Sequence record: PV357171.2 | Source of the DNA: a phage | Reading direction: 5' to 3' (one strand) | DNA length: 64,000 nucleotides | Shown: positions 1 to 64,000 of the stretch, piece after piece | Layout: the number at the start of each line of letters is the position of its first letter | Numbering within the stretch: the stretch's first letter is position 1 | Made by a program: the position numbers and the translations under genes | Notes under the pieces: generated by a model | Database searches by the model: none | Told to the model about the DNA's origin: nothing | What the model saw: only the letters and a program-made list of their open reading frames with translations

Positions 1-1
1 C

Positions 2-295
2 CTAACGACTGACCAATCTTTCAAGATTGCAGGTATTGAATGCGGCGTACACGGTCACAATGGCATTAACGGGAGCCGTGGCAATCCGAAACAATTTAAG
101 AAATTGGGCAAATTAAACACCGGACACACTCATACCGCCAGCATTTACGGCGGCGTTTATACCGCTGGCGTGGCTGGTAGTCTGGATATGGGTTACAACG
201 TTGGCGCGTCAAGCTGGACACAAACGCATTTAATTACCTATGCAAACGGTCAACGCACTTTGATTGACTTTAAAAACGGTAAATTCTTTGCGTAA
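2..295 (+). CDS. C-terminal part of a pre-early protein (A1-like, possible metallophosphoesterase); 5' end outside window
   Basis: Reading frame open from window edge to stop at 293-295; GHxH-like motif (GHTHT); lies upstream of dmp as in T5 pre-early region. Confidence 0.35.
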   Translation, partial: LTTDQSFKIAGIECGVHGHNGINGSRGNPKQFKKLGKLNTGHTHTASIYGGVYTAGVAGSLDMGYNVGASSWTQTHLITYANGQRTLIDFKNGKFFA

Positions 296-351
296 TTAAA
301 TTATTCCCCTAGCGGCTTGAAATATAGCCGCTATTATAGGAGCTAAATTAA

Positions 352-609
352 ATGAAAGTTACATTACCCAAAACATTGGACGAAAAAGTATTTATTTCAC
401 CGGATGAAATGGAATCTGATAAAGTTTACAGCTTCGGGCCTATCCTAGCCGCCAAAACTAATACGGATGGTATTATTTCCGTCGATTCCCGTGATAACGA
501 TATTGTTCCTTTTGATGATGATGGCGCTTTTTATGAGTGGCTAAGCGATAATAATTTACCCGTAAACGGTGAATTAACGCCATACCAGATGCAGATTATT
601 ATCAAATAA
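352..609 (+). CDS. hypothetical pre-early protein (85 aa)
   Basis: ORF track; compact spacing with neighbours. Confidence 0.4.
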   Translation: MKVTLPKTLDEKVFISPDEMESDKVYSFGPILAAKTNTDGIISVDSRDNDIVPFDDDGAFYEWLSDNNLPVNGELTPYQMQIIIK

Positions 610-647
610 ATTAAATCCATTATTAAACTAATTGGAGTTTTATAAAT

Positions 648-1040
648 ATGAAAAAGCAAAATATTCCCTTCGATCGCGCTCAGTCCTCAATTGTTCTGGT
701 TTATTCCAACGGCGAACGTTACCACGTCGAGGCTGGACACGTTATTGATGACCTATTAGATTTCAATGACGCTTTGCAGGTTACTACCTTTGCATATACG
801 CAGGGCAAACTAACCAGCCATATTAAAGCAAAAGGCGTTTATGTTGACACGGTGAAACAAGAAACGATTATCATCGACGCCGTAAAATCCGGCCTAGCCT
901 TTGCAGTTGTCGCGCCTTGCCTCGCTTGCCTTGATGATCAATTGATTAGTGCAAAGGTCTACACATGTGCGGGGATTCGTTCTAGCGTATCCGGTGAGGA
1001 TGTTAGTTTTATCGCTGATGCGTTGGCTTATGGTCTTTAA
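648..1040 (+). CDS. hypothetical pre-early protein (130 aa), possibly A2-like
   Basis: ORF track; size and position relative to A1-like and dmp; no motif recognised. Confidence 0.35.
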   Translation: MKKQNIPFDRAQSSIVLVYSNGERYHVEAGHVIDDLLDFNDALQVTTFAYTQGKLTSHIKAKGVYVDTVKQETIIIDAVKSGLAFAVVAPCLACLDDQLISAKVYTCAGIRSSVSGEDVSFIADALAYGL

Positions 1041-1120
1041 TAGTTGATTTATTATTGCCCGCTTATAAATAGCGGGTAATGCTGAATTAATCTAATCCCT
1101 TAAATGGAGAACGTAACAAA

Positions 1121-1855
1121 ATGAATCAAGTTAAAACGAATATTACCCGTAATTTCCCGCATATTTCCCGCGTCATGATTTGGGATCTTGATGGCACTAT
1201 CGTTAATTCATTCCATCGTGTCGCGCCTTGCTTTGATAGCGACGGGAATTTAAATTTAAATAAGTATAAAAATGAGGCTTGCAAACATGATTTAATAATG
1301 CAAGATACTTTATTGCCTTTGGTGGAATATATGCGCCAATGCATGAATGACGCAAATACTTTAAACATTATTTGCACCGCTCGACTGATGAGCAAATCAG
1401 ACTATTATTATTTGCGTAAACAAGGATTGCGCGGGCGTGGTGATAGTAATATCCGTGTATTTTCCCGCGATACACTGCATAAATATTTTGAGGCTGATAA
1501 GGTTAGCGAAATATACCACAGCAAAGACGCAGTTTATAAATCGTATTATTTTGAGCTATTCAAACAACTATATCCGAACGCTGATTTTACAATGATTGAT
1601 GATCATAAAGGTGTATTATCAGCGGCAGCGTCATACGGATTTAAAACGCTGGACGCGCAAGCCGTTAATGATATTCTATCAATCGGCGTGGCATTGATAG
1701 GCGGAACCTTTATTGATGAATCTCTCGATGATGATAATGATTATCAGTTCCTAGCGGACCGATTGAAATTATGTTGGGAAAGTATGACCGAGGAAGAACG
1801 CGCAGAATATAGTTGCAGCCCGCAACAATATATTGAGAAATTAAAAGTTGCGTAA
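1121..1855 (+). CDS. dmp: 5'-deoxynucleotidase, HAD superfamily (T5 Dmp-like)
   Basis: 244 aa; HAD motif I DxDGT in IWDLDGTIVNS near N-terminus; SD GGAG upstream. Confidence 0.65.
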   Translation: MNQVKTNITRNFPHISRVMIWDLDGTIVNSFHRVAPCFDSDGNLNLNKYKNEACKHDLIMQDTLLPLVEYMRQCMNDANTLNIICTARLMSKSDYYYLRKQGLRGRGDSNIRVFSRDTLHKYFEADKVSEIYHSKDAVYKSYYFELFKQLYPNADFTMIDDHKGVLSAAASYGFKTLDAQAVNDILSIGVALIGGTFIDESLDDDNDYQFLADRLKLCWESMTEEERAEYSCSPQQYIEKLKVA

Positions 1856-1870
1856 TAATTAAAGTTGAAA

Positions 1871-1905
1871 TAGTCACGGTGTGTAATGATAACATGCCGT
1901 GACTA
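1871..1905 (+). other. inverted repeat (9-bp stem TAGTCACGG/CCGTGACTA, ~17-nt loop) downstream of dmp
   Basis: Read directly from sequence; not followed by a clear U-tract. Confidence 0.5.
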
Positions 1906-2017
1906 TTAGCTTGCTAAGTACCGGGCGGTAATGAGACTCATTCTCATCTGGGGGGCCACTGCACCCACCCACGCGTACGTAATCCAAAGAATTTGGCAAA
2001 AGTCATTTTAGTGCTAA

Positions 2018-2557
2018 TTAACTGTTTAATTGGGCAACGTCTGGTATACTTCCTTTGAACATCTCCTGTATTGCAAAGTCACCATGAAATGTCCTTCTTA
2101 GTAAATTTGCATAATTTACGGCATCTTCTAATCCGCTATAGGGAAAGTACTTAGTAGTACCCCTTATCAGCCCCTGTTTATCATGTAATCTTACCATCCA
2201 CTTCTGAAGTTCTTTATGCCATGTAACATTTAGATAGCCTGATGATGCTCTTGAGATTCTGCCATTATGATTATTCTCTGTAATTGAAGCCTCTCTTAAA
2301 TTTGACCATCTATTATTTAGTTTATTCCTATCTATGTGGTCTACACATTCCTCTGGCCATCTATTCTCCATAATAACAAAAGCTACTTGATGTGCATAAG
2401 CTTTAAACCCTCGATACTTAAGCTGCCTATATCCCCTATTTAAAGTACCTGCTTCTTTACCCTTACGATTGCCTCTTTTCCAGGTAAAAACTCCGGTTTC
2501 GGGATCATAAGCAAATACTTCTTGTATTTCCTGTATGTTTAAATTATTCTTCATCAC
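2018..2557 (-). CDS. HNH homing endonuclease
   Basis: N-terminal YDPETGxFxW motif shared with three other ORFs in window; HxDxNxxNNRxxNL HNH core. Confidence 0.7.
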   Translation of the reverse strand: MMKNNLNIQEIQEVFAYDPETGVFTWKRGNRKGKEAGTLNRGYRQLKYRGFKAYAHQVAFVIMENRWPEECVDHIDRNKLNNRWSNLREASITENNHNGRISRASSGYLNVTWHKELQKWMVRLHDKQGLIRGTTKYFPYSGLEDAVNYANLLRRTFHGDFAIQEMFKGSIPDVAQLNS

Positions 2558-2789
2558 TCACCTTTGCCCGAAATCTCTTCCGCGACGCCCGAGATCCATC
2601 CGACCACTCCCGCTCAAACTCCGCACGTTTCTCGTCAAACTTCCGCTCCCTTTCCGCAATCTTCCGCTCCCTTTCCGCAATCTCCCGCGATACTTCCGCA
2701 GTATACTTACGATGCTTGTTAATAGCCGCAGTCATTCCGAAAACTCCCGCAAGTACCCCGATAATAAAAGCAATTATAATACTAAACAT
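2544..2789 (-). CDS. small membrane protein (81 aa), N-terminal TM helix then highly charged ER/K-rich tail
   Basis: Hydrophobic segment FSIIIAFIIGVLAGVFGMTAA; charged repeat REIAERERKIAERERK; overlaps neighbours (coupled chain). Confidence 0.5.
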   Translation of the reverse strand: MFSIIIAFIIGVLAGVFGMTAAINKHRKYTAEVSREIAERERKIAERERKFDEKRAEFEREWSDGSRASRKRFRAKVSDEE

Positions 2790-2976
2790 CTAATTCCCTC
2801 TCAATTTGCAGAATACGGGTACTATCACAACGTTGGAGTTCTACTAATTTTTCTAGAGCAAATTGTTGTTGTTTTACCTGAGCTTCTAGAGTTTTTAGGC
2901 GAACATACGCGTTATAAGAAACAATGAAAGTTGCCCAGACTAGTATTACTATTAGTGTAGCTACTACTTCCATCAT
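2782..2976 (-). CDS. small single-pass membrane protein (64 aa), paralog family MEW/MEV-TM-coiled coil
   Basis: TM segment VVATLIVILVWATFIV followed by coiled-coil-like tail; ATGA overlap with upstream ORF. Confidence 0.5.
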   Translation of the reverse strand: MMEVVATLIVILVWATFIVSYNAYVRLKTLEAQVKQQQFALEKLVELQRCDSTRILQIERELDV

Positions 2977-3080
2977 TTACGTTTCTCCGTTAGTAAAGTT
3001 TCAATTCTAGCTAAGTGATTATCTAAAATACATTGCCCAATAATCATAATTCCCAGTAATGAAATAATTACCCATTCCAT
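2973..3080 (-). CDS. small single-pass membrane protein (35 aa), paralog not in ORF track
   Basis: Hand translation: MEWVIISLLGIMIIGQCILDNHLARIETLLTEKRK; TAATG overlap at 5' end and ATGA overlap at 3' end; DNA-level repeat with the adjacent paralog. Confidence 0.4.
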   Translation of the reverse strand: MEWVIISLLGIMIIGQCILDNHLARIETLLTEKRK

Positions 3081-3235
3081 TATTTACGCTCCTCTAATAA
3101 AGTTTCAATTCTAGATAACCTATTACTCAACTGCATTAATTTAACCTCTACTTGGGTTACAGAGGTATCTATTACACGTAAGCCTACAAAGAGAAGTATC
3201 AGTAGGATGAATATGCCAATAATTACCCATTCCAT
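3080..3235 (-). CDS. small single-pass membrane protein (about 51 aa from internal ATG of track ORF 3080..3265)
   Basis: MEWVIIGIFILLILLFVG TM then ...RIETLLEERK tail; start ATG shares one base with upstream stop. Confidence 0.5.
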   Translation of the reverse strand: MEWVIIGIFILLILLFVGLRVIDTSVTQVEVKLMQLSNRLSRIETLLEERK

Positions 3236-3426
3236 TAAATCCACCCCGCCATAGCTGCTAACCAAAAACCTACGAAGATTAGGAATAATACAAAACCAAA
3301 TCCGTAAATATTAATCCACGCTTCGTACACTTCTCCGCGTCTGTTCTTTCTTTTGTTTGACATATCTTTCCTGCTCCTATAAATATAGTATTTGGAATAT
3401 TTTATAATTTGCGCATAGCCAACCAT
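3235..3426 (-). CDS. small membrane protein (63 aa) with basic N-terminus and C-terminal TM helix
   Basis: KRKNRRGE basic patch then GFGFVLFLIFVGFWLAAMAGWI hydrophobic C-terminus. Confidence 0.45.
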   Translation of the reverse strand: MVGYAQIIKYSKYYIYRSRKDMSNKRKNRRGEVYEAWINIYGFGFVLFLIFVGFWLAAMAGWI

Positions 3427-3539
3427 GCTCGTGATTTCCTAGAAGGGCTTTTCACTTTCTTGCATAGTGTTTTCTGCTAGTACACCATCCAAGAAATAAA
3501 AAATTTAGTTTACTTGGATGTCTTTTTGCTTTATACTAA

Positions 3540-3806
3540 TTACAAGTAATTAGATTGCTCTAGTTTAAATTTACAATCACCATATTTAAGGTCAAACTGA
3601 CTGAGATCCCACCATCCAAACTTAGTACGGAGCTGTACTACTGGAAAGCGATCTCCCTTAATACGAACTTTTTGAACCTTGAGACCGTAATGTTCTTCTC
3701 CCTCACCACCAAAAGATTTTACAAATCCAGTACAAAATGGTTTGGGAGCAGGTGCACAACCAGATAACATAACTGCGGCAACTAGTGTAATCACAAACTT
3801 TTTCAT
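3540..3806 (-). CDS. llp: lytic-conversion lipoprotein (Llp-like receptor-blocking lipoprotein)
   Basis: Signal peptide with lipobox LSGC; 88 aa; divergently transcribed from receptor-binding protein gene as in T5. Confidence 0.7.
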   Translation of the reverse strand: MKKFVITLVAAVMLSGCAPAPKPFCTGFVKSFGGEGEEHYGLKVQKVRIKGDRFPVVQLRTKFGWWDLSQFDLKYGDCKFKLEQSNYL

Positions 3807-3837
3807 ATTTATCTCTCCATTTCTAATTTATGAATAT

Positions 3838-3866
3838 ATTATAGCAAAATAGAGAGATGAAAGCAA
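3838..3866 (-). promoter_or_regulatory. sigma70-type early promoter for llp (TTGCTT-17-TATAAT on minus strand)
   Basis: Hexamers read from sequence; member of the T5 early promoter family. Confidence 0.6.
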
Positions 3867-3891
3867 ATACATTTTTATAATAGGAGATTAT

Positions 3892-5649
3892 ATGGGTTTT
3901 TTCGCTGGAAAATATAGCGATGGTAAGACCGTACTATCTTTAAATACTGAATCTGGTGGTGACATTAATCGTCACTATAGTCCAAATACCAATAGTATTT
4001 TTCATAGTGATATGCCATTTGTCCTAGTTGATGGTACTTATGAGTCTGGGTTAGGTGATGCCGGTAATGGGTTTTTTGTATGTCAGATGCCCTCTGACAT
4101 AATAAATATTAAATCCAATGACCCCGGTAGAGTTATATTAACTGCTATTGAGATTAATGGTACTCACAGAGCTTTTCTTAATGGTACTCAGAGTAAGGTG
4201 GGTCAAACTATAGTTGCCACTCAAGCAGATCCTTTTAGATCTTTTGCTAGTGTTTCCCAGACTAGTGGATTTGCATTTGGTAATAGCCTGGCATCTGGTA
4301 CATATAACTATAATCCATCTATAGGGCATGAAGAATCTATTTCTAGGAATGGTACAGGGGGTACTACCTTACATAGTACGTATCATGGTATAGTTAGGCC
4401 GGGTGCAGGAGCTCCAGTAGGTATTACTGTTGCAGAAGCTTTTGCACAGTTAGGATTCCCTACTAATAGTAGTACAGTACCTATAGATGGTAATAACCAA
4501 TATTACTGGGACCCAGGATGGATGTCTCCTTTAGGATCAGCACACAGAGGGCACGATTGGTTTTATGTTTGTAACTCTAACATACGTGGGTATGGTGGGG
4601 TAAGACAAGGTCTTCCTGGTAATGTAAATACTATGTATCATGATGGAGGTAACAGATTTGTTTGTAGGGGGTCTACAACTAATTTAGCTAACCAATCTGG
4701 TAACGCTACAATATTACAGGATTGGTATAACATAACCCCTACTAAAGTTATTTGGTATGTTCTGAATTTAAGATACTCAAATGGTGGTATGAGTATCTCT
4801 GGTAATCCTTTTACTGGTTCAGATATTCTTATATCTCCTTCTAATTTCATAATTAAAGGGGTTAGTCTTCCCAATACTGGATACAAGTTTATTAACCAGA
4901 ACGCTTTTGGTAACTTAGGTTATAGACCAGATATGGAGTATATAGGAAATAACGCAGCGTATACCGGGGTTTTTGGGGATACCACGGCAAGGTGTGAACT
5001 TGTAGGATCTAGTAATGGGGGTTTGTGGTCTCCTGTAGATTATGGAGGGGCTAAATCTCAAATTAGTATTTATAAATTCGGAGCTGGTAAGCAATGGTAT
5101 GTAAACTCTAGGGATAATACTATCGGTAATGAACACGGGGTTGTTTGGGGACCATCAGCAGTTCCATTACGACTTTTTGGTGGAAATGTAGGTAGCTCTT
5201 ACATGGGGGATGATATTACTCCCAGCTACCCGGGAACAGGGGATAGATACGTTGGTTTATCAACTATTGGGCTAGGTATACCGGGTGGCAATGCTACAGT
5301 AATTCTTACCACTGAAGTTATATCAGGTAACCTTAACTGTGCAGGTGTTCCTGCTAATACATGGAATAACGGTGTGTTTCAAGTGCAAGGAAGAAGAGCA
5401 TATAGCTATAGTAATGGAGATGCAATATTCCACCAGATTTTAACATTACCAGTAGGGTATTTAGTACCTTTTCATACTACATCTGCTTTTAGATACACAC
5501 CTAACAATGCCCTAAGTAGAAATAGTTTTATATACACTGCTAAAAATCTGGGGAATGGAAATGTAGAGTTAGGGGTAGTTATGCACGTAAGTTTAGGTAG
5601 TGCAGTTTTCCTACCGAGATTAAGAGTAACAGTTCAACGCCTTACCTAA
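3892..5649 (+). CDS. oad: receptor-binding tail protein (pb5/Oad-like)
   Basis: 585 aa; adjacent and divergent to llp; SD AGGAGA upstream; position before terminase as in T5. Confidence 0.6.
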
Positions 5650-5659
5650 AGGAGGAAAT

Positions 5660-6142
5660 ATGGCAAATGATGTATTAGTACCAGATCTTATGTCCCCTGA
5701 AGGGATGGATGTAATTGAAGCATATTTACAGTGTGGGAGTGATGTGCCTTCTGCCGCACGTAGTCTTGGAATGTCCGAAATTGCTTTTAGAGATATTATG
5801 AATCGTAGTGAAGTTAAGAACTACTTAAATGATATTTTTATGGAGAGTGGTTTCCGTAACAGAGATCGTTTATTTGGTGTTCTGGATGAAGTTATCAAGC
5901 GTAAACTAGAGGAACTAGAAGAAACTGGCATGGGTTCTGACCAAGATATTATGGATATTCTCTGGAAAGCACATAAAATGAAAATGGAAGAAATGAAAAT
6001 GATGGTAGAACTGGAGAAAGTTAAGGCAGCAGCCCGTACTCCAGCTAACCAGACCAACATCCAGAATAATATTATTGCTGGAGCTGGGGATCAAAACTAC
6101 ATGGACTTAATTACTTCCCTAGCTACTGGAGGTAAGAAGTAA
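5660..6142 (+). CDS. putative terminase small subunit
   Basis: 160 aa, HTH-like N-terminus, immediately upstream of and overlapping the large terminase start. Confidence 0.45.
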
Positions 6143-7458
6143 TGGAAGTATCAAGACCTTACGTTAATACAGTAGATGTTATTGATTTCGGAATAGATAA
6201 ACGTTTCTTTCGTCTACCTGTTTCGGGAATACTAGCACAAGAAGGTATTACACCTAATGGTCCTCAAATAGCGATTATTAATGCTCTAGAGGATCCTAGA
6301 CATCGTTTTGTAACGGCGTGTGTATCACGCCGTGTAGGTAAATCCTTCATCGCATATACTCTTGGGTTCCTAAAATTGCTGGAACCTAATGTGAAGGTGT
6401 TAGTAGTTGCTCCTAACTATTCACTGGCCAACATCGGATGGTCTCAGATTCGTGGTCTTATTAAAAAATATGGCCTACAAACTGAACGTGAGAACGCTAA
6501 AGATAAGGAAATTGAGTTAGCTAATGGTTCTCTGTTTAAACTAGCTTCCGCTGCTCAGGCTGACTCCGCAGTTGGACGTTCATATGATTTTATCATCTTT
6601 GACGAGGCGGCAATTTCCGATGTGGGTGGTGATGCCTTCAGGGTTCAGCTGCGTCCTACCCTAGATAAACCTAATTCTAAGGCTCTATTTATTTCCACCC
6701 CTCGTGGAGGTAACTGGTTTAAAGAGTTTTACGCCTACGGATTTGATGATACGTTGCCTAACTGGGTATCTATTCATGGTACATATCGTGATAACCCTCG
6801 TGCTGACCTGAATGATATAGAAGAAGCACGTCGTACGGTTAGTAAAAACTACTTCCGCCAGGAATATGAAGCTGACTTCTCTGTATTTGAAGGTCAGATT
6901 TTTGATACTTTCAATGCTATTGACCATGTTAAAGACCTTAAGGGTATGCGTCATTTCTTTAAAGATGATGAAGCATTCGAAACGTTGCTTGGTATCGACG
7001 TTGGTTATCGTGATCCTACAGCAGTTCTTACTATTAAGTATCATTACGATACGGATACTTACTATGTATTAGAAGAGTACCAGCAGGCGGAGAAAACTAC
7101 AGCTCAGCATGCTGCTTACATTCAGCACTGTATAGATCGTTATAAAGTTGATCGTATTTTTGTTGACTCCGCGGCAGCTCAGTTCCGTCAAGACTTAGCT
7201 TATGAGCATGAAATTGCATCAGCTCCAGCTAAAAAATCTGTCCTAGATGGCCTAGCATGCCTGCAAGCACTGTTCCAACAGGGTAAGATTATTGTAGATG
7301 CCTCATGCTCCTCCTTAATTCATGCACTGCAGAACTATAAGTGGGATTTCCAAGAAGGTGAAGAAAAATTATCCCGTGAAAAACCACGTCATGATGCTAA
7401 CTCTCACCTTTGTGATGCGCTGCGCTACGGAATTTACTCTATTTCCCGTGGTAAATAA
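6142..7458 (+). CDS. terminase large subunit
   Basis: 438 aa; Walker A-like VSRRVGKS, ATPase plus nuclease domain layout; length as I recall for T5 TerL. Confidence 0.85.
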   Translation: MEVSRPYVNTVDVIDFGIDKRFFRLPVSGILAQEGITPNGPQIAIINALEDPRHRFVTACVSRRVGKSFIAYTLGFLKLLEPNVKVLVVAPNYSLANIGWSQIRGLIKKYGLQTERENAKDKEIELANGSLFKLASAAQADSAVGRSYDFIIFDEAAISDVGGDAFRVQLRPTLDKPNSKALFISTPRGGNWFKEFYAYGFDDTLPNWVSIHGTYRDNPRADLNDIEEARRTVSKNYFRQEYEADFSVFEGQIFDTFNAIDHVKDLKGMRHFFKDDEAFETLLGIDVGYRDPTAVLTIKYHYDTDTYYVLEEYQQAEKTTAQHAAYIQHCIDRYKVDRIFVDSAAAQFRQDLAYEHEIASAPAKKSVLDGLACLQALFQQGKIIVDASCSSLIHALQNYKWDFQEGEEKLSREKPRHDANSHLCDALRYGIYSISRGK

Positions 7459-7467
7459 ATAAGTATA

Positions 7468-7506
7468 GGATGGGATACTACTCAGTTGGTATCCCATTCC
7501 TGCATT
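7468..7506 (+). terminator. stem-loop after terminase gene (GGGATAC...GTATCCC)
   Basis: Inverted repeat followed by T-rich tract. Confidence 0.5.
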
Positions 7507-7629
7507 TTAAAATCCCCTTTACAAATTCGATATGATTATGTATACTATATTCATTGATCGGGAGAACTTCTCCCATAATAGAACGTAAACAAGAAAAATT
7601 AATGCTCTACATGAGGTGTAGGAGATTCT

Positions 7630-8268
7630 ATGGGTCGACAAAAGCTAACAATAAAAGATATAAATACTAGATTAGCTGATCGTGGAATCCAAATTGTCGG
7701 TGAATATGTAAACCAGCGTACAAAAACAGTATTTAGATGCCAGAGAGCACACGTTTGGGAAGCAACACCACATTCTGTACTTCATATGAGGAGAGGTTGT
7801 CCACACTGCTCCAATAATACAATATCGTTAGATGAAGTTAGTAACAGAATATCTAATATAGGGTATACTCTGTTAAGCAGCTATACTAATGCTAAAACAA
7901 AACTACATCTACGTTGCAATAATGGGCATGACTGTTTCATTACCCTAGATGGATTGACTCAAGGTAAAAGATGTCCTTATTGTTCTCTTAAATGGGAAAA
8001 TGGCGGATTCCTCTATATCATGTCCTCCTGCAGAGGTACTAAAGTAGGCATAAGCTTATACCCTGAGAAGCGGCTGAACGAGGTTAAAAGAGAATCTGGA
8101 TTTTCTGACATATACTTGTTCACCGTGTATTATCTGCCGGATAGAGAGACTGCTTTAGATTTAGAGAAGGAAGTTCACAGAAAATATTATAATAAAAACT
8201 GTGGGTTTTCTAATTTTACAGGAAGTACGGAATTTTTTAATGTTGCTCCTGAAGATGCTTTCAAATAG
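7630..8268 (+). CDS. putative homing endonuclease, T5orf172/GIY-YIG-like domain with duplicated N-terminal zinc-ribbon modules
   Basis: Two repeats ending CPHC and CPYC; C-terminal GGFLYIM...GTKVGIS...R...E pattern; inserted between terminase and portal. Confidence 0.6.
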   Translation: MGRQKLTIKDINTRLADRGIQIVGEYVNQRTKTVFRCQRAHVWEATPHSVLHMRRGCPHCSNNTISLDEVSNRISNIGYTLLSSYTNAKTKLHLRCNNGHDCFITLDGLTQGKRCPYCSLKWENGGFLYIMSSCRGTKVGISLYPEKRLNEVKRESGFSDIYLFTVYYLPDRETALDLEKEVHRKYYNKNCGFSNFTGSTEFFNVAPEDAFK

Positions 8269-8494
8269 GGAAGCATTCTACAAGAAATATGAGCATGAGT
8301 TAGTTAGGGACGTGGTAACATTGTGCCAGCACCATCACCAATTATTACATAAGGTTTACACAAAAGAACCTCCTTTATTTTCTGCTAATAAGCAAAAAGT
8401 GTGGGTTCAAAAGCAGAAAGACAAATTACAGAATCCTCAAGAAAAGACACAAGTCAAGACTGAAACAAAATCAGGATTCGCAAGGTTCTTATAA
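8255..8494 (+). CDS. hypothetical small protein with His-rich HNH-like motif (LCQHHHQLLH)
   Basis: Track ORF 8201..8494, start trimmed to internal ATG; stop overlaps portal ATG (TAATG). Confidence 0.3.
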   Translation: MLSNREAFYKKYEHELVRDVVTLCQHHHQLLHKVYTKEPPLFSANKQKVWVQKQKDKLQNPQEKTQVKTETKSGFARFL

Positions 8495-9594
8495 TGGGTT
8501 TTAAAAGCTGGATTACTGAAAAGCTAAATCCGGGTCAACGTATTATAAGAGACATGGAACCAGTTAGTCATCGCACTAACCGTAAGCCTTTTACCACTGG
8601 ACAAGCCTACAGTAAAATTGAGATTCTCAATAGAACTGCTAATATGGTTATAGATAGTGCGGCGGAGTGTTCTTATACTACTCTCTTAAATGTACGACCT
8701 AATCCATTCATGGATATAAGCACATTCCGTAGACTTGTAGTCACTGACCTACTTTTTGAAGGTTGTGCATACATCTATTGGGATGGCACATCGCTTTACC
8801 ATGTCCCTGCTGCACTGATGCAAGTAGAGGCAGATGCCAATAAGTTTATCAAAAAATTTATATTTAATAACCAGATAGACTATCGCGTAGATGAGATTAT
8901 CTTTATAAAAGATAACAGTTACGTGTGTGGCACAAATTCTCAAATTTCTGGACAATCTCGCGTTGCTACTGTTATTGACTCTCTTGAGAAGCGTTCTAAG
9001 ATGCTTAACTTTAAAGAGAAATTCCTCGATAACGGAACTGTGATTGGTCTTATTCTTGAGACGGATGAAATCCTGAACAAGAAATTGCGTGAGCGTAAAC
9101 AAGAAGAATTACAACTAGATTATAATCCTAGTACTGGTCAGTCCTCTGTCCTGATAGACTTTAAGGAAGACATCGAAGGATTTAATAAATCCATCTGTCT
9201 AGCCTTTGGTGTTCCGCAAGTGCTACTTGATGGCGGTAATAATGCGAACATTCGACCAAACATCGAATTGTTCTACTATATGACTATCATTCCTATGCTG
9301 AACAAGCTGACTAGTTCTCTTACTTTCTTTTTTGGTTATAAGATTACTCCTAATACTAAGGAAGTAGCTGCATTAACACCAGATAAAGAAGCTGAGGCTA
9401 AACATTTAACCTCATTGGTTAATAATGGTATTATGACTGGTAACGAGGCTCGTTTAGAGCTGAACCTTGAACCTTTAGATGATGAGCAGATGAATAAGAT
9501 TCGTATTCCTGCTAACGTTGCTGGTTCTGCAACAGGTGTATCTGGTCAAGAAGGTGGTAGACCTCAAGGTTCCACCGAGGGAGATAAAGAATGA
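8494..9594 (+). CDS. portal protein
   Basis: 366 aa; position between terminase and prohead protease; translationally coupled to neighbours. Confidence 0.65.
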   Translation: MGFKSWITEKLNPGQRIIRDMEPVSHRTNRKPFTTGQAYSKIEILNRTANMVIDSAAECSYTTLLNVRPNPFMDISTFRRLVVTDLLFEGCAYIYWDGTSLYHVPAALMQVEADANKFIKKFIFNNQIDYRVDEIIFIKDNSYVCGTNSQISGQSRVATVIDSLEKRSKMLNFKEKFLDNGTVIGLILETDEILNKKLRERKQEELQLDYNPSTGQSSVLIDFKEDIEGFNKSICLAFGVPQVLLDGGNNANIRPNIELFYYMTIIPMLNKLTSSLTFFFGYKITPNTKEVAALTPDKEAEAKHLTSLVNNGIMTGNEARLELNLEPLDDEQMNKIRIPANVAGSATGVSGQEGGRPQGSTEGDKE

Positions 9595-10085
9595 TTGATT
9601 ATAATGGTCTAAAGACCATTTTTGGTGAAAAACTGCCAGAATCTCATATCTTCTTTGCTACGGTTGCTGCGCATAAATATGTTCCTAGCTATGCTTTTCT
9701 GCGTAGAGAACTAGGGCTTTCATCTGCGCATACTAACCGTAAAGTATGGAAGAAATTTGTAGAGGCTTATGGTGAAGCAGTTCCTCCGGCCCCACCGGCC
9801 CCACCATTAACTCTTTCTAAAGATTTAACTGCTAGCATGTCAGTTGAAGAGGGAGCAGCATTAACACTTTCTGTTACTGCAACTGGTGGTACTGGTCCAT
9901 ATACTTATGCATGGACTAAAGATGGTTCTCCTATTCCGGATGCTTCAGGAGCTACCTATACTAAACCTACAGCAGCAGCTGAGGATGCCGGCTCTTATAA
10001 AGTAACTGTAACAGATAGTAAGCAAGTAAGTAAGGATTCTACTGCATGTGCTGTGACAGTTAATCCTACTGTTCCTGGAGGCTAA
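9591..10085 (+). CDS. capsid decoration protein with C-terminal Ig-like domain (pb10-like)
   Basis: 164 aa; PPAPPAPP linker then Ig-like segment YTYAWTKDG...SYKVTVTD. Confidence 0.55.
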   Translation: MIDYNGLKTIFGEKLPESHIFFATVAAHKYVPSYAFLRRELGLSSAHTNRKVWKKFVEAYGEAVPPAPPAPPLTLSKDLTASMSVEEGAALTLSVTATGGTGPYTYAWTKDGSPIPDASGATYTKPTAAAEDAGSYKVTVTDSKQVSKDSTACAVTVNPTVPGG

Positions 10086-10088
10086 TAA

Positions 10089-10721
10089 ATGACACAAGCT
10101 GCTATTGACTATAACAAGTTAAAATCAGCACCCGTTCATTTAGATGCTTATATTAAATCTATTGATAGCGAATCCAAAGAGGGCGTTGTAAAAATCCGTG
10201 GATTCGCTAATACAATTAGTAAAGATCGCGCTGGTGATGTAATTCCTGCTTCTGCGTGGAAAACATCTAATGCACTTGCTAACTATATGAAAAACCCGAT
10301 TATTCTTTTCGGACACGATCATCGTCGTCCAATCGGCAAGTGTATTGATCTTAACCCTACTGAAATGGGTCTCGAAATCGAATGCGAGATCTATGAAAGT
10401 TCTGACCCGGCTATCTTTTCTCTAATTAAAAACGGTGTACTGAAAACTTTTAGTATCGGATTCCGCTGCCTAGATGCAGAGTGGGATGAAGCTACTGATA
10501 TATTTATTATTAAAGATTTAGAACTATACGAAGTTTCGGTAGTTTCTGTACCTTGTAATCAGGACTCAACGTTCAATCTCGCTAAGAGTATGAATGGTCA
10601 TGATTATACTGAATGGCGTAAATCTTTTACTGCAATAAGTTCTAAAGCTGTCCCAGCTCAAGAACGTAATCTTTCTGAACTAGAAAAACTTGCGATAGCT
10701 TTAGGCTACGTTAAAGAATAA
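10089..10721 (+). CDS. prohead maturation protease (HK97 family)
   Basis: 210 aa; position before major capsid gene; conserved His-containing segment FGHDHRRPIG. Confidence 0.7.
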   Translation: MTQAAIDYNKLKSAPVHLDAYIKSIDSESKEGVVKIRGFANTISKDRAGDVIPASAWKTSNALANYMKNPIILFGHDHRRPIGKCIDLNPTEMGLEIECEIYESSDPAIFSLIKNGVLKTFSIGFRCLDAEWDEATDIFIIKDLELYEVSVVSVPCNQDSTFNLAKSMNGHDYTEWRKSFTAISSKAVPAQERNLSELEKLAIALGYVKE

Positions 10722-10738
10722 CGGAGAATTATTTAAAA

Positions 10739-11296
10739 ATGACTATTGATATTAATAAGCTGAAAGAAGAACTTGGTCTGGGTGATCTGGCTAAATCTCT
10801 GGAAGGTCTGACCGCTGCTCAGAAAGCTCAGGAAGCTGAACGTATGCGTAAAGAGCAGGAAGAAAAAGAACTGGCTCGTATGAATGACTTGGTTTCTAAA
10901 GCAGTTGGCGAAGATCGTCAGAAACTGGAACAAGCTCTGGAACTGGTTAAGTCCCTGGATGAAAAATCTAAGAAGAGCGCAGAACTGTTTGCACAGACTG
11001 TAGAAAAGCAGCAGGAAACTATTGTTGGTCTCCAGGACGAAATCAAATCTCTGCTGGCAGCTCGTGAAGGGCGTTCCTTCGTCGGTGATAGTGTGGCTAA
11101 AGCACTGTACGGTACTCAAGAAAACTTTGAAGACGAAGTGGAGAAACTGGTTCTTCTGTCCTACGTGATGGAAAAAGGTGTATTTGATACCGAACATGGT
11201 CAGAGACACTTGAAAGCTGTAAACCAGTCTTCTTCTGTAGAAGTTTCTAGTGAAAGCTATGAAACTATTTTCTCCCAGCGTATCATCCGTGACTGA
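10739..11296 (+). CDS. major capsid protein, N-terminal scaffolding (delta) domain; frame terminates early
   Basis: Coiled-coil-rich 185 aa; followed in +1 frame by HK97-fold body. Confidence 0.7.
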   Translation: MTIDINKLKEELGLGDLAKSLEGLTAAQKAQEAERMRKEQEEKELARMNDLVSKAVGEDRQKLEQALELVKSLDEKSKKSAELFAQTVEKQQETIVGLQDEIKSLLAAREGRSFVGDSVAKALYGTQENFEDEVEKLVLLSYVMEKGVFDTEHGQRHLKAVNQSSSVEVSSESYETIFSQRIIRD

Positions 11297-11972
11297 GGTT
11301 AAAGGTGCTCTGACTGAAATCCACTTCAGTACTTACAAACTGGCTGCTAAGTCCTTCATTACTGATGAAACTGAAGAAGATGCAATCTTCTCCCTGCTGC
11401 CGCTGCTGCGTAAACGTCTGATTGAAGCACACGCTGTTTCTATCGAAGAAGCGTTTATGACTGGTGATGGTACTGGTAAACCTAAAGGTCTATTGACTCT
11501 TGCTAGCGAAGATGGTGCTAAAGTTACTACTGAAGCTAAAGCTGATGGTTCTGTTCTGGTAACTGCTAAGACTATCTCTAAACTGCGTCGTAAACTGGGC
11601 CGTCATGGTTTGAAACTGTCCAAACTGGTACTGATTGTATCTATGGATGCTTACTACGATCTGCTGGAAGATGAAGAATGGCAGGATGTTGCTCAAGTTG
11701 GTAATGATGCTGTTAAACTGCAGGGTCAGGTTGGTCGTATTTATGGTCTGCCGGTTGTAGTTTCTGAATACTTCCCAGCTAAAGCGGTTGATAAAGAGTT
11801 CGCAGTTATTGTTTATAAAGATAACTTCGTAATGCCACGTCAGCGTGCTGTTACTGTTGAACGTGAGCGTCAAGCTGGTAAACAGCGTGATGCATACTAC
11901 GTTACTCAGCGTGTTAACCTGCAACGTTACTTTAGTAATGGCGTTGTATCTGGTGCTTACGCTGCATCTTAA
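11250..11972 (+). CDS. major capsid protein, HK97-fold body (in +1 frame relative to delta domain)
   Basis: 240 aa; strong terminator downstream; continuation of capsid gene. Confidence 0.7.
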   Translation: MKAMKLFSPSVSSVTEVKGALTEIHFSTYKLAAKSFITDETEEDAIFSLLPLLRKRLIEAHAVSIEEAFMTGDGTGKPKGLLTLASEDGAKVTTEAKADGSVLVTAKTISKLRRKLGRHGLKLSKLVLIVSMDAYYDLLEDEEWQDVAQVGNDAVKLQGQVGRIYGLPVVVSEYFPAKAVDKEFAVIVYKDNFVMPRQRAVTVERERQAGKQRDAYYVTQRVNLQRYFSNGVVSGAYAAS

Positions 11973-11991
11973 TACAGGCTTTTCAGCCGAT

Positions 11992-12018
11992 AAGGAGAGC
12001 TTCGGCTCTCCTTTTTTA
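11992..12018 (+). terminator. rho-independent terminator after capsid gene (AAGGAGAGC-TTCG-GCTCTCCTT + T-tract)
   Basis: Perfect 9-bp stem, tetraloop, U-run. Confidence 0.8.
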
Positions 12019-12031
12019 TTGGGAAAAATAA

Positions 12032-12544
12032 ATGCAAATAATCACAGCTGAAGACTATAGATTATATGGCGGGTTAAAACGACCTGAACTAGAATCTGGA
12101 GTAGAGATGATGATTACTGCTGCCAATGCGCTGATTACTAGCCTTTTAGGTATGGATGATGCTGATGCGGTAGACCAGTTAATCAATACAAAACCTACTC
12201 GTAAAAAATACTTTTTAAGTTCTCCCTCGGCTACTTCAGTAACCAAAATGACTATTAACGACAAGGAGATAGATCCTGAACAGTATAAGTTGTATTCTGA
12301 TGGGGTTATACTTCTTAAATTTAACCCTCCAGAAGGTTATATGGACGTAGAATATACACAAGGTGGATTTAATCCAATTCCTGAAGATCTCAAACTTGCA
12401 GCATGTATGTTAGTAGATCATTGGCACAAACAGGATTATCGCCAAGCTAAAACAATTGGCGGAGAAACAGTTACTTTTAATAATACTAAGTCTGGTATTC
12501 CAGAGCATATTCGTACTATTATTGAAGTTTACAGGAGAGTATAA
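12032..12544 (+). CDS. head completion / head-tail adaptor protein (p144-like)
   Basis: 170 aa; synteny after capsid gene. Confidence 0.45.
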   Translation: MQIITAEDYRLYGGLKRPELESGVEMMITAANALITSLLGMDDADAVDQLINTKPTRKKYFLSSPSATSVTKMTINDKEIDPEQYKLYSDGVILLKFNPPEGYMDVEYTQGGFNPIPEDLKLAACMLVDHWHKQDYRQAKTIGGETVTFNNTKSGIPEHIRTIIEVYRRV

Positions 12545-13311
12545 TGTCTCTTTCTGATTTAGCTACACAAATTATTAAGGAGCAGCTAGATAATGTTGGG
12601 CGTTCCGAGAACAATAAGAATACTGTTGTATATTCTGTTGAAACAGGACTGAAAGATCCTACTAGAGATGGTACTGTTGCTCAGGTATCTTTTAAATTCT
12701 CAAAACCTGTATCCCAAGACCTCCTTAATGTTAGGACCGCTTCTATTCTAAAAGCAGTTTCTTCTAGCTTAGATCTAACAGGAGACTTAGGTGCTTTAGA
12801 AAGTCTTATTCAAGCAACCGCCGGTAAAAAATCCTCTGTAGGTAAAAAACGTTCTACTGGTAGAGTTCAAGTAAACTTTGGGGATCCTAGAGATGTAGAA
12901 GATGGATATTCTGGTGCAGTAACAGGTGCTTCTGGTCGTTTTGTATCTAATAGCAATATGAAGGTTATTCTGGAGTTGGTTGCTAAAGAATACTTAATAA
13001 AGGATATGAAAAAAGCAGGAGCTCCACTTAAATTTAGAACAGGTCGTTTTGCAAATTCTCTGAAAATTAAGGATGTTATGCTTAGAGATGCAGAGACTAG
13101 TAAAGGTGCTCCTGAACTAAACGTGACATATAAGTATATGGTACGTCCATATTCTGTATTTAATCCAGCAGTATCTACATATCGAAGATTATCTCTACGA
13201 CCTTACCCAGGCGCTAGAAACCCCCAAAAACTTATTGGTGAGGCTATAGCAAAAGCTGCAAGAGACCTGATTCACTCTAGATATAAAATCAAGGTTAATC
13301 AAGGAACCTAA
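12544..13311 (+). CDS. tail completion / neck protein (p143-like)
   Basis: 255 aa; synteny. Confidence 0.4.
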   Translation: MSLSDLATQIIKEQLDNVGRSENNKNTVVYSVETGLKDPTRDGTVAQVSFKFSKPVSQDLLNVRTASILKAVSSSLDLTGDLGALESLIQATAGKKSSVGKKRSTGRVQVNFGDPRDVEDGYSGAVTGASGRFVSNSNMKVILELVAKEYLIKDMKKAGAPLKFRTGRFANSLKIKDVMLRDAETSKGAPELNVTYKYMVRPYSVFNPAVSTYRRLSLRPYPGARNPQKLIGEAIAKAARDLIHSRYKIKVNQGT

Positions 13312-13314
13312 TAA

Positions 13315-13800
13315 ATGGATCATAGAACAAGTATTGCACAAGCTCTGGTTGACCGTATATCTAAACAGTTGGACGGTTCTCAACCCGACGAATATTTTAA
13401 TAACCTATATGGAAACGTTTCTCGTCAAACTTATAAATTTGAGGAAATACGAGAGTTTCCTTATGTGGCAGTTCATATCGGAACTGAAACTGGGCAGTAT
13501 CTTCCTTCGGGCCAACAGTGGATGTTTTTAGAACTTCCAATCCTGGTGTACGATAAAGAGAAAACAGACATTCAAGAGCAACTTGAAAAACTCGTAGCGG
13601 ATATAAAAACCGTTATTGACACAGGTGGAAATTTAGAATATACTGTTAGTAAACCTAATGGATCGACCTTCCCATGTGAGGCAACTGATATGATCATTAC
13701 ATCAGTTAGTACAGATGAGGGTCTACTGGCCCCATATGGTTTAGCAGAAATAAATGTAACAGTGAGGTATCAGCCTCCACGTAGGTCACTTCGCAGATAA
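13315..13800 (+). CDS. tail terminator protein (p142-like)
   Basis: 161 aa; immediately upstream of tail tube gene. Confidence 0.45.
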   Translation: MDHRTSIAQALVDRISKQLDGSQPDEYFNNLYGNVSRQTYKFEEIREFPYVAVHIGTETGQYLPSGQQWMFLELPILVYDKEKTDIQEQLEKLVADIKTVIDTGGNLEYTVSKPNGSTFPCEATDMIITSVSTDEGLLAPYGLAEINVTVRYQPPRRSLRR

Positions 13801-13826
13801 GTTACAGATTAGGAGAAAATAATTAA

Positions 13827-15224
13827 ATGTCTTTACAACTATTACGTAATACTCGAATCTTCGTGTCTACGGTTAAGACTGGTCATAATAAGACCAACAC
13901 GCAAGAGATTCTAGTTCAGGATGATATTTCTTGGGGTCAGGACAGTAACTCAACAGATATTACTGTTAATGAAGCTGGTCCGCGTCCAACTCGTGGTTCT
14001 AAACGTTTTAACGACTCTTTAAACGCGGCTGAGTGGAGTTTCTCTACTTATATCCTGCCATATAAAGATAAAACTACTAACAAACAGATTGTCCCTGACT
14101 ATATGTTATGGCATGCTCTTTCTAGTGGTAAAGCTCTTAACCTAGAAGGTGCTACAGGAGCACATAATAACGAAACCAATTTTATGGTTAACTTTAAAGA
14201 TAACGCGTACCACGAACTGGCAATGCTGCATATCTACATCCTGACTGACAAAGCATGGAGTTACATCGACTCTTGCCAGATCAACCAGGCAGAAGTTAAC
14301 GTTGATATTGAGGATATTGGTCGTGTAACTTGGTCAGGTAATGGTAACCAGCTTATTCCTTTGGATGAGCAACCATTTGACCCTGATACTGTAGGTATTG
14401 ATGATGAAACTTATATGACTATTCAGAGTTCTTATATCAAGAACAAGTTGACTATCCTGAAAATTAAGGATATGGATTCTGATAAGGCATATGATATCCC
14501 TATTACTGGGGGTACTTTCACCATTAATAACAATATTACGTACCTAACCCCGAATATTATGTCTCGTGTTAATATTCCAATTGGTTCTTTTACTGGTGCT
14601 TTTGAATTAACGGGTTCATTAACTGCTTATCTGAATGATAAATCTCTTGGTTCTATGGAGCTGTACAAAGATCTTATCAAGACTCTGAAGGTAGTTAACC
14701 GCTTCGAAATTGCTCTAGTACTTGGTGGTGAATACGATGAAGAACGTCCTGCTGCTATTCTGGTAGCTAAACAAGCACACGTTAATATTCCTACTATTGA
14801 AACTGATGATGTACTTGGTACTTCAGTAGAGTTTAAAGCTATTCCATCTGATCTGGATGCTGGTGATGAAGGTTACTTAGGCTTCTCTAGTAAATATACC
14901 AAAACAACTATTAATAACTTGATTGTTAATGGTGATGGTGCTACTAATGCTGTAACCGCAATTACTGTTAAATCTGCTGGTGATGCTACTACAGTAAACA
15001 ACTCGGCTACTCTTCAAATGAGTGTTGAAGTTACTCCTCCTTCCGCAAAGAATAAGGAAGTTACTTGGGCTATCACCGCCGGTGATGCAGCCACAATTGA
15101 TCCAGAATCTGGCCTATTAACTGCGGACACCACTAAAACTGGTGAAGTAACTGTAGAAGCTACTGCTAAAGATGGTTCTGGAGTTAAAGGTACTAAACAG
15201 ATTACTGTAGCAGCAGGTGGCTAA
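13827..15224 (+). CDS. tail tube protein with C-terminal Ig-like (Big_2-type) domain (pb6-like)
   Basis: 465 aa; C-terminal Ig-like segment; synteny. Confidence 0.7.
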   Translation: MSLQLLRNTRIFVSTVKTGHNKTNTQEILVQDDISWGQDSNSTDITVNEAGPRPTRGSKRFNDSLNAAEWSFSTYILPYKDKTTNKQIVPDYMLWHALSSGKALNLEGATGAHNNETNFMVNFKDNAYHELAMLHIYILTDKAWSYIDSCQINQAEVNVDIEDIGRVTWSGNGNQLIPLDEQPFDPDTVGIDDETYMTIQSSYIKNKLTILKIKDMDSDKAYDIPITGGTFTINNNITYLTPNIMSRVNIPIGSFTGAFELTGSLTAYLNDKSLGSMELYKDLIKTLKVVNRFEIALVLGGEYDEERPAAILVAKQAHVNIPTIETDDVLGTSVEFKAIPSDLDAGDEGYLGFSSKYTKTTINNLIVNGDGATNAVTAITVKSAGDATTVNNSATLQMSVEVTPPSAKNKEVTWAITAGDAATIDPESGLLTADTTKTGEVTVEATAKDGSGVKGTKQITVAAGG

Positions 15225-15228
15225 TTAA

Positions 15229-16128
15229 ATGTACTACTCTCTAATGAGAGAGTCAAAAGTTATAGTTGAGTATGATGGTAGGGCATTTCATTTTGATGCC
15301 CTATCAAACTATGATATACAGACTTCCTACGAGGAATTCAAGACTCTTCGTAGGACTGTTCATCGTAGAACTAACTATGCAGACTCTATTATAAATGCTC
15401 AAACCCCCTCTTCTATCTCTCTAGCAGTAAATTTCAGTAATACTCTTACTGAGGCTAACTTCTTTGAATGGTTAGGTTTTGATAGAAAAGGTAATACTTT
15501 CTTACTCCCGCTATATAGTAGTAATATTGAACCTATTATGTTCAATATCTATATAGTAAATAAAGATAATAACTGTGTATATTTTGAAAACTGTTATGTA
15601 TCTACAGTAGATTTTTCTTTAGATAAGAACATACCAATTCTTAATGTTGGTATTGAGTCTGGGAAATTCTCAGAAGTATCTACGTATAGAGAAGCAGCTT
15701 CTATTATACAGGGTGAAGTAATGTCTTACAGCCCAGTAATAGCTTCTACTAATGGCAGCATCTTACCCGGTCTTATTTCTGCCTCTTTATCTTTCCAGCA
15801 GCAGTGCTCCTGGAGAGAGGATAAGAGTGTTTTTGATATAAATAAAATTTATAATAATAAAAGAGCCTATGTAACTGAAATGAATGCTTCGGCAACCATT
15901 TCTCTGTACTACTTAAAACGTTTTGCAGGAGATATGGTTTATAATATAGAACCGGAGACAGATGTACCTTTAATGATAAGAAATAATAATATTTCTATAG
16001 ATTTTCCTTCAGCACGTATTACAAAACGCCTAGAGTTCTCAGATGTGTATAGAGTTGAGTGGGATATTATACCTATTGCTTCTTCAGACCCAGTGAGAAT
16101 AGATTTCTTTGGAGAAATTAAAAAATGA
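15229..16128 (+). CDS. tail tip collar protein (p140-like)
   Basis: 299 aa; synteny between tube and tape measure. Confidence 0.4.
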   Translation: MYYSLMRESKVIVEYDGRAFHFDALSNYDIQTSYEEFKTLRRTVHRRTNYADSIINAQTPSSISLAVNFSNTLTEANFFEWLGFDRKGNTFLLPLYSSNIEPIMFNIYIVNKDNNCVYFENCYVSTVDFSLDKNIPILNVGIESGKFSEVSTYREAASIIQGEVMSYSPVIASTNGSILPGLISASLSFQQQCSWREDKSVFDINKIYNNKRAYVTEMNASATISLYYLKRFAGDMVYNIEPETDVPLMIRNNNISIDFPSARITKRLEFSDVYRVEWDIIPIASSDPVRIDFFGEIKK

Positions 16129-16529
16129 TTAATTTAAAAGATATTACTCTTGATACTCGTACTATTACTCTTTCCTACCCAGGTATGCCGAACTTTAAAC
16201 TAGAACTTAACTATATGTCTCGTGCTACCTCTAAACGTGTTATTTCTTCTGCTAAACGCGATGAATGGGTTAATGGTACTTTGGTTCAGGTACAGGATGA
16301 TGATAAGTTCATTGAAGCCTTTGTTGACGCAGCTATTAAAGGTTGGACTGGTTTGACTGTAGGTGACGTTGAAAAACTGATGCTGATTGAAACAGACGCT
16401 GATCCTGCTACTGAAGTTCCATTTAGTCGTGATAATGCTGTAATGCTTATGCAGAACTCTGCTGCGTTTGATTCTTGGATCAACCAGACAGTGTTCCATT
16501 TAGACACTTTTCGTAGCTCAAAAGCGTAA
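16125..16529 (+). CDS. putative tail assembly chaperone (G-like)
   Basis: 134 aa immediately upstream of tape measure region; SD GGAG. Confidence 0.4.
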   Translation: MINLKDITLDTRTITLSYPGMPNFKLELNYMSRATSKRVISSAKRDEWVNGTLVQVQDDDKFIEAFVDAAIKGWTGLTVGDVEKLMLIETDADPATEVPFSRDNAVMLMQNSAAFDSWINQTVFHLDTFRSSKA

Positions 16530-16959
16530 AGAATTACTAGATGCTGTTGCTGACTTTGCTGATAAATGTATTAAAAGCTCAGCATCTAAAATGACTAAAC
16601 AACAATATTTAATACTTTGTGAATCAATGGGTATAGAACCTGATCCTAAGGCTATGCCTGTTGAACTTGAAGACTTTCCACCTATTGTAGCTATTAGTAT
16701 GAATATTTATAATAGTCTAGTTGACTGTTTCATACCTGGCGACTTTCCTATATTTATAGGTAAAGACAAGGCTGCTTTAGGTGTTTTATTCGATATTTAT
16801 GGGATTACTGATCCCATAGAAAAAGAATTTGTTCTACACATTATCAATATATTTGATTCTAAAGCTGTAGACGCTGCACGTAAACGTGCTGAGAAGCATA
16901 AGCCGCAAAACGGTAGAATACCTAACGTTAAGCCACATGCTAAATCTCGAGCACGGTAA
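16504..16959 (+). CDS. putative tail assembly chaperone extension (T-like), +1 frame; track ORF 16591..16959
   Basis: Frame open from 16504, overlaps end of upstream ORF by ~25 nt; no SD before ATG 16591. Confidence 0.35.
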   Translation, partial: TLFVAQKRKELLDAVADFADKCIKSSASKMTKQQYLILCESMGIEPDPKAMPVELEDFPPIVAISMNIYNSLVDCFIPGDFPIFIGKDKAALGVLFDIYGITDPIEKEFVLHIINIFDSKAVDAARKRAEKHKPQNGRIPNVKPHAKSRAR

Positions 16960-16994
16960 AAGTTTCCTCCAATGGGCGTTCCACGATGAGGCTT

Positions 16995-17027
16995 GGCTCT
17001 GGGTGATTTGCCCAGAGCCTTTTTTAT
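16995..17027 (+). terminator. stem-loop plus T-tract before tape measure gene
   Basis: GGCTCTGGG...CCCAGAGCC then TTTTTTATTGGGAAAAATAAA. Confidence 0.7.
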
Positions 17028-17042
17028 TGGGAAAAATAAAAT

Positions 17043-20000
17043 ATGACTGATAAGCTAATACGAGAATTACTAATAGACGTTAAACAGAAGGGGGCAACCC
17101 GTACTGCAAAGTCTATTGAAAACGTATCTGATGCATTAGAGAACGCTGCTGCTGCTTCTGAACTAACAAATGAACAGTTAGGTAAAATGCCCAAAACTCT
17201 ATACTCCATTGAGAGGGCAGCAGATAGAGCAGCGAAAAGTCTTACTAAAATGCAAGCTAGCAGAGGTATGCTTAGTATTACTAAATCTATTAATGATATA
17301 GGAGCTAAGTTAGATGATCTCGCTATTACAATGATTGAAGTAGCAGATAAATTAGAAATCGGATTTGATGGAGTTTCTAGATCTGTTAAAACAATGGGCA
17401 ATGATGTTGCAGCTGCAACAGAGAAAGTTCAAGATAGGCTGTATGATACTAATAGAGCCTTAGGTGGTACAGCTAGAGGTTTTAATGATACTACTGGTGC
17501 CGCTGGTAGAGCTTCTAGAGCTATCGGTAATACCTCTGGCTCAGCACGCGGTGCAACTCGTGATTTCGCGGCAATGGCTAAGATAGGGGGTGGTTTACCT
17601 ATCCTGTATGCTGCAATTGCATCTAATATATTTGTTCTTCAGTCCGCTTTTGAGGGCCTAAAAGTAGGTGATCAATTAAACAGACTGGAACATTTTGGCA
17701 CTATCGTTGGGACTATAACGGGTACACCAGTACAGACGTTAGCTCTGGCACTACAAAACGCTACTAACGGTGCTGTATCCTTTGAAGAAGCTATGAGACA
17801 AGCGTCTTCTGCTTCAGCTTATGGATTTGATAGTAAACAATTAGAACAGTTCGGACTAGTAGCCCGTCGTGCTGCTGCTGTTCTTGGTGTTGACATGACC
17901 GACGCACTTAACCGTGTAATTAAAGGCGTATCTAAGCAAGAAATAGAACTTCTAGACGAACTTGGTGTTACTATTCGCCTTAACGATGCGTATGCAAATT
18001 ATGTTAAACAGCTAAATGCTACCAGTACAGGCATTAAATATACTGTAGATAGCCTGACTACCTACCAGAGACAACAAGCATATGCAAATGAAGTTATAGC
18101 AGAATCTACTAGACGTTTCGGATACCTAGATGATGCTCTTAAGTCAACTTCTTGGGAGCTATTTGCTGCTAATGCTAACTCTGCCCTAAGAAGCCTACAA
18201 CAAAGCGCAGCAACATACTTAACCCCTGTTGTAGACACCATCAATGCTTTCTTATATCAAACTAAATCTTCTCAGATGAGGATTTCCGCAATGGCACGCA
18301 GTGCCTCTGCTAAAACCACTCCTACTGAAAATGTTACGGCTCTCATAGAAAACGCTGTAGGTGCACAAGAAGATCTAGATACTTACCTTAAAGAAAGTGA
18401 TGCTCGTGTTAAGAAAGCTCAAGAGATTAAACAGCAGTTAGATGATCTCAAGGCAAAACAAGCTGTTACTGCTCCAGTAGCTAACGCACTTACTGCTGTG
18501 GGCATTGGAGGCGATGAAAGTAATAAATTAGTAGTACAACTTACTAATGAACTGGCTCGTCAAAACCAAGAAATAGCAGAACGCGCTAAAACCGAAAAAG
18601 TTCTCAAACAAGCAGTGGAAGATACTGGGCAAGCCTTACTGCGTAATAGTAATCTAGCTAAGCAATTAGGAGCCAATATGCAGTATGCTGCCACTGCTAT
18701 TCCTGGAGAGACCGGGGTATTTAAGATTGATCCTAATAATCTTAAAGCGGCTGCAGAGGTACAGAAGAACTATGACCAGCTAAAGAAAAGCTCTAGTGAT
18801 ACTGCAAATAATATAAAAATGGCAGCTACTAACATTACCACTGCCAAAAAAGCATCAGGTGACTTAGTTAGCATTATAAAAGCAGTAGGAGATACTGCTA
18901 AGGTAACAGGGCAAAATACAGATACTCTAGTTAAAAATCTGAATCTAGGCTTTGAAAATCTAGATCAAATGAAGGCTGCGCAGAAAGGTCTATCAGAATA
19001 TGTAACTGCTATGGATAAGAATGAGCAGAATGCACTGGAAGTAGCTAAACGTAAAGACGAGGTTTATAACCAGACTAAAGACAAAGCTAAAGCGGAGGCA
19101 GCAGCTAGAGAGGTGCTACTACGTCAGCAACAGGAACAGCTCACAGCAGCAAAAGCACTACTGGCTGTTAATCCAAACGATCCAGAGGCTCTAAAGCAGG
19201 TAGCTAAGATAGAAACAGAGATTCTTAATACTAAAGCTCAGGGATTTGAGAACGCTAAGAAAACTAAAGATCTGACAGATAAAATTCTTGGTGTAGATCG
19301 TGAGATAGCTCTCCTGAATGACCGCACTATGACGAGTACTCAGTATCGTCTAGCACAATTAAGGCTAGAGCTACAATTAGAGCAGGAAAAAACGGAATTA
19401 TATTCTAAACAAGCGGATGGCCAAGCTAAAGCAGAACAGTCTAGACGTGCCCAAGCACAAATAAGTAGAGAACTGTGGGAAGCAGAGAAACAAGCTACTG
19501 CCTCGCATGTGTCAGCTCTCATGGATGCCTTAGAAGTTAACCAAACTCAGAGAAATGTCACTGGTCAATCCCAGATTCTTACTGAAAGGTTATCCATTCT
19601 GCAACAACAGCTGGAGTTGTCTAAAGGTAATACTGAAGAAGAAATTAAATATCGTAATGAGATTTATAAAACTTCAGCAGCCTTAGAACAGCTTAAAAAG
19701 CAAAGAGAGAGTCAGATGCAGCAACAGGTAGGATCTTCATTAGGTGCTGTGTACACTCCTACAACTGGTCTATCTGGGGCAGATAAAGATTTTGCTGATA
19801 TGCAGAATAAGATGGCTTCTTATGACCAGGCTATTTCTAAGCTGTCTGAGTTAAATTCCGAAGCAACAGCTGTAGGTCAAAGCCTTGGTAATTTAACTAA
19901 TGCTATGATTCATTTCTCACGGGGATCTCTAGATACTACGTCTATGATTGCGGCAGGTATGCAAGCTGTATCTTCCGTAATTCAGTATAGTACTAGCCAG

Positions 20001-20702
20001 CAGGTAAGTGCTATTGATGCAGCTATTGCAGCAGAGCAAAAACGTGATGGTAAATCCGAGGAGTCTAAAGCTAAACTCAAGAAACTGGAAGCGGAAAAGG
20101 TTAAGATCCAGCAGGATGCAGCTAAGAAGCAAATCATTATTCAGACGGCAGTAGCAGTAATGCAAGCGGCAACAGCTGTACCATACCCGTTCTCTATTCC
20201 TTTGATGGTGGCGGCAGGTTTGGCAGGTGCGTTGTCTCTTGCTCAAGCATCTTCTGCATCGAGTATGTCAAGTATTGCTGATTCTGGAGCGGATACAACA
20301 AGTTATTTAACCTTAGGAGAGCGTCAAAAGAATATAGATGTGTCCATGTCTGCTAATGCAGGTGAACTATCTTATATCCGAGGCGATAAAGGAATAGGCG
20401 GTGCTAACTCTTTCGTTCCTCGTGCTGAGGGTGGTAATATGTACCCAGGGGTTAGTTACCAAATGGGTGAACATGGTACAGAAGTAGTTACCCCTATGGT
20501 TCCTATGAAAGCTACACCTAATGATGAGCTAAAAACCTCATCTAACTCAACTTCAGGAAGACCTATCATCTTGAATATTAGTGCTATGGATGCTGCAAGT
20601 TTCAGAGAGTTTGCTTCTAGTAATAGTAGTGCTCTAAGAGACGCAGTAGAATTAGCTCTGAATGAGAACGGTGCTAGTCTGAAAACATTAGGAAATTCTT
20701 AA
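17043..20702 (+). CDS. tail tape measure protein (pb2-like)
   Basis: 1219 aa, long coiled-coil/Ala-rich, C-terminal hydrophobic segment and peptidase-like end. Confidence 0.85.
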   Translation: MTDKLIRELLIDVKQKGATRTAKSIENVSDALENAAAASELTNEQLGKMPKTLYSIERAADRAAKSLTKMQASRGMLSITKSINDIGAKLDDLAITMIEVADKLEIGFDGVSRSVKTMGNDVAAATEKVQDRLYDTNRALGGTARGFNDTTGAAGRASRAIGNTSGSARGATRDFAAMAKIGGGLPILYAAIASNIFVLQSAFEGLKVGDQLNRLEHFGTIVGTITGTPVQTLALALQNATNGAVSFEEAMRQASSASAYGFDSKQLEQFGLVARRAAAVLGVDMTDALNRVIKGVSKQEIELLDELGVTIRLNDAYANYVKQLNATSTGIKYTVDSLTTYQRQQAYANEVIAESTRRFGYLDDALKSTSWELFAANANSALRSLQQSAATYLTPVVDTINAFLYQTKSSQMRISAMARSASAKTTPTENVTALIENAVGAQEDLDTYLKESDARVKKAQEIKQQLDDLKAKQAVTAPVANALTAVGIGGDESNKLVVQLTNELARQNQEIAERAKTEKVLKQAVEDTGQALLRNSNLAKQLGANMQYAATAIPGETGVFKIDPNNLKAAAEVQKNYDQLKKSSSDTANNIKMAATNITTAKKASGDLVSIIKAVGDTAKVTGQNTDTLVKNLNLGFENLDQMKAAQKGLSEYVTAMDKNEQNALEVAKRKDEVYNQTKDKAKAEAAAREVLLRQQQEQLTAAKALLAVNPNDPEALKQVAKIETEILNTKAQGFENAKKTKDLTDKILGVDREIALLNDRTMTSTQYRLAQLRLELQLEQEKTELYSKQADGQAKAEQSRRAQAQISRELWEAEKQATASHVSALMDALEVNQTQRNVTGQSQILTERLSILQQQLELSKGNTEEEIKYRNEIYKTSAALEQLKKQRESQMQQQVGSSLGAVYTPTTGLSGADKDFADMQNKMASYDQAISKLSELNSEATAVGQSLGNLTNAMIHFSRGSLDTTSMIAAGMQAVSSVIQYSTSQQVSAIDAAIAAEQKRDGKSEESKAKLKKLEAEKVKIQQDAAKKQIIIQTAVAVMQAATAVPYPFSIPLMVAAGLAGALSLAQASSASSMSSIADSGADTTSYLTLGERQKNIDVSMSANAGELSYIRGDKGIGGANSFVPRAEGGNMYPGVSYQMGEHGTEVVTPMVPMKATPNDELKTSSNSTSGRPIILNISAMDAASFREFASSNSSALRDAVELALNENGASLKTLGNS

Positions 20703-20709
20703 AACTGGA

Positions 20710-20737
20710 GGAGGACTTTGAGTCCTCCTTTTCTTTA
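20710..20737 (+). terminator. rho-independent terminator after tape measure gene
   Basis: GGAGGACT-TTG-AGTCCTCC then T-tract. Confidence 0.75.
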
Positions 20738-20755
20738 TGGAAAAATAAAAATTTC

Positions 20756-20784
20756 TTGATAAAATTTTCTAATACTATTATAAT
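20756..20784 (+). promoter_or_regulatory. sigma70 consensus-like promoter (TTGATA-17-TATAAT) upstream of distal tail protein gene
   Basis: Hexamers and spacing read from sequence; followed by strong RBS AAAGAGGAGAAA. Confidence 0.55.
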
Positions 20785-20811
20785 ATTGTTATTAAAGAGG
20801 AGAAATTAACT

Positions 20812-21426
20812 ATGAGATTACCAGACCCATACACGAATCCAGAACTTTCAGGCTTAGGATTCGAAAGTGTTAACCTGATTGATAATGACCCAGTAATTCG
20901 TGATGAGTTACCAAATGGTAAAGTTAACGAAGTTAAGGTATCTGCTCAATACTGGGGTATAAATATTTCTTATCCAGAATTATTTCCAGATGAATATAGT
21001 GTTCTAGATGCTTTTATTCTAGAATACAAAAGGACTGGTGGTTATATAGATGTTATATTACCCCAATACGAAGCTTTTAGAGTTAGAGGTAATACTAGTC
21101 TAGTAAATATACCTGCTGGACAGAAGGGTTCTAATATAACTATGGATACAAAAGGGCTTCTTACAGGTACTCCAAAACCGGGGGATCTATTTAAGCTGTC
21201 TAGCCACCCAAAAGTATATAAAATAACATCATTTAACAAATCAGGTAATACATGGTCTATAAACTTATACCCTGATTTATTTATAACTACTACTGGAGCG
21301 GAGAAGCCAGTATTCAATGGAATACTATTTAGAACAAAACTCATGAATGGTGATGCTTTTGGATCTACACTAAATAATAACGGAACATACTCCAACATCT
21401 CATTAAATTTACGGGAAAGTCTATGA
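20812..21426 (+). CDS. distal tail protein (pb9-like)
   Basis: 204 aa between tape measure and baseplate hub. Confidence 0.6.
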   Translation: MRLPDPYTNPELSGLGFESVNLIDNDPVIRDELPNGKVNEVKVSAQYWGINISYPELFPDEYSVLDAFILEYKRTGGYIDVILPQYEAFRVRGNTSLVNIPAGQKGSNITMDTKGLLTGTPKPGDLFKLSSHPKVYKITSFNKSGNTWSINLYPDLFITTTGAEKPVFNGILFRTKLMNGDAFGSTLNNNGTYSNISLNLRESL

Positions 21427-24272
21427 AAAAAATATTAGATAGTGCTAGAAACTACTTAAAAAATAATAGCAGAATAAAAACTGCTAGTCTAATTTCTCTA
21501 GAATTACCCGGCTCTACTGGTACTAGTACTGCTTTTATTTACTTAACTGACTATTTTAGAGATGTACTATATAATGGTATTTTGTACCAGGCCGGTAAAG
21601 TTAAGTCTATTAGCACACATAAACAAAATAGAGATTTATCTATTGGCAGCCTATCTTTTACTATTACAGGTACAGCGCAGGATGAAGTACTGAAATTAGT
21701 GCAGAATGGTGTGTCTTTTTTAGATAGATTAGTATCAATTCACCAAGCAATTATTACAGAAGATGGTTCTATTTTACCTGTAGACCCAGACACAAATGGG
21801 CCTTTATTATACTTTAGAGGTAGAATTACTGGTGGAGGTATTAAGGATAATATTAGCACTTCGGGAGTTGGAACCTCCACAATTACTTGGAATTGTTCTA
21901 ACCAATTCTATGATTTTGATAGGGTTAATGGTAGATTTACTGATGATGCTTCTCATAGAGGGCTTGAAGTTGTAGCAGGGCAATTAGTTCCATCTAACGG
22001 GGCTAAAAGACTTGAGTATCAAGAAGATTATGGGTTCTTTCATGCCAATAAAAGTATCTCTATTCTAGCAAAATATCAGGTACAGGAAGAAAGATACAAG
22101 CTAAAGTCTAAGAAAAAGCTATTTGGCCTATCTAGAAGTTATAGTCTTAAAAAGTATTATGAGACTGTTACTAAAGAAGTAGATATAGATTTTAACCTTG
22201 CTGCTAAGTATCTACCAGTAGTTTATGGTGTACAGAAAATACCGGGAATACCTATTTTTGCGGATACGGAATTACACAATCCTAATATAGTTTACGTAGT
22301 ATATGCTTTTGCTGAAGGAGAGATAGACGGTTTTCTTGACTTTTCCTTTGGGGATAACCCTATGATTTGTATGGACTCTAATGATAGCTCTGCTAGAACC
22401 TGTTTCGGTGTTAAAAAAGTAGCCGGAGACACCATGCAAAGAATAGCATCAGGAACACCTTCTAGTAGTCCTTCCGTGCATGGGCAGGAGTATAAGTATA
22501 ATGATGGGAATGGTGACATAAGAATTTGGACGTATCATGGAAAACCTGACCAAACGGCTTCTGAAGTACTAGTAGATATAGCTAAAGAACGTGGGTTCTA
22601 CCTTCAGAATATGAATGGCAATGGACCGGAGTACTGGGATGCTAGGTATAAACTACTAGATACTGCATACGCAGTGGTGCGCTTCACTATTAATGAAAAT
22701 AGGACTGAGATTCCTGAAGTTAGTGCTGAAATTCAAGGTAAAAAAGTAAAAGTCTATCATTCTGATGGTAGAGTAACTGCTAATAGTACTAGTTTAAATG
22801 GTATTTGGCAAACACTTGATTACTTAACCTCTGATAGATATGGCGCTAATATTACCATTGATCAGTTCCCCCTTCAGCAATTAATACAGGAAGCAGATAT
22901 TTTAGATATTATAGATGAATCCTATCAGGTATCTTGGCAGCCATATTGGAGATACGTTGGGTGGACTGATCCACTAGCAGAAAATAGACAAATAGTACAA
23001 ATGAATACTATTCTGGATACATCTGAATCAGTATTTAAAAATGTGCAAGGTTTGTTAGAGTCCTATGGTGGGGCTATTAACAATTTATCTGGCCAGTATA
23101 GGGTTACTGTAGAAAAATACTCTAATACTCCATTAGAGATTAATTTTCTAGACACTTACGGTGATTTGGAGCTATCTGATACTACCGGTAGAAATAAATT
23201 CAACTCAGTTCAAGCATCTATTGTGGATCCCGCCCTTAGCTGGAAAACTAATTCCATTACCTTCTATAATTCCAAGTATAAGGAACAGGACAAAAACCTG
23301 GATAAAAAACTACAATTATCTTTTGCAAATATAACTAACTACTATACTGCTAGAAGTTTTGCAGACAGAGAACTTAAGAAATCTAGGTATTCTAGAACCC
23401 TCTCATTCTCTTTACCATATCAATTCATTGGTATTGAGCCTAACGATGCTATTGCATTTACATACGACCGTTACGGATGGGATAAGAAGTACTTTTTAGT
23501 AGATGAAGTAGAAAACTCTAGAGAAGGAAAGATAAATGTTACTCTACAGGAATATGGTGAAGATGTATTTATCAACTCTGATCAAGTAGATAATAGTGGT
23601 AATGATATACCAGATATTAGTAACAACGTTCTTCCTCCTAGGGATTTTAAATATACTCCTACACCCGGTGGTTTAGTTGGTTCTATAGGAAAAAATGGTG
23701 AGTTATCTTGGCTTCCAAGCTTAACTAATAACGTAGTTTATTATTCTATCGTACATTCCGGTCATGCTGAGCCTTATACTGTGCAGCAACTAGAAACAAA
23801 TCCCAATGAACGCATGATCCAAGAGATAATTGGAGAGCCTGCAGGCTTAGCGATATTTGAAATAAGAGCTGTGGATATAAACGGTAGAAGAAGTTCTCCA
23901 GTAACATTATCTATAGAACTTAACTCTGCTAAAAACCTAAGTGTAGTATCTAATTTTAGGGTAACTAATACGGCTTCCGGGGATGTAACTGAATTTGTAG
24001 GCCCAGATGTAAAACTAGCTTGGGATAGGATACCGGAAGAAGATATAATAGAAAGTATATTCTATACTCTGGAAATCTATGATTCCCAGAATAGAATGCT
24101 AAGAAGTGTACGTATTGAAAATCAGTATACTTATGACTATTTATTAATGTATAATAAGGCAGATTTTGCTCTTCATAACAGTGATGCTCTAGGAATCAAT
24201 AGAAAACTATATTTTCGTATTAGAGCAGAAGGAGATGATGGGGAACAGTCTGTGGAGTGGGCATCCATTTAA
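21423..24272 (+). CDS. baseplate hub protein (pb3-like)
   Basis: 949 aa; synteny. Confidence 0.7.
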   Translation: MKKILDSARNYLKNNSRIKTASLISLELPGSTGTSTAFIYLTDYFRDVLYNGILYQAGKVKSISTHKQNRDLSIGSLSFTITGTAQDEVLKLVQNGVSFLDRLVSIHQAIITEDGSILPVDPDTNGPLLYFRGRITGGGIKDNISTSGVGTSTITWNCSNQFYDFDRVNGRFTDDASHRGLEVVAGQLVPSNGAKRLEYQEDYGFFHANKSISILAKYQVQEERYKLKSKKKLFGLSRSYSLKKYYETVTKEVDIDFNLAAKYLPVVYGVQKIPGIPIFADTELHNPNIVYVVYAFAEGEIDGFLDFSFGDNPMICMDSNDSSARTCFGVKKVAGDTMQRIASGTPSSSPSVHGQEYKYNDGNGDIRIWTYHGKPDQTASEVLVDIAKERGFYLQNMNGNGPEYWDARYKLLDTAYAVVRFTINENRTEIPEVSAEIQGKKVKVYHSDGRVTANSTSLNGIWQTLDYLTSDRYGANITIDQFPLQQLIQEADILDIIDESYQVSWQPYWRYVGWTDPLAENRQIVQMNTILDTSESVFKNVQGLLESYGGAINNLSGQYRVTVEKYSNTPLEINFLDTYGDLELSDTTGRNKFNSVQASIVDPALSWKTNSITFYNSKYKEQDKNLDKKLQLSFANITNYYTARSFADRELKKSRYSRTLSFSLPYQFIGIEPNDAIAFTYDRYGWDKKYFLVDEVENSREGKINVTLQEYGEDVFINSDQVDNSGNDIPDISNNVLPPRDFKYTPTPGGLVGSIGKNGELSWLPSLTNNVVYYSIVHSGHAEPYTVQQLETNPNERMIQEIIGEPAGLAIFEIRAVDINGRRSSPVTLSIELNSAKNLSVVSNFRVTNTASGDVTEFVGPDVKLAWDRIPEEDIIESIFYTLEIYDSQNRMLRSVRIENQYTYDYLLMYNKADFALHNSDALGINRKLYFRIRAEGDDGEQSVEWASI

Positions 24273-26329
24273 TGATTTCGAATAATGCACCAGCCAAAAT
24301 GGTCTTAAATAGTATAATGACTGGATATACAATGGCATATGTCCAGCACTCTATATATACTGACTATGACGTTATTGGTAGATCTTTTTGGTTAAAAACA
24401 GGGGAAAGTATAGATAGACGTGATTATACTGGTATAGATACTTTCTTCGTAATGATTAATAACCTGACCCCTTCAACCTCTTACGAGATTCAAGGGGCTT
24501 TTTATGATTCTATTATAGACTCTGAGCTATTAGAGGCTAAGATCGGTATAAATTTATCTAATAAAACTACCTTTAGTACTAAGAGAAAACCTACTATTAC
24601 TGCTGCTCGATCAGAAGCAGATCCAGTAGATGTGGGTGTTGGTGCTCCAATAGTAGTTATAGAAACTACGGGAGAAGCTAGTTATTGTACTATTGAGCTA
24701 AAGAGTACTCAACCTTCAAATAGCCCGTGGGTAAAGCATTATATAGGTCCACTATCCCCCACTATTAGATTTGGTGGTGTTCCTGTTGGGGATTACAAAG
24801 TACGCATATCAGGGCAAGTTACTATGCCTGATGGTGTAACGGTAGACTCCTCTGGGTACTTTGAATTTTCCAAAGTTCTTACTGTAGAATATAACTTTGT
24901 ACCTCCTACTGCTCCTAATAACATTACCTTCAAAGCTGCAAGAATAGCGGATGGTAAAGAGAGATATGACCTTCGTGTACAGTGGGAGTGGAATAGGGGA
25001 TCTGGAGCCAATGTTCGAGAATTTGTCGTTTCTTATATAGATTCCACAGAATTTGCAAGAACTGGATGGACTAAAGCTCAAAAAATTAACGTAGGTGCTG
25101 CACAAGCGGCAACTATTATATCGTTCCCGTGGAAAATTGAGCATAAATTTAAAGTCTCCTCTATAGCGTGGGGGCCAGATGCTCAAGATGTAACAGATTC
25201 TGTAGTACAGACTTTTATACTAAATGAGGATACCCCTCTTGATAATAGTTTTGTTAATGAAACTGGTATAGAAGTAAACTATGCGTATATTAAAGGTAAG
25301 ATTAAAGATGGCTCCACGTGGAAGCAAACATTTTTAATCGATGCTACTACTGGTGCTATTAATATAGGTCTTCTAGATGCTGAAGGAAAAGCACCAATAT
25401 CTTTTGATCCGATTAAAAAGATAGTTAACGTTGATGGTAGTGTTATAACTAAAACTATCAATGCTGCTAACTTTGTAATGACCAATCTAACTGGCCAAGA
25501 TAACCCTGCAATCTATACTCAAGGTAAAACTTGGGGGGATACAAAATCTGGTATCTGGATGGGAATGGATAACACTTCTGCTAAGCCAAAGCTAGATATA
25601 GGTAATGCTACTCAGTGGATACGCTATGATGGCGATGTGCTACGTATTTCTAGTGGAGTTGTTATTGGAACTCCTAATGGTGATGTAGATATTGGTACTG
25701 GGATGCAGGGTAAGCAAACAGTATTTGTTTATAAGTTAGCAACATCTCTACCCGCTAAACCACTAGAACAAGATTATCCGCCTCCTGGTTGGTCAAAAAC
25801 TCCACCTAATCGTACAGATATGACACAAAATATCTATGCGACTACTGGTACACTTGATCCAGTTACTAACAAACTTCTTGAAGGTACTAGCTGGTCTGAT
25901 GTAGTTCAATGGAGCGGTACTGAAGGTACTATTGGTGCAGATGGTCAAAGGGGTCCTGGCATGTATTCCTTAGGTATTCCAGGTCTTGGTGGTTGGGATG
26001 ATGGGCAAGCTAATACCTTCTTCCAGAATAACTTTGGTAGTCCACCCGTTAGATATGATGTATTGACTGAGTTTAATAGTAATGCTCCGCAATCTGCATT
26101 TACTCGTCAATGGAATGGTTCCGGTTGGGTTAATCCAGCAATGGTACTGCATGGCGATATGATAGTTAACGGTACGGTAACCGCCAGTAAGATTGTAGCA
26201 AATAATGCCTTCTTATCTCAGATCGGTGTTAACGTTATTTATGATAGAAACGCTGCATTATCTGATAATCCGGAAGCCTATTACAGAATGAAGATAGACC
26301 TGCAAAACGGGTACATCCATATAAGGTAA
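24257..26329 (+). CDS. central straight fibre / tail tip protein (pb4-like)
   Basis: 690 aa; synteny. Confidence 0.6.
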   Translation: MGIHLMISNNAPAKMVLNSIMTGYTMAYVQHSIYTDYDVIGRSFWLKTGESIDRRDYTGIDTFFVMINNLTPSTSYEIQGAFYDSIIDSELLEAKIGINLSNKTTFSTKRKPTITAARSEADPVDVGVGAPIVVIETTGEASYCTIELKSTQPSNSPWVKHYIGPLSPTIRFGGVPVGDYKVRISGQVTMPDGVTVDSSGYFEFSKVLTVEYNFVPPTAPNNITFKAARIADGKERYDLRVQWEWNRGSGANVREFVVSYIDSTEFARTGWTKAQKINVGAAQAATIISFPWKIEHKFKVSSIAWGPDAQDVTDSVVQTFILNEDTPLDNSFVNETGIEVNYAYIKGKIKDGSTWKQTFLIDATTGAINIGLLDAEGKAPISFDPIKKIVNVDGSVITKTINAANFVMTNLTGQDNPAIYTQGKTWGDTKSGIWMGMDNTSAKPKLDIGNATQWIRYDGDVLRISSGVVIGTPNGDVDIGTGMQGKQTVFVYKLATSLPAKPLEQDYPPPGWSKTPPNRTDMTQNIYATTGTLDPVTNKLLEGTSWSDVVQWSGTEGTIGADGQRGPGMYSLGIPGLGGWDDGQANTFFQNNFGSPPVRYDVLTEFNSNAPQSAFTRQWNGSGWVNPAMVLHGDMIVNGTVTASKIVANNAFLSQIGVNVIYDRNAALSDNPEAYYRMKIDLQNGYIHIR

Positions 26330-26332
26330 ATA

Positions 26333-26755
26333 ATGAGTACTGAAAATAGAGTTATAGACTTAGTAATAGATGAGAAAGTACCATATGGTTTAATGATGCA
26401 GTTCTTAGATGTTGATGATAGTACTTATCCACCTACAAGTACCCCTGTTAACTTAACTGGGTATTCTCTAAGGGGTACTATAAAAAATAGCCTAGATGAG
26501 AATGCGGAGATATTGGCATCCTTTACTACTAATATTATTGATGCTGCTCAAGGGGCTGTAGCTATAAGTTTACCAGTAGAATCTGTGGAGAATATAGGAG
26601 CTAAAGCATCTAAAGATAGAGATAAATATAATCCTCGTCAGCGATTCGCAGGATACTATGATATAATTATGACTAGAGATGTTATAGGATCTGCAATTAG
26701 CTCCTTTCGTATAATGGAGGGTAAAGTATTTATCAGTGATGGGGTAACTAAATAA
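26333..26755 (+). CDS. collar protein (p132-like)
   Basis: 140 aa; synteny before L-shaped fibre gene. Confidence 0.5.
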
Positions 26756-29103
26756 TGGCAGTAACTACTAAGATTATTGTACAACAGATACTAAATATTG
26801 ATGATACTAAAGCTACTGCTAGTAAATTTCCTAGATATACAGTAACTCTTGGTAACTCTATTAGCTCTATTACTGCAAGTGAGTTAGTATCATCTATTGA
26901 GGCCGCAGCTAAGTCTGCTGCAGCTGCAAAAGACTCTGAAATAGCTGCTAAGACTTCAGAGCTTAATGCTAAGAACTCTGAACAGGAAGCTGCTATTTCT
27001 GCTGGAGCTTCTGAAGCCTCTGCCACTCAGTCCGCTACATCTGCTACTCAATCTGCAGAATCAGCGGATAGATCTGCAGAATCAGCCGCAGCAGCTAAAG
27101 TATCAGAGACTAATGCGAAAGCTAGTGAAACTAAAGCTAAAACATCCGAGACTAATGCAAAAGCCTCAGAAACTAATGCAAAGTCTAGTGAAACCAAAGC
27201 TAAAACCTCGGAAACTAATGCTAAAACTAGTGAAACCAACGCTGCTGCTTCCGCTGCTGCTGCAAAAATTAGTGAGACTAATGCTAAGACTAGTGAGACT
27301 AATGCTGCTGAGTCTGCTGCGTCTGCTGCCGATTCTAAAGGTTTTAGGGATGAAGCAGAAACATTTGCTGCACAAGCGGCTGCCTCTGCTGCGGCTGCTA
27401 AAGTATCCGAGACTAAGGCAAAAACATCAGAAACTAATGCAAAGTCTAGCGAAACTAAAGCTAAGGCTAGTGAAACAAATGCTGCTAGTTCTGCAACTTC
27501 AGCTAGTCAATCAGTAACCACTATTCAAGGTCTAAAATCTGACGTTGAGGAATTAAAATCTGATACTCAAACCATAAAGAATAGTGCTGTAACTGAGACA
27601 ACAGCTTTAAAAAATCAAGCGGCTACTTCTGCAACTAATGCTGCTGCATCTGCTACTGAAGCGGGAAAACAAGCTACTAATGCTGCTAATAGTGCTAATA
27701 GTGCTAAAACTGAGGCTGACCGTTCAAAAACTGAAGCTGATCGTGCTAAAGCTGAGGCAGATAGATCTGAAGCCGCTATTAATGATACTCCTGAGCTGCA
27801 GCCGTTACCTGATGTATGGATACCTTTTAATGACTCCTTAGATATGATTACCGGCTTCTCACCTAGCTATAAAAAGATTATAATTGGTGACGATGAAATT
27901 ACAATGCCTGGTGACAAGATTGTTAAGTTTAAACGTGCATCAACTGCGACATATATTAATAAATCCGGCGTTTTCACTGTTGCGGGAATTGATGAACCAC
28001 GTTTTGAACGTGATGGTCTGCTTATTGAGGGGCAAAGAACAAACTATATTCTTAACTCCCTTACTGTTTCTAAATGGGGTGCATCTTCGTGGTTGACAAT
28101 CTCATCAAGCGGAGTTGATAGCTTTGGTTTTACATATGGCCGATTTGATGTTCAGTCTAGTAATGTTGGAAGCACAACATCCGGTAATATTGCTGTGGCT
28201 CCTTCACCAAGAGCTTTTGACGTTACTGGTGATGAGAAGTATTGCACTATATCTTGCCGATGCAAATGTGAATCAGACATAGATATTCGATGCAGACTCC
28301 GATTTGAGAACTACGACGGGACTGCCACATCCTTCATTGGCGATGCGTACATGAATATGCAGACTTTAGATATAACAACTACAGGTGGAGCAGCAGGTAG
28401 AATTACAGCTAAAGCGGTCAAGGATAATGCTACAGGATGGATATTTTTTGAAGCGACAATAAAAGCACTAGATACCGAAAATATGATTGGTGGCCAAGTT
28501 CAGATAGCACCATCTCAAAGAGTTGGATCTTTTGCAGATGGCGATCATATTATTGTTGCAACGCCGCAATTTGAAGGTGGGGCGACTGCATCGTCATTCA
28601 TCATATCTGATACAGTTGCAGCGACAAGGGCTAGCGATATGGTGACAGTGCCAATTAAAAACAATCTTTATAGCTTACCTTTTACGGTTCTTTGTGAGGT
28701 ACATAAGAATTGGTACAAAACACCGAATGCAGCACCGCGAGTTTTTGATACTGCAGGTCATCAAACTGGAGCAGCAATCATTCTTGGATTTGGTTCTTCA
28801 ACAAATTACGATGGGTTTCCATATTGCGATATTGGTGGGTCTAACCGACGTGTTAACGAAAACGCATCGCTTGAAAAAATGGTTATGGGGATGCGTGTGA
28901 AAGAAGATCAGATGACATGTGCGATAAGTAATGGGCGTATATCTAGTGAGACAAAGACAACTTGGACTTATATTCAAAGCTCTGCAACCATTCGTATAGG
29001 TGGTCAGACAACAACAGGGCAGCGTCATTTATTCGGGCATGTCAGAAATTTTCGAGTATGGCATAAAGCATTGACTGACCGTGAATTGAAGGAGTCGGTA
29101 TGA
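26755..29103 (+). CDS. L-shaped tail fibre protein A (LtfA-like), heptad-repeat shaft and C-terminal ConA/LamG-like lectin domain
   Basis: N-terminus resembles T5 pb1; SETNAK-type repeats; C-terminal motif FGHVRNFRVWHKALTDRELKE. Confidence 0.65.
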   Translation: MAVTTKIIVQQILNIDDTKATASKFPRYTVTLGNSISSITASELVSSIEAAAKSAAAAKDSEIAAKTSELNAKNSEQEAAISAGASEASATQSATSATQSAESADRSAESAAAAKVSETNAKASETKAKTSETNAKASETNAKSSETKAKTSETNAKTSETNAAASAAAAKISETNAKTSETNAAESAASAADSKGFRDEAETFAAQAAASAAAAKVSETKAKTSETNAKSSETKAKASETNAASSATSASQSVTTIQGLKSDVEELKSDTQTIKNSAVTETTALKNQAATSATNAAASATEAGKQATNAANSANSAKTEADRSKTEADRAKAEADRSEAAINDTPELQPLPDVWIPFNDSLDMITGFSPSYKKIIIGDDEITMPGDKIVKFKRASTATYINKSGVFTVAGIDEPRFERDGLLIEGQRTNYILNSLTVSKWGASSWLTISSSGVDSFGFTYGRFDVQSSNVGSTTSGNIAVAPSPRAFDVTGDEKYCTISCRCKCESDIDIRCRLRFENYDGTATSFIGDAYMNMQTLDITTTGGAAGRITAKAVKDNATGWIFFEATIKALDTENMIGGQVQIAPSQRVGSFADGDHIIVATPQFEGGATASSFIISDTVAATRASDMVTVPIKNNLYSLPFTVLCEVHKNWYKTPNAAPRVFDTAGHQTGAAIILGFGSSTNYDGFPYCDIGGSNRRVNENASLEKMVMGMRVKEDQMTCAISNGRISSETKTTWTYIQSSATIRIGGQTTTGQRHLFGHVRNFRVWHKALTDRELKESV
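27040..27490 (+). repeat. in-frame tandem repeats (about 21 bp units, SETNAK/SETKAK) inside LtfA gene
   Basis: Visible periodicity in protein and DNA. Confidence 0.7.
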
Positions 29104-29375
29104 AAGACTTAACTATGAAATTTAAGGACAAGAAAGCATTTGAGGATTTTCTTGTGGTTATTGATTGGGAAGGTAATGAAACTTTGCAAAATCAAATAAT
29201 ACTTGATGTTATCGGATATACTTATACACAAACTGGTGGCTCAGAGGAAGAGCCCATATATACCCAGAATGGGGGATATTATGTGAACGTAAGGGTTATT
29301 GATGATTCAATTGACTTCACTCAATACAGTGATCATAGTGTTATTCTTGAACAGTCTCTTAGAGAGTGGGCATAA
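29100..29375 (+). CDS. hypothetical protein (91 aa) between the two fibre genes
   Basis: ATGA overlap with LtfA stop. Confidence 0.4.
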   Translation: MKDLTMKFKDKKAFEDFLVVIDWEGNETLQNQIILDVIGYTYTQTGGSEEEPIYTQNGGYYVNVRVIDDSIDFTQYSDHSVILEQSLREWA

Positions 29376-29493
29376 GGTTTTATAATGGTAACTAAAACAG
29401 TAATTCCTACGGATATTACAAAACTTAAAAATGAGTCACTTAATAAAAATAATAACCTGAGTGACTTAGCAGACCGTGCAGCAGCCTGGCTAA

Positions 29494-31128
29494 ATGTGCG
29501 TCCTATTGGGTCCACCCCTCTTGCGGGGGATCCTGTTGGGGGACTATGATGCCGCAACTAAACGTTGGGTAGAGAATAAGATTAACACTGGTACAGTTGG
29601 ACCCACTATGAATGGTGTTATGAACTACGGTGTTGGTGATTTCCACCTTCGAGATAGCCGTGCATACATTCAACCATACGAGGTGGTTTCTGATGGGCAG
29701 CTCCTTAATAGGGCTGACTGGCCGGAGCTTTGGTCTTACGCTCAAATGGTGGGGGCAATTAGTGATGCAAAATGGTTAGCAGATCCACATGAGAGAGGCA
29801 AATACTCAGTTGGTGATGGTCGAACAACCTTCCGTGTTCCTGATCGAAATGGTGTTCAATCTGGCTCCTTTAAAGGTCTTTTTGGACGTGGTGATAGTGG
29901 GGTAACTTCTAACCTCGGTAGAACGAATGAGTCTTCTGCTCCTAACTTAACTGCCTACTTCAGAACCGTAACTGATACGTCAATTATTGAAAATGATGCT
30001 GCAAGTGGTGCTGGATACCCATCCGAGGCATACCAAAAATATGCTCGGCTAAGCGCTATTAAAGAAGAGGCTGCACTAGAAATATACCCACGTAGATGGA
30101 ACTTTGATGCTTCTCGCCAATCTAGTGTATATGGGCGTTATGGTAATACAGATGAGATTACACCTAATAACTTCACCGGTGTATGGGTAATCCGGGCGTC
30201 TGGTGGTTTCGTTGCAGCAAATACATCTTGGAGTGTTATTAACGGCGATGCGACCAGACCAACAGACAGCACAAGAGTTGAATCAGGGAAAGTAAGCGTA
30301 GAATATAAGATTGGAACGGCTATTGAGGCGCAGGGTAAAGTCTATACTGCTGCAACAATGGGCGGGACATATTCTACCCAGCTCTCTGTTAAAAATGCCA
30401 CTACGGGTAAAGAGAAAGATATCAGCGTCACAGAAGATGGTGATCTGTGGTCTGACCGCTTTAAGGGTAGATTTGGCACCCGTATGGCTTGGAGTCAGAC
30501 CGGCTGGGTCTATGGCACATTTTCCCAAGCCAACCAAGCCATCGGTAACGACTACAGTTTCTACAGTATTCTTAGCGGCTCCCAAAGTTCAAGCTCGGGC
30601 TATAAAACTCATACCCATATTGGTCAAATCCATAATGACAATGGTTCATTTGCTGATAGCTGCTGGCATGTTGCAGGTGATGATGATAATAAATATGGTG
30701 TACGTTTAAAAATTCAGCCTAATAATAATAGTATTTATTTCTATTCTTGGTGGCCTAATGGTGCAGCAACCTATACTTTGCAATTAAATGCTATATCTGA
30801 TTCTCGCTTAAAGCATGATATTAAGGCTATAGATGCAACTAAATCCATCGAAATATTAAAAGGATTGGAATTCCAATCCTTTGTATATAATAACGATGAA
30901 AAATCTCGTATCCGACGTGGGGTTATTGCTCAGCAAGTAGAGACTATAGAACCACTTTATGTAAAAACTAGAAGATTTTATAATAATGATGGGGTAGAGC
31001 AAGAACAGAAGGAATTAGATACGACTCCAATGCTTCTTGACACTATGCATGTCGTGCAAGAACTTATAAAACGGATTGAATCTTTGGAAGAAGAACTCAA
31101 GCAATTAAGAGCAAACCTAGTGCAATAA
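29494..31128 (+). CDS. L-shaped tail fibre protein B (LtfB-like) with C-terminal intramolecular chaperone (peptidase S74-type) domain
   Basis: C-terminal SDSRLKHDIK...coiled-coil chaperone signature; start codon assignment uncertain. Confidence 0.6.
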   Translation: MCVLLGPPLLRGILLGDYDAATKRWVENKINTGTVGPTMNGVMNYGVGDFHLRDSRAYIQPYEVVSDGQLLNRADWPELWSYAQMVGAISDAKWLADPHERGKYSVGDGRTTFRVPDRNGVQSGSFKGLFGRGDSGVTSNLGRTNESSAPNLTAYFRTVTDTSIIENDAASGAGYPSEAYQKYARLSAIKEEAALEIYPRRWNFDASRQSSVYGRYGNTDEITPNNFTGVWVIRASGGFVAANTSWSVINGDATRPTDSTRVESGKVSVEYKIGTAIEAQGKVYTAATMGGTYSTQLSVKNATTGKEKDISVTEDGDLWSDRFKGRFGTRMAWSQTGWVYGTFSQANQAIGNDYSFYSILSGSQSSSSGYKTHTHIGQIHNDNGSFADSCWHVAGDDDNKYGVRLKIQPNNNSIYFYSWWPNGAATYTLQLNAISDSRLKHDIKAIDATKSIEILKGLEFQSFVYNNDEKSRIRRGVIAQQVETIEPLYVKTRRFYNNDGVEQEQKELDTTPMLLDTMHVVQELIKRIESLEEELKQLRANLVQ

Positions 31129-31136
31129 TGTAAGAA

Positions 31137-31165
31137 AACCCCAGTGGATTTTGTCCACTGGGGTT
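31137..31165. terminator. bidirectional terminator between convergent late and early modules
   Basis: AACCCCAGTGGA-TTTT-GTCCACTGGGGTT with T/A tracts on both sides. Confidence 0.75.
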
Positions 31166-31187
31166 TATTATTTATTTGATATGTAGA

Positions 31188-31634
31188 TTATTTATTTCCC
31201 GAACTTCCAAACCCGCCTTCACCACGATCAGTTTCCCCTAGTTCATCAACAATTTCAAAATTATGTGTTGAGTAGTGTGGTACTACTACCAACTGACAAA
31301 GTCTTTCAAAATTCTCCAGAGTTTGCATTTCAGAACCGTAATTATAGAGGTTCATCTTAATAGTACCACGATAGTCTGAGTCGATCACCCCTGCGGTGTT
31401 TGCGATCATCAGATGACGCTTACCTAAAGAGCTGCGAGGAACTACCAAACCGAACCAACCTCGCGGAATTTCTACCGCGACACCGGTGTCAATCATTAAG
31501 GATTTGCCTGGTGCAATAGCACGTAAATCTGCAGCAGGGTTAGTACCAAAGAATGCTCGCAGATCCATACCTGCGGCATCTTCGGAACCAATCTTAGGCA
31601 TACAATCTGGATGAGTTAATTTAATTTTAATCAT
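31188..31634 (-). CDS. dut: dUTPase
   Basis: 148 aa; motifs RSSLG and GVIDSDYRG. Confidence 0.85.
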   Translation of the reverse strand: MIKIKLTHPDCMPKIGSEDAAGMDLRAFFGTNPAADLRAIAPGKSLMIDTGVAVEIPRGWFGLVVPRSSLGKRHLMIANTAGVIDSDYRGTIKMNLYNYGSEMQTLENFERLCQLVVVPHYSTHNFEIVDELGETDRGEGGFGSSGNK

Positions 31635-32506
31635 TGTTCTGCAATCTCCAAAATATCTTTTGTAAACTTATCTAATACATCTTGACCTACAGCAGCAATA
31701 GCGTCCACACAGTAGGTAGGTAAATCAACTAAAATTAGGTTTCGATAAAGCAATTCTTCCGAAGCATTTAAATTCTGTATATATTTCTGTTTTCCAGGTA
31801 GTGGAAGCTGATCAATAATATCCAGAACGTTACCAAATTCACGAATAATATTATATCCGCGTTTTGCCCCAATACCTTCAACACCTCGGATATTATCCCC
31901 TAAATCACCCATAATTGCTTTCAGAGAGATAAACTGCTCTACATCGTCAACATTATGATGCTCGTACATATCACGAAGATGATATTCACGATGTGTTGTG
32001 AAAGAGAAGCGAGAAACTTTATCAGTTAATAAAGTATCCCAGTCACCATCGGTAGAAATTAGCCAAACATGATCATATAGATGCCCAATCAACTTAACAA
32101 TATAAGCTGCCATATCATCTGCTTCTACGCCACGAATAGTGAAGGTTGGGAATGTAGTTTCACATAGTTCGAAAGCATCTTTCAAATACTCGAAGAACTG
32201 CTCATCTAACGCTTTCTCCTCTTCCGTACGCTGAGAGTATTTCTCATCTCGATTCCCTTTATACTCAGGGAGATGCTCTAAGCGGAATGCAGACTTCCCT
32301 TTATCTCCTAAAACTATTGTAGTTCTAGCGGAATAAGATTTTGCTAGAGACTGAATAGTGGAAACATAACTTGAGGCAAATGGTTTTTTACTATTGTTAT
32401 GTTTGAAGCGAAAGCCTAAGTTAGTTCCATCGACAATCATTAGGTTACGACGGGAAGCCATTTCAGCTTCCTCTTCTTCAATAAATTTTCCCCAGGATTT
32501 ACTCAT
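31631..32506 (-). CDS. flap endonuclease / 5'-3' exonuclease (D15-like)
   Basis: 291 aa; FEN-type acidic clusters; length as for T5 D15. Confidence 0.8.
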   Translation of the reverse strand: MSKSWGKFIEEEEAEMASRRNLMIVDGTNLGFRFKHNNSKKPFASSYVSTIQSLAKSYSARTTIVLGDKGKSAFRLEHLPEYKGNRDEKYSQRTEEEKALDEQFFEYLKDAFELCETTFPTFTIRGVEADDMAAYIVKLIGHLYDHVWLISTDGDWDTLLTDKVSRFSFTTHREYHLRDMYEHHNVDDVEQFISLKAIMGDLGDNIRGVEGIGAKRGYNIIREFGNVLDIIDQLPLPGKQKYIQNLNASEELLYRNLILVDLPTYCVDAIAAVGQDVLDKFTKDILEIAEQ

Positions 32507-32988
32507 TATTTAATTAAGTCCTCAACAGATGCATGATGTAGCCACGGCTCAAATAAACCAATTACGATTTCCATGTCTTTCTTATTTAACACCATATGGG
32601 TACGACTCATTAAGTTGTCAACCATCGGGTCTGAGCTATCCAAAGCTATTAACCACTGTCCTCTGTCTTTTTTGAATATTAATGCAGGTTTGGAGTTCAT
32701 CTGCTCACCTTCACGTGAGCACTGCTGCCACCACTTCTCTAGGGTGGATTCACCAACATTAAATAAATTACTTGATAATGCGTCGTCTTTATAATGTTTT
32801 ACTTCAAAACAGTACTTACTGATTTTGCCTGTTTGTGGTGGAAGGTAGATGTCACCTTTCAGTCCGTGGCTCTGGCCAAAAGCACCAGAGCCAGGCACTC
32901 TCTCCCACTCTAGCTTTGTTCGCTCTCTAAGAATATCTCTTACTTGATACTCAGCTCTTTTTCCTTTTTCTCTACTATCTACAGCCAT
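32506..32988 (-). CDS. hypothetical protein, possible PD-(D/E)xK nuclease (D14-like)
   Basis: 160 aa; D...EVK pattern (GDIYL...FEVKH). Confidence 0.35.
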   Translation of the reverse strand: MAVDSREKGKRAEYQVRDILRERTKLEWERVPGSGAFGQSHGLKGDIYLPPQTGKISKYCFEVKHYKDDALSSNLFNVGESTLEKWWQQCSREGEQMNSKPALIFKKDRGQWLIALDSSDPMVDNLMSRTHMVLNKKDMEIVIGLFEPWLHHASVEDLIK

Positions 32989-33479
32989 TATTCCTCTGGG
33001 AAATTTAATACTGCGAAATCTCCGAAGTATTCTTTTGCTTTAATATCATAGGCTTTTGCCGCAATTTCTTCAGTTGGGTAGCTACCAATATACTCAGTTT
33101 TTCTGCTGAAAGGATTGCCAATTCTAGCGATATAGCTCCTACCATTAAAATGGACTCCTCTAACTGTATTTGGGCTAGACCTATTAGCCATATTCTGGGA
33201 TCTAGAACAGTCTCTCAGATTTTCTATTCTATTATTACTAACATCTCTATCTATATGGTCTATTTCCTTTGGCCAATAATTATTGAACATAAAAAATATC
33301 AGTCTATGAACATACTCTTGCCTCTGGAACAAAGTAACCCTTAGATACCCGGCCTTATTAGGAGTACCTGCAGGTACTCCTGCCTTCATCCTACCCCTAG
33401 TCTGCTTATTTATTAGCAGTCCATCCCTATAATTATATCTATTCCAAAGGTATTCTACAGTAACTCTTGGATCAGCCAT
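32988..33479 (-). CDS. HNH homing endonuclease with C-terminal AP2-like DNA-binding domain
   Basis: HIDRDVSNNRIENL HNH core; C-terminal ...EEIAAKAYD... AP2-like. Confidence 0.7.
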   Translation of the reverse strand: MADPRVTVEYLWNRYNYRDGLLINKQTRGRMKAGVPAGTPNKAGYLRVTLFQRQEYVHRLIFFMFNNYWPKEIDHIDRDVSNNRIENLRDCSRSQNMANRSSPNTVRGVHFNGRSYIARIGNPFSRKTEYIGSYPTEEIAAKAYDIKAKEYFGDFAVLNFPEE

Positions 33480-33482
33480 GTT

Positions 33483-35321
33483 TTATTCTAAGTAGGAAAA
33501 TCCTTCTGCATCTTTTTTGACAGTAATCTTATGGGCTAATGGATGCGTATGCCCATGAGAAACAATGATAGAATTCAGACTATCTTCCTCATTTAATAAT
33601 TCAACGAGAGTATCAAGTCCTTTCGTATCAATAAAGCTAATAACTTCGTCAAGGAACAGAAGATTAATATTAACTTTACTAATAGATGTTAACAGCATTC
33701 TAATAGCTAACAGAGTTGCTAGGTTAATTCTACTCTGCTGACCAGTAGAGCAGTTCTCCATGCTGGTACGGTTTCCGTCATTGAAGATTACTACTTGTAA
33801 TTTAGTTTCATCAAGTTCAAATCCAAGTGCGAACTTACCACCAGTCATAATAGAAAGATATTTATTAATCAATTCCTCAAATACTTTCACACTATGTTCT
33901 AGTTTATATCCTACCAGATTTTTCAATGCAGCGATCAGAATATCAAGATCAGCAACAGCTTCTGATACTCCATCCAGTTTGGACGTTATCTCAGACATTT
34001 CTGCCTCAGCTTTCTCAATCTGTTCTAATTTCGCTTTATATTTTGCATTGGCTAATTCGACATTTGCATTATGCTCTTTGGCAATTGCAACTTTAGAACG
34101 TCCATCAGCGATTTCCTGTTCTAATTGTCGGATTTGCACCTGTAGGATTTGCACATTGAGTTCTTCAAAAGAAGCGTCACTCATTGAATTTTTGAACTCG
34201 TCTCTAGCTGCTACTGCCTTATCTAAAGCATCTTTAGCTCTAGTATACACAGTGTACTCGACTTGTTCTTTCTTCAACTGCTCCAATGTAGCTTCAAGAG
34301 ATTGTTTCTCTTTAAACATAGGATCATATTCTGTTCTAGCCATATCCATTGCTTTTTGAGCAGCAGTTGTATCAAGATGCGTACCACAAGTAGGACATTC
34401 AGTATTTGAAGCCTCTTGCTTAAACTTCTGATAACGTTTCTTGACTTCTCCCGCACGTGAGGTAACAATCGTTAAGTCACGCGTAACACTTGAGATCTCT
34501 TCAGATTGGTCAGTGGGCGCAGGCAAATTTTTGAAAGGCTCGAAAGATTGTTCGGCAACTTGTACAGCTTTGTCCAAATTACGCAATTTAGTAATATTAG
34601 CCTCTTGAGACTTGGCTAATGCCGCCTTAATTTTCGATTCAGTAAGTTCTTGCGCTAATGGTTCTTCATCAAACTCGGGCACTTCTACTGGTTCTTGCAA
34701 AGTTCCCAAGTTATTCTTTCCATTAAGGATTTTCGTAATTACAGCCATTTGGCCCTGCAAATTATTTAAGGTATTTGCTATTTCTTTACGGTCAGCCTTA
34801 ATAGTTTCCGACATTTCTTTGTACTGTTCTTGGTTGAACAAGTTAACAAGAAAAGCCTTACGTGTTGCATCTGTTGCTTTTAGAAAGTCTAGATTGGAAC
34901 CCACTGATTGATAAATTAGTTTGGTGAATGTTTGGAAGTCACCGCCCATAATCTCCTCAATCCTCTTGTATGTTTGGGTTGCCGTGTGCCCACTAATATC
35001 TTCCCCATTCTTAATAAGAGTTACTTTAGCAGTTGACTTAACTACTTTATGCAATTCATACTCATCTTCATCTTTTGAGAAGTAAGCGTGCATATCATAC
35101 TCTTTTTTCGGAGAAGACCAAGAGAACAGAGCATCTTTCTTAATACCACGTGAGTTCTTATTATAGAACAGCTCTTCTATAACCGTGGCGATGGTAGATT
35201 TCCCTAGCCCATTGCCACCAATTAGTTGAGTAACTGGATTCTTATCGAAATGAATTACGATGTCCTTACCGTAAGACATAACGTTACTAAATTTTAGTGT
35301 CTTAATTGTAATCTTTGACAT
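33483..35321 (-). CDS. SbcC/Rad50-like ATPase (D13-like); start trimmed to ATG at 35321
   Basis: Walker A GGNGLGKST, long coiled coil, CxxC zinc hook, C-terminal signature/Walker B. Confidence 0.7.
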   Translation of the reverse strand: MSKITIKTLKFSNVMSYGKDIVIHFDKNPVTQLIGGNGLGKSTIATVIEELFYNKNSRGIKKDALFSWSSPKKEYDMHAYFSKDEDEYELHKVVKSTAKVTLIKNGEDISGHTATQTYKRIEEIMGGDFQTFTKLIYQSVGSNLDFLKATDATRKAFLVNLFNQEQYKEMSETIKADRKEIANTLNNLQGQMAVITKILNGKNNLGTLQEPVEVPEFDEEPLAQELTESKIKAALAKSQEANITKLRNLDKAVQVAEQSFEPFKNLPAPTDQSEEISSVTRDLTIVTSRAGEVKKRYQKFKQEASNTECPTCGTHLDTTAAQKAMDMARTEYDPMFKEKQSLEATLEQLKKEQVEYTVYTRAKDALDKAVAARDEFKNSMSDASFEELNVQILQVQIRQLEQEIADGRSKVAIAKEHNANVELANAKYKAKLEQIEKAEAEMSEITSKLDGVSEAVADLDILIAALKNLVGYKLEHSVKVFEELINKYLSIMTGGKFALGFELDETKLQVVIFNDGNRTSMENCSTGQQSRINLATLLAIRMLLTSISKVNINLLFLDEVISFIDTKGLDTLVELLNEEDSLNSIIVSHGHTHPLAHKITVKKDAEGFSYLE

Positions 35322-36279
35322 ATTTCGCAGCTCTAGCCAAGATTCTATCAATGTCGCCTTGAGATAGCTTCTCGACTTCACGAAAGTAAAGTTCAAGTTC
35401 ACCTAGCATATCAAGATCAACAAGATTTAACTTAGCATCTTTAGTAACTCGATGGTTAATCTTCTTATCTAATAAATCAGAGTCTTTGATAGACTTTAAT
35501 TGAACAACGTCACCAGTAACTTCATAGACTACACGATCATAATCACTAGGTTCCATCTCTTCACCAGCTCCGATTGTTTTACGAATCAGTTGTGGCAAAT
35601 CACCAAGTTCAATCCACTCTACTTTTAATGTATCGGTATCAATGATAAAGCAACCATTTGTACCTTTTGTGCGTTCTCTATGGAACGATGTAGTTAATGG
35701 AGACCCTGGGTAGAGGAGTCTAGTAGATCCGATAGTCTGGCTATTAGTATAAGAATGTAAATCGCCAGCAATTACAGTATCATAACAGTTGTACTTAGTT
35801 AGATCAATTTCTGGTTTTACATGTGGAGGGATTTCACCACGAACATGCGTGAAACATAGTTTTGATTCAGATGGTTTCCACTTAGACTTATGGATTTCAT
35901 CATATGGAACAATATCAAATTCAGGGGAACGATATGGTTTGGTAATTACTTCCCACTTACCACTCGTTACTTTATTAATAACTCCTGCATAATGATATAA
36001 ACATGAAATGGTTTTAGTTAACATTTCATGATTTCCAGTAAAGATTTTGCCTGGGTGGTCAAGTCTTGACATGAACTGTTCAAGCAGTTCTATTTCTTCT
36101 GACGACGGGTCGGCAACATCAAGTATATCACCACCAGCAATATGAAGATCACAGTTATGATTATGGAATATATCATTTAACCGTTCTCCTAGCATTAGGA
36201 AGCGACGCTTCTGCCATTCCTTTGGAACTTTATCTTGTCCTAGTTTGATATGATGATCAGCACTAAATAATATTCTCAT
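35302..36279 (-). CDS. SbcD/Mre11-like nuclease (D12-like)
   Basis: Metallophosphatase motifs (SADHH, GDILD, GNHE-like). Confidence 0.75.
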   Translation of the reverse strand: MRILFSADHHIKLGQDKVPKEWQKRRFLMLGERLNDIFHNHNCDLHIAGGDILDVADPSSEEIELLEQFMSRLDHPGKIFTGNHEMLTKTISCLYHYAGVINKVTSGKWEVITKPYRSPEFDIVPYDEIHKSKWKPSESKLCFTHVRGEIPPHVKPEIDLTKYNCYDTVIAGDLHSYTNSQTIGSTRLLYPGSPLTTSFHRERTKGTNGCFIIDTDTLKVEWIELGDLPQLIRKTIGAGEEMEPSDYDRVVYEVTGDVVQLKSIKDSDLLDKKINHRVTKDAKLNLVDLDMLGELELYFREVEKLSQGDIDRILARAAKYVKDYN

Positions 36280-36282
36280 TGG

Positions 36283-36306
36283 TTAAAAAGAAAGGGGCCG
36301 AAGCCC
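36283..36306 (-). terminator. stem-loop GGGGC-CGAA-GCCCC with U-tract on minus strand
   Basis: Read from sequence. Confidence 0.6.
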
Positions 36307-36315
36307 CTCTATTTA

Positions 36316-37089
36316 TTAGTCGTCCAGATCGCTTGCAGCTTCTGTGTCAATACCTTTCTGGGAGCCTGCATTGCTATTACCAGATTTGGCATCATCATCT
36401 TTATTCTCACGACCCTCCATGAAGGCTAGAATTGCTTCTTTCTGCTCTTCATAGGTAGGGACCGGATAGGTTTGTTCCAGAGAAGGAACTTTTTCGAACT
36501 TAATGATGTCGCCATCTTCGTCACACATAGCTTCACCGATCAGATCTACATCCGCAGCATATTGCTTAGATTCCGCACTGTTAGGATCTTGCAACTTAAT
36601 CTGGAACTGCATAGCAGCAATCTGCTGTACATCATACTCAGTATCGAAACCTTTACCTTTTTTCTCGATAGAAATATCAATATCAAACGGAGTTGCCAGG
36701 CTCAACTGCTTCATGATAGACTGGATGCCTTTCAGAATAGTAGCCTTGACTTCCATTACTTTCAGTTTGTTATCAGAACGGTCAATAACAAAAGCGATAT
36801 AGTTTTTCTTCGGTTTCAGCGGAACACGATTACCATCTTTATCCAGCTCTTTCTCGAAGAAGCCCATCTCATGAACCGGATCAGCTTTACCACGAACAAA
36901 GCTCTCTTTGTCACGGTTAAAACGGAGACATTCGAAAGGAGCTACGCTACCCTCTTTATTAGTCAGCCAATAGACATAACGTGGAAGAACACCAGAAACG
37001 ATACGAACACGAGTGATACCGTTGTTGAACTTCAGGAATTCGATTTTATCGTTAGAACCGCCAGTAGTTTCGCCCCAAGACTTAGCCAT
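36316..37089 (-). CDS. putative ssDNA-binding protein (acidic C-terminal tail)
   Basis: 257 aa; C-terminus ...DTEAASDLDD typical of SSB tails; position in replication module. Confidence 0.35.
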   Translation of the reverse strand: MAKSWGETTGGSNDKIEFLKFNNGITRVRIVSGVLPRYVYWLTNKEGSVAPFECLRFNRDKESFVRGKADPVHEMGFFEKELDKDGNRVPLKPKKNYIAFVIDRSDNKLKVMEVKATILKGIQSIMKQLSLATPFDIDISIEKKGKGFDTEYDVQQIAAMQFQIKLQDPNSAESKQYAADVDLIGEAMCDEDGDIIKFEKVPSLEQTYPVPTYEEQKEAILAFMEGRENKDDDAKSGNSNAGSQKGIDTEAASDLDD

Positions 37090-37366
37090 ATTTTATTTCC
37101 TCTTTAAAGATTAATTTCGATTTGTTAATTGCGATTAGTGGGTTAGTGTCGATTACTAAACGTGGTATCCATACTGGAACATATTGCATGTCCAAGCTAG
37201 GATCGTTTGTAAACTTGTATTCGGCATAATTTCGTAGACTTAAAATTCCTAGATATTCTGCCAGTTGTCTATTAGACAATTTATTTGGATTATCAACTAT
37301 CGTTGATTCATTCAAAATGAATGAGGAACCTACCAATAATTGGTGAGCATCAGGCTCTGTAAGCAT
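37082..37366 (-). CDS. hypothetical protein (94 aa)
   Basis: ORF track; no SD recognised. Confidence 0.3.
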   Translation of the reverse strand: MLTEPDAHQLLVGSSFILNESTIVDNPNKLSNRQLAEYLGILSLRNYAEYKFTNDPSLDMQYVPVWIPRLVIDTNPLIAINKSKLIFKEEIKYG

Positions 37367-37473
37367 TCTTTTGAATAGCTTAATAATTAGGTCGGAATTT
37401 CCTCTAGCTAGTAAGTATAGCTTTTCATAATCGAAGAATTTAATTTTTGTTTTCTCCTCGAATTTATGTATAT

Positions 37474-37503
37474 ATTATACTAGATTTCGAGAGAATTTAG
37501 CAA
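37474..37503 (-). promoter_or_regulatory. T5-type early promoter copy (minus strand)
   Basis: TATAAT and TTGCTA-like hexamers; conserved downstream AAATTCGAGGAGA. Confidence 0.5.
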
Positions 37504-37574
37504 CTAAAATTTTTATTTTTCTGCTTCGGACTTTCTTATCAATCCGAAACTTTCTCTCTCAAATTTATGTATAT

Positions 37575-37603
37575 ATTATACATCATTTATGAGCTGTTGC
37601 CAA
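37575..37603 (-). promoter_or_regulatory. second T5-type early promoter copy overlapping 3' end of helicase gene
   Basis: Near-duplicate of the downstream copy; followed by stem-loop at ~37517..37545. Confidence 0.4.
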
Positions 37604-38939
37604 ATGCAATTTTAGCTAATTGAACTGCTTTCTCCGGAGTCATGGTAATAGTTTTCCACCCGTTGTTACGATATACTGCCATACGTCCAGAAGCCTGTCT
37701 TAGTCCAGTACCACCTTTCATAATTAGATCTACAACAATAGGGTCGAGTTTACCCTCGACAATACGTTGAACACGTCCTGCAAGCTGTTCAATAAGAGAT
37801 TCATTATTAATAAGACTTCCCATTATTAAACAAGATAGCTCATTAAGGGAAATACCTTCAGAGAAGATACTCTGAGCTGCTGCAAGTACACAAGGTCCAC
37901 CTTTTGCTATATCTTCCTGGATTTTTAATCGGTCATCCAAGTGGGTTGCCCCTATAATTTCATATGTTGTAACACCACGCTGTGTAAGAGCTTCTAGTAC
38001 TGTTTGGATTAACTCTGTTCTATCACTTACAATGAGTACTTTATGTCCCATATTCACGTATAAATGTGCCAGGTTTATAATGGTCTCTCGATATTCAGGA
38101 TGGTTGTACACATCATTAGCACGTAACGCCCATGGTACGTTTTGGTTTCCTGATAATTCAACAGGCACGGAGTACCTATGGATTGTAGGTGCAACAGTAT
38201 TATTAACCGGCGGACTAAATATCTTATATCCAAAGAAATCTTTGAACATAACTTGTAGACCATCTTTACGTTTTAATGTTCCAGATAGTCCAATCTTATA
38301 GCGAGCACATGATATTTCTAGGAAGTTAGTGAAAGTTGTAGCCACACAATGGTGAACTTCATCAACTATAACAGTACCGAATACTTTAGAAAGATTATTC
38401 GCATGTTTATTCACTGTTTGAATATTACTGACCACAATTGGTGGATCAATATTGTATTTCCCAGAACCTATGATACCCGGTTCAAACCCAAACCATTTAC
38501 GAACTTCTGCCGCCCACATTTCACGAATAGATGTGTTAGTACAAATTACTAAAGTTTTCTGGCCAAATTTATACGCAAGTGCAAGGGCTAGGATAGTTTT
38601 ACCAAATCCAGGTTTACCATTAATAATACAGGTATCATCGCATTCTTCGTATATTGGAAGCTGATCTTCTTCACGCAGTTTGAACTTAGGTTTTGGTATA
38701 TCTACCGGAGCTAGTGTGCGTTTATCAACTAATTCGTATTTTACTCCTTTAGCATCTAGTAAGTCTAGACGTGTAATAGGAATCCACTTAATCTCTTTGG
38801 CAACAACACCACTATTCTTATACATAATAGGGTATTTACTAGTCATTGTCTCAATGTGATAAGTAGTTTGCTTACTACAATAATCCCAAAGTTCATCATC
38901 GGGCTTGAAATAGGCTTTATTAGATATAACAACCTTCAT
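37587..38939 (-). CDS. SF2 DNA helicase (D10-like)
   Basis: Walker A GKPGFGKT; DEVH box VIVDEVHH. Confidence 0.75.
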   Translation of the reverse strand: MKVVISNKAYFKPDDELWDYCSKQTTYHIETMTSKYPIMYKNSGVVAKEIKWIPITRLDLLDAKGVKYELVDKRTLAPVDIPKPKFKLREEDQLPIYEECDDTCIINGKPGFGKTILALALAYKFGQKTLVICTNTSIREMWAAEVRKWFGFEPGIIGSGKYNIDPPIVVSNIQTVNKHANNLSKVFGTVIVDEVHHCVATTFTNFLEISCARYKIGLSGTLKRKDGLQVMFKDFFGYKIFSPPVNNTVAPTIHRYSVPVELSGNQNVPWALRANDVYNHPEYRETIINLAHLYVNMGHKVLIVSDRTELIQTVLEALTQRGVTTYEIIGATHLDDRLKIQEDIAKGGPCVLAAAQSIFSEGISLNELSCLIMGSLINNESLIEQLAGRVQRIVEGKLDPIVVDLIMKGGTGLRQASGRMAVYRNNGWKTITMTPEKAVQLAKIAFGNSS

Positions 38940-39433
38940 AATTTTATTCTAAGTCTAGGAATTTCAGGCTCCTCTTGATGGACTTGATAAATAACAGGGC
39001 TATTATTTACCAGAATATAGCTTATATAAGCTGGAACATAGGATAATACAAATGGATAAGGGACTTTAGCCACATAGCATTGGTATTTTCCGTTATAAAT
39101 TCTAGCTGAATGCAAAACTTTAGAGGTGACAACATCATAGAACGTAGTTTTCTTCCAGTTAATAAGATTTCCATCAGAATCTATAAATTGGCTACGCTTT
39201 GACCCAACTAATTGAGACAACATTGATATTCTGCCCCTAATAGGATAGAGCTTGTAGGGTAATTCCTTCCGTTTCTCAAATAGAATAAGCCTACGTTGAG
39301 AAAACGTGCCAGGCAACTTCCTGTTATCTAGCACATATTTATTATACCTTGTTGTAATTACGGAATAATCACCTTCTTGCTCAATTGATACAAACGCCCG
39401 TAAAGCATATACGGGCAATTTGAAATCAAGCAC
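38936..39433 (-). CDS. hypothetical protein (165 aa)
   Basis: ORF track; coupled to polymerase gene. Confidence 0.35.
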   Translation of the reverse strand: MLDFKLPVYALRAFVSIEQEGDYSVITTRYNKYVLDNRKLPGTFSQRRLILFEKRKELPYKLYPIRGRISMLSQLVGSKRSQFIDSDGNLINWKKTTFYDVVTSKVLHSARIYNGKYQCYVAKVPYPFVLSYVPAYISYILVNNSPVIYQVHQEEPEIPRLRIKL

Positions 39434-41993
39434 CGAGAATCCTTCTCACGTTATCCAAATCTTTACATACAGCAATAAACTTATCATCCTTGTATTTGCT
39501 ATGATCTGGATGCTCTTTATCCATTGCAGCTAGTTTCTTATACTCGAATTCTGCATCAAGTAATACACCCTTGACATAACGAGTATATTCATCATCATCA
39601 ATACAAGCGATTGATGGATGCTGCTTCTTCATCTTACCACAGGAGTAGTCACGAGAACCTCCAGCCTCAGAATCAGAATCAATACCAATCGGACAGCCAG
39701 GAATACTGATACCACGGTCTTTCTGAATATTACGAATCAGGATTTCATTGTATTGGTCGATCAAATCCTCACGAACAATAGCAACTACGGAGTCATGAAC
39801 CAGCATAACAATCTTCATCTCGTGTTCTAAGCCAAGAGAAATGATCTCATTATCTGCATCTACAGCACCTAAAAGGAGACTATCAGAAGAAGCAGACTGA
39901 ATGATTGCGTTAAATCCAGAACGAATTTCTTCACCCTGAACGCCACGGTCTTCGGAGTGGATATTATGCAGACGACGTTTACGACCAAAGTGACTATAGA
40001 TAAATCCATGATTCTTGATCTGATCGTGGCACTTATCAATCCAACGCTTAAGCTGTGGGAATTGACCAAAGTAAGTCTCAATGTACTCTTTAGCATCTGC
40101 AACAGTACATTCAACAAACGGTTCCCCCGTTTTGGCTGCTTGTTCGAGCAATGCTTCGTTAACAGAATGTGCTACTTTAGCCGGGCCAGAACCGTACAAA
40201 ATACCAAAGGTAATTGCCTTAGCTGCCTGACGCAGAGCTGGGAACAGCTTCTTAACATCACGAGGTTCACATTGCAATTTAAATACCATGTGGGCGATGT
40301 TAGAGTGGAAGTCAGGGTATTTATCAGGTTCATTTCTCATGTTGATAAATACTTGTTGCATATTTCTATCACCAGATAGAACAGCAGCATAATAAACTTC
40401 CGCAGTTGTTAAGTCCCATGCGATTACACGGTATCCAGGTGGTGCAACTACACAACCCTTAATGATAGATTCATCACGAGGTAACTGTTGCAGGTTCAGT
40501 TTACCAGAAGAACTCAGACGACCAGAAGTAGTCATATGCTCATGGAAGCCAGTACGAATGCAACCATCAGCATCAATGCTCAGAAGAATCTTCTCAACGT
40601 AAGTAGAGATCAGCTTAGTCAGCTTACGAATCTCTAGTAGGGTCTTAGCAATTGGATGCTGCGTAGACAATTCGTTCAGAGCTTCTGCATCTGTAGAGTC
40701 CGCTCCAGTATCTGTCAATTTACCTGTTGGAGTTAACCCAACATAATCAAACAGAAGAACACGTAGCTGCTTAACAGAGTTTGGGTTAAACGCTTCGTTC
40801 TGGTCTTTCTCTAGCTGAACGACTTCTGGATAAGTATACAGTTTCTCACGAGCTTTATTCAGATTATGGGTTAACTGGTACTGAGCTTCTTTTAAACGAT
40901 CAATAGAAATAGGTACACCACGATCCTCAACACGTTGCAGGAACACGCAACCAGGCATTAGAACATCATAATACAGACTGCAAAGTTTTTCATTCTTCTC
41001 AATTTTTGGTAAGAAGAAGTTGTGCAAACGTATGGTGGCATCGGTATCTTTTGCAGCGTAAGGCCACATAATATCAAACGGAATTAAATCATAGGTGAAA
41101 TCTTCTTTCTTGATTTTATGTGCTTTGCAATAATCCTCCTTGAACTTATCTAGTTCAAAATCATAGTCACCCATATCGGTATACTTCATTGCTAGAGATT
41201 TCAAGCCATGAGTACCACGACGCTCATCTAGAACATAATGCTGCAACATTGTATCATGGAGCCTGCGTTCTTTATGTGCTTTATCAAAAGTAAGTCCCAG
41301 ATGGTACTTATAAAAGTGCATATCAAACTTCAGGTTGTGAAAAACAATAGTGTGGTTTTCACTATCCAGAATTTTCTGGAGATAATATACTGCAACCTCT
41401 GTGAGACAATCAGAATCGATATATACACCCTGATATTCTTGGTGAGACATAGAAACACCAAGCAGATAACCATCTCGACAGTATAGTGCTGAGGTTTCGG
41501 AGTCAAATGCTACAGGTCCGATAACCATATTATACACCATCTTGATATATTCTTCCGCCTCGTCAGGGTCAGTAATAGGACGGTAATCACCAGCTTTTGC
41601 AATCTTCTCACGACCATTGATAATATCGTGGATATTCTCTACTGTTGCATCGAAAACTGGTTTCATTTCAGGTTTAAAGTGTAACTGGGCTGGGCTGATG
41701 CTCGCAATCCAGTTAGCATATCCATTATGCTCTACACGTTTACCAGTATAGTCACCAATGCCTTTCTTACCAGCAAAGTACAGGAAAGGTTCGGCACCTA
41801 CCAGTATAACAAAATCATAATCATTCGGATCAAATGGGTTTTCCGGAGTCCCGATAGTAATATGCTTTTTGAGCAAACGACCGGATAACTTCTCATTACA
41901 CATATGGAATACATCAACTTCCTCGCCGTATAGCTGGAAATGTTTATCGTAACGAGTGTTATTTAGAGCTTTATCAACTACTGCGATTTTCAA
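39426..41993 (-). CDS. DNA polymerase, family A with 3'-5' exonuclease domain
   Basis: 855 aa; motif B-like AKAITFGILYGSG; motif C VHDS; length matches T5 polymerase as I recall. Confidence 0.9.
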   Translation of the reverse strand: MKIAVVDKALNNTRYDKHFQLYGEEVDVFHMCNEKLSGRLLKKHITIGTPENPFDPNDYDFVILVGAEPFLYFAGKKGIGDYTGKRVEHNGYANWIASISPAQLHFKPEMKPVFDATVENIHDIINGREKIAKAGDYRPITDPDEAEEYIKMVYNMVIGPVAFDSETSALYCRDGYLLGVSMSHQEYQGVYIDSDCLTEVAVYYLQKILDSENHTIVFHNLKFDMHFYKYHLGLTFDKAHKERRLHDTMLQHYVLDERRGTHGLKSLAMKYTDMGDYDFELDKFKEDYCKAHKIKKEDFTYDLIPFDIMWPYAAKDTDATIRLHNFFLPKIEKNEKLCSLYYDVLMPGCVFLQRVEDRGVPISIDRLKEAQYQLTHNLNKAREKLYTYPEVVQLEKDQNEAFNPNSVKQLRVLLFDYVGLTPTGKLTDTGADSTDAEALNELSTQHPIAKTLLEIRKLTKLISTYVEKILLSIDADGCIRTGFHEHMTTSGRLSSSGKLNLQQLPRDESIIKGCVVAPPGYRVIAWDLTTAEVYYAAVLSGDRNMQQVFINMRNEPDKYPDFHSNIAHMVFKLQCEPRDVKKLFPALRQAAKAITFGILYGSGPAKVAHSVNEALLEQAAKTGEPFVECTVADAKEYIETYFGQFPQLKRWIDKCHDQIKNHGFIYSHFGRKRRLHNIHSEDRGVQGEEIRSGFNAIIQSASSDSLLLGAVDADNEIISLGLEHEMKIVMLVHDSVVAIVREDLIDQYNEILIRNIQKDRGISIPGCPIGIDSDSEAGGSRDYSCGKMKKQHPSIACIDDDEYTRYVKGVLLDAEFEYKKLAAMDKEHPDHSKYKDDKFIAVCKDLDNVRRILGA

Positions 41994-42055
41994 ATTTAAT
42001 CTCCTCTTGGTAAGTAAGTATAACTTCAGTGTTTCTTCTCTAACTTACCAATATA

Positions 42056-42946
42056 TTATACCAAATCTTTAAGCGATTCAGCAACTAAAATTTCAATACG
42101 TTTTGCTAACATATCAATTTCATCTTTGTTTAAATCACCCGGATCTTTGCCTTCGGGCAGAAGAAAGTTAGCAACTACAGGTGTTAAACGCGTTTTTGTA
42201 CGAATTAACTTGGCCAATGCTTGTGCAGCTTTATTACCAGAAGCATCATTATCTAGTAAGATAACAACAACTTTTACACCGGCAATAATATAAGGACTGA
42301 ACTTATCTGCAATGTTATCCGAAGTAAACTGATGTGTACCAAAGCAGCAAGAAGCATAGTCTATACCATTATCCTCTAGGTTCAGCATATCAAAGATACC
42401 TTCAACTAGAATAAGAACTGGAGTATTATATCGTACAGGGAAAATCGGTGGTGAAACTTGTTTTGGTTTTACTAAGTATTTAGGAGGGGCAGAACTGTTT
42501 ATAGAACGACCCAAAAATAGGATATTGCGTCCAACAGCATCTGTGATTGGGAATACAATTCTGCCTTCCCAGTCTGCTTGATGTTGGAAAGCAAAATATT
42601 TCTTCAAGGTCTTAGAACTTATACCTCGGAAATCACCTTCGAAAAGGCAAGCAGATTCAGGAATTGCAAGATTCGTTGATCCATTCCTAATCTCTGAAAT
42701 CTTTTTACGTACTTGCGATAGTCTTGGGGACTGTCGGTACTGAGTCTCATTAAAATAATGGTAAATGCTCGGTATACCTTTACCGAAGCCACAACTCAAG
42801 CAGTGCATAATACCTGTTTCAGGATCAATACGCAAACTTGGGTGTTTATCGTCATGATCTGGATTGAGACAACAGATGAGGATGTCCCCACCTGTGTCTT
42901 TATATTCAATGCCTTTCAGATCAAGTAGTTCTGTTATTCTACTCAT
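42056..42946 (-). CDS. DNA primase (zinc-binding plus Toprim)
   Basis: CxxC...HCLSCG zinc motif; Toprim-like LVEGIFDM. Confidence 0.8.
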   Translation of the reverse strand: MSRITELLDLKGIEYKDTGGDILICCLNPDHDDKHPSLRIDPETGIMHCLSCGFGKGIPSIYHYFNETQYRQSPRLSQVRKKISEIRNGSTNLAIPESACLFEGDFRGISSKTLKKYFAFQHQADWEGRIVFPITDAVGRNILFLGRSINSSAPPKYLVKPKQVSPPIFPVRYNTPVLILVEGIFDMLNLEDNGIDYASCCFGTHQFTSDNIADKFSPYIIAGVKVVVILLDNDASGNKAAQALAKLIRTKTRLTPVVANFLLPEGKDPGDLNKDEIDMLAKRIEILVAESLKDLV

Positions 42947-44415
42947 ATATCGCTGGCCTGTTCACCTGTTGAATTTTCAGCTTTGTCTTTCTTAGCACGT
43001 TTAGGTTGAGCCGGCTTATCCTTCTCAATAGGGATAACGAACTCAGCTTCCATTTGAGATATATCTTCCATTGCTAGGTTGGTAGTGTTATCCATCTGCA
43101 GGGTTTCCCAGTTCATCTTAGGCATAAACTTCACGCTATCAGAAGAACGGGTCTTAACGAAGTCAAACATAATAGCACCTTGACCATTATCAGCTTTTGC
43201 AGCATTAAGATTAGCAGCCATGTCTGCGGAATCAAGAATCCCCTTTGACATACGTGTTCTACCATCTTGATCGATCTGGTAAGGAGCTACTCCAGCCACG
43301 TTATGTTTCTGGCAGATGGATTTGAAAGATGAACTAACAACCATCTGTTCTTTCCAGTCATACATATCAATGGTCTTTGAATCTGGAAGTCTTGTTTGGT
43401 TAATATAGTCTAGAAGAGCTACAGTAACCTTATCACCATATTTAGCAACTAGTTTATTTAATTCTACGTCAACCGTCGTAATAGACAGTTCAGGATCGTA
43501 AACGATGATCATAGGAGTGTGAAGCTCATAGCCTTCAAGGAGTTTACTTTCCATATCATAGAAGTCACTCATTTTAGCCATAGTGTATTGCTTAACGAAG
43601 TTATCGAAAAGCTCTTCACCACCATTAAACATTCTAGCCCTAGTTCTGGCTAATCTCAACAGAGCAGCACCTTCAAGAGTGTTATTACGCATTGCTAATG
43701 CAGATACTCCAGCTAACATAGCCAGATTACGTCTAAACACTTCGTGCTCTTTCATCTCAATTGAGAAATATGGAGCAATGTCTCCATTCAAATATTGCTG
43801 AACCTGTATGTTTGAACAGATAATGGATTTACCAGTACCACGCCAACCACCAAGCAGTAACGTTTCTGTGCGAGCTAAACCAATTTGAGCGTCGAACTCA
43901 TTACAAATACCAAGAGCGATTAAGTTCAGTTTGGTATCTTCTTCTCTCTGGAAAATACGCATTGTGTCTGCGTTGAATACCTTTCCAGTATTCGTTACTT
44001 TCTCTTCTAATTTTAAGTGAAGGGAGGCAACTCGGTTGAGAATTTCTCCCTGATCCAGCATTGTTAAATCTTGAAGCACGTCTGTTTCTAGAAGCTTCAG
44101 GAATAAATCCTGTGTATATTCGGCCTCTAGGACTTCAAGTGCCTGTTCCATGCTAACTTCTGGAATTTGAGTGTTAGCTAAAACGACTAGAGCTTGAGAA
44201 AGGCGGGCGTTCCTATTAGCCTCAAGCATCAGTGCGTCAATGGATGGCATTGTGTTATATTTTTTATAATAATTCTGGACGGCTTGGTAAATTGAGGAGA
44301 AAGCGTCATTAAAATGATCTTTATGCAGTTTTGAGAATGTTTCCAATGCTATTTGCTTCTGTTCGGAAGCTAGAAGCATCTTCAACACTACAGCTTGCAC
44401 GTTAAACAAGGTCAT
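42943..44415 (-). CDS. DnaB-like replicative helicase; start ambiguous (44415 ATG or 44466)
   Basis: Walker A GGWRGTGKS; RecA-like core. Confidence 0.65.
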   Translation of the reverse strand: MTLFNVQAVVLKMLLASEQKQIALETFSKLHKDHFNDAFSSIYQAVQNYYKKYNTMPSIDALMLEANRNARLSQALVVLANTQIPEVSMEQALEVLEAEYTQDLFLKLLETDVLQDLTMLDQGEILNRVASLHLKLEEKVTNTGKVFNADTMRIFQREEDTKLNLIALGICNEFDAQIGLARTETLLLGGWRGTGKSIICSNIQVQQYLNGDIAPYFSIEMKEHEVFRRNLAMLAGVSALAMRNNTLEGAALLRLARTRARMFNGGEELFDNFVKQYTMAKMSDFYDMESKLLEGYELHTPMIIVYDPELSITTVDVELNKLVAKYGDKVTVALLDYINQTRLPDSKTIDMYDWKEQMVVSSSFKSICQKHNVAGVAPYQIDQDGRTRMSKGILDSADMAANLNAAKADNGQGAIMFDFVKTRSSDSVKFMPKMNWETLQMDNTTNLAMEDISQMEAEFVIPIEKDKPAQPKRAKKDKAENSTGEQASDI

Positions 44416-44497
44416 TCTCCTTTGCACGCTTTCGTGCCTTCTAAATGCAAAAAGGGGAAGGAGCATAGCCCCCTCCCCTTAGGTTTAATTTACCAGA

Positions 44498-45265
44498 TTA
44501 TTCAGCAGCCGCAGCTTTTGCATCCAGTTTAGCACGCTTAGCGGCACCATCATAGTCCTTAGCAACCAGACCACGACGAGACAGCATAGATTTAACACCG
44601 CGCTCAGATTTACCAGTTTTCTCAGCGATCTCAGCAACAGTCATGTTAACCAGATCCAGACCTTCTAACAGATCTTCACGAGTTTTAGCACTCGAGGTTT
44701 CCTGTACCGGCATAGCGGCGATACGACCTTCACGAAGCAGACTCAGAGCTTTACCACGGATCTGCTTGATATTACGACCGAAGTGAGCAGCGATAGCTTC
44801 AATAGTAGCACCAGCAACAACCTGATTAACAAAATCAGTTTCTTCATCCGGAGTGAAGGAACGAACAGCAGCAGCTTTTTCAGTTGGTTTAACAGAAGCG
44901 GTCATTTCCAGACTCAGGATCTTACCCTGTACCTGCTTAGCACCGAACTGACCACCAGCTACAGCAGCAGCGATTTCAGCATAGGTATACTGACCAGCAT
45001 GAGCGTTCAGGAAATCAACCAGTTCAGCTTCCTGCTCAGGAGTCCACGGAGATTTCTGCACTTCGTTAGCTTTCTGTACTTCAAAACCTTCTTTACGCAG
45101 TTTAGAGCCAACAGAGCGGGCAGTAACATCTTTGCCAGTTTCAGCAGCCAGTTCAGCAGCAATAGCAGCTACTTGTTCTTGAGAGATTACAGCAACACCC
45201 AGAGCAGTGGCTTTTGCTTTCAGAGACTCGGTTACACCTTCTACGTTCCAGTTCAGTTTAGACAT
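44498..45265 (-). CDS. hypothetical DNA-binding protein (D5-like?)
   Basis: 255 aa, Ala/Lys-rich; position between helicase and ligase. Confidence 0.3.
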   Translation of the reverse strand: MSKLNWNVEGVTESLKAKATALGVAVISQEQVAAIAAELAAETGKDVTARSVGSKLRKEGFEVQKANEVQKSPWTPEQEAELVDFLNAHAGQYTYAEIAAAVAGGQFGAKQVQGKILSLEMTASVKPTEKAAAVRSFTPDEETDFVNQVVAGATIEAIAAHFGRNIKQIRGKALSLLREGRIAAMPVQETSSAKTREDLLEGLDLVNMTVAEIAEKTGKSERGVKSMLSRRGLVAKDYDGAAKRAKLDAKAAAAE

Positions 45266-46037
45266 TATTATTTTTCTCCAATAGTTCTTTAATCGACAGG
45301 ATTTCTATCCCATTCGTTTCGGCTTTCTTATAAGATGAGGAAGAACGTTTTGATTCATCCTCACAGATCAGGTATTTGACGTCTTTGGTAACGGATTTCT
45401 TAACCGTATATCCTAGACCTTCTAAATAGTTTGTTGCATCCGTTCTATTTGCAAAATCTTGCAAAGATCCGGTAATACATACCGTTATTCCGTTTGGTTG
45501 GGCTACTAGACCATCAGTGATGATGACCTCAGCTTTAGCACCTTTAATACCAGTTGTGAATTTCCACGGTAATTCGATAACATCCTTGCCTTGTGGGGAA
45601 TTTAGCCAGGCTTTATAATTTTCTCCAGCCTTGCCGTCAGCCTTCACATCATGGAAGCTAGTGCAATTTTGGGATAATTTCTTTGCTGCAACCTCTCCGA
45701 TTAGAGGGATTCCTAAAGAACCGAGAACTGAACCAAAGTCAATGTCTCCGCGAACTTTAGTATTTAATTCGCTAATTAACTTAGCGGCAACCTTGCTACC
45801 CACGGCTCTAACCAAATCTTCTTCGGTTAGGTAAAATAGTTCTGAAATCTTCGTCAGCTCCAGCTTCTCAATAGTTTTTGGACCAAAGCCCTTTAACTTC
45901 ATTTTTGAACAGAAGTTCTCAATTAACTTACTTGATTGCGCTGGACAGTTGGACTTATTCCGACAAAATAATTGTCCGTTGACAAGATCTAGCTTAGAAC
46001 CACAAGAGGGACATTGTGTTGGAATTTCGATTTTCAT
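45258..46037 (-). CDS. NAD-dependent DNA ligase, C-terminal subunit (Zn finger, HhH, BRCT)
   Basis: C4 zinc finger CPSCGS...C..NKSNC; SD AAGGAAG before ATG 46037. Confidence 0.75.
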   Translation of the reverse strand: MKIEIPTQCPSCGSKLDLVNGQLFCRNKSNCPAQSSKLIENFCSKMKLKGFGPKTIEKLELTKISELFYLTEEDLVRAVGSKVAAKLISELNTKVRGDIDFGSVLGSLGIPLIGEVAAKKLSQNCTSFHDVKADGKAGENYKAWLNSPQGKDVIELPWKFTTGIKGAKAEVIITDGLVAQPNGITVCITGSLQDFANRTDATNYLEGLGYTVKKSVTKDVKYLICEDESKRSSSSYKKAETNGIEILSIKELLEKNNNV

Positions 46038-46067
46038 CAAATTTCTTCCTTATCAATTTATATAAAT

Positions 46068-46096
46068 ATTATAGCAAGTATTTAAGCATTTAGCAA
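46068..46096 (-). promoter_or_regulatory. T5-type early promoter inside the ligase A/B spacer
   Basis: TTGCTA-17-TATAAT on minus strand. Confidence 0.55.
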
Positions 46097-46241
46097 CTAC
46101 AATTTTAACTAACTTTGCTTACCCTCGCCATAACTTTCTATCCCTCAACTGAATGATAATAGTATATACCTAAGCGGCGAAAATGTCAATAACCACTTTA
46201 TAATTCCGATATGGTAGATGGGTAGCAAAGGGTTACATATA

Positions 46242-47216
46242 TTAATCGTATACTCGCTCTACTATGCACGGGATTACACCACCAGCACGAATCACTCGAA
46301 TCTGGCAACCGATCTCTAGATCAAGAGAGTTAATATAATCAACGTTATTAAGAGTCGCTTTAACAATTGTAGCGTCATCAATAATTACCGGTTCGAAATA
46401 TCCAACAGGAGTTACTTTACCAGAAGCCCCTACCTGCCACTCAACTTTGAGAAGAGTTGTAATTTCGCCTTCTTCATCTTGTTTAATTGCATAAGCACCG
46501 CGAGGATGTTTATTCGTCCAACCTTCACGGAAGAATTTATTGTTGTCATTAATACGAACAACTTTACCATCCGTTGGATACCAGTTGAAGTAGTTTTTAA
46601 TGTTCATTACAGTGATGAAATCTTCGTTAGCCAACCAAGACATATCATCTAAATAAGAACCTGTAATACCTACAGAATCTTCTGAACACTGAATACCATA
46701 AGCTACAAAGATTAATCCACCTTCCGCAATACGTTCGATGAAATCATCTTCTTCTTTTAAGTTAATAGCACCTGAAGCGTAGTTACGTTTGTTTTCTACT
46801 TCTTTAGTGATAAGAACTTCACCCGTGATTTGAGTTGGTACTTTTTGGGAAATCTTTTTCGGGATGTTCAGCAATCTAACGTTGCTTGTGACATCATTCC
46901 CTAGAATACCATTACCACGAGTTAACGCTTGAACAAACGTTCCGTCGATGTACAACAGAGAAATTGCGCAACCGTCTAGCTTATCAGTTTCTACGTCTTC
47001 AAGAGTAGTGAAGGGGGCTTTATCACCACGATCGAAGTAAACTTTTTGTAAAGAATACATACGATACAGATGTGGGATATCACCTTTCGGGCCGATAGCA
47101 TCTTCCGCCGTTGGGAAACGTTTTAACAGACGGTCATATTCTTCATCAGATATTAAAGACATACCCTGATAATATGCTTCTTGACAGCGTTTAATAAAGT
47201 CTTTTACATTAGTCAT
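46242..47216 (-). CDS. NAD-dependent DNA ligase, N-terminal subunit (adenylation plus OB)
   Basis: KxDG adenylation motif KLDGCAISLLY; 324 aa. Confidence 0.8.
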   Translation of the reverse strand: MTNVKDFIKRCQEAYYQGMSLISDEEYDRLLKRFPTAEDAIGPKGDIPHLYRMYSLQKVYFDRGDKAPFTTLEDVETDKLDGCAISLLYIDGTFVQALTRGNGILGNDVTSNVRLLNIPKKISQKVPTQITGEVLITKEVENKRNYASGAINLKEEDDFIERIAEGGLIFVAYGIQCSEDSVGITGSYLDDMSWLANEDFITVMNIKNYFNWYPTDGKVVRINDNNKFFREGWTNKHPRGAYAIKQDEEGEITTLLKVEWQVGASGKVTPVGYFEPVIIDDATIVKATLNNVDYINSLDLEIGCQIRVIRAGGVIPCIVERVYD

Positions 47217-47489
47217 TTATTCTGCCTCATAGTACGTGGGCTGTCTAGTGGACCCGTGCCATGTATAATTTTTGCAAAGATGCAAATATGTAGTTTTTAC
47301 TAGCCTATCTGACAACGGAGAGTATATTTCAGCTGTTAATACTTCTTTTTCGTAATGAAGTGAAATCAGCTTATACCCACTTCTAGTTTTAGTATACTTT
47401 TCTCCATTAATCTTCTCCTCCCACATAAGTATAAGAGGCTGTCCGATACATGGGAAAGGTTTAAGTGTACTTATATTTATCTTTTTCAC
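47217..47489 (-). CDS. hypothetical early protein (90 aa)
   Basis: ORF track; promoter upstream. Confidence 0.4.
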   Translation of the reverse strand: MKKINISTLKPFPCIGQPLILMWEEKINGEKYTKTRSGYKLISLHYEKEVLTAEIYSPLSDRLVKTTYLHLCKNYTWHGSTRQPTYYEAE

Positions 47490-47519
47490 TTTGCAACCCT
47501 CTCATTAATTTATATAAAT

Positions 47520-47548
47520 ATTATATAACAAAACTGAGTTGAAAGCAA
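47520..47548 (-). promoter_or_regulatory. T5-type early promoter (TTGCTT-17-TATAAT)
   Basis: Read from sequence. Confidence 0.6.
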
Positions 47549-47575
47549 ATACATTTATAAAGAAAAAGCCAAGAA

Positions 47576-47884
47576 CTAGGCATTCTTGGCTTTGAGTTCT
47601 TCAGCTCGTTTCTGTACTTCATGTAAAACCTCAGATTCGCTAAGAATCTGTGTAAACGCATAGAAAAGCTGTGATGTTGTTTCTAGAGTGTAAGGAAAAG
47701 AGAAGCCAGATTTCGTTGGAAACCATTCATCATTAATATCAAGAAGCCAGTAACGAATACCCATGTATAGATTCCCACGAAATTCAGATACTGTTAATCT
47801 TACTTGTTCTCCCTCCTTCTCCCAAAGTATGATGGACTGGTCATCAACGTGTCCTTCATAGTTTTGATTTACCTGTTCGCTCAT
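47576..47884 (-). CDS. hypothetical early protein (102 aa)
   Basis: ORF track. Confidence 0.4.
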   Translation of the reverse strand: MSEQVNQNYEGHVDDQSIILWEKEGEQVRLTVSEFRGNLYMGIRYWLLDINDEWFPTKSGFSFPYTLETTSQLFYAFTQILSESEVLHEVQKRAEELKAKNA

Positions 47885-47905
47885 TTACATATCCCAAATA
47901 CACAA

Positions 47906-47926
47906 AAAGCCCCATATAGGGGCTAA
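47906..47926 (-). terminator. stem-loop GCCCC-ATATA-GGGGC plus U-tract on minus strand
   Basis: Read from sequence. Confidence 0.55.
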
Positions 47927-47934
47927 TTGGTTTC

Positions 47935-48231
47935 TTATCGGCCTACTGGAGAAGCACGATCTAACTCTGATTGGAGGCTAGTCACACGACGGACTTTCTC
48001 GACAGGAATAAAACGGAAGCTATCATTAGTGCGAGAGAAGACAAGGATTTCATCATCTTTCGCTTTACGAATACGTTCACGTTTAATACGCTCAGCTAGA
48101 TATTTATCTTGGGCTGGGTCAAATTCCATCGTACCCTGAAGGTACGTGGTTCCTTTCTGACGAAGTTTCTCGTAATGAAGATAAAACTCACCAAATTTTT
48201 CACATTGTGCGATAATTTCAGCTTTGGTCAT
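47935..48231 (-). CDS. hypothetical early protein (98 aa)
   Basis: ORF track. Confidence 0.4.
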   Translation of the reverse strand: MTKAEIIAQCEKFGEFYLHYEKLRQKGTTYLQGTMEFDPAQDKYLAERIKRERIRKAKDDEILVFSRTNDSFRFIPVEKVRRVTSLQSELDRASPVGR

Positions 48232-48267
48232 AACTGTGTTCCTTTTGTTGGTGGATTTATCTAAAAA

Positions 48268-48678
48268 TTACTTAGTGATAGCTCGGATTGCTTCTGCCAG
48301 ATGAGCAGCCGCTTTACCGGTCAGTTTGTCGATAATTGCATCATCCAGAAAATCTGGTGCTAAGCCAGCGTCAGAGAATGCTGCGCGAAGGTCGGCATGG
48401 GCTTGAGCTTTGGAGGTACGAGAACCACCGGAAGCTTTTTCTCCAGTAGATGCGCTAGATTTAGAAGTAGAACCAGCAGCTTTCTTGATATACAAACCTG
48501 CTTTAGTCAGCTTCATACGAAAACCGTTCGGAGTTACACCATTTTCCTGGGCAATTTCGCTAACAATTTCCATGCTAACACCCGGACGTTCATCCTCTGG
48601 GAATTGCTCCATACGAGCAACATATTCGGAAGACATTTTTTCAAACAGTTCATCAGTCCACTGAGTTGGAGTAGTCAT
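48268..48678 (-). CDS. hypothetical early protein (136 aa)
   Basis: ORF track; promoter at 48736..48764. Confidence 0.4.
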   Translation of the reverse strand: MTTPTQWTDELFEKMSSEYVARMEQFPEDERPGVSMEIVSEIAQENGVTPNGFRMKLTKAGLYIKKAAGSTSKSSASTGEKASGGSRTSKAQAHADLRAAFSDAGLAPDFLDDAIIDKLTGKAAAHLAEAIRAITK

Positions 48679-48735
48679 ATTTTATATTTCCTTAATTAAG
48701 AATTAAACAGAATAGTTCTTTCAAACTATGAGAAT

Positions 48736-48764
48736 ATTATATCAAGAATTATAGGATTAAGCAA
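48736..48764 (-). promoter_or_regulatory. T5-type early promoter (TTGCTT-17-TATAAT)
   Basis: Read from sequence. Confidence 0.55.
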
Positions 48765-48784
48765 CTGAAATTTTTCGGTAACTG

Positions 48785-49045
48785 CTACACATCTAGCTCA
48801 ACAATCTCCCAATCATCCGCTAGAGCTTCGTCTAGAGTTAATTCAACCTCTTCATCACTAGGCAGCAGCGTAGTATCTGAAGGCATCCACACATATTGGC
48901 GTACAGTATTGCTGTCTACATCAAATTTCAATAGTACAGTATACTCTTTATTATTTTCCCAGCTATCCCGCTGGAGATACTTTACATCTCCATCTTTAAG
49001 CAAGTCTGTTAGCTTACTCACGGCGTTTTCCTTTTTCTTTATCAA
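48785..49045 (-). CDS. hypothetical early protein (86 aa)
   Basis: ORF track. Confidence 0.35.
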   Translation of the reverse strand: MIKKKENAVSKLTDLLKDGDVKYLQRDSWENNKEYTVLLKFDVDSNTVRQYVWMPSDTTLLPSDEEVELTLDEALADDWEIVELDV

Positions 49046-49718
49046 GTTTCAGGGCAGCCTTAACAGCTTCGTTAATCAACGAAATTACTTCTTCCCGGGT
49101 CCATTTATACCCTAGAGATTTTACATCAACCCCCAGCTTTTCCAGATGTTTAACAGAGGCCAACTCGTAATTCATATAATGGACGTTCTGTTGTTTGCCT
49201 TCTGATAGGAGCCATACACGGTAACAACCAACAGGATTATCCATTGCTTTTTTGATTTCACCGATACACTGGTATCCAGGAACCCAAACAAGTTCACCAA
49301 CTGCAAATTCTTCTGCTACAGCATCATCAGGAATAATTGGAGGATTCAATGGATCTACAATATCGTTCAAACGAAGCAGAGCACCATATCGTTCCAGAAC
49401 AGATTTAACCATTGCTACAGAGCGGTAATTACGATCGGCAATTTCTTCAAAAGAATCACCAGATAAATACTGCTCAATAACGTTAGCTAACTCAATACCT
49501 TCAATGAGTGTGCCACGTTTCTTTTTCTTCATTTCGGCAACTTGAATCTGGCGGTCTTGCCATTCTTCAATCATCCTTTCCATAGTTGGATTGGATGATA
49601 CGCCGAGCATTTCACATGCTGCTTTCTTAGTACCACCGTTCTCCAGATGCTCTATAACTTTTTTAAAGACTTCATCCGGGATTTCATGGATATGTTTCTT
49701 TCTGCGAGAACCAGCCAT
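49014..49718 (-). CDS. early protein with N-terminal HTH-like region, transcribed from PN25-type promoter
   Basis: 234 aa; SD GAGAGAGGAG; first gene after promoter. Confidence 0.45.
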   Translation of the reverse strand: MAGSRRKKHIHEIPDEVFKKVIEHLENGGTKKAACEMLGVSSNPTMERMIEEWQDRQIQVAEMKKKKRGTLIEGIELANVIEQYLSGDSFEEIADRNYRSVAMVKSVLERYGALLRLNDIVDPLNPPIIPDDAVAEEFAVGELVWVPGYQCIGEIKKAMDNPVGCYRVWLLSEGKQQNVHYMNYELASVKHLEKLGVDVKSLGYKWTREEVISLINEAVKAALKLDKEKGKRRE

Positions 49719-49749
49719 ATTTAAACTCCTCTCTCAAATTTATGAATCT

Positions 49750-49778
49750 ATTATACAGAAAAATTTTCCTGAAAGCAA
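49750..49778 (-). promoter_or_regulatory. T5 PN25-type strong early promoter (TTGCTT-17-TATAAT, AT-rich UP region)
   Basis: Minus-strand sequence AAAAATTTATTTGCTTTCAGGAAAATTTTTCTGTATAATAGATTCATAAATTTGAGAGAGGAG matches the published PN25 promoter as I recall it. Confidence 0.8.
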
Positions 49779-49786
49779 ATAAATTT

Positions 49787-50245
49787 TTAATTTGGATAGA
49801 GTTCGGACTTAAAATTAGCCCTAACTTTTTTAGCCTCTTCTATAGTATTGCACTGCTGGTACTTACGAATAGATCCTTTCTGCATTAGCACACAATATTT
49901 ATCGCCCCTCATGTAGATATTAGGCTCGCCCAACTTATTGTCTTTACGCACATTAATATTGTGCATTTGCTTAGATCTATTGGAGTCTTCTAAATTCTCT
50001 ATAAAGTTGCAATCTTTAATCCTGTTTTTGTGGTCTATCTCTTCTGGTATGTACCCCTTATGATATAAGAATACCAGCTGATGCTCTCCCCAGTGCCTAC
50101 GCTTAAACCCTATTCTTATATACCCTTTATGTTTACCCCCGGCAAACTTACCTACTAGACTCTTCTGTCTTGTTTTCTTCCATTTAAGATGGCCTGTTTC
50201 AGGATCATACTCAAAAGCCTCTCTAACCTCTTCCTGTGTTATCAT
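49787..50245 (-). CDS. HNH homing endonuclease
   Basis: YDPETGHLKW N-terminal motif; EIDHKNRIKDCNFIENL HNH core. Confidence 0.7.
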   Translation of the reverse strand: MITQEEVREAFEYDPETGHLKWKKTRQKSLVGKFAGGKHKGYIRIGFKRRHWGEHQLVFLYHKGYIPEEIDHKNRIKDCNFIENLEDSNRSKQMHNINVRKDNKLGEPNIYMRGDKYCVLMQKGSIRKYQQCNTIEEAKKVRANFKSELYPN

Positions 50246-50457
50246 TTTCTTTAATCAATTCTCCTAATTCTCTATAGATTTGATCTAACTCAAAAGATAT
50301 ACGTAGTGATATGCTTTGCTTTCTCTGCTTTAGCAACCATGCGCCTATGCCATTTATGGATGCTAGTCTAGCAGGAACCACCCTACATAGCTTCTCCGAA
50401 GTATCATAAACAGGAACTTTGCGTTCTTTTACTGGAAACTTCCTTGTTTCCCATTTT

Positions 50458-53244
50458 TTATTCTTCACTGTCATTTCTAGCACCTAGCTCTGACATTGCT
50501 TCCTCGTGCATCTGACGTTCTTCCTCTGTCATGAATTTGAAAGGAATTGGCATACACTCGATTTTACAATAGGTTCTGTACCAGTCTACGATATTCTCCG
50601 TGTTCATATCTTTACCAATACCCATCATACCAAGATACATTCTAGCATATTTTGGGTTAGCACTCTGACCTGTTTTAAGGAAGAAATCTTTCTTCTTACC
50701 TTTCAGAGCTTCTATGAAAGGTTTGATAGTGACATTTGAACACTTCTTAATATCTTCCCAGAACATCTCATGCATCTTATGGAAGAATGCAGCTCGATCA
50801 TTCGGCTTATCTTTGATATATTGTTCAACATGCTCAACGGTTACATCTTTAATAGACTCCAGATGATAATAGCGAACAAGAAGTAGTTTAGCTTCATACG
50901 CATCCGCATGACGTGGAGCACAATAATCAGGAGTTGAGTGCAGAATAGCTTTGATTCGCTCTTCTGTATACTCTTTACCAGCACCTTCAATAGTTCCCCA
51001 GCTTTCACTGAAAATATCAATAGTTGCACCCTGATCAAGTAAGTAATAACGTAAAGTACTAGTATAGTTCCTAGATTCCAGCTCCCTGCGACGTGCGTAT
51101 AATTGCTGTGCTAACTCCAGCCAACCCTCATCAATATTATATTGTTCAGAACCTGCGGAGAATCCACTAGTGGATTTATCAATAAAATAATAGATATTCT
51201 GAGCACCACGGTCGCGCCTGATTGCTTGGAAACGCATGTTTGGCGCTTGATTACTGGTTCTAGTAATAACAAATACGTTATCAAAATAGTTGAAGTCAAC
51301 TCCACTCGTTACGGATGGACTACATAATAAGCAATCAATTTGTTGATCAATTAGCTCATTAGTTGTATAATCCAGAATACGTCGAATATCCACATCTGAG
51401 GTAGAGTTTGAATGGATTTCCTTAACTAACGCACCCGTATTACGACGCAGTGCCATACCCTTCTCATTCAGTTCATCCGGTCCACAGTCAGATACTAGGA
51501 TAGATTTTTCACCCATCTCTAGAGATGTCTGAAGTGCAACCCAAATACTGGATTCATCCGGGAACTCATAAGCATGAGCTTTTGATAGCATTTTACGGTG
51601 ATGATTATAGAATGCAACTGGTTTATCGAACTCAATCAAAGAACCATATGCTTCAATTGTTTCAGCACTAATATCACCATCTGATAGTATAATGATTTTT
51701 GCAGTTGCAAGAATATCACGAAGAACCTGAATACACTCACGACGTTGTTTAACAACCGGGGCGAATAATAGGTCATTCATTACTGCATCACATTCATCGA
51801 TAAAGATTGCATCAATTTGACCAATAAAACTCTTGAACTTATGCAAAGAGTGAATAGTTGTGGACATACGGTCAATAGCACCACGCTTAAAATTAAGCAT
51901 ATCTACAGACTTATCATATTGTCCTGCACTAAATTTCTTGGCATTTGAAGACACCAGTGCTCTAGTATTGGTAATTGCTAAGAAATTACCTTTAATAACT
52001 CCTGAATCCAGCCAACGAACAACAGCCGTTGTTTTACCTGTGCCTAGACTTGCTTTTACAAAAGTCATATAGCCTTCTGGTGGTACAGTATTTAATTTCA
52101 AGAAGTTGTCGGTCTCTAGTGAATTAGTTTCTAGCTTTTTAAGTGGAATACCTTTTAAAATATCCGGTATATCACGTTTAGAATTATTAACAAACGCTTT
52201 CAGAGCCTGCTTACGACCGTTGTTAAAGTAATCTTGAATATTACGACTATTATCTTTAGTTGCAATATATTCTGATAAGGCTGGACGGATTTCTTTTTCT
52301 AGCCATGCGAAGTCAACACCATCCTCTAAAGCTCTGTGATAGAGTTTAGGTATGATACGTAGGTACACTCCATCCTCAGCTTCTTCTAGTTCGCTGATAG
52401 TTTCCTCTACTTTATCAGAGGCAGCTTTTTTACCTTTAATTTGATCGAGTAAAGAGTAAAACTCCTCTTTAAACTCACCTCTAGTTGTTTCATAATCAAC
52501 TAGATTATTGGGTAAGTTTACCTTAGAACCCTTAACAAATACCAGACGTGAAGCACCCTCCGCTTTAAACGGATCTACTATACCATCATTAAATAACGGA
52601 TCTGCAAAATAATGGAGCTGTACGGAAGAGTAATAAGCTAAGTCGGCAATATCAAAGCCATACTTTTGTCTACTACTTTCGTTGATAGATGTAAATAAGA
52701 ATTTGATTTGACCCTGAGTCACTTTAATATTAGATTCTAGTATTAAGTGCATTCGGATACCTGGTTTTAGCCCGGCCGAAGACGATGCATGAGCGATAAA
52801 CCCTGCATCAAGAGGAAACATATCCTCACTAATACTATTTAACATTCTAATAATATGTCGAGCCATGCCAACAAGATCAAACTTGTTACAACCACCTGTA
52901 TCTACAATACCATCCACGTCCATTGCGATTATATGACTTGGGTTAGATACATTAAAGTTGCCCTTCTTACGTCGCACATTATTTTTAGGTGCAAGACATC
53001 GACCTCGTACCGCAACGATATGAGGGTCAGACGTTAAACGTCTCATAAGAGGAAGCATTTCTACTAGGGTTTGAGGATCAACTTCATCAATTACATCAAA
53101 CTTGAAGGGCATTGAAGCTGGTTTACCTTCAGGATGCTTTGAGGAAAATCTTTTAGCAAAAAGATAATCTTCTGCTTTAACTTCTCGCCAATTACCTGTG
53201 GCTAAATCGCGATGAAATCCTGCATGACCTTGTAGGATTGAGAA
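50458..53244 (-). CDS. putative replication initiation / origin-binding helicase-like protein; start trimmed to GTG with SD AGGAG
   Basis: Walker A GTGKT and Walker B IFIDECD in central region; ~930 aa; track ORF start (TTG 53325) lacks RBS. Confidence 0.5.
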   Translation of the reverse strand, partial: FSILQGHAGFHRDLATGNWREVKAEDYLFAKRFSSKHPEGKPASMPFKFDVIDEVDPQTLVEMLPLMRRLTSDPHIVAVRGRCLAPKNNVRRKKGNFNVSNPSHIIAMDVDGIVDTGGCNKFDLVGMARHIIRMLNSISEDMFPLDAGFIAHASSSAGLKPGIRMHLILESNIKVTQGQIKFLFTSINESSRQKYGFDIADLAYYSSVQLHYFADPLFNDGIVDPFKAEGASRLVFVKGSKVNLPNNLVDYETTRGEFKEEFYSLLDQIKGKKAASDKVEETISELEEAEDGVYLRIIPKLYHRALEDGVDFAWLEKEIRPALSEYIATKDNSRNIQDYFNNGRKQALKAFVNNSKRDIPDILKGIPLKKLETNSLETDNFLKLNTVPPEGYMTFVKASLGTGKTTAVVRWLDSGVIKGNFLAITNTRALVSSNAKKFSAGQYDKSVDMLNFKRGAIDRMSTTIHSLHKFKSFIGQIDAIFIDECDAVMNDLLFAPVVKQRRECIQVLRDILATAKIIILSDGDISAETIEAYGSLIEFDKPVAFYNHHRKMLSKAHAYEFPDESSIWVALQTSLEMGEKSILVSDCGPDELNEKGMALRRNTGALVKEIHSNSTSDVDIRRILDYTTNELIDQQIDCLLCSPSVTSGVDFNYFDNVFVITRTSNQAPNMRFQAIRRDRGAQNIYYFIDKSTSGFSAGSEQYNIDEGWLELAQQLYARRRELESRNYTSTLRYYLLDQGATIDIFSESWGTIEGAGKEYTEERIKAILHSTPDYCAPRHADAYEAKLLLVRYYHLESIKDVTVEHVEQYIKDKPNDRAAFFHKMHEMFWEDIKKCSNVTIKPFIEALKGKKKDFFLKTGQSANPKYARMYLGMMGIGKDMNTENIVDWYRTYCKIECMPIPFKFMTEEERQMHEEAMSELGARNDSEE

Positions 53245-53782
53245 CACAACAATACTCCTGTGTTGGAAATGAAATAAGTTTTCTTTAGGACTATTCAGAA
53301 AGAATAGAACAACTGTTACTGTCAATTTCTCAACAAATTAATCGCAAATACTGAAGTGGGGTGGCAACTTCCACTTTCACGCTACACTGCCGCTTCACTA
53401 TACCGCACAAATCCTTGAGGATGGCCGCTAAGCCAGATTTGCTCACCTAATGCTTCATGTACTAGCTCATACTAGATGCAGTATACCTTACGTCATCACT
53501 TCTCAGAGTTTTTCACTCTTCCCGTCTCACTTCACAACCACCTCACACTAGGTTGCTTCGAGGCCTTACCAGGGTTCCTACGGGGTGTAGATCGCTAAGT
53601 ATTCTATTAACTATTTGTTTAAAAACTAACACGTAACAGTTAAAACAACCCTTAATGGGGCAGCCTAACTGTTCCGTATCGCGGATTGTAAACAAGAAAA
53701 ATTAGCAAAATCAGTTTTTACTAATGTCTCTCAATTATGGGAATATTATACTATAAAATAATACTCCCTTGCAAATGAAATT

Positions 53783-54238
53783 TTACTGGATTGATTCCCT
53801 ACCGTATAATTGACCTCTAAACATCTTGGCCATAGAACATGCAACCTCATAGTTATCATATGTTCCTTTAACTATACGTTTACGGTTAATAGTAAATACT
53901 ACTTGCCAGTTCTTACTACCAGAAGGGTAAACATGCATTCCTTTCTTATACTTGATATTTCTTAGATTACCGGATACTGTCTGCTCTCTAAGATTTTCAA
54001 TACGATCATCACCTTTTACAGTATTCACATGATCTACTAAATCAGGTAAGTATCCGTGATGCATTAAGAAGATAGCTCTGTGTCGGAGCATAGTTCTACT
54101 CCCTAGAGAAATACGGTAATAACCATTTCCCGTTGAAACACAACATTCCTTGCCTGCATTTCTTCCTGTAGTTCTAAATAATTTTCCATCTTCATATCGG
54201 AAATTATCTAAAAGTTCCTGTTGTGTGAGCGACATCTT
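53783..54238 (-). CDS. HNH homing endonuclease; start trimmed to ATG with SD GGAGG
   Basis: DLVDHVNTVKGDDRIENL HNH core. Confidence 0.65.
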   Translation of the reverse strand, partial: KMSLTQQELLDNFRYEDGKLFRTTGRNAGKECCVSTGNGYYRISLGSRTMLRHRAIFLMHHGYLPDLVDHVNTVKGDDRIENLREQTVSGNLRNIKYKKGMHVYPSGSKNWQVVFTINRKRIVKGTYDNYEVACSMAKMFRGQLYGRESIQ

Positions 54239-54374
54239 TACCTCCAATACATATATTATTACATAATCCACCCAATTTGTCAATGACAATTTATTCATAC
54301 TGTCAATTAACTGGAAAGATTATATAATAATCCGAGCCAAAATGACTCGGTAGTCAGAGTTCAGCTAATAAAAA

Positions 54375-54767
54375 TCATTCATCATTCAGACCTGGAACAT
54401 AGATCCCAACATGGTTTAACTGTTCTTTAGCTTCTTTGAGAATATCTGGAGTGTACTCCCAAATATCATCTTCCACCTGTAAAAGATGGGGCGAACAACC
54501 ATCATCAGGCATACGACATATAGCCAAACCACGTGGATGGAACAAAGAGAAATTTAGGGCAACAATTAAACCCATAGCAGACAACTCATTCCAATCCAAT
54601 TCCCATTCCCTAGCGTAGCCTGATAGGAAAACACCAATACAGGGATCGTCTATTTGCTGCTCCGGAAAAGTGAAGGAGGCTTGTCTTACCCCCAACCAAC
54701 GTTGTAGCAGCTTCTCCGCACGCTTCACCAAACTAGGATCAATCTGACGCCAATATACTTGTTCCAT
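54375..54767 (-). CDS. hypothetical protein, member 2 of tandem paralog pair
   Basis: Shares PCIG...MGL.(V/F)ALN...LF.P motif block with 54777..55205. Confidence 0.45.
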   Translation of the reverse strand: MEQVYWRQIDPSLVKRAEKLLQRWLGVRQASFTFPEQQIDDPCIGVFLSGYAREWELDWNELSAMGLIVALNFSLFHPRGLAICRMPDDGCSPHLLQVEDDIWEYTPDILKEAKEQLNHVGIYVPGLNDE

Positions 54768-54776
54768 TCTGCCTCC

Positions 54777-55205
54777 TTAAGCAGTTAAATCTGGGATCAT
54801 ATACCCGAAACGTCGAAGTTTCTGAATCCCCTCATTTACTTCTTCCGGTGAATAAGACCAACCATAACGTTCATTAACCTGAAAACCAGGAGATTCACTA
54901 GTTTTATAGTTAACAACTAGGCGATGCTTAGCAGGCATAAACAGCTTATAATTTAACGCAAAAACTAAGCCCATTTCATCTAACTCTTTCCAGCCTACAA
55001 TCTCTTCAAGACCCTCCTCTACCTGAACAATTAAACCAATACAGGGGGCCTCATCAATATCATCTTTAAAAGCAAAGGAGATTTCATTATTCTCACACCA
55101 TATTTTCAAGGAGTTAATAGCCTCATTATACAGGCTAGCTGGGAGAGTACGCCAAAAGTTAATCAAAATTGGATTAGCTTCTTTAGAGAATACATTATTG
55201 AACAT
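54777..55205 (-). CDS. hypothetical protein, member 1 of tandem paralog pair
   Basis: See above. Confidence 0.45.
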   Translation of the reverse strand: MFNNVFSKEANPILINFWRTLPASLYNEAINSLKIWCENNEISFAFKDDIDEAPCIGLIVQVEEGLEEIVGWKELDEMGLVFALNYKLFMPAKHRLVVNYKTSESPGFQVNERYGWSYSPEEVNEGIQKLRRFGYMIPDLTA

Positions 55206-55207
55206 AT

Positions 55208-55714
55208 TTACACCTTAAATTGTTGTAAGGATTTACACATTTCAAGATCTGGGCTAAATTCTAGCATATAGCTAACAGCTTTTAAATCTTGAAGATTTAT
55301 CCCAGTCCTACCGTTGACTATAACCGTTGGATACTGATACATCATAGCACCCGCATCATCAAGCACACACCAATGTTTGAGCTTATGCTTTTCAACGAAA
55401 CGAAGAACAGAATTACCCCTAGATAATCCACCCCCCGTAAAATCCGTTGTACCAAGAAAACGATCGATAAGACCTAATCCGGTCATAATCTGAACGTTCT
55501 CCATCTCATTTCTAACAGAGAACCAAGATGATACCCCAACAATCATTATCGGAGAAGGACGAATAAAATCCTGAAAAGCCTTGAGAAGCGGTTTGAAAAC
55601 CCAGTCACTTCCAAAGAAAATCTTTTCATTATCAGGTGCATGATGGTGGGAGATGCTCGAATTGAGCACCCCATCAATATCTAGAAAAATAATTGGAGTA
55701 TTACTTATTTCCAT
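55208..55714 (-). CDS. HAD-superfamily phosphatase-like protein
   Basis: Motif I FLDIDGVLN near N-terminus; 168 aa. Confidence 0.5.
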   Translation of the reverse strand: MEISNTPIIFLDIDGVLNSSISHHHAPDNEKIFFGSDWVFKPLLKAFQDFIRPSPIMIVGVSSWFSVRNEMENVQIMTGLGLIDRFLGTTDFTGGGLSRGNSVLRFVEKHKLKHWCVLDDAGAMMYQYPTVIVNGRTGINLQDLKAVSYMLEFSPDLEMCKSLQQFKV

Positions 55715-55883
55715 TTTTGTTCCTTTCTAAGAACGTATCATACTCAACCGTATCAACATATATGACGCCATAGTCATCGGATTTATAGTCCATTTCCCAT
55801 AACTCACATCGATAGCACCAACTACCATCTGCCCATACAAATATATCATCGGGATGTGTATATACAGATTTAACTATGGACAT
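55701..55883 (-). CDS. hypothetical small protein (60 aa)
   Basis: ORF track; coupled in operon. Confidence 0.3.
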   Translation of the reverse strand: MSIVKSVYTHPDDIFVWADGSWCYRCELWEMDYKSDDYGVIYVDTVEYDTFLERNKNGNK

Positions 55884-56706
55884 ATCTGTTTACCTTGCTT
55901 CTCGACACATAAGGTCTACCCTCTAAATGAGCTTCTACACGAGCAATAAAATCAGGATCACTGAAAGCATCTACCGCACCTTTACTCCAGTAAGGGATAC
56001 CACGTTCTTCCAGCTGGTACATCTCACTACGAGTCATACCTTGATAGCCCGGTTCTGCCGCTAGGCCACTATCATAGTAGTTAACAACCATAAGTTTCGC
56101 AGCAGTCAAATTAAGAACAGGAAATAATTCCCAGTAGAAGTTAATTACTTGGTTAGAGCAACCAACCACAATGATCATATCTTGACTGGTAATACCATCA
56201 AAAACATTATACATTTCTGCGTATGCAGGAGCATGTTCTCCAAAGAAGATTACATTAGGTTTAACCCATTTATAATCATCTGGATCAATAGAATTATACC
56301 CTACATCAATAATCCGTTTATTGCTACTATTGTAGCTATCAGCTACAACAACCTCTTTTAAATATCCGTGAATGTGCAGAATGTCACTATGTGGAACACC
56401 AGCACGCTCAATAAGGTCATCAACGTTGGTAGTCAAGTTTACTACTTGACCTGGGTATTGTTTATACCATTCACCAATACGCAAATGCGCAAGATTGGGT
56501 TCAACAGTTTTTAGCTCTTCACGACGCTTGTTGTAAAACATATGGGTTTTATGATAAAAATTACCACGAAAGGCATGAATATTACATACTTCTTCTAGAT
56601 CATAATCATCCCACAATGCTTTACCACTAGCAGTATCAGTACGGAAGGCTCGTACACCACTTTCAACGCTCAAACCTGCACCGCTAATAATAATTAATCT
56701 ACGCAC
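55870..56706 (-). CDS. Sir2-family (sirtuin-like) NAD-binding protein
   Basis: GAGLSVESG...FR, TTNVDDLIERAG and HIHG motifs in sirtuin order; no zinc CxxC pairs seen. Confidence 0.6.
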   Translation of the reverse strand: MRRLIIISGAGLSVESGVRAFRTDTASGKALWDDYDLEEVCNIHAFRGNFYHKTHMFYNKRREELKTVEPNLAHLRIGEWYKQYPGQVVNLTTNVDDLIERAGVPHSDILHIHGYLKEVVVADSYNSSNKRIIDVGYNSIDPDDYKWVKPNVIFFGEHAPAYAEMYNVFDGITSQDMIIVVGCSNQVINFYWELFPVLNLTAAKLMVVNYYDSGLAAEPGYQGMTRSEMYQLEERGIPYWSKGAVDAFSDPDFIARVEAHLEGRPYVSRSKVNRYVHS

Positions 56707-56900
56707 TATACGATTCCTCGCTTAAATCCTTCGATAATATTTCGGAGTAAAATTGCTTCCTCCGGGCGTACCTTTTCTTGCTTAATAAGCATATCCAATC
56801 CAGCAATACAACTAGTTACACCAGCATTATAACCAGAGTTCCATTGCTCAATGAGCATGTTTTCTAGATTACTTTTTAGATTCTGATTCAAGAAGTCCAT
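56706..56900 (-). CDS. hypothetical small protein (64 aa)
   Basis: ORF track. Confidence 0.3.
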   Translation of the reverse strand: MDFLNQNLKSNLENMLIEQWNSGYNAGVTSCIAGLDMLIKQEKVRPEEAILLRNIIEGFKRGIV

Positions 56901-57072
56901 AAAGTCTCTCCTCTAATTCCATAATACGATTTTCATAAGAGGCACGCAACTTTTCAATTGCCAGCGCACGCACTGTAACCTCATTAGAGTTAATAGCTAA
57001 TTGGGCCAGATCTTCTGTTTCCATACGTCCGTTGTAAATTAAGCGATATTTAAGATGTTTTACGTTTTTCAT
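56869..57072 (-). CDS. hypothetical small protein (67 aa)
   Basis: ORF track. Confidence 0.3.
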   Translation of the reverse strand: MKNVKHLKYRLIYNGRMETEDLAQLAINSNEVTVRALAIEKLRASYENRIMELEERLYGLLESESKK

Positions 57073-57081
57073 TCTTGTTCC

Positions 57082-57363
57082 TTAGTTCTGTACTGTAAAT
57101 TCATTCTTATCACAGTGAGCGTAATAATACCCATACATGCGATAAATTTTCACAGCCTTAGTAGACCCCTTCGATTCTTCATAATCAATCCAGAGCCACT
57201 TGTCTTTACCTACATAATGTACCCGAAACTTCTTAACTTTCTTATCATTCCATGTTGCAACAACACGACGATAATCAAATCCACCCAACCAATCTAGAGC
57301 CTTACGTTCTTCACTAGGCCCTCCAAGATGGGAGACATCTACTTTAGGAAGCAACTCGCTCAT
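57082..57363 (-). CDS. hypothetical early protein (93 aa)
   Basis: First gene after early promoter; SD GAGAGGAG. Confidence 0.4.
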   Translation of the reverse strand: MSELLPKVDVSHLGGPSEERKALDWLGGFDYRRVVATWNDKKVKKFRVHYVGKDKWLWIDYEESKGSTKAVKIYRMYGYYYAHCDKNEFTVQN

Positions 57364-57391
57364 AGCTTTCTCCTCTCAAATTTATAAATCA

Positions 57392-57420
57392 ATTATACAT
57401 AAATTTTTGGCTGAAAGCAA
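57392..57420 (-). promoter_or_regulatory. T5-type early promoter (TTGCTT-17-TATAAT)
   Basis: Read from sequence; conserved downstream AAATTTGAGAGGAG. Confidence 0.6.
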
Positions 57421-57462
57421 ATAAAATAAAAGCCAGGTCGACTAGCAACCTGGCTGATTAGC

Positions 57463-59289
57463 TTACTTAAGATTTAAGTGTTTTACTCTACCAAGTACTT
57501 CTTTTTGTTTCCCAGAATTGAAAGGCCTACTGCCCGGGGATCCCAGGTACCCGCAAACCCTACGTGTAACCTCTATTTCTTCAGATCCACAACTCGGACA
57601 TACAAACCCACGTTCAGAGGCAACAGATTCACCCATATACCCACAGTTGAAGCACTCATCAATTGGTATATTAACACCAATATAATGACTACATTCTAGT
57701 CCCTTATCTACTACGTATTCAAGAGCTTTATGGAACTTTTTCATTTGTGGTAGTTCCACAAACGATATATTACCACCATTAGCTATTTTGGTGAAATGAG
57801 CTTCATACTCAAATTTAGTATCCGGAGCTACCTTCTCCCTTACGTCCAAATGATGACTATTAGTGAGATAGCCTTTATCTGTTAGCCAAGAATACTCAGG
57901 GAACCTACGTTCCAGTAGTTTATTAAAGCGATTACATAGAGACTCACTAGGAGTAGCATACAAGCTAAACCCAAGATTAGTCTCATTAGCTTTAACTTCG
58001 CAACGATTTTTTAGGTGAGTAAGAACTTCCTCTGTAAATTCAATACAGTCCCTATGAGTCTGCGGTAAACTAAACATTATTTGGCACATCTCATAGACCC
58101 CAATATACCCAAGAGATACAGAAGATCTACCCTCAAAAATTGGCCATACATACTCTTCCCTATCTAAACGCACACCAAAACCACCGTGCATATAAAGAAT
58201 AGGGGCTTGTTTAGCCTTCACTTTCTTAAGTCTATCCAAGAAAAAATCATGAGCTTCAAAAGCCTCATCCACATATTTGTCCAGAATATCCCAGAAATCT
58301 TCAAAAACCCCATCTGCCTCAGCAGCAACCATAGGTAGATTAATAGACACTACACCTAAATTATTGCGCCCTGCAATTTCTCCGGAGGGGATAGCAGATA
58401 AAAAGCTACGACAACCCATAGGGGCTTTAAAATCACCAGTAACAGCTATAACTTTCTCATAGCTTAAATAGTCTGGGTACATACGGGTAGCAGAACACTC
58501 AAGTGCTAGCTGTTTTATATCATAGTTAGGATCGCCTGGATTTTTATTTAACCCTTCTTTAACTGAGAATACTAGTTTAGGGAAGATAGGGGTTGACTCG
58601 GCAGCACCTAAACCTTTAATACGATTTTGGAGGATGGCTTTCTGAATCATCCTTTCCTCCCACTCCTGACCTAATCCAAAGCCAAGCGTAACAAAAGGGG
58701 TCTGCCCGTTAGAGTTAAATAATGAATTAGTTTCATACTCTAGAGCTTGGAATGCATCATAACACTCTTTTTCAGTAAGCTCAGTAGCATACACAGCAGC
58801 TTTTCTTTCATCCTTGAGCCAACGTAGCCCACGACCCAGATGTTTATTGTAAGACTTTCTGACATACGGGGCTAGAACCTCGTCGATACGATCAATAGAG
58901 GTACCACCATACTGAGCACCAGATACTTGGGCAATAATCTGAGCAGTGATTGCACATGCAGTAGTTATGGATTTAGGAGTTTCAATATTTGCATTACCGA
59001 TTTTAGTACCATTCTTCAGCATGCCCCCCAGATCTACTAAACAACAGTTGGTGTACCCTTGTGCTCTGTAGTCCATGTCATGAATGTGTATTTTACCTAG
59101 ATTATGCGCGTCTAACAGGTGTTTAGGTAATTCTTGCGATACTAAATACTTGTTAATTTCCCCAGCTAATAAGTCCCTTTGAGTATGGAACATCTCACTA
59201 GGCTTATTAGCATTATTATGTTGTAAGTCTTTATCCGCAGTTAGAGTGAGCAGACCTTTGCAATTTTCAATTAATTCATTCTCTGTCAT
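57463..59289 (-). CDS. nrdD: anaerobic ribonucleoside-triphosphate reductase (class III)
   Basis: 608 aa; C-terminal glycyl-radical motif RVCGYLG; zinc-binding Cys cluster CFNCGY...CPSCG. Confidence 0.85.
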   Translation of the reverse strand: MTENELIENCKGLLTLTADKDLQHNNANKPSEMFHTQRDLLAGEINKYLVSQELPKHLLDAHNLGKIHIHDMDYRAQGYTNCCLVDLGGMLKNGTKIGNANIETPKSITTACAITAQIIAQVSGAQYGGTSIDRIDEVLAPYVRKSYNKHLGRGLRWLKDERKAAVYATELTEKECYDAFQALEYETNSLFNSNGQTPFVTLGFGLGQEWEERMIQKAILQNRIKGLGAAESTPIFPKLVFSVKEGLNKNPGDPNYDIKQLALECSATRMYPDYLSYEKVIAVTGDFKAPMGCRSFLSAIPSGEIAGRNNLGVVSINLPMVAAEADGVFEDFWDILDKYVDEAFEAHDFFLDRLKKVKAKQAPILYMHGGFGVRLDREEYVWPIFEGRSSVSLGYIGVYEMCQIMFSLPQTHRDCIEFTEEVLTHLKNRCEVKANETNLGFSLYATPSESLCNRFNKLLERRFPEYSWLTDKGYLTNSHHLDVREKVAPDTKFEYEAHFTKIANGGNISFVELPQMKKFHKALEYVVDKGLECSHYIGVNIPIDECFNCGYMGESVASERGFVCPSCGSEEIEVTRRVCGYLGSPGSRPFNSGKQKEVLGRVKHLNLK

Positions 59290-59947
59290 TGATTATTTCC
59301 TCGATAAACCTTGCTACTATTTCTGGCTCAATACTAAAAAATTCTGTAGCACCATCAAAATCTTTGTACTGACAATTATATTCCTTAAACTGTAAATGGG
59401 CCTCTCTTTCAATACGCATAGCTTTTGATCTATCTGAAAAGCTATATTCCTTAAATATTTTTAAATCATGTATGTTAGAAGAAGTTTTAATATCTCTGAG
59501 TCTATCTTTAGTTCTGCTAGACACCCCTATTTTGGTTCCCACACTACTTATTAAAATATATACGTTAGTAGGATAATTATCCTTCTCTAATAAACATATA
59601 GGACAACCAGAATTATGATTTCTAACACTATCAAGTGTAGACTCCCATCTATGATTATTCTCACAGCTGAACATAATTTTACTCTTAGAATTGATGTATT
59701 TACCTTCCATCTTTATTCCACGAGCAGCTAAGGATTCATTTACCTCTTTAAGATCTAAAGTACGACTAGCACAATAAGGGCAACCTCTCCCACCTTTTAC
59801 ATTATCTACTCTAGCCTCCCAGATATGTCCATTAGAGCACTTAAATACAGCATTGGATTTAGCTGATATATACGTGCTTAGCATAATTATTCCTCTGGGA
59901 GCAAGTGTTAAGTTCACATCTTCTGTAGTTATTTTCTTTCTTACCAT
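59276..59947 (-). CDS. putative homing endonuclease, T5orf172/GIY-YIG-like with N-terminal zinc-ribbon repeats (paralog of 7630..8268)
   Basis: CPYC and CPIC modules; YILISSVGTKIGVS...R...E; own promoter and SD. Confidence 0.6.
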   Translation of the reverse strand: MVRKKITTEDVNLTLAPRGIIMLSTYISAKSNAVFKCSNGHIWEARVDNVKGGRGCPYCASRTLDLKEVNESLAARGIKMEGKYINSKSKIMFSCENNHRWESTLDSVRNHNSGCPICLLEKDNYPTNVYILISSVGTKIGVSSRTKDRLRDIKTSSNIHDLKIFKEYSFSDRSKAMRIEREAHLQFKEYNCQYKDFDGATEFFSIEPEIVARFIEEIINDRE

Positions 59948-59968
59948 TAAATTCTCCTTAATTCACAT

Positions 59969-59997
59969 ATTATACACAATTCCACCCCATAAGTCAA
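59969..59997 (-). promoter_or_regulatory. sigma70 promoter TTGACT-17-TATAAT for T5orf172-like gene
   Basis: Read from sequence. Confidence 0.6.
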
Positions 59998-60169
59998 CTA
60001 CATTTTTCTAATACTATTTGACTTTTGATTTTTATCAATTTTTATTGATGCTATACAGCATAATATCTTTACATATAAATAAATGATTATCTAGTATCAT
60101 ATTTTTACCTTTATAAGCAAGTAAATTTTTTACTTAAAAGCAATATCATAGGTTTATTTAAAATTATAC

Positions 60170-60198
60170 TTGCTTTTTGCTGTAAACCTTGTTATAAT
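60170..60198 (+). promoter_or_regulatory. sigma70 promoter TTGCTT-17-TATAAT upstream of phoH
   Basis: Read from sequence. Confidence 0.6.
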
Positions 60199-60265
60199 AT
60201 ATTTGTAAGTTGATAAACAAGATCTCTTTGTTGATCCTCTGTTAGAAGCGAAGTACACTATAGGA

Positions 60266-61027
60266 GTGTTATTTATGGGAAAAGCACGTCAAAAAAGAGA
60301 GAACCGCAATGGTTCAAGAAAGCGTGGCAACAAATATGAGAATAACGTAATTCAGGCTGATTTTTCTAATGATTACGCTAACCCAGTTGCTAAATCCCTA
60401 GTAGGTAAAAACCGCGAGCAAAAATCATATATCAATATGATCAAGAACAACACAGTGACTGTGGGTATCGGTGAGCCAGGTACTGGTAAAACCTTTATTC
60501 CGTCCGTTCTTGCAGCTCAGGAACTCGTAGACATTCACTCAGATATTGAGCAAGTGATTCTCGTACGTCCTAATGAACCTCTAGGTAAGTCTCTTGGTAT
60601 GCTTCCTGGTGATCTGGCGGAAAAGCTAGAGCCTTGGTTAGAGCCAATAGCTGATGGTATGAAATGGGCCATCGGCGATCATGCCTATAAGGGATATGTC
60701 GAACGTCAGAAAATTAAATTTTTGGCTGTCGAACATGCTCGTGGCAGAACTTTCAACAACTCCTATGTAATTGTCGATGAAGCTCAGAATATTTCCGTTG
60801 AGGCAATGATTTGTCTCCTAACTCGTGTAGGGCAAGACTGCCGTTTAATTATCTGCGGAGATATAGCTCAGAAAGACATTAAAGGTGACTCAGGTCTAGC
60901 ACTCCTTATGGAAGTCTATGAGAAATATGAAAATGCCCCATTCTCAATGATCGAATTGATTGATAACGTTCGTTCTGTTGAGTCTAAAGCATTCTATGAT
61001 ATTTTTAAAGATATGGGAAAGGTGTAA
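60266..61027 (+). CDS. phoH: PhoH-like ATPase
   Basis: Walker A GEPGTGKT; Walker B VIVDEAQN; 253 aa. Confidence 0.8.
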   Translation: MLFMGKARQKRENRNGSRKRGNKYENNVIQADFSNDYANPVAKSLVGKNREQKSYINMIKNNTVTVGIGEPGTGKTFIPSVLAAQELVDIHSDIEQVILVRPNEPLGKSLGMLPGDLAEKLEPWLEPIADGMKWAIGDHAYKGYVERQKIKFLAVEHARGRTFNNSYVIVDEAQNISVEAMICLLTRVGQDCRLIICGDIAQKDIKGDSGLALLMEVYEKYENAPFSMIELIDNVRSVESKAFYDIFKDMGKV

Positions 61028-61028
61028 T

Positions 61029-61271
61029 ATGGGAAACGTCGTTCATCTGAGCCGTAAAACTAAAATACATCGTACTTCACTGAGTGCTGCTAATATGATT
61101 ACACGTAAGGAAGGGGAAGAAAGTCCTAAGACAGCCCTAGCGTGGAAAATTGTAACCTCAAATCCAAATAAACCATTCAATTATAACGAGCTGAGCACCT
61201 CTATAGATATTCTATTAAAAGAAGTAGCTAGAGCTAAAGTAATTGAACAAGCTAAAAAGCTAGACTGGTAA
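61029..61271 (+). CDS. hypothetical protein (80 aa; trimmed from track ORF 60960..61271)
   Basis: ATG immediately after phoH stop. Confidence 0.3.
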   Translation: MGNVVHLSRKTKIHRTSLSAANMITRKEGEESPKTALAWKIVTSNPNKPFNYNELSTSIDILLKEVARAKVIEQAKKLDW

Positions 61272-61392
61272 TATACAGGGCCTGGGTATGAAAATACTCG
61301 GGCCTTTTCTATCAGAAAATTTTATTTGCCTAATGACAGATAATAAAGTAGAATATTCCTTAAATCCTGATAACTATAAAAAGGAAAGCCAA

Positions 61393-63723
61393 ATGAGCCA
61401 TCGCATTGAAAAAGTAATTAAACGTGACGGTACTGTAGAAGACTTTGCTCCTGAAAAACTCAATGGTTGGGCAGAGTATGGTTGCAAAACAGTTGATGTA
61501 AGTTGGTCAGCCATTACTATGGCTGCTCAAAAAACTCTGCCTAAGGGGGTTGTAGATTCCGACACTCTGATGGACGCATTAATTAAAGCTGCTGAAAGTC
61601 TTATCAAAGATAACCCAGCATACGATGTGCCAGCAAAGGAATTACGTCTTGCGCAAATGCGTAAACGCCTTTACGACTCTTTCGAACCACCTTCTCTACG
61701 CTTCTTCCATGACCATATGGTTAGCGTAGGTGCATGGGAAGACATGAGTGCATGGATTACCGATGAGCAGTTCGAAGCTCTGAATCAGGTTATCGACCAT
61801 GATCGTGACCGTCTTTTTACTAGTGGTGGACTGAAACAGTTCTTTGATAAGTATTCCCGTCGTAACATAGCCACTGGTGAAATTTATGAAACTCCGCAGT
61901 TTGCCTACATGGGTATGGCAATGGCGATGTTATCTCAACCTAACTGGACAATTCTAGATGCAATCGACCTCTACAACGCAATGTCACTCCACAAAATCAA
62001 CGTTCCTACGCCGCCACTGGTTGGTCTGCGCTCTAGTGACCGTGGATTTGCTAGTTGCTGCCTCGTGGATTCCACTGACACGTTGGATTCAATCGACACC
62101 GCCGAGCACATCGTCTTCAAAATGGTCGCAGCCAGAGCGGGAATCGGGTATCATCTTGAAAGCCGATCAATTGCTGATCCGGTGCGAAATGGGGCATTCC
62201 CGCATTCCGGAAAACTGCCATATTATCGACACATTGACCGCTCAGTAAAGGCCAATACTCAGCAAACTCGTGGTGGTTCTGCCACAGTGTCTTATCCGTA
62301 CTTCGACCCTGAAATCATTCAATTGATGCAGGTTAAGCAACAACGTGCTACAGATGAGAATAAAATCGATAAGATGGATTATTCTCTGAGCTTCAACAAT
62401 CTTTTGTTAAAACGTTATCTGAAAAATGAAGATATTACGCTAATGTCATACTTCTATGCTCCAGAAGTTCATGAAGCGTTTTATAGTGATGACGAGGCTA
62501 AATTTGAAGAAATCTATGTGGCAGCGGAGAAACGTGTGGCATCTCTTACAAAGATCGACCATGAAGGAAAAACAGTTCCAGCAGCTCCTAAAGTCTCTGC
62601 AAAAGAAATCCTAGATACTTGGCTACGTATCCGAATGGAAACAGGACGTATGTATGCCCACCACATCGGGGAATCTAATCGTCACGGTAACTTCCTTGAT
62701 CCGATCCGTATGACAAACCTTTGTGTTGAAATTACTCAGCCTACGCGCCCGTTCCACCACATTACAGAGTTGTATAAGACAAAAGAACAACTTGATCAAA
62801 TGAAGCCGGAGGATATTGGTGAAGTATCTCTGTGTAACTTAGGTGGTGTTGTACTTGGACGCATGGAATCTCTGGCTGAGTGGGAAAAAACTTGCTACAT
62901 CCTCCTGAAATTCGTTGATACAATTATTGAAATTCAGGATTACCCATTCCCAACTATGGAATATACGGCTAAGAAACGTCGTAATGTTGGTATTGGTCTG
63001 ATGAACGCAGCAGGTGCAATGGCAGCAGAAGGTCTGGCTTACGAAGGTATTGAAGCACGTAACTGGATTCATCGTGAAGCTGAAAAATTGTCCTACTTCC
63101 TGCATAAAGCCTCTGTACGTCTAGCCAAAGAGCAAGGTGCATGTGAGTGGTTTGATCGTACTAAACCATCTAAAGGAATTCTGGTAATCGACACGTACAA
63201 GAAAACTGTTGATGAACTGGTATCCGTAGGTCTAGAAATGGATTGGGAGTCTCTGCGTGCAGATATTCTGAAATACGGTATGCGTAACTCTGTTCTGACT
63301 GCGCAGATGCCGGGAGAAAGTTCTTCCGTTCTATTAGGGGTTACTAACTCTATTGAACCACCTCGTAAGATTGTATCTATCAAGGGTAGTGCAGTGAATA
63401 AAGTAATTGCAATTGCTCCAGGTGCAACCGACTGGGAAACGTTAATGAGCTATAAACTGGCTTATGATATTGATCGCACTGAGTGGATCAAGTGGAATGC
63501 CGTTTACCAAAAATTCTTGAGTCAGTCATCAAGTTTCCAGATGTATTATGATTACTCTAAATTCGAGAATGAAATCATCCCTGGCCCAGTAGTAATTCGT
63601 GATTTTATGACTGCGGTTAAGTATGGCATAAAAACCTGGTATTATGCTAACTTTAACACTGCGAATGGTGGAGGAGCTGGTGAGGAAGCAGCGGGTTGTG
63701 CTTCTGGTGGTTGCCAGTTATAA
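61393..63723 (+). CDS. nrdA: ribonucleoside-diphosphate reductase large subunit (class Ia); start trimmed to ATG with SD AAGGAAAG
   Basis: ATP-cone VIKRDGTVEDF at N-terminus; C-terminal CxxGGC-like tail GCASGGCQL; catalytic-site region NLCVEI. Confidence 0.85.
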   Translation: MSHRIEKVIKRDGTVEDFAPEKLNGWAEYGCKTVDVSWSAITMAAQKTLPKGVVDSDTLMDALIKAAESLIKDNPAYDVPAKELRLAQMRKRLYDSFEPPSLRFFHDHMVSVGAWEDMSAWITDEQFEALNQVIDHDRDRLFTSGGLKQFFDKYSRRNIATGEIYETPQFAYMGMAMAMLSQPNWTILDAIDLYNAMSLHKINVPTPPLVGLRSSDRGFASCCLVDSTDTLDSIDTAEHIVFKMVAARAGIGYHLESRSIADPVRNGAFPHSGKLPYYRHIDRSVKANTQQTRGGSATVSYPYFDPEIIQLMQVKQQRATDENKIDKMDYSLSFNNLLLKRYLKNEDITLMSYFYAPEVHEAFYSDDEAKFEEIYVAAEKRVASLTKIDHEGKTVPAAPKVSAKEILDTWLRIRMETGRMYAHHIGESNRHGNFLDPIRMTNLCVEITQPTRPFHHITELYKTKEQLDQMKPEDIGEVSLCNLGGVVLGRMESLAEWEKTCYILLKFVDTIIEIQDYPFPTMEYTAKKRRNVGIGLMNAAGAMAAEGLAYEGIEARNWIHREAEKLSYFLHKASVRLAKEQGACEWFDRTKPSKGILVIDTYKKTVDELVSVGLEMDWESLRADILKYGMRNSVLTAQMPGESSSVLLGVTNSIEPPRKIVSIKGSAVNKVIAIAPGATDWETLMSYKLAYDIDRTEWIKWNAVYQKFLSQSSSFQMYYDYSKFENEIIPGPVVIRDFMTAVKYGIKTWYYANFNTANGGGAGEEAAGCASGGCQL

Positions 63724-63732
63724 TAAAAACAA

Positions 63733-63757
63733 GGAGATCTTCGGGTCTCCTTTTTCT
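63733..63757 (+). terminator. terminator after nrdA (GGAGATC-TTCG-GGTCTCC + T-tract)
   Basis: Read from sequence. Confidence 0.7.
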
Positions 63758-63769
63758 TTGAAATTTTAC

Positions 63770-63798
63770 TTGCTAATCGCTACCTGATTTGCTATAAT
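63770..63798 (+). promoter_or_regulatory. sigma70 promoter TTGCTA-17-TATAAT
   Basis: Read from sequence. Confidence 0.6.
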
Positions 63799-63804
63799 AT
63801 CTAT

Positions 63805-64000
63805 ATGAAATTAACACAGAGTAGATTAAAAGAGCTAATCTCCTATGACCCTGAAACTGGCGAATTTACCTGGCTCCCAAGAAAAACTTTAGCAAAGCAT
63901 TTATGGAATGCTAAAGCAGGAACCTACGATAAATTAGGGTATCTTCGTATAAAAGTTGAAGGAGTTCAATATTTAGCTCATCGCCTAGCCTTCTTGTATA
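63805..64000 (+). CDS. HNH homing endonuclease, 5' part (continues beyond window)
   Basis: N-terminal SYDPETGEFTW motif shared with other HNH genes here. Confidence 0.6.
   Translation, partial: MKLTQSRLKELISYDPETGEFTWLPRKTLAKHLWNAKAGTYDKLGYLRIKVEGVQYLAHRLAFLY

Follow-up and report, generated by a model that had tools for sequence, protein, structure and literature searches.

A small open reading frame before the portal gene of a T5-like phage genome is very probably the 3' remnant of the nicking endonuclease gene sciA

Between a gene for a T5orf172-type endonuclease and the portal gene of a phage genome (record PV357171.2) lies a short open reading frame that encodes a cluster of histidines. 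We asked whether this frame is a gene in its own right, the rest of another gene or no coding sequence at all. The analysis covered a stretch of 64,000 nucleotides of the record, referred to here as the window. According to the ORF listing the frame comprises 97 codons on the plus strand, with a GTG start codon at 8201 and a TAA stop codon at 8492–8494. Base A8494 is common to this stop codon and to the portal ATG (8494–8496), giving TAATG, and from 8201 to 8268 the ORF overlaps the 3' end of the T5orf172-like gene in a different frame. An earlier reading of the sequence alone (the sequence-only reading) had described the ORF, its TAATG junction and its overlap in this way, and listing and sequence agree with it on all three. 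The translation includes HELVRDVVTLCQHHHQLLH and ...YEHELVRDVVTLCQHHHQLLH..., in which the C-terminal part of an HNH motif had been suspected; a remnant of a degraded endonuclease, a small packaging-associated HNH protein and a noncoding stretch had been offered as explanations. Coordinates of the features are collected in Table 1.

Table 1. Features of the window that are discussed in the text
Feature	Position	Strand	Description
Terminator-like hairpin (7468–7499) and promoter-like site (7518–7546)	7468..7546	+	consensus matches only; hairpin after terL
T5orf172/MUG113-type free-standing homing-endonuclease gene	7630..8268	+	212 aa versus 224 aa in relatives
ORF as first noted	8201..8494	+	composite: 18 out-of-frame T5orf172 codons, junction ATG, 78 sciA codons
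Deletion junction	8256..8258	.	238 nt of all relatives replaced by the single base G8257; no microhomology
sciA remnant proper	8258..8494	+	very probably codons 68–145 and TAA of the T5 nicking endonuclease gene
Portal gene	8494..9594	+	366 aa versus 403–405 aa in relatives; Phage_portal E = 8.5e-39
Candidate SciA target site, GTGGGCGCAGGC	34514..34525	+	orthologue of the T5 RefSeq 'major DNA single-chain interruption' in gene D13

The DNA of the region shows 95–97% identity with that of T5-like phages (Tequintavirus, Epseptimavirus; family Demerecviridae), and its genes follow each other in the order receptor-binding protein, terS, terL, T5orf172 gene, small gene, portal, decoration protein, protease and major capsid. 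In the relatives the place between the T5orf172 gene and the portal gene is occupied by a 438-nt gene for a 145-aa protein, T5.153 in phage T5, which is annotated as 'nicking endonuclease', 'nicking site-specific endonuclease', 'putative HNHc nuclease' or 'hypothetical protein'. Residues 19–97 of the ORF are identical to residues 67–145 of T5.153 at 76 of 79 positions (96%) and match residues 70–148 of the PDB chains 9QGX_A/9QGV_A ('Nicking endonuclease') with E = 1.4e-48; on the strength of these two matches the ORF is well beyond chance. Residues 68–145 of the ancestral protein are conserved with 97% identity to T5 and 100% identity to phage EH1. The PHROG profile phrog_3497 also matches the ORF (E = 3.6e-35), over profile positions 58–135 only, and homology to the SciA family (PF26848, PHROG 3497) is found in the C-terminal part alone. 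The locus is orthologous to that of T5 sciA: the ORF follows terL and the T5orf172 homing-endonuclease gene, which may be present or absent at this place, and its stop codon overlaps the portal ATG. We regard the ORF as very probably the 3' remnant of sciA (T5.153), the nicking endonuclease gene of T5. No result speaks against this assignment. We class the ORF as a fragment of SciA and assign it to no HNH family by itself.

The intact gene is the T5 nickase SciA, as indicated by the matches to the SciA structures, the assignment to PF26848 and the genetics of sciA and sciB, late genes that are known to cause the localized single-chain interruptions in the DNA of T5 (PMC3517423). Major nick sites of T5 share the sequence R/GCGCRGG, and nick-less T5 mutants are viable (PMC3517423). 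The T5 protein is recorded as gene T5.153 / T5p149 (YP_006981.1; PDB 9QGV and 9QGX; Pfam PF26848, Phage_T5_Nicking_endo; PHROG 3497). A profile of the family retrieved two sequences only from the PDB, both 'Nicking endonuclease' chains with E = 1.6e-68, and the precomputed Pfam assignment of the intact protein is PF26848, Phage_T5_Nicking_endo; NCBIfam gave no match for either the intact or the truncated protein. The two entries, released on 2026-03-25, are titled 'SciA(H42Q) / SciA(H42A) endonuclease from Escherichia phage T5 in complex with 10 bp DNA (GCGC sequence ...)'. Both chains differ from the wild type at His42 (LELHQYH for H42Q, LELHAYH for H42A), which was mutated in the crystal structures, presumably to prevent cleavage of the DNA. 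An AlphaFold (AF2) model of an intact homologue (pLDDT 85.6) superposes on 9qgv_A with a TM score of 0.98. Family and function of SciA are already known, and its structure is solved. In T5-like phages (Demerecviridae) sciA is a conserved late gene found between terL and portal, whether or not the T5orf172 gene intervenes, and its product SciA is the site-specific nicking endonuclease that introduces the single-strand interruptions at GCGC-containing sites of virion DNA.

Conservation of the frame among relatives, which the sequence-only reading had suggested examining, is ample. The gene occurs in 900 phage records with hosts including Escherichia, Salmonella, Klebsiella, Vibrio, Proteus and others, and among the matches listed from these records every alignment begins at residue 1. 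Contigs carrying a TerL identical to that of the window all (6/6) have an intact 145-aa sciA, a portal gene of 403–405 aa and a 458-aa capsid gene. Near-identical SciA sequences are also filed under assemblies of Brucella melitensis, Enterococcus faecalis, Shigella sonnei and Salmonella, most likely as T5-like phage contamination of bacterial sequencing projects.

Comparison with the relatives accounts for the make-up of the ORF, which is not an independent small gene. Its residues 1–18 are the T5orf172 homing-endonuclease gene read out of frame, codon 19 is an ATG (8255–8257) made at a deletion junction, and residues 20–97 correspond to residues 68–145 of the ancestral protein; ancestral coding sequence is found at 8258–8491 only. 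Relative to KS_S14 (LC788706.1) a stretch of 238 nt is exchanged for the single base G8257, a net loss of 237 nt, with no microhomology at the junction. The breakpoint 8256/8258 was found in 10/10 relatives compared base by base (alignment with EH1 and 3sent1; BLAST against ten), and a query of 1,201 nt around the ORF corresponds to 1,438 nt in two pieces in every listed relative, i.e. to 237 extra bases. The T5orf172 gene loses its final 15 codons and its stop codon, and sciA its Shine-Dalgarno sequence (GGAGG), its ATG and codons 1–67. As a result of the deletion the final 15 residues of the T5orf172 protein, IVIFLSSFGLEDYGH, are replaced by AFK, and the new G8257 completes the ATG in the sciA frame. 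The retained DNA at 8258–8679 is 100% identical to EH1, so the truncation is either very recent or non-biological. The idea of a degraded endonuclease remnant was thus essentially right; what the identity to EH1 over 8258–8679 corrects is the picture of decay, since the ORF is a clean truncation of the known gene sciA/T5.153 and not an eroded relic.

We searched for further occurrences of the truncated form. A 27-mer spanning the junction had no match in viral (IMG/VR), genome (GTDB) or metagenome (JGI) contigs, nor did a window-specific 46-mer of the left flank in IMG/VR, GTDB and JGI metagenomes. None of the matches listed by megablast against phage records crosses the junction in one piece, and exact-sequence look-up did not find the truncated proteins among about 15 billion sequences. 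Within the window a search for the deleted pieces at another place or for a second copy of sciA returned chance matches only. One tblastn match (E = 0.57), considered as a second sciA, lies inside the D13/SbcC-like gene and was rejected.

The neighbouring T5orf172 gene is itself variable. Its 212-aa product contains MUG113, T5orf172 and treble-clef zinc finger domains and is classed by PHROGs as endonuclease or homing endonuclease. The gene is present in 2/6 of the contigs with identical TerL and missing from 4/6, which identifies it as a presence/absence insertion just upstream of sciA, with a cassette of about 7555–8257; where the cassette is absent, sciA starts 115 nt after terL. A free-standing endonuclease gene of the HNH_3 type (163 aa; Pfam E = 2.3e-14) lies on the minus strand of the window at 32988–33479, where it adjoins the D13 SbcC-like gene at a place with no sequence in KS_S14. 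It is probably another mobile homing-endonuclease insertion.

We then considered which parts of SciA are kept. Residues invariant across 46 homologues include C29, C32, E39, H41, H42, R71, C90, H93, H94 and H98, together with N4, R9 and R16-D17-G18 near the N-terminus. These follow the pattern CxxC-x6-E-x-HH ... C-x2-HH-x3-H, of which the CxxC ... C-x2-H part suggests a structural zinc site. In the AF2 model of the intact homologue a strand at 38–42 with the HH pair at its end is followed by helices at 46–84, a strand at 86–90, a helix at 91–101 bearing HHxxxH and a long helix at 107–125; as modelled, the intact protein forms a beta-beta-alpha finger into which helices are inserted. The order strand, strand, helix is that expected of HNH / His-Me finger nucleases (HNH_2 PF13391, AI2M-like_HNH PF21368, PHROG 8048), but SciA has about 43 residues of helices between the strands, and the ORF retains only the second strand and the helix. 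Lost from the window are C29, C32, E39, H41, H42 and the first strand of the beta-beta-alpha-metal finger; kept are Cys90, His93, His94, His98, the beta2 strand, the beta-beta-alpha helix and the C-terminal helix. Unlike T5, the window lacks codons 1–67 with their invariant residues, and with them the full-length architecture of about 145 aa, the native start codon, the ribosome-binding site and a complete beta-beta-alpha-metal site, the first strand and H41/H42 of this core being absent. The remnant lacks half of the presumed Cys/His metal-binding cluster as well as the histidine that was mutated for the DNA complexes. Loss of H42 predicts that there is no nicking activity and, with the first strand, the CxxC pair and His42 gone, the product of the remnant, if made at all, should be unable to nick DNA.

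The HNH question was followed with profile searches. The ORF has no HNH match in Pfam; an SPX match (E = 0.004; 17.7 bits versus a cut-off of 27.8) over the Lys/Gln-rich tail is noise, and a Dus match (E = 0.14) was rejected as well. Intact proteins reach E = 0.31–0.51 with HNH_2, marginal HNH matches occur in 2–6 of the 46 homologues, and AI2M-like_HNH is found in 6 of the 46 with a marginal best E of 0.041. The Pfam test proposed by the sequence-only reading fails to discriminate, as neither the ORF nor the intact 145-aa protein is significant in the local Pfam copy used for HNH scoring, a copy that does not include PF26848. The profile phrog_8048 'HNH endonuclease' matches residues 25–99 of the intact protein with E = 2.4e-7. 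Foldseek with the intact model found nothing significant except SciA itself, matches to Cap5 HNH effectors being non-significant. The case for HNH superfamily membership of SciA is thin, consisting of weak profile matches, one PHROG match and the pattern of motif and secondary structure. The HNH-like pattern itself had been recognised correctly as the C-terminal part of such a motif, while profile evidence for it is scant, the ORF having no HNH match.

Against this background the readings that assign the ORF another nature can be weighed. The position between terminase and portal genes recalls the small HNH packaging proteins found near these genes in HK97-like cos phages, and HNH nickases beside terminase genes are a known theme in phages: those of cos phages (N.phiGamma of Bacillus phage gamma and relatives) are small, site- and strand-specific enzymes whose genes lie beside the packaging genes (PMC3592412). 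However, no sequence relationship of these nickases to SciA was detected, the internal genome nicks made by SciA are dispensable in T5, and the likeness to HK97 gp74-like proteins is one of gene position only, the viable nick-less T5 mutants arguing against an essential packaging factor (PMC3517423). What the relatives encode at this place is a 145-aa nickase, and the ORF is its C-terminal half, has no HNH profile match and is devoid of the half with the CxxC pair and the catalytic histidine. An independent packaging protein of this kind is extremely improbable, and the reading is effectively refuted. To our knowledge SciA has not been described as a terminase cofactor for end formation. Equally remote is a chance open frame in a non-coding spacer with no coding ancestry. 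The missing Pfam HNH match and a sub-threshold SPX match as the sole Pfam result would fit such a frame, but a solved protein matched at E = 1.4e-48, a homologous frame in 900 phage records and Pfam and PHROG models of its own refute it; the ORF does not belong to the noncoding sequence.

A further possibility is that a catalytically dead C-terminal fragment of SciA, 79–84 aa long and started from ATG 8255 or ATG 8240, has acquired a separate function. It might occupy GCGC sites without cutting them, or it might, through translational coupling, sustain the flow of ribosomes to the portal start that overlaps its stop codon (TAATG). The ATG 8255 made by the junction is in frame and precedes the T5orf172 stop codon by 11 nt, a spacing similar to the 8 nt of the wild-type overlap, and given this similarity some coupled translation of a 79-aa fragment may occur. 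Such a fragment would keep the alpha helix as well as the long helix near the C-terminus, two elements of high confidence in the model, and its stop codon is overlapped by the portal ATG. ATG 8240, however, has an AGGA 16 nt upstream and ATG 8255 only an abutting GAAG, the native GGAGG being deleted; an in-frame ATG at the junction is expected in about 1 of 12 cases by chance, the portal gene keeps a separate AAGG, 8 nt ahead of its start codon, and the truncated form was found nowhere else in the protein and contig collections, with no sign of selection. We consider a functional fragment very unlikely. We infer that what is left of sciA is a dead pseudogene fragment and that, as neither ATG has a good Shine-Dalgarno sequence, little or none of it is translated. 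The hairpin and promoter-like site between terL and the T5orf172 gene are likely transcription signals for the homing-endonuclease gene and for the remnant and the portal gene behind it; given their position, passive transcription of the remnant together with the portal gene is probable.

We also looked at target sites of the nickase. The candidate site in D13 (Table 1) has as its T5 counterpart GTGGGCGCGGGC. RGCGCRGG has three matches in the window, all on the plus strand, at 21674–21681, at 30327–30334 and from 34516 within the candidate site; this number is not above chance, since 30 of 100 shuffles reach three. At least one candidate nickase substrate site is thus conserved while the gene is truncated, a combination that fits a very recent loss or an artefact.

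The sciA deletion has company. Four clean deletions specific to the window fall within 8.2–11.3 kb, three of them following that in sciA within 3 kb. The portal gene has lost 60 nt at 8679/8680, which removes VGDKYNIVTYANGVKTKTLD, and 57 nt at 9154/9155, which removes about 19 residues around LDGGMKAKPYSQISSFKD; both deletions are in-frame and have the same coordinates relative to all ten relatives. The fourth, of about 142 nt at 11294/11295, throws the gene for the major capsid protein pb8, which has 458 aa in relatives, out of frame, with the same coordinates relative to the eight relatives whose fetched sequence reaches that point. Capsid residues 1–185 are now encoded in one frame and about 221–458 in another (ORFs 10739–11296, 185 codons, and 11250–11972, 240 codons). 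As the major capsid gene is essential, the genome should be non-viable as written. Over the remainder of the window only ordinary mosaic replacements and whole-gene indels were seen.

Short repeats are typical of deletions that arise by slipped mispairing. Slipped mispairing between direct repeats was considered for the four deletions and rejected, as none of the junctions has usable microhomology; loss of an XbaI fragment was rejected as well, no junction reconstructing a religated site. The frameshift in the capsid gene and the lack of short repeats at any of the four junctions lead us to lean towards an artefact of assembly or of the consensus, or else a genome that is chimeric or defective, as the probable source of the sciA deletion. 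That the 237-nt deletion is real, and the phage either a T5-like phage that is sciA-null by nature or a defective variant that propagates with the aid of helpers, seems to us unlikely, if well short of far-fetched. Were the deletion biological, the packaged DNA would be free of nicks, as it is in T5 sci mutants, which are viable (PMC3517423). The virion DNA of such a phage would retain the target sites but show none of the classic single-strand interruptions, and the phage would serve as a natural sciA knockout for asking what the T5 nicks are for. In a bolder version of this reading, the 79-aa C-terminal fragment would be made from the junction ATG and would bind GCGC sites with no cutting.

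With SciA known and solved, and with laboratory nick-less T5 mutants already at hand, the scientific weight of the finding is small. Its practical use lies in annotation and in quality control. The proper label for the ORF is truncated sciA pseudogene, not new small HNH protein, and four unique clean deletions between 8.2 and 11.3 kb, one of them breaking the major capsid gene, call for caution about the assembly before biological conclusions are drawn.

The segments between the four breakpoints differ in their closest relatives, namely EH1 (100%), OQ291034 (98.7%), a Logan contig (97.6%) and an ENA contig (94.4%), and over the 5 kb upstream KS_S14 is closest with 95.6%. The differing relatives over 8258–12500 could reflect mosaicism of the ordinary kind, or else an assembly that is a chimera from a mixed T5-like population. 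At about 42054–42065 the window is missing 375–387 nt of KS_S14, approximately one small hypothetical gene (KSS14E_1050); unlike the intragenic deletions described above, this gap looks like an ordinary whole-gene indel.

Follow-up and report, generated by a model that had tools for sequence, protein, structure and literature searches.

Phages with separate scaffolding genes exist, and P22 (gp8) and lambda (Nu3) are examples. HK97 gp5 and T5 pb8, unlike these, carry a fused delta domain. The closest described relatives of the capsid gene analysed here are T5 pb8 and the DT57C major head protein (PDB 5TJT, 6OMC, 8ZVI, 8HO3; PF05065), i.e., HK97-fold precursors of the T5 type, in which a single polypeptide of about 458 aa contains the delta domain (residues 1-159) followed by the N-arm, E-loop, P and A domains. 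The mature protein comprises residues 160-458, the delta domain ending at residue 159 (PDB 5TJT), and within it the N-arm has been placed at residues 164-191, the first P-domain strand at 192-205 and the E-loop at 206-244 (PMC11313276).

The window, by which we mean the whole 64,000 nt (64 kb) stretch of DNA that was analysed, is a T5-like siphovirus genome (Tequintavirus) with T5 gene order, and its first 25 kb and its 32-57 kb portion share 91-95% identity with hundreds of GenBank phage records. By homology and synteny its capsid gene is the same gene as pb8, in the same place after the S78 prohead protease: the order of genes from the portal through pb10, the S78 protease and the capsid to head completion is that of DT57C, KS_S14 and ten other contigs, at 92-95% nucleotide identity. 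What is not found is the single polypeptide. The first-pass annotation had described two overlapping ORFs in different frames, the second in the +1 frame, sharing 47 nt, and this layout is exactly as it was described (Table 1). The upstream ORF corresponds to pb8 residues 1-185 (94.6% identity to residues 1-185 of KS_S14 pb8), thus encoding the delta/scaffolding domain (residues 1-159) plus the N-terminal 26 residues of mature pb8 before it crosses the excision junction and ends at an out-of-frame TGA. The downstream ORF opens with 14 codons that are an out-of-frame read-through of N-arm coding sequence, and only from codon 15 (E) does it encode authentic pb8, residues 234-458. In agreement with this, positions 61-274 of the 280 in the Pfam Phage_capsid profile match its residues 15-231 (E=2e-19), and profile positions 1-60 are missing.

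It had also been claimed that the break falls at the scaffold/shell junction, which is not the case: the delta domain ends at residue 159 and the break comes after residue 185, 26 residues inside the mature protein. The accompanying claim that sequence is missing around the N-arm and E-loop proved right, since codons 186-232 are absent and with them the end of the N-arm, the first P-domain strand and 27 of the 39 E-loop residues. Likewise, the two ORFs combined (about 410 codons) are indeed short of the 458-aa precursor, and this holds for pb8 of both T5 and DT57C. Compared with these two proteins, the window is 92-95% identical at the nucleotide level on both sides of the gap and its delta domain is intact, but the gene is frameshifted and is not a functional member of the group as written; going by the known fold, a pb8 that lacks the end of the N-arm, this strand and part of the E-loop, and is frameshifted besides, cannot be a working HK97-fold shell subunit. 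The likeness to phages that encode their scaffold separately is superficial and limited to the succession of a scaffold-like and a shell ORF: here it is the mature shell protein itself that is split, and the cause is missing DNA, not gene architecture.

Table 1. Features of the capsid region of the window, and limits of the simulated and observed gaps at the four affected loci (last four rows, EC100 coordinates)
Feature	Position	Strand	Remarks
T5orf172/MUG113-type homing endonuclease gene	7630..8268	+	3' truncated, 212 aa vs 224 aa
Gap 1, ~237 nt, homing-endonuclease/sciA genes	junction 8256..8258	+	
Nicking endonuclease gene sciA remnant	8255..8494	+	residues 67-145 only
Portal (pb7) gene	8494..9594	+	366 aa vs 403-405 aa elsewhere; two in-frame excisions
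Gap 2, portal, 60 nt	8679/8680	+	residues 63-82, wing domain, including Lys77
Gap 3, portal, 57 nt	~9155	+	residues 241-259, clip domain
Decoration protein pb10	9591..10085	+	intact
Prohead protease (Peptidase_S78 in relatives)	10089..10721	+	intact, 99.5% identical to KS_S14
Upstream capsid ORF	10739..11296	+	185 aa; 5' part of major capsid (pb8) gene; stop TGA 11294-11296
Downstream capsid ORF	11250..11972	+	240 aa, GTG start; 3' part of pb8 gene, +1 frame
Gap 4, capsid excision junction GTGAC/TGAGG	11293..11294	+	143 nt missing
Locus 1, sciA			simulated 3603-3845; window 3609-3845; SP1a/SP3/Stp1 3793-3829
Locus 2, portal			simulated 4268-4327; window 4268-4327; SP1a/SP3/Stp1 4268/9-4326
Locus 3, portal			simulated 4804-4863; window 4803-4859; SP1a/SP3/Stp1 4804-4859
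Locus 4, capsid			simulated 6990-7093; window 6990-7132; SP1a/SP3/Stp1 7024, 7023 or 7006 to 7093

The alignment to T5-like capsid genes that the first-pass annotation had suggested as a check gives a clear picture. Against the DT57C mhp gene (1377 nt) there is one uninterrupted gap of 143 columns after base 11293 and no other indel. In T5 the missing 143 nt run from CTGCAG to GGTGA and make up pb8 codons 186-232 plus 2 bases of codon 233. When T5's own 143 nt are put in at the junction, a single ORF of 458 codons is restored. The first-pass annotation had held that a one- or two-base correction restoring such an ORF would mark the break as an artefact; the ORF is indeed restored, but by 143 nt of T5 sequence and not by one or two bases. 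The segment is present in 14 of 14 relatives aligned base by base. In database searches, 1500 nt of the window aligned over 1643 nt in two pieces in all records listed (545 matched), and a 181-nt query across the junction spanned 324 nt in all records listed (164 matched). Neither exact nor degenerate patterns of the junction occurred in IMG/VR, in JGI metagenomes or in GTDB genomes, and a search of E. coli genomes and plasmids gave no match to this region of the window. Exact look-ups of four of its proteins (the capsid fragment, the portal, the tape measure and the tail tube) retrieved no record. Ten contigs encoding an identical head-completion protein have capsid proteins of 457-464 aa and portals of 403-405 aa; the 464-aa capsid protein, 6 aa beyond the usual 458, is encoded at 4547-5941 of a Logan contig from ERR14001087.

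These comparisons bear directly on whether the two ORFs could form a functional two-gene capsid module, in which a free scaffold (delta plus 26 aa) would be made alongside a shell protein started from GTG 11250 or ATG 11259. GTG 11250 is preceded, at 6 nt, by a weak AGAAG, and separate scaffolding genes have the precedents named above. Nevertheless, the start region, GTAGAAGTTTCTAGTGAAAGCTATGAAACT, belongs to the ordinary, conserved coding sequence of pb8: DT57C and five other aligned relatives have it without any change, and the rest have something close to it. The product, moreover, would be out of frame for its first 14 residues and would be missing residues 160-233, among them most of the E-loop. 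No other record among the matches listed, nor any of the ten contigs compared, has this layout, and neither a conserved slippery or restart signal nor a shared two-frame arrangement, as expected of a programmed frameshift or translational restart, was found. The restart at GTG 11250 that had been offered earlier as a less likely option is thus left with no support, and we give the two-gene module next to no credence.

The capsid gap is not alone. Four blunt gaps within 3 kb set the window apart from KS_S14, EC100 and a dozen other relatives. The first takes away the 3'-terminal 15 codons of a T5orf172-type homing endonuclease gene together with the first 66 codons, including the HNH motif, of the nicking endonuclease gene sciA. 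This homing endonuclease gene sits between terL and sciA and is found in only some relatives; a second gene of the T5orf172/MUG113 type, at 59303-59947 on the minus strand, shares 37.5% protein identity with it. The second and third gaps both fall in the portal gene, where the lost residues, Lys77 among them, belong to the wing and clip domains (PMC11313276). Since the loss of 60 and 57 nt keeps the reading frame, a gene caller reports a seemingly intact portal of 366 aa. Microhomology at the gap junctions amounts to 0-1 nt, on which ground repeat-mediated deletion and polymerase slippage were rejected. The DNA missing from the gaps was found nowhere else in the window, so relocation within it was rejected as well.

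Elsewhere in the window, about 65 other genes were compared; they align over all or nearly all of their length without a change of frame and are mostly 95-100% identical at the amino acid level. The remaining differences from relatives consist of mobile endonuclease genes present or absent and of divergent tail genes. The window has blocks of about 480 nt, at ~32989-33472 and 49790-50273, that phage JLBYU40 lacks, and at ~36279-36290 an HNH gene of JLBYU40 is absent from the window, with small HNH-like proteins matching nearby; these differences are the usual presence and absence of mobile endonucleases in T5-like phages. Three regions are divergent. The tape-measure protein (17043-20702) has 69% amino acid identity to KS_S14 and a central 1 kb that is barely alignable at the DNA level, and the L-shaped tail fibre genes (26755-31128; 51-66%) and the anaerobic ribonucleotide reductase (57466-59274; 60%) are, like the tape measure, far more divergent from their nearest records than the remaining genome.

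It could be argued that the deletions are real in the DNA and that the window is a defective T5-like genome, natural or engineered, with broken capsid, portal and nicking-endonuclease genes and in need of a helper or complementation. The sequence as given does carry the deletions, and three of the four length changes (237, 60 and 57) are multiples of three. The capsid lesion, however, is out of frame and takes out the E-loop, the portal loses parts of its wing and clip, and every other gene is pristine, which is at odds with decay. Moreover, the gap limits coincide with vector fragments, as set out below, and cultured isolates carry frameshifting versions of the same lesions (portal 58/59 and 56 nt). 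We consider a genome with real deletions very unlikely. Even slighter is the chance that the capsid junction as such exists in virion DNA, whether as the source of a free delta-domain scaffold and a shell protein without most of the E-loop, working or not, or as part of a helper-dependent defective genome.

The cultured isolates in question are the phages SP1a (MF774689.1), SP3 (MG387042.1 / RefSeq NC_048001.1) and Stp1 (KY775453.1), three Salmonella phage drafts that were found to be gapped at the window's four loci. Chicken gut samples from India are the source of all three, which have recorded hosts and share the same contig naming style; they are nevertheless different phages, with 89-96% identity among themselves and to the window over this region (89-94% to the window). 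Annotation of their portal and capsid genes is fragmentary or absent; in the SP1a draft contig, for instance, the portal is annotated piecemeal and the capsid gene is divided between two CDSs. SP3 was also the one short capsid match among the 32 loci retrieved by an IMG/VR scan with the capsid protein, and it is gapped at all four loci. The gaps in these records measure 37 nt, 58-59 nt, 56 nt, and 70, 71 or 88 nt. The limits of the portal gaps lie within 1-2 nt of the window's, but these gaps are out of frame whereas the window's are in frame, and the gaps in the nicking-endonuclease (37 nt) and capsid (70-88 nt) genes are shorter than in the window. As the three are cultured isolates in which the gaps frameshift both portal and capsid, the gaps presumably cannot be present in viable phage DNA.

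The intact relatives were drawn from the 25-30 matches listed per search among 442-545 matching records, plus about 45 fetched loci. Apart from SP1a, SP3 and Stp1, all relatives among the matches listed or analysed are intact at the four loci; the lesions thus recur in unrelated submissions and are absent from the properly finished genomes covered. The first-pass annotation had supposed that an identical two-frame structure in independent isolates would speak against an error. Related lesions do occur in the three drafts, yet they do not have that effect: their capsid limits differ from the window's (70, 71 and 88 nt vs 143) and follow similarity to T5, which supports the reading as an artefact.

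A source for the missing pieces was found outside the phages. When the intact EC100 region was searched against PLSDB, exactly one plasmid matched, pCfFELIX689.1 (NZ_CP137704.1), and it did so in four pieces. This plasmid of 6348 bp, from a Citrobacter freundii assembly, carries Tn9 catA1, ermC, a bla fragment starting at its PstI site, and polylinkers. It is listed as a natural C. freundii isolate plasmid and is in fact an engineered shuttle-type vector; the region of note is 2380-3130, and the stretch derived from T5 bears the annotation of a hypothetical protein. In phage orientation, its cassette contains both ends of gap 1; exactly the 60 nt of gap 2, with 82 nt of foreign polylinker inserted at an SspI site; a short linker whose last bases, AAGATC, correspond to the end of gap 3 as far as a filled-in BglII site; and 155 nt of the capsid gene, from a blunted T5 PstI site to a T5 SacI site. 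The phage-like pieces are 98.5-100% identical to T5 (155/155 nt for the capsid piece) and end at T5 PstI, SacI, XbaI and BglII sites. All T5-like content of the plasmid maps to gaps 1, 2 and 4, with the gap 3 end (AAGATC) kept. The missing spans therefore coincide with cloning-vector sequence for gaps 1, 2 and 4 and for the end of gap 3, and a comparison of the window itself with pCfFELIX689.1 gave no residual match. In the KS_S14 copy of the region (5 kb), all three XbaI sites and its one PstI site lie at gap ends. Restriction in vivo had been considered on account of this clustering of XbaI and PstI sites, which is explained by cloned restriction fragments instead.

The vector family appears to be the pJRD series of Davison and colleagues (Gene papers, 1984-87). 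The "restriction-site bank" of these vectors was, we presume, assembled from small T5 restriction fragments. The restriction-site-bank vectors include pJRD158/184/215 and the Elhai-Wolk pRL derivatives, and pCfFELIX689.1 is the example whose cassette carries the T5 fragments missing from the window. Primers in PMC7930318 and bioRxiv 10.1101/2023.05.22.541798 identify the 82-nt polylinker as pJRD-Cm(r)/pRL vector sequence, and it serves as a priming site for a cassette in cyanobacterial vectors. The backing obtained here for a T5 origin of the pJRD bank consists of these primer matches and the 98.5-100% identity to T5. pCfFELIX689.1 is a vector and not a phage. It is a derivative without the interior of the gap 3 fragment and without 108 nt of gap 1, and it is the sole physical example of the cassette, so the ancestral bank is a reconstruction.

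To compare the observed limits with those of a vector screen, the four T5 fragments were run against intact relatives using blastn with VecScreen scoring (+1/-5, gap costs 3/3). The simulated matches, listed with the observed gaps in Table 1, agree with the limits seen in the window and in the three drafts; on its left side, gap 1 of the window deviates by about 3-6 nt from the simulated match. With a second capsid allele (locus L007), the match is 89 nt long and begins 16 nt into the fragment, in agreement with the 88-nt gap of Stp1. The capsid gap of the window starts at the PstI site, which is the start of the vector fragment, and ends at GGTGA, whose final base is the last one before the flanking sequence of the window diverges from T5. 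Its limits thus behave like the ends of local alignments against the T5 inserts of the vector. In the window as in SP1a, SP3 and Stp1, the limits lie at fragment ends or where identity to the insert stops.

A common fault of assembly or finishing that had nothing to do with a vector screen, such as the butt-joining of low-coverage stretches along a reference or a consensus that dropped uncovered positions, has in its favour the blunt junctions without microhomology, the clustering of four gaps in 3 kb, and the presence of gaps at the same loci in three low-quality drafts. It would leave unexplained, however, both the base-for-base coincidence with T5 restriction fragments of an engineered vector and the way in which the gap limits track T5 similarity under VecScreen scoring, and the remainder of the 64 kb is clean. 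We regard such an error as unlikely. The match to the vector fragments likewise goes unexplained in a defective genome and in a two-gene capsid, and this counts against each of the three. The earlier suggestion of an indel or assembly error was right in so far as the fault is an error at the level of the sequence, but not as to its kind, this being neither an indel of 1-2 bases nor a mis-assembly of reads but a blunt excision of 143 nt, one of four.

Several other candidates were considered and rejected. CTAG or another shared motif was dropped, CTAG being common outside the gaps, as was unusual GC content, the GC being ordinary. Adapter look-alikes yielded only chance matches of 8-9 nt (Nextera, Ion P1). 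T5 nick sites (no GCGC), intron-like GT-AG ends and host-read subtraction were all rejected by reasoning on the junction sequences. Literature searches on SP1a, on Stp1 and on T5 false positives in vector screens returned nothing useful.

The split in the capsid gene very probably stems from data cleaning and has no biological meaning. Given the gaps and their limits, the identity with the T5 inserts of a plasmid and the recurrence in three other records, it is very probably the scar left when spans flagged as vector were excised from a finished sequence and the ends joined. We infer the vector screen and the deliberate excision as the actual steps. The window would have started as a normal T5-like (Tequintavirus) genome. 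Vectors of the pJRD/pRL family would carry a restriction-site bank made from T5 fragments, so that a screen of the UniVec/VecScreen type would score strong internal matches on any T5-like genome, at four loci. A submitter or pipeline would then have cut the flagged spans after assembly and joined the ends. Excision of 143 nt within the capsid gene would remove codons 186-232 and shift the frame, resulting in the two overlapping ORFs.

The split gene is of no importance for capsid biology, but it matters for data quality. As an old family of vectors was apparently made from T5 DNA, strong but false "vector" matches would be expected in any T5-like genome at four fixed loci: once in the nicking endonuclease gene, twice in the portal gene and once in the capsid gene. 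At least three public records are damaged, and one of them, NC_048001.1, is the RefSeq exemplar of the species Tequintavirus SP3. In such records gene calling breaks up the portal and capsid genes or misses them, truncated proteins enter the protein clusters, and over-trimmed genomes yield false "novel" gene layouts in sequence scans. Conversely, the four loci can be used as a quick test for over-trimmed Tequintavirus genomes.

Follow-up and report, generated by a model that had tools for sequence, protein, structure and literature searches.

Terminator-like hairpins joined to putative weak ribosome-binding sites in the late structural operon of a T5-like phage

Attenuating terminators located inside operons have been described for phages as well as for Escherichia coli. 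Phages T7 and T3 have T-phi, which lies downstream of gene 10, after the major capsid gene, and attenuates transcription. E. coli has an attenuator between rplL and rpoB, as well as terminator T1 between rpsU and dnaG, the latter in combination with a poor dnaG ribosome-binding site (RBS). The late genes of phage T5 are served by strong sigma-70 promoters, and UP elements are given in Figure S5 of the paper in which T5 late promoters were validated by primer extension (PMC7472727). In the literature on T5 late transcription we found no term-seq, transcriptome or transcription start site map. The public T5 record (AY587007) has terminators annotated at the three places considered here, and the record of phage Sugarland shows a terminator plus RBS at the first two and, at the third, a terminator with the RBS further downstream.

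Here we describe these three junctions in a stretch of 64,000 nucleotides of phage DNA (sequence record PV357171.2), referred to as the window. Two of them, sites 1 and 2, are in our reading leaky intrinsic terminators joined to the weak RBS of the next gene, which, judged from sequence features and comparison with relatives, we consider probable (roughly 0.8). Site 3 is apart from these: there, a predicted terminator is followed by what appears to be a strong sigma-70 promoter.

Operon context and layout of the junctions

The best match to bases 11000-18000 is Escherichia phage phiAPCEc03 (93.6%), and more than 500 T5-like phages (Demerecviridae) match. The DNA comes from a T5-like phage of the Demerecviridae, whose late structural operon takes up about 3.9-31.1 kb of the window on the + strand. 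The operon starts with the genes for receptor-binding protein, terminase, portal, protease, major capsid and head completion, continues with tail completion, tail terminator, tail tube, chaperones and tape measure (pb2), and proceeds with distal tail protein (pb9), pb3 and onwards. Site 1 separates the major capsid gene from the head completion gene, and site 2 separates the tail tube/chaperone block from the tape measure gene. Junctions were compared in 28 close relatives from IMG/VR and in six GenBank genomes of other genera; more junctions were collected at 67 loci by means of a capsid protein alignment and at 44 loci by means of a distal tail protein alignment.

All features of the three sites are on the + strand. 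At site 1 the major capsid gene stops at 11970-11972. Between this stop and the terminator lies a small hairpin, GGCT-TTTC-AGCC (11977..11988), and a GGC-loop-GCC hairpin is found at the same position in Klebsiella, Proteus and Providencia phages. The hairpin of putative terminator 1 (11992..12013) has the core GGAGAGC-UUCG-GCUCUCC (11994-12011) and is followed by TTTTTTATTGGGAAAAATAA and then by ATG at 12032. This connecting stretch consists of the U-tract TTTTTTATT (12012..12020), which is the first half of a repeated 21-mer discussed below, and of a degenerate Shine-Dalgarno (SD) sequence GGGA (12021-12024) with the A-rich spacer AAAATAA (together 12021..12031), assigned by anti-SD pairing and homology. 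An in-frame TAA is present within the spacer (12029-12031).

The head completion gene (12032..12544) encodes 170 aa, as do PDB chains 8hqo_R and 9ilp_a ('head completion protein'), which begin with MQIITAEDY. The N-terminus (..IIT.EEY..) is kept as protein in genera with diverged DNA, and among 27 relatives the third codon positions are the most variable sites just past 12032. ATG 12032 is the true head completion start, and in view of this evidence ORF137 of AY587007 (144 aa, from an internal ATG) is truncated.

At site 2 the ORF of the tail assembly chaperone stops at 16957-16959. The hairpin of putative terminator 2 (16995..17019), GGCUCUGGG-loop-CCCAGAGCC, with arms as read GGCTCTGGG...CCCAGAGCC, is the top-ranked match of a terminator scan. 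It is followed by TTTTTTATTGGGAAAAATAAAAT and then by ATG at 17043, the sequence in between (17020..17042) being composed of the same U-tract TTTTTTATT (17020-17028), GGGA (17029-17032) and an A-rich spacer (17033-17042). ATG 17043 is the genuine start of the tape measure gene (17043..20702; pb2-like, 1219 aa), the N-terminus of which, MTDKLIRELL, is conserved across genera.

The hairpins of sites 1, 2 and 3 start 22, 36 and 5 nt past the respective stop codons. Their stems have 9-11 pairs, 5-7 of which are GC pairs, with a U-tract directly 3' and predicted energies of -14.5, -19.1 and -15.5 kcal/mol, and they account for three of the top four terminator-like sites that the terminator scan gave for 5-25 kb. 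They carry every sequence feature of intrinsic (Rho-independent) terminators and are hence predicted to act as such.

The longest exact string common to sites 1 and 2 is the 23-mer CCTTTTTTATTGGGAAAAATAAA, at 12010-12032 and 17018-17040, with in both copies a GC-rich hairpin directly 5' and an ATG directly 3'. The terminator-distal sequence behind both terminators reads GGGAAAAATAAA. An earlier note on this DNA had reported an identical string after both hairpins with the ATG directly behind, and had regarded it as more than a chance repeat; both statements are borne out. The string is there to be read, with the 21-mer occurring exactly twice in the window, and chance is not a credible source: 100 shuffles gave no copy of the 21-mer, even with up to three mismatches allowed. 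The shorter GGAAAAATAA has three copies in the 64 kb, one at each of sites 1, 2 and 3, and each time on the + strand. Base composition gives an estimate of about 0.1 exact copies expected by chance for the 11-mer GGAAAAATAAA, and this tail is absent from the other terminator-like sites of the window.

A fourth junction with a hairpin, a U-rich tract, GGGA, 7 nt and an ATG lies on the opposite strand, among the early genes (47924-47884). Packing a terminator against the next RBS thus looks like a general habit of this genome.

Conservation of hairpins, leader and tails

At the capsid/head-completion junction a GC-rich hairpin plus U-tract follows the stop codon in 20 of the 22 distinct lineages, and the distance from hairpin to ATG is 16-20 nt in 17 of the 22. 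Four enteric-phage genera share an identical 18-nt core in hairpin 1, with only about 70% identity in their coding DNA, and relatives L013 and L014 carry a compensatory change from G-C to A-U in this hairpin. Relatives from Vibrio and Aeromonas have GC-rich hairpins of unrelated sequence at the position of terminator 1, and TTTTTTATT or a close variant stands behind hairpin 1 in nearly all family members. Three relatives have a gene for a 199-aa endonuclease between the capsid stop and hairpin 1, each with its own extra hairpin; in none of the three is the run of hairpin, tail and ATG interrupted. At site 2 the stem of terminator 2 (GCTCTGGG/CCCAGAGC) is conserved in phages as far apart as those of E. 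coli and Vibrio. The consensus fold has 11 predicted pairs, nine of them inside the hairpin, and four of the 11 show compensatory changes.

Between the chaperone stop and terminator 2 lies a deeply conserved non-coding leader, TTTCCTCCAATGGGCGTTCCACGATGAGGCTT (16963-16994, +). A 1-nt indel among close relatives marks it as non-coding. Its core, TCCTC-N(2-5)-GGGC(R)TTCCACG, i.e. TCCTC..GGGCRTTCCACG, is shared by T5-like, Klebsiella, Proteus, Providencia and Vibrio (Thalassa) phages, is slightly changed in phi3 and L190 and is degenerate in L191. A pattern scan of IMG/VR gave real matches only at the same locus in Demerecviridae, the others being GC-rich chance matches. The leader has no match in Rfam 15, and a permissive Rfam 15 search of 10000-23000 gave one chance-level miRNA match only (E = 0.62). 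Base pairing of the leader with the arms of the terminator or with the RBS, as an antiterminator or anti-SD, was considered and rejected as unsupported, since neither the duplex energies nor the registers agree among six genera. The identity of the hairpin 1 core and the conservation of the leader appear to exceed the sequence constraint that a generic terminator needs, and the leader is the one place in this region where something new may be hidden.

The tails themselves are under purifying selection. Nucleotide diversity among 27 relatives is 0.26 for third and 0.044 for second codon positions, as against 0.015 and 0.018 for the intergenic regions of sites 1 and 2. The values for other intergenic regions of the operon that carry an RBS are 0 and 0.016 in the same relatives; hence the tails are constrained, yet no more than those regions. 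The variants that do occur are confined to single sites. ATTATTAGG (L003 and L010), GG instead of GGG (L013 and L014) and a run of 13 T (L018) are seen at site 1 only, and variants of spacer length at site 2 only, where relatives read ...AAATG, ...AAAACATG or ...AAAATATG. Concerted evolution of the two copies was therefore rejected: variants arise at single sites, independently.

These variants bear on the idea that recombination rather than function keeps the copies identical, either by gene conversion or because the sites are targets of homing endonucleases with co-conversion. Homing endonuclease genes are indeed found in or beside both sites in several relatives. However, ATTATTAGG in L003/L010 and GG in L013/L014 have remained at site 1 only, and the layout is kept in Vibrio and Aeromonas phages despite unrelated sequence. 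The few variants also suggest that each tail follows its flanking genes rather than the other tail, and we regard maintenance by recombination as extremely improbable.

Phage T5 shows that the repeated 21-mer is not one indivisible signal, since in T5 a homing-endonuclease gene of about 0.8 kb is located between the site-2 U-tract (…CCTTTTTTATT) and the ATG of pb2, which overlaps the stop codon of the inserted gene. In our reading the repeated 21-23-mer is a U-tract plus a weak RBS. As for the latter part, the earlier note had described the two start codons as lacking an SD and had proposed unconventional translation initiation as one option. Neither is supported: a putative weak SD, GGGA, precedes both start codons (-4.2 kcal/mol against the anti-SD) and aligns with canonical SDs of relatives, and with an SD-like G-run present and no promoter placed such that a transcript would start at the ATG, SD-independent initiation finds no footing. 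Most genes of the operon have values of -6 to -11.6 kcal/mol. The distance from GGG(A) to ATG is 7-8 nt at site 1 and a suboptimal 10-11 nt at site 2 of the window; it is 7-8 nt at site 2 of Epseptimavirus-like relatives.

The position of the site-1 GGG is taken by GGAGG, GGAG, AAGGAG, GAGG or GGGAG in other genera, as exemplified by the junctions of phi3 (TTTTTTATTGGAGGTAATAAAATG), L141 (TTTTTATTGGAGGTAGCCAATG) and L135 (TTTTTTGTAAGGAGTTTTTATG). Outside the group of T5, Sugarland, Proteus and Providencia phages the G-run is GGAG, GGAGG, AAGGAG or GAGG, with -5.6 to -10.6 kcal/mol. Counterparts of GGGA at site 2 are AGGTG in Proteus phages, AGGAG in phi3, GGAG in Thalassa and GAGG in L190. It is this positional homology with canonical SDs that identifies GGG(A) as a degenerate SD and AAAATAA as the spacer between SD and ATG. 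An AU hairpin, UUUAUU-GGGAAA-AAUAAA with the SD in its loop, was also considered and rejected; its predicted energy is only -1.5 to -3 kcal/mol and complementarity of a U-tract and an A-tract is trivial.

The exact 23-mer at two sites, with tails that do not vary among 27 relatives, could also point to an operator: the 21-23-mer, perhaps together with the site-2 leader, would bind a trans-acting factor of phage or host that jointly governs read-through or translation of the two low-copy genes, such as a translational repressor, an antitermination factor or a protein of the Hfq/CsrA type that binds (ARN)n or GGA. Tails of the same genome tend to be alike elsewhere too (ATTTGGAG / ATTTGAGG in L190 and ATTGGGAAAAATAA / ATTGGAAAAATATA in a Providencia phage), a conserved element adjoins terminator 2, and GGA would be exposed in the loop of the possible AU hairpin. 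That hairpin is, however, weak (-1.5 to -3 kcal/mol), and the tails are not conserved more strongly than the remaining RBS regions. The search of the genome and of related phages that the earlier note had suggested recovered the tail in close genera; further out only the layout is kept, which speaks against an operator. In addition, T5 is viable with the latter half of the motif missing from its site 2, a candidate factor is not known and the data are explained without one. We consider an operator quite improbable. If it were true, the sequence of AAAAATAAA, beyond its A+U content, would matter for expression. Similarly, we give little credence to the 23-mer and the leader at 16963-16994 being the cis part of a dedicated system in which a phage or host factor controls read-through and/or translation; the proportions of virion components would then be under active regulation and not fixed.

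A predicted terminator and promoter behind the tape measure gene

At site 3 the tape measure gene stops at 20700-20702 and is followed by putative terminator 3, a hairpin (20707-20731) with the U-tract TTTTCTTTAT (together 20707..20738). A hairpin plus U-tract follows the tape measure gene in all lineages examined. The sequence behind hairpin 3 reads TTTTCTTTATGGAAAAATAAAAA / TTTTCTTTATGGAAAAATAAAAATTTC. According to its position relative to TTGATA, GGAAAAATAAAAATTTC (20739..20755) is an A-tract directly upstream of a -35 box; the A-tract proper, 20741-20751, covers about -46 to -40, where a proximal UP element would lie. The predicted sigma-70 late promoter itself, TTGATA-17 nt-TATAAT (20756..20784), has 11 of 12 consensus matches, and a strong SD, GAGGAG (20797-20802), precedes the ATG of the distal tail protein at 20812. 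This promoter and its RBS are probably the classical PG25 promoter and the source of 'RBSII' in pDS/pQE vectors. The T5 record has the site-3 promoter entered as putative late promoter T5P39. Every genus examined shows a terminator and then a sigma-70 promoter at site 3, with a differing A/T-rich tract upstream.

The close variant of the repeated string that the earlier note had listed behind the third hairpin is present, as GGAAAAATAA occurs there behind hairpin 20707-20731, but it does not represent the same class of junction, since a promoter follows and the SD is strong. Why the site-3 tail GGAAAAATAAA resembles those of sites 1 and 2 is not accounted for by function, the downstream parts there being different.

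Since GGAAAAATAAA at site 3 sits upstream of a real-looking promoter, and AY587007 has 'putative late promoter T5P40' across site 1 and an ORF137 that begins at an internal ATG, sites 1 and 2 could be thought to hold late promoters as well, with the A-rich stretch as UP element and with genes that start at internal codons. A scan for sigma-70-like -35/-10 pairs with at least 9 of 12 matches found none on the + strand in 11980-12450 or near 17043. The 25 codons past ATG 12032 are kept as protein, with variation at third positions, the PDB chains represent the 170-aa form and the N-terminus of the tape measure protein is conserved from ATG 17043, all of which argue against internal starts. A promoter at these sites is very improbable and largely refuted.

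Proposed partial termination and comparison with known systems

A leaky terminator joined to a weak RBS would work as follows at sites 1 and 2. The GC-rich hairpin with its U-tract UUUUUUAUU would stop part of late transcription after a gene that is needed in bulk, i.e. the major capsid gene at site 1 and the tail tube and chaperone genes at site 2. The mRNA for head completion and tape measure proteins would then stem solely from polymerases that read through the terminator, and would be translated from the degenerate SD (GGGA) with its A-rich spacer. Ribosomal protein S1 binds U-rich and A-rich sequence and thereby supports S1-dependent binding of the 30S subunit, and the U-rich and A-rich flanks may aid initiation in this way. 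Together, leaky terminator and weak ribosome site would result in a low stoichiometry of the downstream products, of which there are few per virion. In T5-like phages the tails of the two sites would be identical because both junctions lie close to one optimum and change very slowly.

Among the options of the earlier note it is the attenuating terminator that agrees with these data: the features of a terminator are in place and, since essential virion genes lie 18-24 nt behind the hairpins with no promoter of their own in between, we infer that termination is partial.

The ratio of products could in principle also be set by differential decay, with the hairpins acting as stabilisers of RNA 3' ends and landmarks for processing, and the AU-rich tail as an RNase E site at which a stable upstream mRNA would be cut from an unstable downstream one. 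An AU-rich single strand beside a stable hairpin is the usual context for RNase E, and UUUAUUGGGAAAAAUAAA, AU-rich and single-stranded beside a stable UUCG-capped hairpin, fits this; the explanation agrees with all conservation data. It leaves aside the U-tract straight behind the GC-rich stem, a signature of termination that processing does not need, and we consider decay as the main cause quite improbable. RNase E processing is compatible with termination and the two are not mutually exclusive.

Leaky terminators with weak ribosome sites show how T5-like phages could set the stoichiometry of capsid, connector and tape measure proteins. For annotation, the analysis corrects where the head completion gene starts and speaks against the 'putative late promoter' at site 1. 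The junctions may be useful for engineering of T5-like phages or insertion of payloads; natural homing endonuclease genes already occupy them.

The terminators are already annotated in the public T5 and Sugarland records, and the arrangement is real, functional and ordinary, with no new mechanism. These records have the same three positions, and T5 sites 1 and 3 are nearly identical to those of the window; the repeated 21-mer is unmentioned. The promoter over site 1 and the truncated head completion gene of the T5 record are both unsupported by the analysis of the window. As compared with the T5 sigma-70 promoters with UP-like regions (PMC7472727), site 3 is alike in having TTGATA-17-TATAAT and an A-tract, whereas sites 1 and 2 have no promoter.

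With T-phi of T7 and T3 the T5-like junctions share a hairpin and U-tract after the most abundant structural gene, with read-through that feeds essential genes of lower copy number. They differ in that a phage polymerase transcribes there, whereas host RNA polymerase transcribes the T5-like operon, in that the T5-like RBS starts right after the U-tract, and in that the device occurs twice per operon, with read-through deduced from layout. The E. coli attenuators are alike in that partial termination and a weak RBS lower the output of the downstream cistron, as would be the case at sites 1 and 2; unlike these, the T5-like case concerns a phage late operon and a tighter spacing of 18-24 nt from hairpin to ATG.

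Conserved sequence and overlapping chaperone ORFs upstream of terminator 2

Terminator 2, the hairpin at 16995-17019 that separates the tail assembly chaperone ORFs from the tape measure gene pb2, is adjoined on its upstream side by a deeply conserved non-coding element (16963-16994). Its core, TCCTC..GGGCRTTCCACG, is preserved in phages of hosts ranging from E. coli to Vibrio, and the sequence of the terminator stem is likewise unusually well conserved. The element had no match in Rfam, and its occurrences in IMG/VR were confined to this locus.

The two chaperone ORFs themselves (16125..16529 and 16504..16959) have a 25-nt overlap in the +1 frame. This overlap, together with the lack of an SD before the second ORF and the 3-nt periodicity of variation among relatives in the apparent gap at 16530-16590, suggests that the two are fused by a G/GT-like frameshift near TCA AAA GCG TAA.

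Homing endonucleases and gene starts in the T5 record

The junctions of sites 1 and 2, which precede the head completion gene and pb2 respectively, are landing sites for homing-endonuclease genes. In T5 (AY587007) such a gene lies at 15257-16054, between the site-2 U-tract and pb2; its annotated CDS start falls within the terminator loop and has probably been mis-called. In three relatives (L010, 1789-2388; also L013 and L014) an endonuclease gene, accompanied by an extra hairpin of its own, lies after the capsid stop and ahead of terminator 1, the hairpin of site 1.

The T5 record also gives the head completion protein (ORF137, 10361-10795) as 144 aa, starting from an internal ATG, and lays the 'putative late promoter T5P40' over the true 5' end of the gene. 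The 170-aa form is the one backed by PDB chains and by conservation across the family.

A split major capsid gene

The major capsid gene is present as two ORFs in different frames, 10739..11296 and 11250..11972, with the break at about 11293-11295. Direct alignment with T5 and L017 showed that some 143-144 nt of these two relatives are absent from the window, and in the relatives listed among the matches the span is likewise about 137-142 nt longer than that of the window. The split could stem from faulty assembly, from a defect in the genome or from editing of the sequence.

Further hairpins, junctions and promoter-like sites

A small hairpin, GGCT-TTTC-AGCC (11977-11988), immediately precedes terminator 1, and a GGC-loop-GCC hairpin occupies the equivalent position in the Klebsiella, Proteus and Providencia phages compared. 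The layout of sites 1 and 2 recurs at a fourth junction on the minus strand of the early region (47924-47884), where the hairpin AGCCCC-TATAT-GGGGCT is followed by a U-rich tract, GGGA, 7 nt and the ATG of ORF 47576..47884.

Within gene 13315..13800 lies a strong sigma-70-like site (13616-13644; TTGACA-17-TATACT, 11/12 matches), about 180 nt upstream of the tail tube gene (13827), which may be an internal late promoter raising tail tube expression. Behind terminator 3, the hairpin following the tape measure gene, the promoter and RBS at 20756-20814 (…TTGATAAAATTTTCTAATACTATTATAAT…ATTAAAGAGGAGAAATTAACTATG) probably match the classical T5 PG25 promoter and the RBSII of the pDS/pQE expression vectors.

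Follow-up and report, generated by a model that had tools for sequence, protein, structure and literature searches.

In the 64,000-nucleotide stretch of T5-like phage DNA analysed here (sequence record PV357171.2; hereafter the window), two adjacent open reading frames upstream of the tape-measure gene, ORF1 and ORF2, probably form a lambda G/GT-type tail-assembly-chaperone pair joined by a +1 shift at UUU_CGU. From comparative sequence analysis, we put the probability of this reading at about 77%. A +1 frameshift joining two chaperone-like ORFs had been suggested at this locus from the letters of the window alone, and that suggestion gains support from the conservation of the overlap and of a motif in relatives. 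The kind of system is already known; at this pair, the frameshift is unannotated in every record that we inspected, and published T5-family annotation, contrary to our reading, describes the frameshift signal as absent (PMC6256483).

Gene order and reading frames at the putative chaperone locus

ORF1 (16125..16529, + strand) is a T5.143 homologue of 134 aa that would represent the 'G-like' tail assembly chaperone, the product of standard decoding. Direct reading of the sequence showed a Shine-Dalgarno element, GGAG, serving ORF1 at 16111..16114 (+ strand). The ATG of ORF1 (16125) shares bases, in an ATGA overlap, with the TGA of the p140-like gene upstream (15229..16128; PF23779 Baseplate_Tube_p140, E = 2e-139). 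ORF2 (16591..16959, + strand; 122 aa as annotated) is a T5.142 homologue and would supply the 'T-like' C-terminal domain of the proposed fusion. The pair belongs to the tail module and immediately precedes the tape-measure gene, in the order tube-like 465-aa ORF, p140 (PF23779), ORF1, ORF2 and 1219-aa tape-measure gene, and relatives have the same order. The tape-measure protein, a pb2 homologue identified from the annotation of relatives (17043..20702, + strand; 1219 aa), is the expected client of the chaperones. An intrinsic-terminator-like hairpin with a T-run lies between the pair and this gene (16995..17029, + strand), and its T5 equivalent is annotated as a terminator.

The frame of ORF2 is +1 with respect to that of ORF1 (16125 mod 3 = 0; 16591 mod 3 = 1). 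A TAG at 16501..16503 (+ strand) closes the +1 frame on its 5' side and sets the 5' limit for any shift; from 16504 onward the frame is open, overlapping ORF1 by 26 nt (16504..16529). Before 16591, the +1 frame contains no ATG, GTG or TTG. The linker encoded in this frame only, VAQKRKELLDAVADFADKCIKSSASK (16513..16590, + strand), lacks a start codon, and its part from 16530 on carries an intergenic annotation. The sequence-only reading had described an ORF1 preceded by a Shine-Dalgarno element, an ORF2 beginning without one at ATG 16591, and a +1 frame open from 16504 and overlapping the 3' end of ORF1. All of these features were present, and the sequence upstream of ATG 16591, gctcagcatctaaaATG, was not Shine-Dalgarno-like. 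A 26-nt overlap in a single genome is not significant on its own; its significance arises because the overlap and a specific motif are conserved in every relative examined.

In profile searches, both ORFs matched PHROG families (313 and 3914) whose name, 'tail assembly chaperone', is an annotation rather than a tested function. ORF1 matched phrog_313 at profile positions 12-141 (E = 6e-34), and ORF2 matched phrog_3914 (E = 1e-56) as well as positions 170-258 of phrog_313. The conceptual fusion aligned to phrog_313 in one stretch, from position 12 to 258 (E = 4e-54). Pfam and NCBIfam gave no hits to ORF1 or ORF2, and a sequence search of the PDB with the profile returned nothing meaningful. A search of a protein database for homologues of the conceptual fusion produced 661 word-sharing candidates, none at E <= 0.001, and a single-sequence AlphaFold model of ORF1 was unusable (pLDDT 35).

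Conservation of the two-frame arrangement and of its motif

We compared 173 usable relatives, consisting of cultured Demerecviridae and metagenome contigs with identity down to about 25-30%; the Proteus, Pectobacterium and most of the Aeromonas phages lie outside this sample. One further locus, from Aeromonas phage AhSzw-1 (L010), was left out, as it carries stops in all frames that are probably assembly errors. The two parts lay in different frames in 173/173 usable relatives, and none was fused or had both parts in the same frame. In a first batch of 92 loci, ORF2 was at +1 in 46, at -1 in 46 and in frame with ORF1 in none; the 79 loci of a second batch were all out of frame with an overlap, again with no fusion. 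When the fusion was searched by tblastn against 50,697 phage records, 910 records matched and, among the matches listed, all 59 that spanned both parts aligned as two pieces. These 50,697 records included no cultured phage of the -1 class.

The cultured +1 relatives comprised T5, Epseptimavirus, Sugarlandvirus, AAS21, KKP_3711 and five Vibrio-phage lineages, and some uncultured relatives shared the +1 arrangement. The overlap of every +1 lineage contained N_UUU_CGN in phase, with only CGU and CGA seen in the A site. A comparison of the overlap across relatives for a conserved slippery motif had been put forward with the sequence-only reading; run here, it recovered in-phase N_TTT_CG(T/A) in all cultured relatives examined. 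Two further cultured lineages beyond the first-batch loci also fit the +1 pattern with TTT_CG(T/A). The E-site codon varied among +1 lineages (ACU, AAC, AAU, ACC, ACG or UAC), and the Phe codon was TTT in all of them, with TTT usage in the window at 58%. The overlap in Vibrio phage D261b spans just four codons, AAC AAC TTT CGT TAA, yet includes the motif. Among 26 unique close relatives, ACT TTT CGT AGC was invariant (26/26), as against variation at 69% of ORF1 third positions, and the ORF1 tail past Phe-Arg ranged among relatives from 0 to about 19 residues. In-frame TTT_CGN was depleted in the long ORFs of the window (5 observed versus 11.3 expected). Conservation of Phe-Arg could partly reflect protein constraint, and the +1-class lineages share ancestry and so are not fully independent observations.

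Other uncultured relatives (L036-L092 and L095-L174) carry canonical -1 heptamers. Their proteins are homologous to those of the window (about 30-40% identity), with the same junction position and a colinear linker; unlike in the window, however, ORF2 is at -1, and A_AAU_UUU or G_GGA_AAC takes the place of the site. Such an X_XXY_YYZ heptamer (A_AAT_TTT or G_GGA_AAC) was in phase at the homologous ..(E/G)NF.. position of every -1 locus; in the G_GGA_AAC loci, the Phe codon is TTC and is not part of the slippery site. The overlap in the window contains no X_XXY_YYZ -1 heptamer, and joining its two frames needs a +1 (or -2) shift.

The linker, the candidate shift site and competing explanations

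Between 16530 and 16590, where there is no start codon, the DNA evolves in the manner of +1-frame coding sequence. Among 26 unique relatives, its variable sites fell 5:1:15 at +1-frame codon positions 1:2:3 (chi-square about 15, 2 df), a pattern resembling that of the ORF bodies, and the sole variable site in the part of the overlap past the site was synonymous in the +1 frame and non-synonymous in the ORF1 frame. The linker is colinear with those of +1 and -1 relatives and conserved at the protein level to about 30% identity; when fusions are built for each of the three recoding solutions, they align across the junction with no indels. ORF2 has no conserved initiation signal of its own. At the position of ATG 16591, 71 homologues had M in 38 cases, I in 16, V in 6, L in 7 and F in 4, and the position of the first possible ORF2 start codon varied widely among relatives. 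ATG 16591 is invariant inside the T5/Epseptimavirus group, and independent initiation may occur in the T5 group itself.

A hairpin with 9-bp arms, TAGATGCTG (16538..16546) and CAGCATCTA (16580..16588), occupies 16538..16588 (+ strand; fold z-score -2.2), leaving a gap of 2 nt between its 3' end and AUG 16591. An alifold analysis of 22 sequences revealed one G-U change and one double compensatory change. The hairpin is limited to the T5/Epseptimavirus group and absent from other lineages, and, at 24 nt from the site, it is too distant for a typical shift stimulator.

The candidate +1 shift site is ACU_UUU_CGU_A (16506..16515, + strand), with an in-phase TTT_CG(T/A) within the overlap of every +1-class locus. 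In the window, ACT_TTT_CGT occupies 16506..16514. The sequence-only reading gave no position for the shift itself, which we place at the TTT_CGT core (16509..16514). With UUU (16509..16511) in the P site and CGU (16512..16514) in the A site, peptidyl-tRNA-Phe would slip from UUU to UUC (16510..16512), where the new pairing would be fully Watson-Crick. The first +1 codon after the slip would be GUA (16513..16515), and decoding would continue as GUA GCU CAA ... to the stop at 16957..16959. The majority of ribosomes would end at the ORF1 stop to give the 134-aa protein, and a minority would shift at ACU_UUU_CGU to give a 277-aa fusion made of ORF1 residues 1-129, VAQKRKELL... and the entire T5.142 domain. 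Both products would share one translation start, as in a lambda G/GT-type pair, here of 134 and 277 aa. A +1 shift at UUU_C would yield the junction tryptic peptide DNAVMLMQNSAAFDSWINQTVFHLDTFVAQK. If the analogy to lambda holds, the N-terminal part common to both products would serve as a coat for the tape-measure protein, with recruitment of the tail-tube protein falling to the C-terminal domain.

We infer that the shift occurs at low efficiency and in the +1 rather than the -2 direction. CGT is the commonest Arg codon in the long ORFs of the window (42%), and CGU is abundant in E. coli at 20.2 per 1000 (PMC3498833). Since the codon is common in both, there is no evident 'slow A-site codon' effect of the kind that usually stimulates +1 shifting. 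We found no Shine-Dalgarno-like stimulator upstream of the site in the window sequence GTGTTCCATTTAGACACT, and neither such a stimulator nor a conserved downstream RNA structure across 18 lineages.

Could ORF1 and ORF2 instead encode two separate proteins, the second made without recoding from ATG 16591, for instance through weak internal initiation or re-initiation following termination at 16529? Such a start codon exists and is invariant in the T5/Epseptimavirus group, two distinct CDSs are annotated in all GenBank and RefSeq records inspected, and a genome announcement describes T5 and Sugarland as having no predicted frameshift signal (PMC6256483). T5.142 alone, expressed from its own ATG, is moreover a folded and active defence trigger, so a free-standing product is viable (PMC13056530). 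However, ATG 16591 has no Shine-Dalgarno element and is abutted by the hairpin; the equivalent codon specifies I, L, F or V in many relatives and never M in the A_AAT_TTT clade; and the 61 nt before the ATG evolve as +1-frame coding sequence, with protein-level conservation to about 30% identity. Nor would separate synthesis explain why an open ORF2 frame always extends back through a fixed motif into ORF1, and we consider it unlikely. A non-canonical start inside 16504..16590 would give the linker plus ORF2. In Sugarland a GTG directly follows the site, and the AAS21 annotation begins at a TTG within the overlap, but such starts lack a Shine-Dalgarno element and are not conserved. RNA-polymerase slippage on the T-run would be a further way into the ORF2 frame. 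T-runs known to support transcriptional slippage are far longer than the 3-4 nt present here (AAC TTT CG in many relatives), and we rejected this candidate. We give these last two possibilities, taken together, very little credence.

The same fusion frame could also be entered by another frameshift. A -2 shift at the same U-run (giving ...TFFVAQK) and a +1 slip of tRNA-Lys on AAA_G (16521..16524), before the ORF1 stop, both lead to the frame of ORF2. AAA_G does occur inside the overlap of the window but, unlike the universal TTT_CGN, is not found there in AAS21, the Vibrio phages, KKP_3711 or the metagenome +1 clade; we therefore rejected AAA_G as the shift site because it is not conserved. 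A documented -2 shift in the chaperone pair of phage Mu (PMC5009743) gives the -2 route a precedent. Against it, tRNA-Phe would re-pair poorly on the NCU/NAU-type triplets of AAC_UUU contexts, and mass spectrometry in influenza showed +1, not -2, at the same motif (PMC3498833). Overall, we regard a different frameshift route as quite improbable and favour a +1 shift at UUU_CGU.

Relation to known frameshift systems and implications

Lambda gpG/gpGT reportedly exemplifies the conserved tail-assembly-chaperone frameshift of long-tailed phages, as is said to have been described by Levin in 1993 and by Xu, Hendrix and Duda in 2004. As in lambda, two small ORFs directly precede the tape-measure gene in the window, and the second, which lacks a conserved start, overlaps the first at its 3' end in a different frame; the arrangement is conserved independently of sequence similarity and predicts a short protein plus a longer one with the same N-terminus. 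Unlike in lambda, the shift would be +1 rather than -1, the X_XXY_YYZ heptamer is lacking, and a p140-like gene separates the tube gene from the pair. No sequence similarity was detected between lambda G or T and the ORFs of the window. The definition of the chaperone-pair family permits a -1, -2 or +1 shift (PMC5009743).

Experiments have established UUU_CGN as a +1 site in influenza PA-X (PMC3498833), and it is predicted to act as one in amalgaviruses (PMC5052127). The window shares with influenza A PA-X and the amalgaviruses an identical in-phase core, UUU in the P site followed by CGN, together with the proposed re-pairing of tRNA-Phe to UUC and the lack of an evident stimulatory structure, from which low efficiency would be expected. 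It differs from PA-X in being a bacterial system in which CGU is abundant rather than rare, and in having an E-site codon other than UCC. The role of the A-site codon in the PA-X shift was considered uncertain by Firth 2012 (PMC3498833); given that CGU is common here, codon rarity cannot explain the CGN preference at this site. The site is also unlike +1 sites of the prfB type (CUU_UGA with a Shine-Dalgarno element 3 nt upstream), in that its A-site codon is CGU and it has no Shine-Dalgarno-like element.

Recoding in the +1 direction is an accepted category for chaperone pairs. SEA-PHAGES genomes have 350 forward versus 2368 backward annotated chaperone frameshift sites (PMC10885494), and a +1 chaperone frameshift is predicted for the haloarchaeal virus HSTV-2 (PMC5009743). 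These actinobacteriophages and HSTV-2 represent other phage groups and hosts, and we did not find UUU_CGN described as a motif there. In contrast to the actinobacteriophage records, those of the T5 family have no +1 annotation.

We lean toward the broader view that UUU_CGN is intrinsically +1-prone on bacterial and eukaryotic ribosomes, irrespective of codon rarity, and that Demerecviridae (>900 sequenced genomes) have long used it to set the chaperone ratio, with sister lineages using -1 heptamers at the same codon. With this locus, the preference of PAX-like +1 sites for CGN in the A site could be studied in a tractable bacterial setting, and its relatives would provide a clean natural case of switching between -1 and +1 frameshifting at one position within a single protein family. 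T5 is an intensively studied model siphophage for tail structure and assembly. A recognised fusion would correct the annotation of >900 genomes, and work on T5 tail assembly would gain the correct protein, a 277-aa G-T fusion. The finding also bears on recent results in which T5.142, as a folded protein, triggers the bacterial Schlafen nuclease of the RorSlfn5 defence (PMC13056530): if the broader view of UUU_CGN holds, what RorSlfn5 senses during infection would mostly be the C-terminal domain of the fused T5.143-T5.142 protein and not free T5.142.

Two chaperone-like frames and the linker between them

The region shares 96-97% identity with Tequintavirus genomes (e.g. phiAPCEc03, SP15, T5). 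The local gene order runs from a tube-like ORF (465 aa) and a p140-like ORF (299 aa; match to PF23779 Baseplate_Tube_p140, E = 2e-139) through ORF1 (16125..16529, corresponding to T5.143) and ORF2 (16591..16959, corresponding to T5.142) to a terminator-like hairpin (16995..17019) and the tape-measure gene (17043..20702, 1219 aa). RefSeq names both T5.143 and T5.142 'tail assembly chaperone'. The hairpin downstream of the pair is present in both T5 and the window. In T5, the endonuclease gene T5.141 follows this terminator (T5 locus L003, 1272..1632); in the window, 16960..17042 leads directly to the tape-measure gene, which begins at 17043.

The sequence-only reading had proposed a +1 frameshift from ORF1, with an SD, into ORF2, without one, in an overlap of ~25 nt. 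We observed GGAG at 16111..16114 ahead of ORF1, whose ATG overlaps the p140 stop, and no SD ahead of ATG 16591. The ORF2 frame is indeed +1 relative to ORF1 and open from 16504, after TAG 16501..16503, with an overlap of 26 nt; it contains no ATG, GTG or TTG between 16504 and 16591. Such an overlap in one genome proves nothing alone, and the remaining work was therefore comparative.

ORF1 matched positions 12-141 of phrog_313 ('Tail assembly chaperone', 258 positions) and the +1-frame ORF matched positions 170-258, as well as phrog_3914; the conceptual fusion of ORF1, linker and ORF2 gave one continuous match over positions 12-258 (E = 4e-54). Pfam, NCBIfam and PDB sequence searches returned no match for the chaperone pair. 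The fusion had 0 matches at E <= 0.001 in a 5.8-billion-protein collection, despite hundreds of near-identical phage proteins in GenBank; the chaperone family seems to be missing from that index or out of its reach.

We compared 26 unique close relatives by codon position. Variable sites at positions 1:2:3 numbered 26:4:88 in the ORF1 body (ORF1 frame), 5:1:15 in the linker (16530..16590, +1 frame) and 18:12:70 in the ORF2 body (+1 frame). The third-position bias of the linker is the same as in both bodies, comparative evidence that this 'intergenic' stretch is translated in the +1 frame. The linker protein sequence is recognisably kept from T5 to Sugarland, AAS21 and beyond. Around the TTT_CGT at 16509, ACT TTT CGT AGC was invariant in the 26 relatives, whereas 69% of ORF1 third positions were variable; 3' of the motif, the overlap had only one variable site, synonymous in the +1 frame and Ser -> Pro in the ORF1 frame.

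Putative shift motifs in cultured and uncultured relatives

A tblastn search with the conceptual fusion against 50,697 phage records matched 910 of them (Salmonella, Escherichia, Klebsiella, Vibrio, Proteus, Aeromonas, Pectobacterium and other phages); those with a stated taxonomy all belonged to Demerecviridae. Among the matches listed, 59/59 records that covered both parts did so as two separate pieces, one per frame. Eleven divergent lineages were usable for comparison (T5; Epseptimavirus S114; Sugarland; Uniso31; Pantoea AAS21; Enterobacter KKP_3711; Vibrio ValDsh2, VCPH, Rocket24, D261b and PVo5), with identity to the window down to about 25-30%. Conservation of the overlap and a slippery motif across T5-like genomes, raised in the sequence-only reading, was borne out: ORF2 was in the +1 frame in 11/11, and every cultured lineage compared (11/11) carried N_TTT_CG(T/A) inside the overlap, in ORF1 phase. 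The ORF1 tail past Phe-Arg was short and variable (R*, RS*, RG*, RK*, RN*, RTK*, RSSKA*, RDSKQEPTA*). In D261b the entire overlap is AAC AAC TTT CGT TAA, and any shift is therefore confined to four codons, the motif among them. In Aeromonas phage AhSzw-1 (L010, NC_047950.1 94346-95911), the homologous region had no open frame of at least 90 codons and no annotated gene, and both parts were still found by tblastn; uncorrected indel errors in the assembly are the likely cause of the broken region.

IMG/VR, scanned twice with conceptual-fusion alignments, returned 160 loci. Among 92 usable loci of the first batch, ORF2 was +1 in 46, -1 in 46 and in frame in 0. An in-phase TTT_CGN was present in 46/46 +1 loci, and an in-phase X_XXY_YYZ heptamer (A_AAT_TTT or G_GGA_AAC) in 46/46 -1 loci, at the homologous ..(E/G)-N-F.. 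position; in the second batch, 32/32 further distinct overlaps were A_AAT_TTT. The -1-heptamer loci (L036-L092 and L095-L174) represent a large uncultured clade of T5-like tail modules on IMG/VR contigs, for the most part from aquatic metagenomes going by sample numbering. No cultured -1-class phage was found among the 50,697 records.

Fusions rebuilt by each frame rule were colinear through the junction and linker with zero indels, and the -1 clades were nested within +1 lineages in a neighbour-joining tree; therefore, the shift direction changed while the two-frame, one-start arrangement stayed in one family. The direction of chaperone frameshifts varies by phage (-1, -2 or +1; PMC5009743), with 350 forward and 2368 backward sites in SEA-PHAGES annotations (PMC10885494). 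An arrangement kept despite a change in direction is the signature of the conserved chaperone frameshift.

Codon choice at the site and alternative routes to ORF2

Of the Phe codons in the window's long ORFs, 58% are TTT, and the site Phe codon is TTT in every +1 lineage; at G_GGA_AAC loci, where this codon is outside the slippery sequence, TTC occurs too. The site Arg codon is always CGT or CGA and never AGA or AGG, though 32% of the window's Arg codons are AGA. In window ORFs of at least 150 aa, in-frame TTT_CGN was rarer than expected from codon frequencies (5 observed vs 11.3), and TTC_CGN was not depleted (10 vs about 8 expected); the TTT_CGN depletion, in small numbers, is consistent with avoidance of shift-prone sequence. 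On this strand, the copy at 16509 is the only one that opens onto a long +1 ORF. On the minus strand, TAC_TTT_CGT at 35385 lies 27 codons ahead of the stop of a 325-aa ORF (36279..35302), and its +1 frame continues for 632 codons through an overlapping downstream gene that has an ATG of its own near 35320; this is probably no more than an ordinary gene overlap. TCC_TTT_CGT, the exact influenza motif, at 26702..26710 (plus strand) precedes the stop of a 140-aa tail-region ORF (26333..26755) by 16 codons; only one codon follows before the +1 frame closes, and the sole effect of a shift would be to truncate the protein, and the motif there is probably due to chance.

Initiation at ATG 16591 as the sole route to ORF2, giving two separate proteins, is hard to reconcile with a start-less linker that evolves as coding sequence and is deeply conserved, with an overlap that invariably spans a fixed motif, and with an ATG that is not conserved. 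Across 71 distinct homologues, the residue aligned to Met-16591 was M in 38, I in 16, L in 7, V in 6 and F in 4, and M in none of the A_AAT_TTT clade; the position is hydrophobic and is not a conserved start. A 2026 study expressed T5.142 from its annotated ATG and found that it triggers the Schlafen nuclease RorSlfn5; the escape mutations were D18G, D68G and I72T, and neither T5.143 nor a frameshift is mentioned (PMC13056530). These residues would become 173, 223 and 227 in fusion numbering. In the T5 group, both the shift and initiation at ATG 16591 may operate. A 9-bp hairpin (TAGATGCTG / CAGCATCTA, 16538..16546 / 16580..16588) ends 2 nt before AUG 16591, with one G-U change and one double compensatory change in 22 T5/Epseptimavirus sequences; it is absent in lineages outside T5/Epseptimavirus, and might suppress internal ORF2 initiation rather than stimulate the shift.

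Other routes differ in the event itself. A -2 shift at the same run may take place, yielding a product with one extra Phe. A +1 slip on AAA_G (16521..16524), which is not conserved, could arise in the T5 group alone. Neither non-canonical initiation nor transcriptional slippage is likely: conservation is lacking at the candidate starts, and the T-run measures just 3-4 nt.

A predicted +1 slip and its known counterparts

In the proposed +1 shift, peptidyl-tRNA-Phe on UUU (16509..16511) would re-pair with UUC (16510..16512), GUA (16513..16515) would be read next, and translation would go on to 16957..16959, giving the 134-aa protein and a 277-aa fusion (129 + 148 residues). By analogy with lambda, the N-terminal part is predicted to bind the tape-measure protein and the C-terminal domain to recruit the tube protein.

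The phage site has UUU_CGN in common with eukaryotic RNA viruses. Influenza A PA-X is made at UUU_CGN, in the +1 direction by mass spectrometry; in the favoured model, tRNA-Phe in the P site moves from UUU to UUC, with which it pairs better. The efficiency is about 1%, with no known stimulatory structure (PMC3498833). UUU_CGN is also the predicted shift motif of amalgaviruses (PMC5052127). Two observations depart from the textbook +1 model: the phage uses CGU more than any other Arg codon, and neither an SD-like nor a structural stimulator was found to be conserved across lineages. CGU is also abundant in E. coli, and the reason that PAX-like sites favour CGN is unknown according to Firth and co-authors (PMC3498833); the phage case suggests that codon rarity is not the cause. 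Lambda makes about 30 G per GT (PMC5009743), and a low shift efficiency would suit a G/GT-type system.

A joined CDS is annotated in none of the records inspected, and the literature searched held nothing relevant on chaperone frameshifting in T5, Tequintavirus or Demerecviridae. According to a published genome announcement, neither T5 nor Sugarland carries a predicted frameshift signal (PMC6256483). Two-frame conservation, the motif, the coding-type linker and the PHROG matches support the suggested +1 frameshift joining the chaperone-like ORFs, and the comparisons support its interpretation as a chaperone frameshift with its site at 16509..16514. Overall, the locus appears to add one more case to the well-known class of chaperone frameshifts, in its less common +1 form, and in a major model phage family where it has no annotation and has reportedly gone unrecognised.

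Follow-up and report, generated by a model that had tools for sequence, protein, structure and literature searches.

We analyzed a stretch of 64,000 nucleotides from a phage genome (PV357171.2; hereafter the window), which has a GC content of 39%, around the gene of its distal tail protein (dit). The window comes from a T5-like phage (Tequintavirus). About 445 phage records matched 1.2 kb around the site, the best with 98.5% identity, and among the matches listed all were T5-like phages of Escherichia, Salmonella or Shigella. The tape-measure protein gene, which is the last gene of the upstream late unit and has the same length and position as T5.140 in the T5 reference (NC_005859), is separated from dit by an intergenic gap of 109 nt. 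The product of dit matches the PHROG distal tail protein family (E = 3e-66), and dit is followed by overlapping genes in the same order as in T5, the first of which encodes a 949-aa protein matching the PHROG family of central tail fiber J (pb3-like). The 109-nt gap contains a terminator-like hairpin, a promoter and a Shine-Dalgarno (SD) sequence (Table 1). The ORF list holds no minus-strand reading frame of at least 40 aa in this gap. An Rfam scan returned chance matches below threshold only, and we therefore rejected the reading of the gap as a structured RNA.

Table 1. Features at and around the dit locus, in window coordinates
Feature	Position	Strand	Basis
Second late promoter TTGACA-17-TATACT, orthologue of T5 P-J5	13616..13644	+	Promoter scan; T5 alignment
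Tape-measure protein gene (pb2 orthologue, 1219 aa), last of the upstream late unit	17043..20702	+	ORF; PHROG tail length tape measure protein, E = 0
Intrinsic-terminator-like hairpin GGAGGAGGAC-loop-GTCCTCCTTT with T-run	20707..20737	+	Terminator scan, fold, T5 annotation
A/T-rich block GAAAAATAAAAATTTC, likely UP element	20740..20755	+	Adjoins the -35 hexamer; sequence reading, invariant in 28 loci
-35 hexamer TTGATA, PG25 orthologue	20756..20761	+	Invariant in 28/28 Tequintavirus/Epseptimavirus loci
-10 hexamer TATAAT	20779..20784	+	Invariant in all 28 loci
Predicted 21-nt leader with SD GAGGAG (20797-20802)	20791..20811	+	Identity with the pQE30 RBS element from the first base
Distal tail protein gene dit (pb9 orthologue, 204 aa), first of the PG25 unit	20812..21426	+	ORF; PHROG
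Overlapping genes: pb3-like baseplate hub (949 aa) and pb4-like protein (690 aa)	21423..26329	+	Start/stop overlaps; same gene order in T5

The two hexamers TTGATA and TATAAT together match the sigma70 consensus at 11 of 12 positions in the promoter scan, and the 17 nt between them fall within the 16-18 nt spacing of sigma70 promoters. The promoter is oriented toward dit and lies about 25 nt 3' of the terminator hairpin. The A/T-rich block adjoining the -35 hexamer is likely to act as an UP element, as far as its composition and position can tell; Klimuk et al. (PMC7472727; legend to Fig. S5) mark an UP element in their alignments of T5 promoters. We predict A20791 as the transcription start (+1) because it is located 7 nt past the -10 hexamer and is the sole purine in 20789-20793. 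From this base, the sequence reads ATTAAAGAGGAGAAATTAACT-ATG-AGA through 20817, with the ATG AGA at 20812-20817 and the SD sequence GAGGAG 9 nt ahead of the dit start codon. The arrangement that an earlier note on this DNA had read here, a TTGATA-17-TATAAT promoter (20756-20784) followed by a strong ribosome-binding site (RBS) in the leader, is present as described. Upstream of the promoter, the GC-rich hairpin (20707-20731) has a stem of 11 pairs and is followed by the T-run TTTTCTTT, as in intrinsic terminators, and it folds with -16.7 kcal/mol (z = -3.15 against shuffles). It is predicted to end the tape-measure transcript.

We are highly confident that this element is orthologous to PG25, a late promoter of T5, and includes the leader and RBS of dit/pb9. 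In the T5 RefSeq entry (NC_005859), the features "promoter P-G 25" (92013..92087) and a putative rho-independent terminator (92087..92113) are both placed between the pb2 gene (T5.140) and the distal tail protein gene (T5.139). The window promoter lies likewise between the tape-measure (pb2) and pb9 genes and reads toward dit. In the pairwise alignment, only one base differs between the window and T5 over the region that extends from the T-run 3' of the hairpin up to the start codon of dit. This base, located in the spacer, is T in the window and C in T5, and it is also the sole difference within the 75-nt annotated PG25 feature. The annotation at the same place and the one-base difference identify the site as the PG25 orthologue. 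The position after the terminator, the -35 and -10 hexamers, the UP-like block, the leader, the SD sequence and the start codon are all shared, whereas the loop of the T5 terminator differs at two bases. The window phage is a different Tequintavirus, and its Dit has only 82% protein identity to T5 pb9. The homing-endonuclease-type gene T5.141 (annotated as "endonuclease"), which T5 carries upstream of its tape-measure gene, is absent from the window phage.

PG25 itself is already known: cloning and characterization date from the 1980s, it is annotated in the T5 reference, and it has served as a model late promoter in primer extension. According to PMC7472727, Gentz & Bujard (1985) first found PG25 and another T5 promoter, PJ5, by transcription in vitro, and activity with the unmodified host polymerase is credited there to the same 1985 work. 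Transcript 5' ends downstream of PG25 were mapped by primer extension in T5-infected cells (PMC7472727). The two tests suggested in the earlier note, mapping of 5' ends in infected cells and an assay of the promoter with the host polymerase alone, have thus been performed for T5. The earlier reading of a sigma70-type promoter driving the distal tail protein gene holds for T5, and near-identity allows this function to be transferred, by analogy, to the window phage.

The orthologue of PJ5 is the only other plus-strand site matching at least 11 of 12 positions in the whole window, and the P-J5 feature with its flanks is 100% identical between the window and T5 over all 107 compared bases. Like PG25, PJ5 is of the sigma70 type, belongs to this phage region and becomes active with late kinetics in T5. 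It has the hexamers TTGACA and TATACT, drives the major tail protein gene, and lies within the coding sequence of the preceding gene (here a 161-aa ORF at 13315..13800, upstream of the major tail protein gene), whereas PG25 occupies a gap after a terminator. The description of the dit promoter as lying "inside the late operon" needs to be revised, as the late region consists of several units, with terminators at 16995-17019 and 20707-20731 and restarts at PJ5 (13616) and PG25 (20756). The hairpin at 16995-17019 (-22.1 kcal/mol, z = -3.6; within the stretch 16959-17043) stands directly ahead of the tape-measure gene. As the genes behind dit are tightly packed, the pb3-like and pb4-like genes are presumably co-transcribed with it from PG25.

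We compared 28 related loci of Tequintavirus and Epseptimavirus from IMG/VR, whose Dit proteins range from 100% down to 80% identity. The hairpin stem, the UP-like block and both hexamers are invariant in all 28 loci, and the SD sequence in 27, the exception being Salmonella phage SP3, which lacks the whole stretch. The only variable parts are the loop of the hairpin, the discriminator/leader start and two positions of the spacer. The T5 regulatory region is likewise almost identical to that of the window despite the 82% identity of Dit. At the discriminator/leader start (20785-20796), two alleles were observed in Tequintavirus, TATAAT-ATTGTTATTAAAG and TATAAT-AATTGTATCTAAG, in addition to a variant shorter by 1 nt; the alleles were compared with the relatives L008, L012, L015-L019 and L021 at locus positions of about 1474-1485.

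The comparison was extended to six more distant genomes, with Dit identities from 85% down to 39%: Epseptimavirus S147, Sugarlandvirus KpGranit, Vipunavirus VPG01, Thalassavirus Chester, Pogseptimavirus vB_ValS_X1 and the unclassified Vibrio phage D138. All six have a gap of 108-165 nt between the tape-measure gene and dit, and each of these gaps contains a hairpin with a T-run, a promoter matching 10-11 of 12 positions that starts at most about 25 nt from the T-run, and an SD sequence. In the Klebsiella and Vibrio phages, the hairpin and promoter at the same place have different sequences. Conservation thus extends beyond the sequence to the architecture. That each of the six other Demerecviridae lineages sampled has retained the terminator-promoter-SD module may be a new observation. 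Such conservation favors the view that it is functionally necessary to terminate the tape-measure transcript and begin transcription anew for the tail-tip genes.

The leader of dit is familiar from expression vectors. The 27-nt sequence ATTAAAGAGGAGAAATTAACTATGAGA (20791-20817) occurs once in the window, where shuffles predict no occurrence, and all 27 nucleotides are identical to pQE30, in which the element reads GAATTC-ATTAAAGAGGAGAAATTAACT-ATG with the N-terminal codons ATGAGAGGATCG. For this comparison we used the vector sequence CACAGAATTCATTAAAGAGGAGAAATTAACTATG as printed in a paper employing a pQE30 derivative. The earlier suggestion that the RBS is the one used in T5-promoter expression vectors was therefore correct. 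The BioBrick RBSs BBa_B0030 (ATTAAAGAGGAGAAA) and BBa_B0034 (AAAGAGGAGAAA) are also exact substrings, at 20791-20805 and 20794-20805, respectively, and the RBS-family sequence ATTAAAGAGGAGAAA(TTAACT)ATG matches exactly at 20791-20814. In the pDS/pQE vectors, an EcoRI site and a hybrid of a PN25-derived promoter and lac operator, not PG25, precede the element, and GGATCG-His6 codons come after it, whereas in the window phage it is the native leader of dit. A search of natural plasmids (PLSDB) with the promoter and RBS yielded only AT-rich chance matches and no vector records.

An identity over 27 nt makes an independent origin of the vector element implausible. Moreover, the identity starts at A20791, the predicted +1, which supports a derivation in which the vector element would comprise the native leader in full and the first two codons of dit. 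The vector RBSII was thus likely copied from this phage leader, corresponding to the predicted +1 to +27 of the phage transcript. Patent texts of Hoffmann-La Roche presumably describe RBSII as derived from the RBS under the control of T5 PG25; in the literature searched, we did not find a statement that RBSII derives from the T5 PG25 leader. RBSII has been cited to the T5 promoter-based system of the Bujard laboratory (PMC3333853).

The RBS had been rated as very strong, and this holds in part. The SD/anti-SD duplex of dit, with five Watson-Crick pairs and one G-U pair, has -9.1 kcal/mol and ranks second among 20 plus-strand genes of the late region, close to T7 g10 (-8.8 kcal/mol). With the first 39 coding nucleotides, the leader reaches a folding energy of only -1.3 kcal/mol, which 185 of 200 shuffles equal or surpass. 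The initiation region of dit is among the least structured of the 20 genes. The RBS is accordingly one of the best in the late region. Dit is needed in few copies per virion (about 6), so that a strong promoter and RBS are not obviously required by stoichiometry. "Very strong" overstates the case: the duplex is far from the -13.5 kcal/mol of a full consensus SD, and RBSII was not among the two strongest sites in a cell-free comparison of RBSs (PMC3333853).

Alternative readings of the promoter and of its leader have to be weighed against these observations. The hexamer match alone is unremarkable in an AT-rich window. Both strands hold six sites with at least 11 of 12 matches, compared with 3.17 +/- 1.86 in 100 dinucleotide-preserving shuffles, so that about three would be expected by chance, and promoter-like sites overall are not enriched in the 12-31 kb region (48 against 57.5 in shuffles). 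The case for the promoter therefore rests on context and comparison. If the match had arisen by chance and dit were translated from read-through of upstream late promoters, the site would not be expected to be orthologous to an annotated T5 promoter verified by primer extension, nor to lie just 3' of a terminator hairpin within one of the largest late intergenic gaps. Its hexamers are invariant in the 28 loci while the adjoining coding sequence diverges, and distant genera have a promoter of other sequence at the same position. We rejected a chance match on the strength of the T5 orthology, the hexamer invariance and the recurrence in distant genera, and regard it as very improbable. A perfect identity of 27 nt with a commercial vector could, on the other hand, be taken as vector contamination or a chimeric assembly. 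However, the identity ends at the EcoRI site of the vector upstream and at its RGS-His codons downstream, and no vector-specific sequence such as lac operators or a His tag stands beside the stretch in the window. The flanks are continuous phage sequence, kept in most of about 440 T5-like records, in 27 of the 28 aligned loci and in the T5 reference, and the stretch supplies the SD sequence and the start codon of an essential tail gene. Given the continuous conserved phage flanks and the lack of adjoining vector sequence, contamination was also rejected, and we consider it even less credible than a chance match.

As to the timing of the promoter, it had been argued that a host-type promoter in the late region could let dit be expressed independently of late transcription, for instance early or constitutively. 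The near-consensus sequence, the core of which demands no phage factor, the in vitro discovery with host polymerase as summarized in the literature (PMC7472727), and the fact that the mechanism of temporal switching in T5 is stated as unknown (PMC7472727) could be taken in favor of such expression. However, the host sigma70 RNA polymerase transcribes all three temporal gene classes of T5, and strong sigma70 promoters precede early as well as late genes (PMC7472727). The promoter type is thereby uninformative on timing; promoters of the host type are normal in the late region and do not indicate expression outside the programme. In a multiplex assay, primer-extension products of T5 PG25 appeared together with those of PJ5 from about 30 min post infection and then accumulated, past the peak of the early promoters at 20 min (PMC7472727). 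In the gpT5.026 mutant, transcripts from PG25 and PJ5, the two late promoters tested, were reduced about five-fold, as expected of the late class; the main difference between early and late T5 promoters is in the discriminator, the region on which gpT5.026 acts (PMC7472727). Our literature search retrieved no genome-wide map of transcription starts in T5. Since its transcripts in T5 do not appear until about 30 min post infection, PG25 belongs to the late promoters. These kinetics contradict the proposed independence from late transcription, and expression of dit outside the late programme appears improbable.

The leader is missing from two public genomes. Salmonella phage SP3 (MG387042/NC_048001, around position 89,360) lacks 24 nt and Escherichia phage BUCT632 (PQ488502, around position 2,520) lacks 25 nt, both at the place homologous to 20791-20815 of the window. 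Each gap opens precisely where the vector-identical stretch begins and takes away the SD sequence and the start codon of dit; the 25-nt gap of BUCT632 also shifts the frame. The distal tail protein is annotated as a 285-nt stub CDS in both records. A phage without the start of dit would presumably not be viable. The gaps probably represent genuine phage sequence, ATTAAAGAGGAGAAATTAACTATG, that was trimmed as supposed vector contamination, which is possibly a new observation. The identity with the vector thus appears to have a practical cost, as at least two public phage genomes are without these bases and have dit mis-annotated.

The sequence and the T5 data together suggest how the module might work. 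Late in infection, the host sigma70 RNA polymerase with T5-encoded accessory proteins would stop the tape-measure transcript at 20707-20737, where upstream late transcripts would largely end at the hairpin and T-run. Polymerase would then restart about 25 nt downstream at the UP-like A/T block, TTGATA, the 17-nt spacer and TATAAT. Initiation at about A20791 would produce an mRNA with the short, unstructured 21-nt leader AUUAAAGAGGAGAAAUUAACU and a good SD sequence 9 nt before the AUG, and the lack of structure in the leader would allow efficient initiation on dit. The PG25 mRNA would express dit and, most likely, the overlapping baseplate/tail-tip genes behind it, and the terminator-promoter pair would allow the tail-tip genes to be expressed independently of the tape-measure gene. 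The promoter would follow late kinetics in infection despite its recognition by the unmodified host polymerase.

The value of the locus as a discovery is small, as the PG25 promoter was already known to be real and functional. The widely used RBSs RBSII, B0030 and B0034 can be traced by sequence to the tail-gene leader of T5-like phages, and the conserved terminator-promoter-SD arrangement offers a comparative handle on how T5 times its sigma70 promoters. We could speculate, although we think it rather unlikely, that the cassette is ancient and conserved in position in all Demerecviridae and that its near-consensus sigma70 promoter is actively silenced until late in infection, perhaps via the discriminator or the initial transcribed region, in which the Tequintavirus alleles vary and on which gpT5.026 acts. 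If so, the site would be a compact natural model for the timing of sigma70 promoters in T5-like phages in the absence of a phage-encoded sigma factor.

The leaders of two Vibrio phages and the opposite strand of the window provided further observations. In VPG01 (locus positions 431-615) and Chester (435-615), the leader from the promoter to dit is about 85-100 nt long, compared with 21 nt in the window, and the two long leaders share short stretches such as ACGAGAT and ATGGCATTT-GGAGCA, suggestive of an additional regulatory leader in Vibrio Demerecviridae. On the minus strand of the window, sites matching 11 of 12 positions with 17-nt spacers were found at 37603, 46189, 54283 and 59997, and the second half of the window, which contains these four sites, probably includes the early region in opposite orientation.
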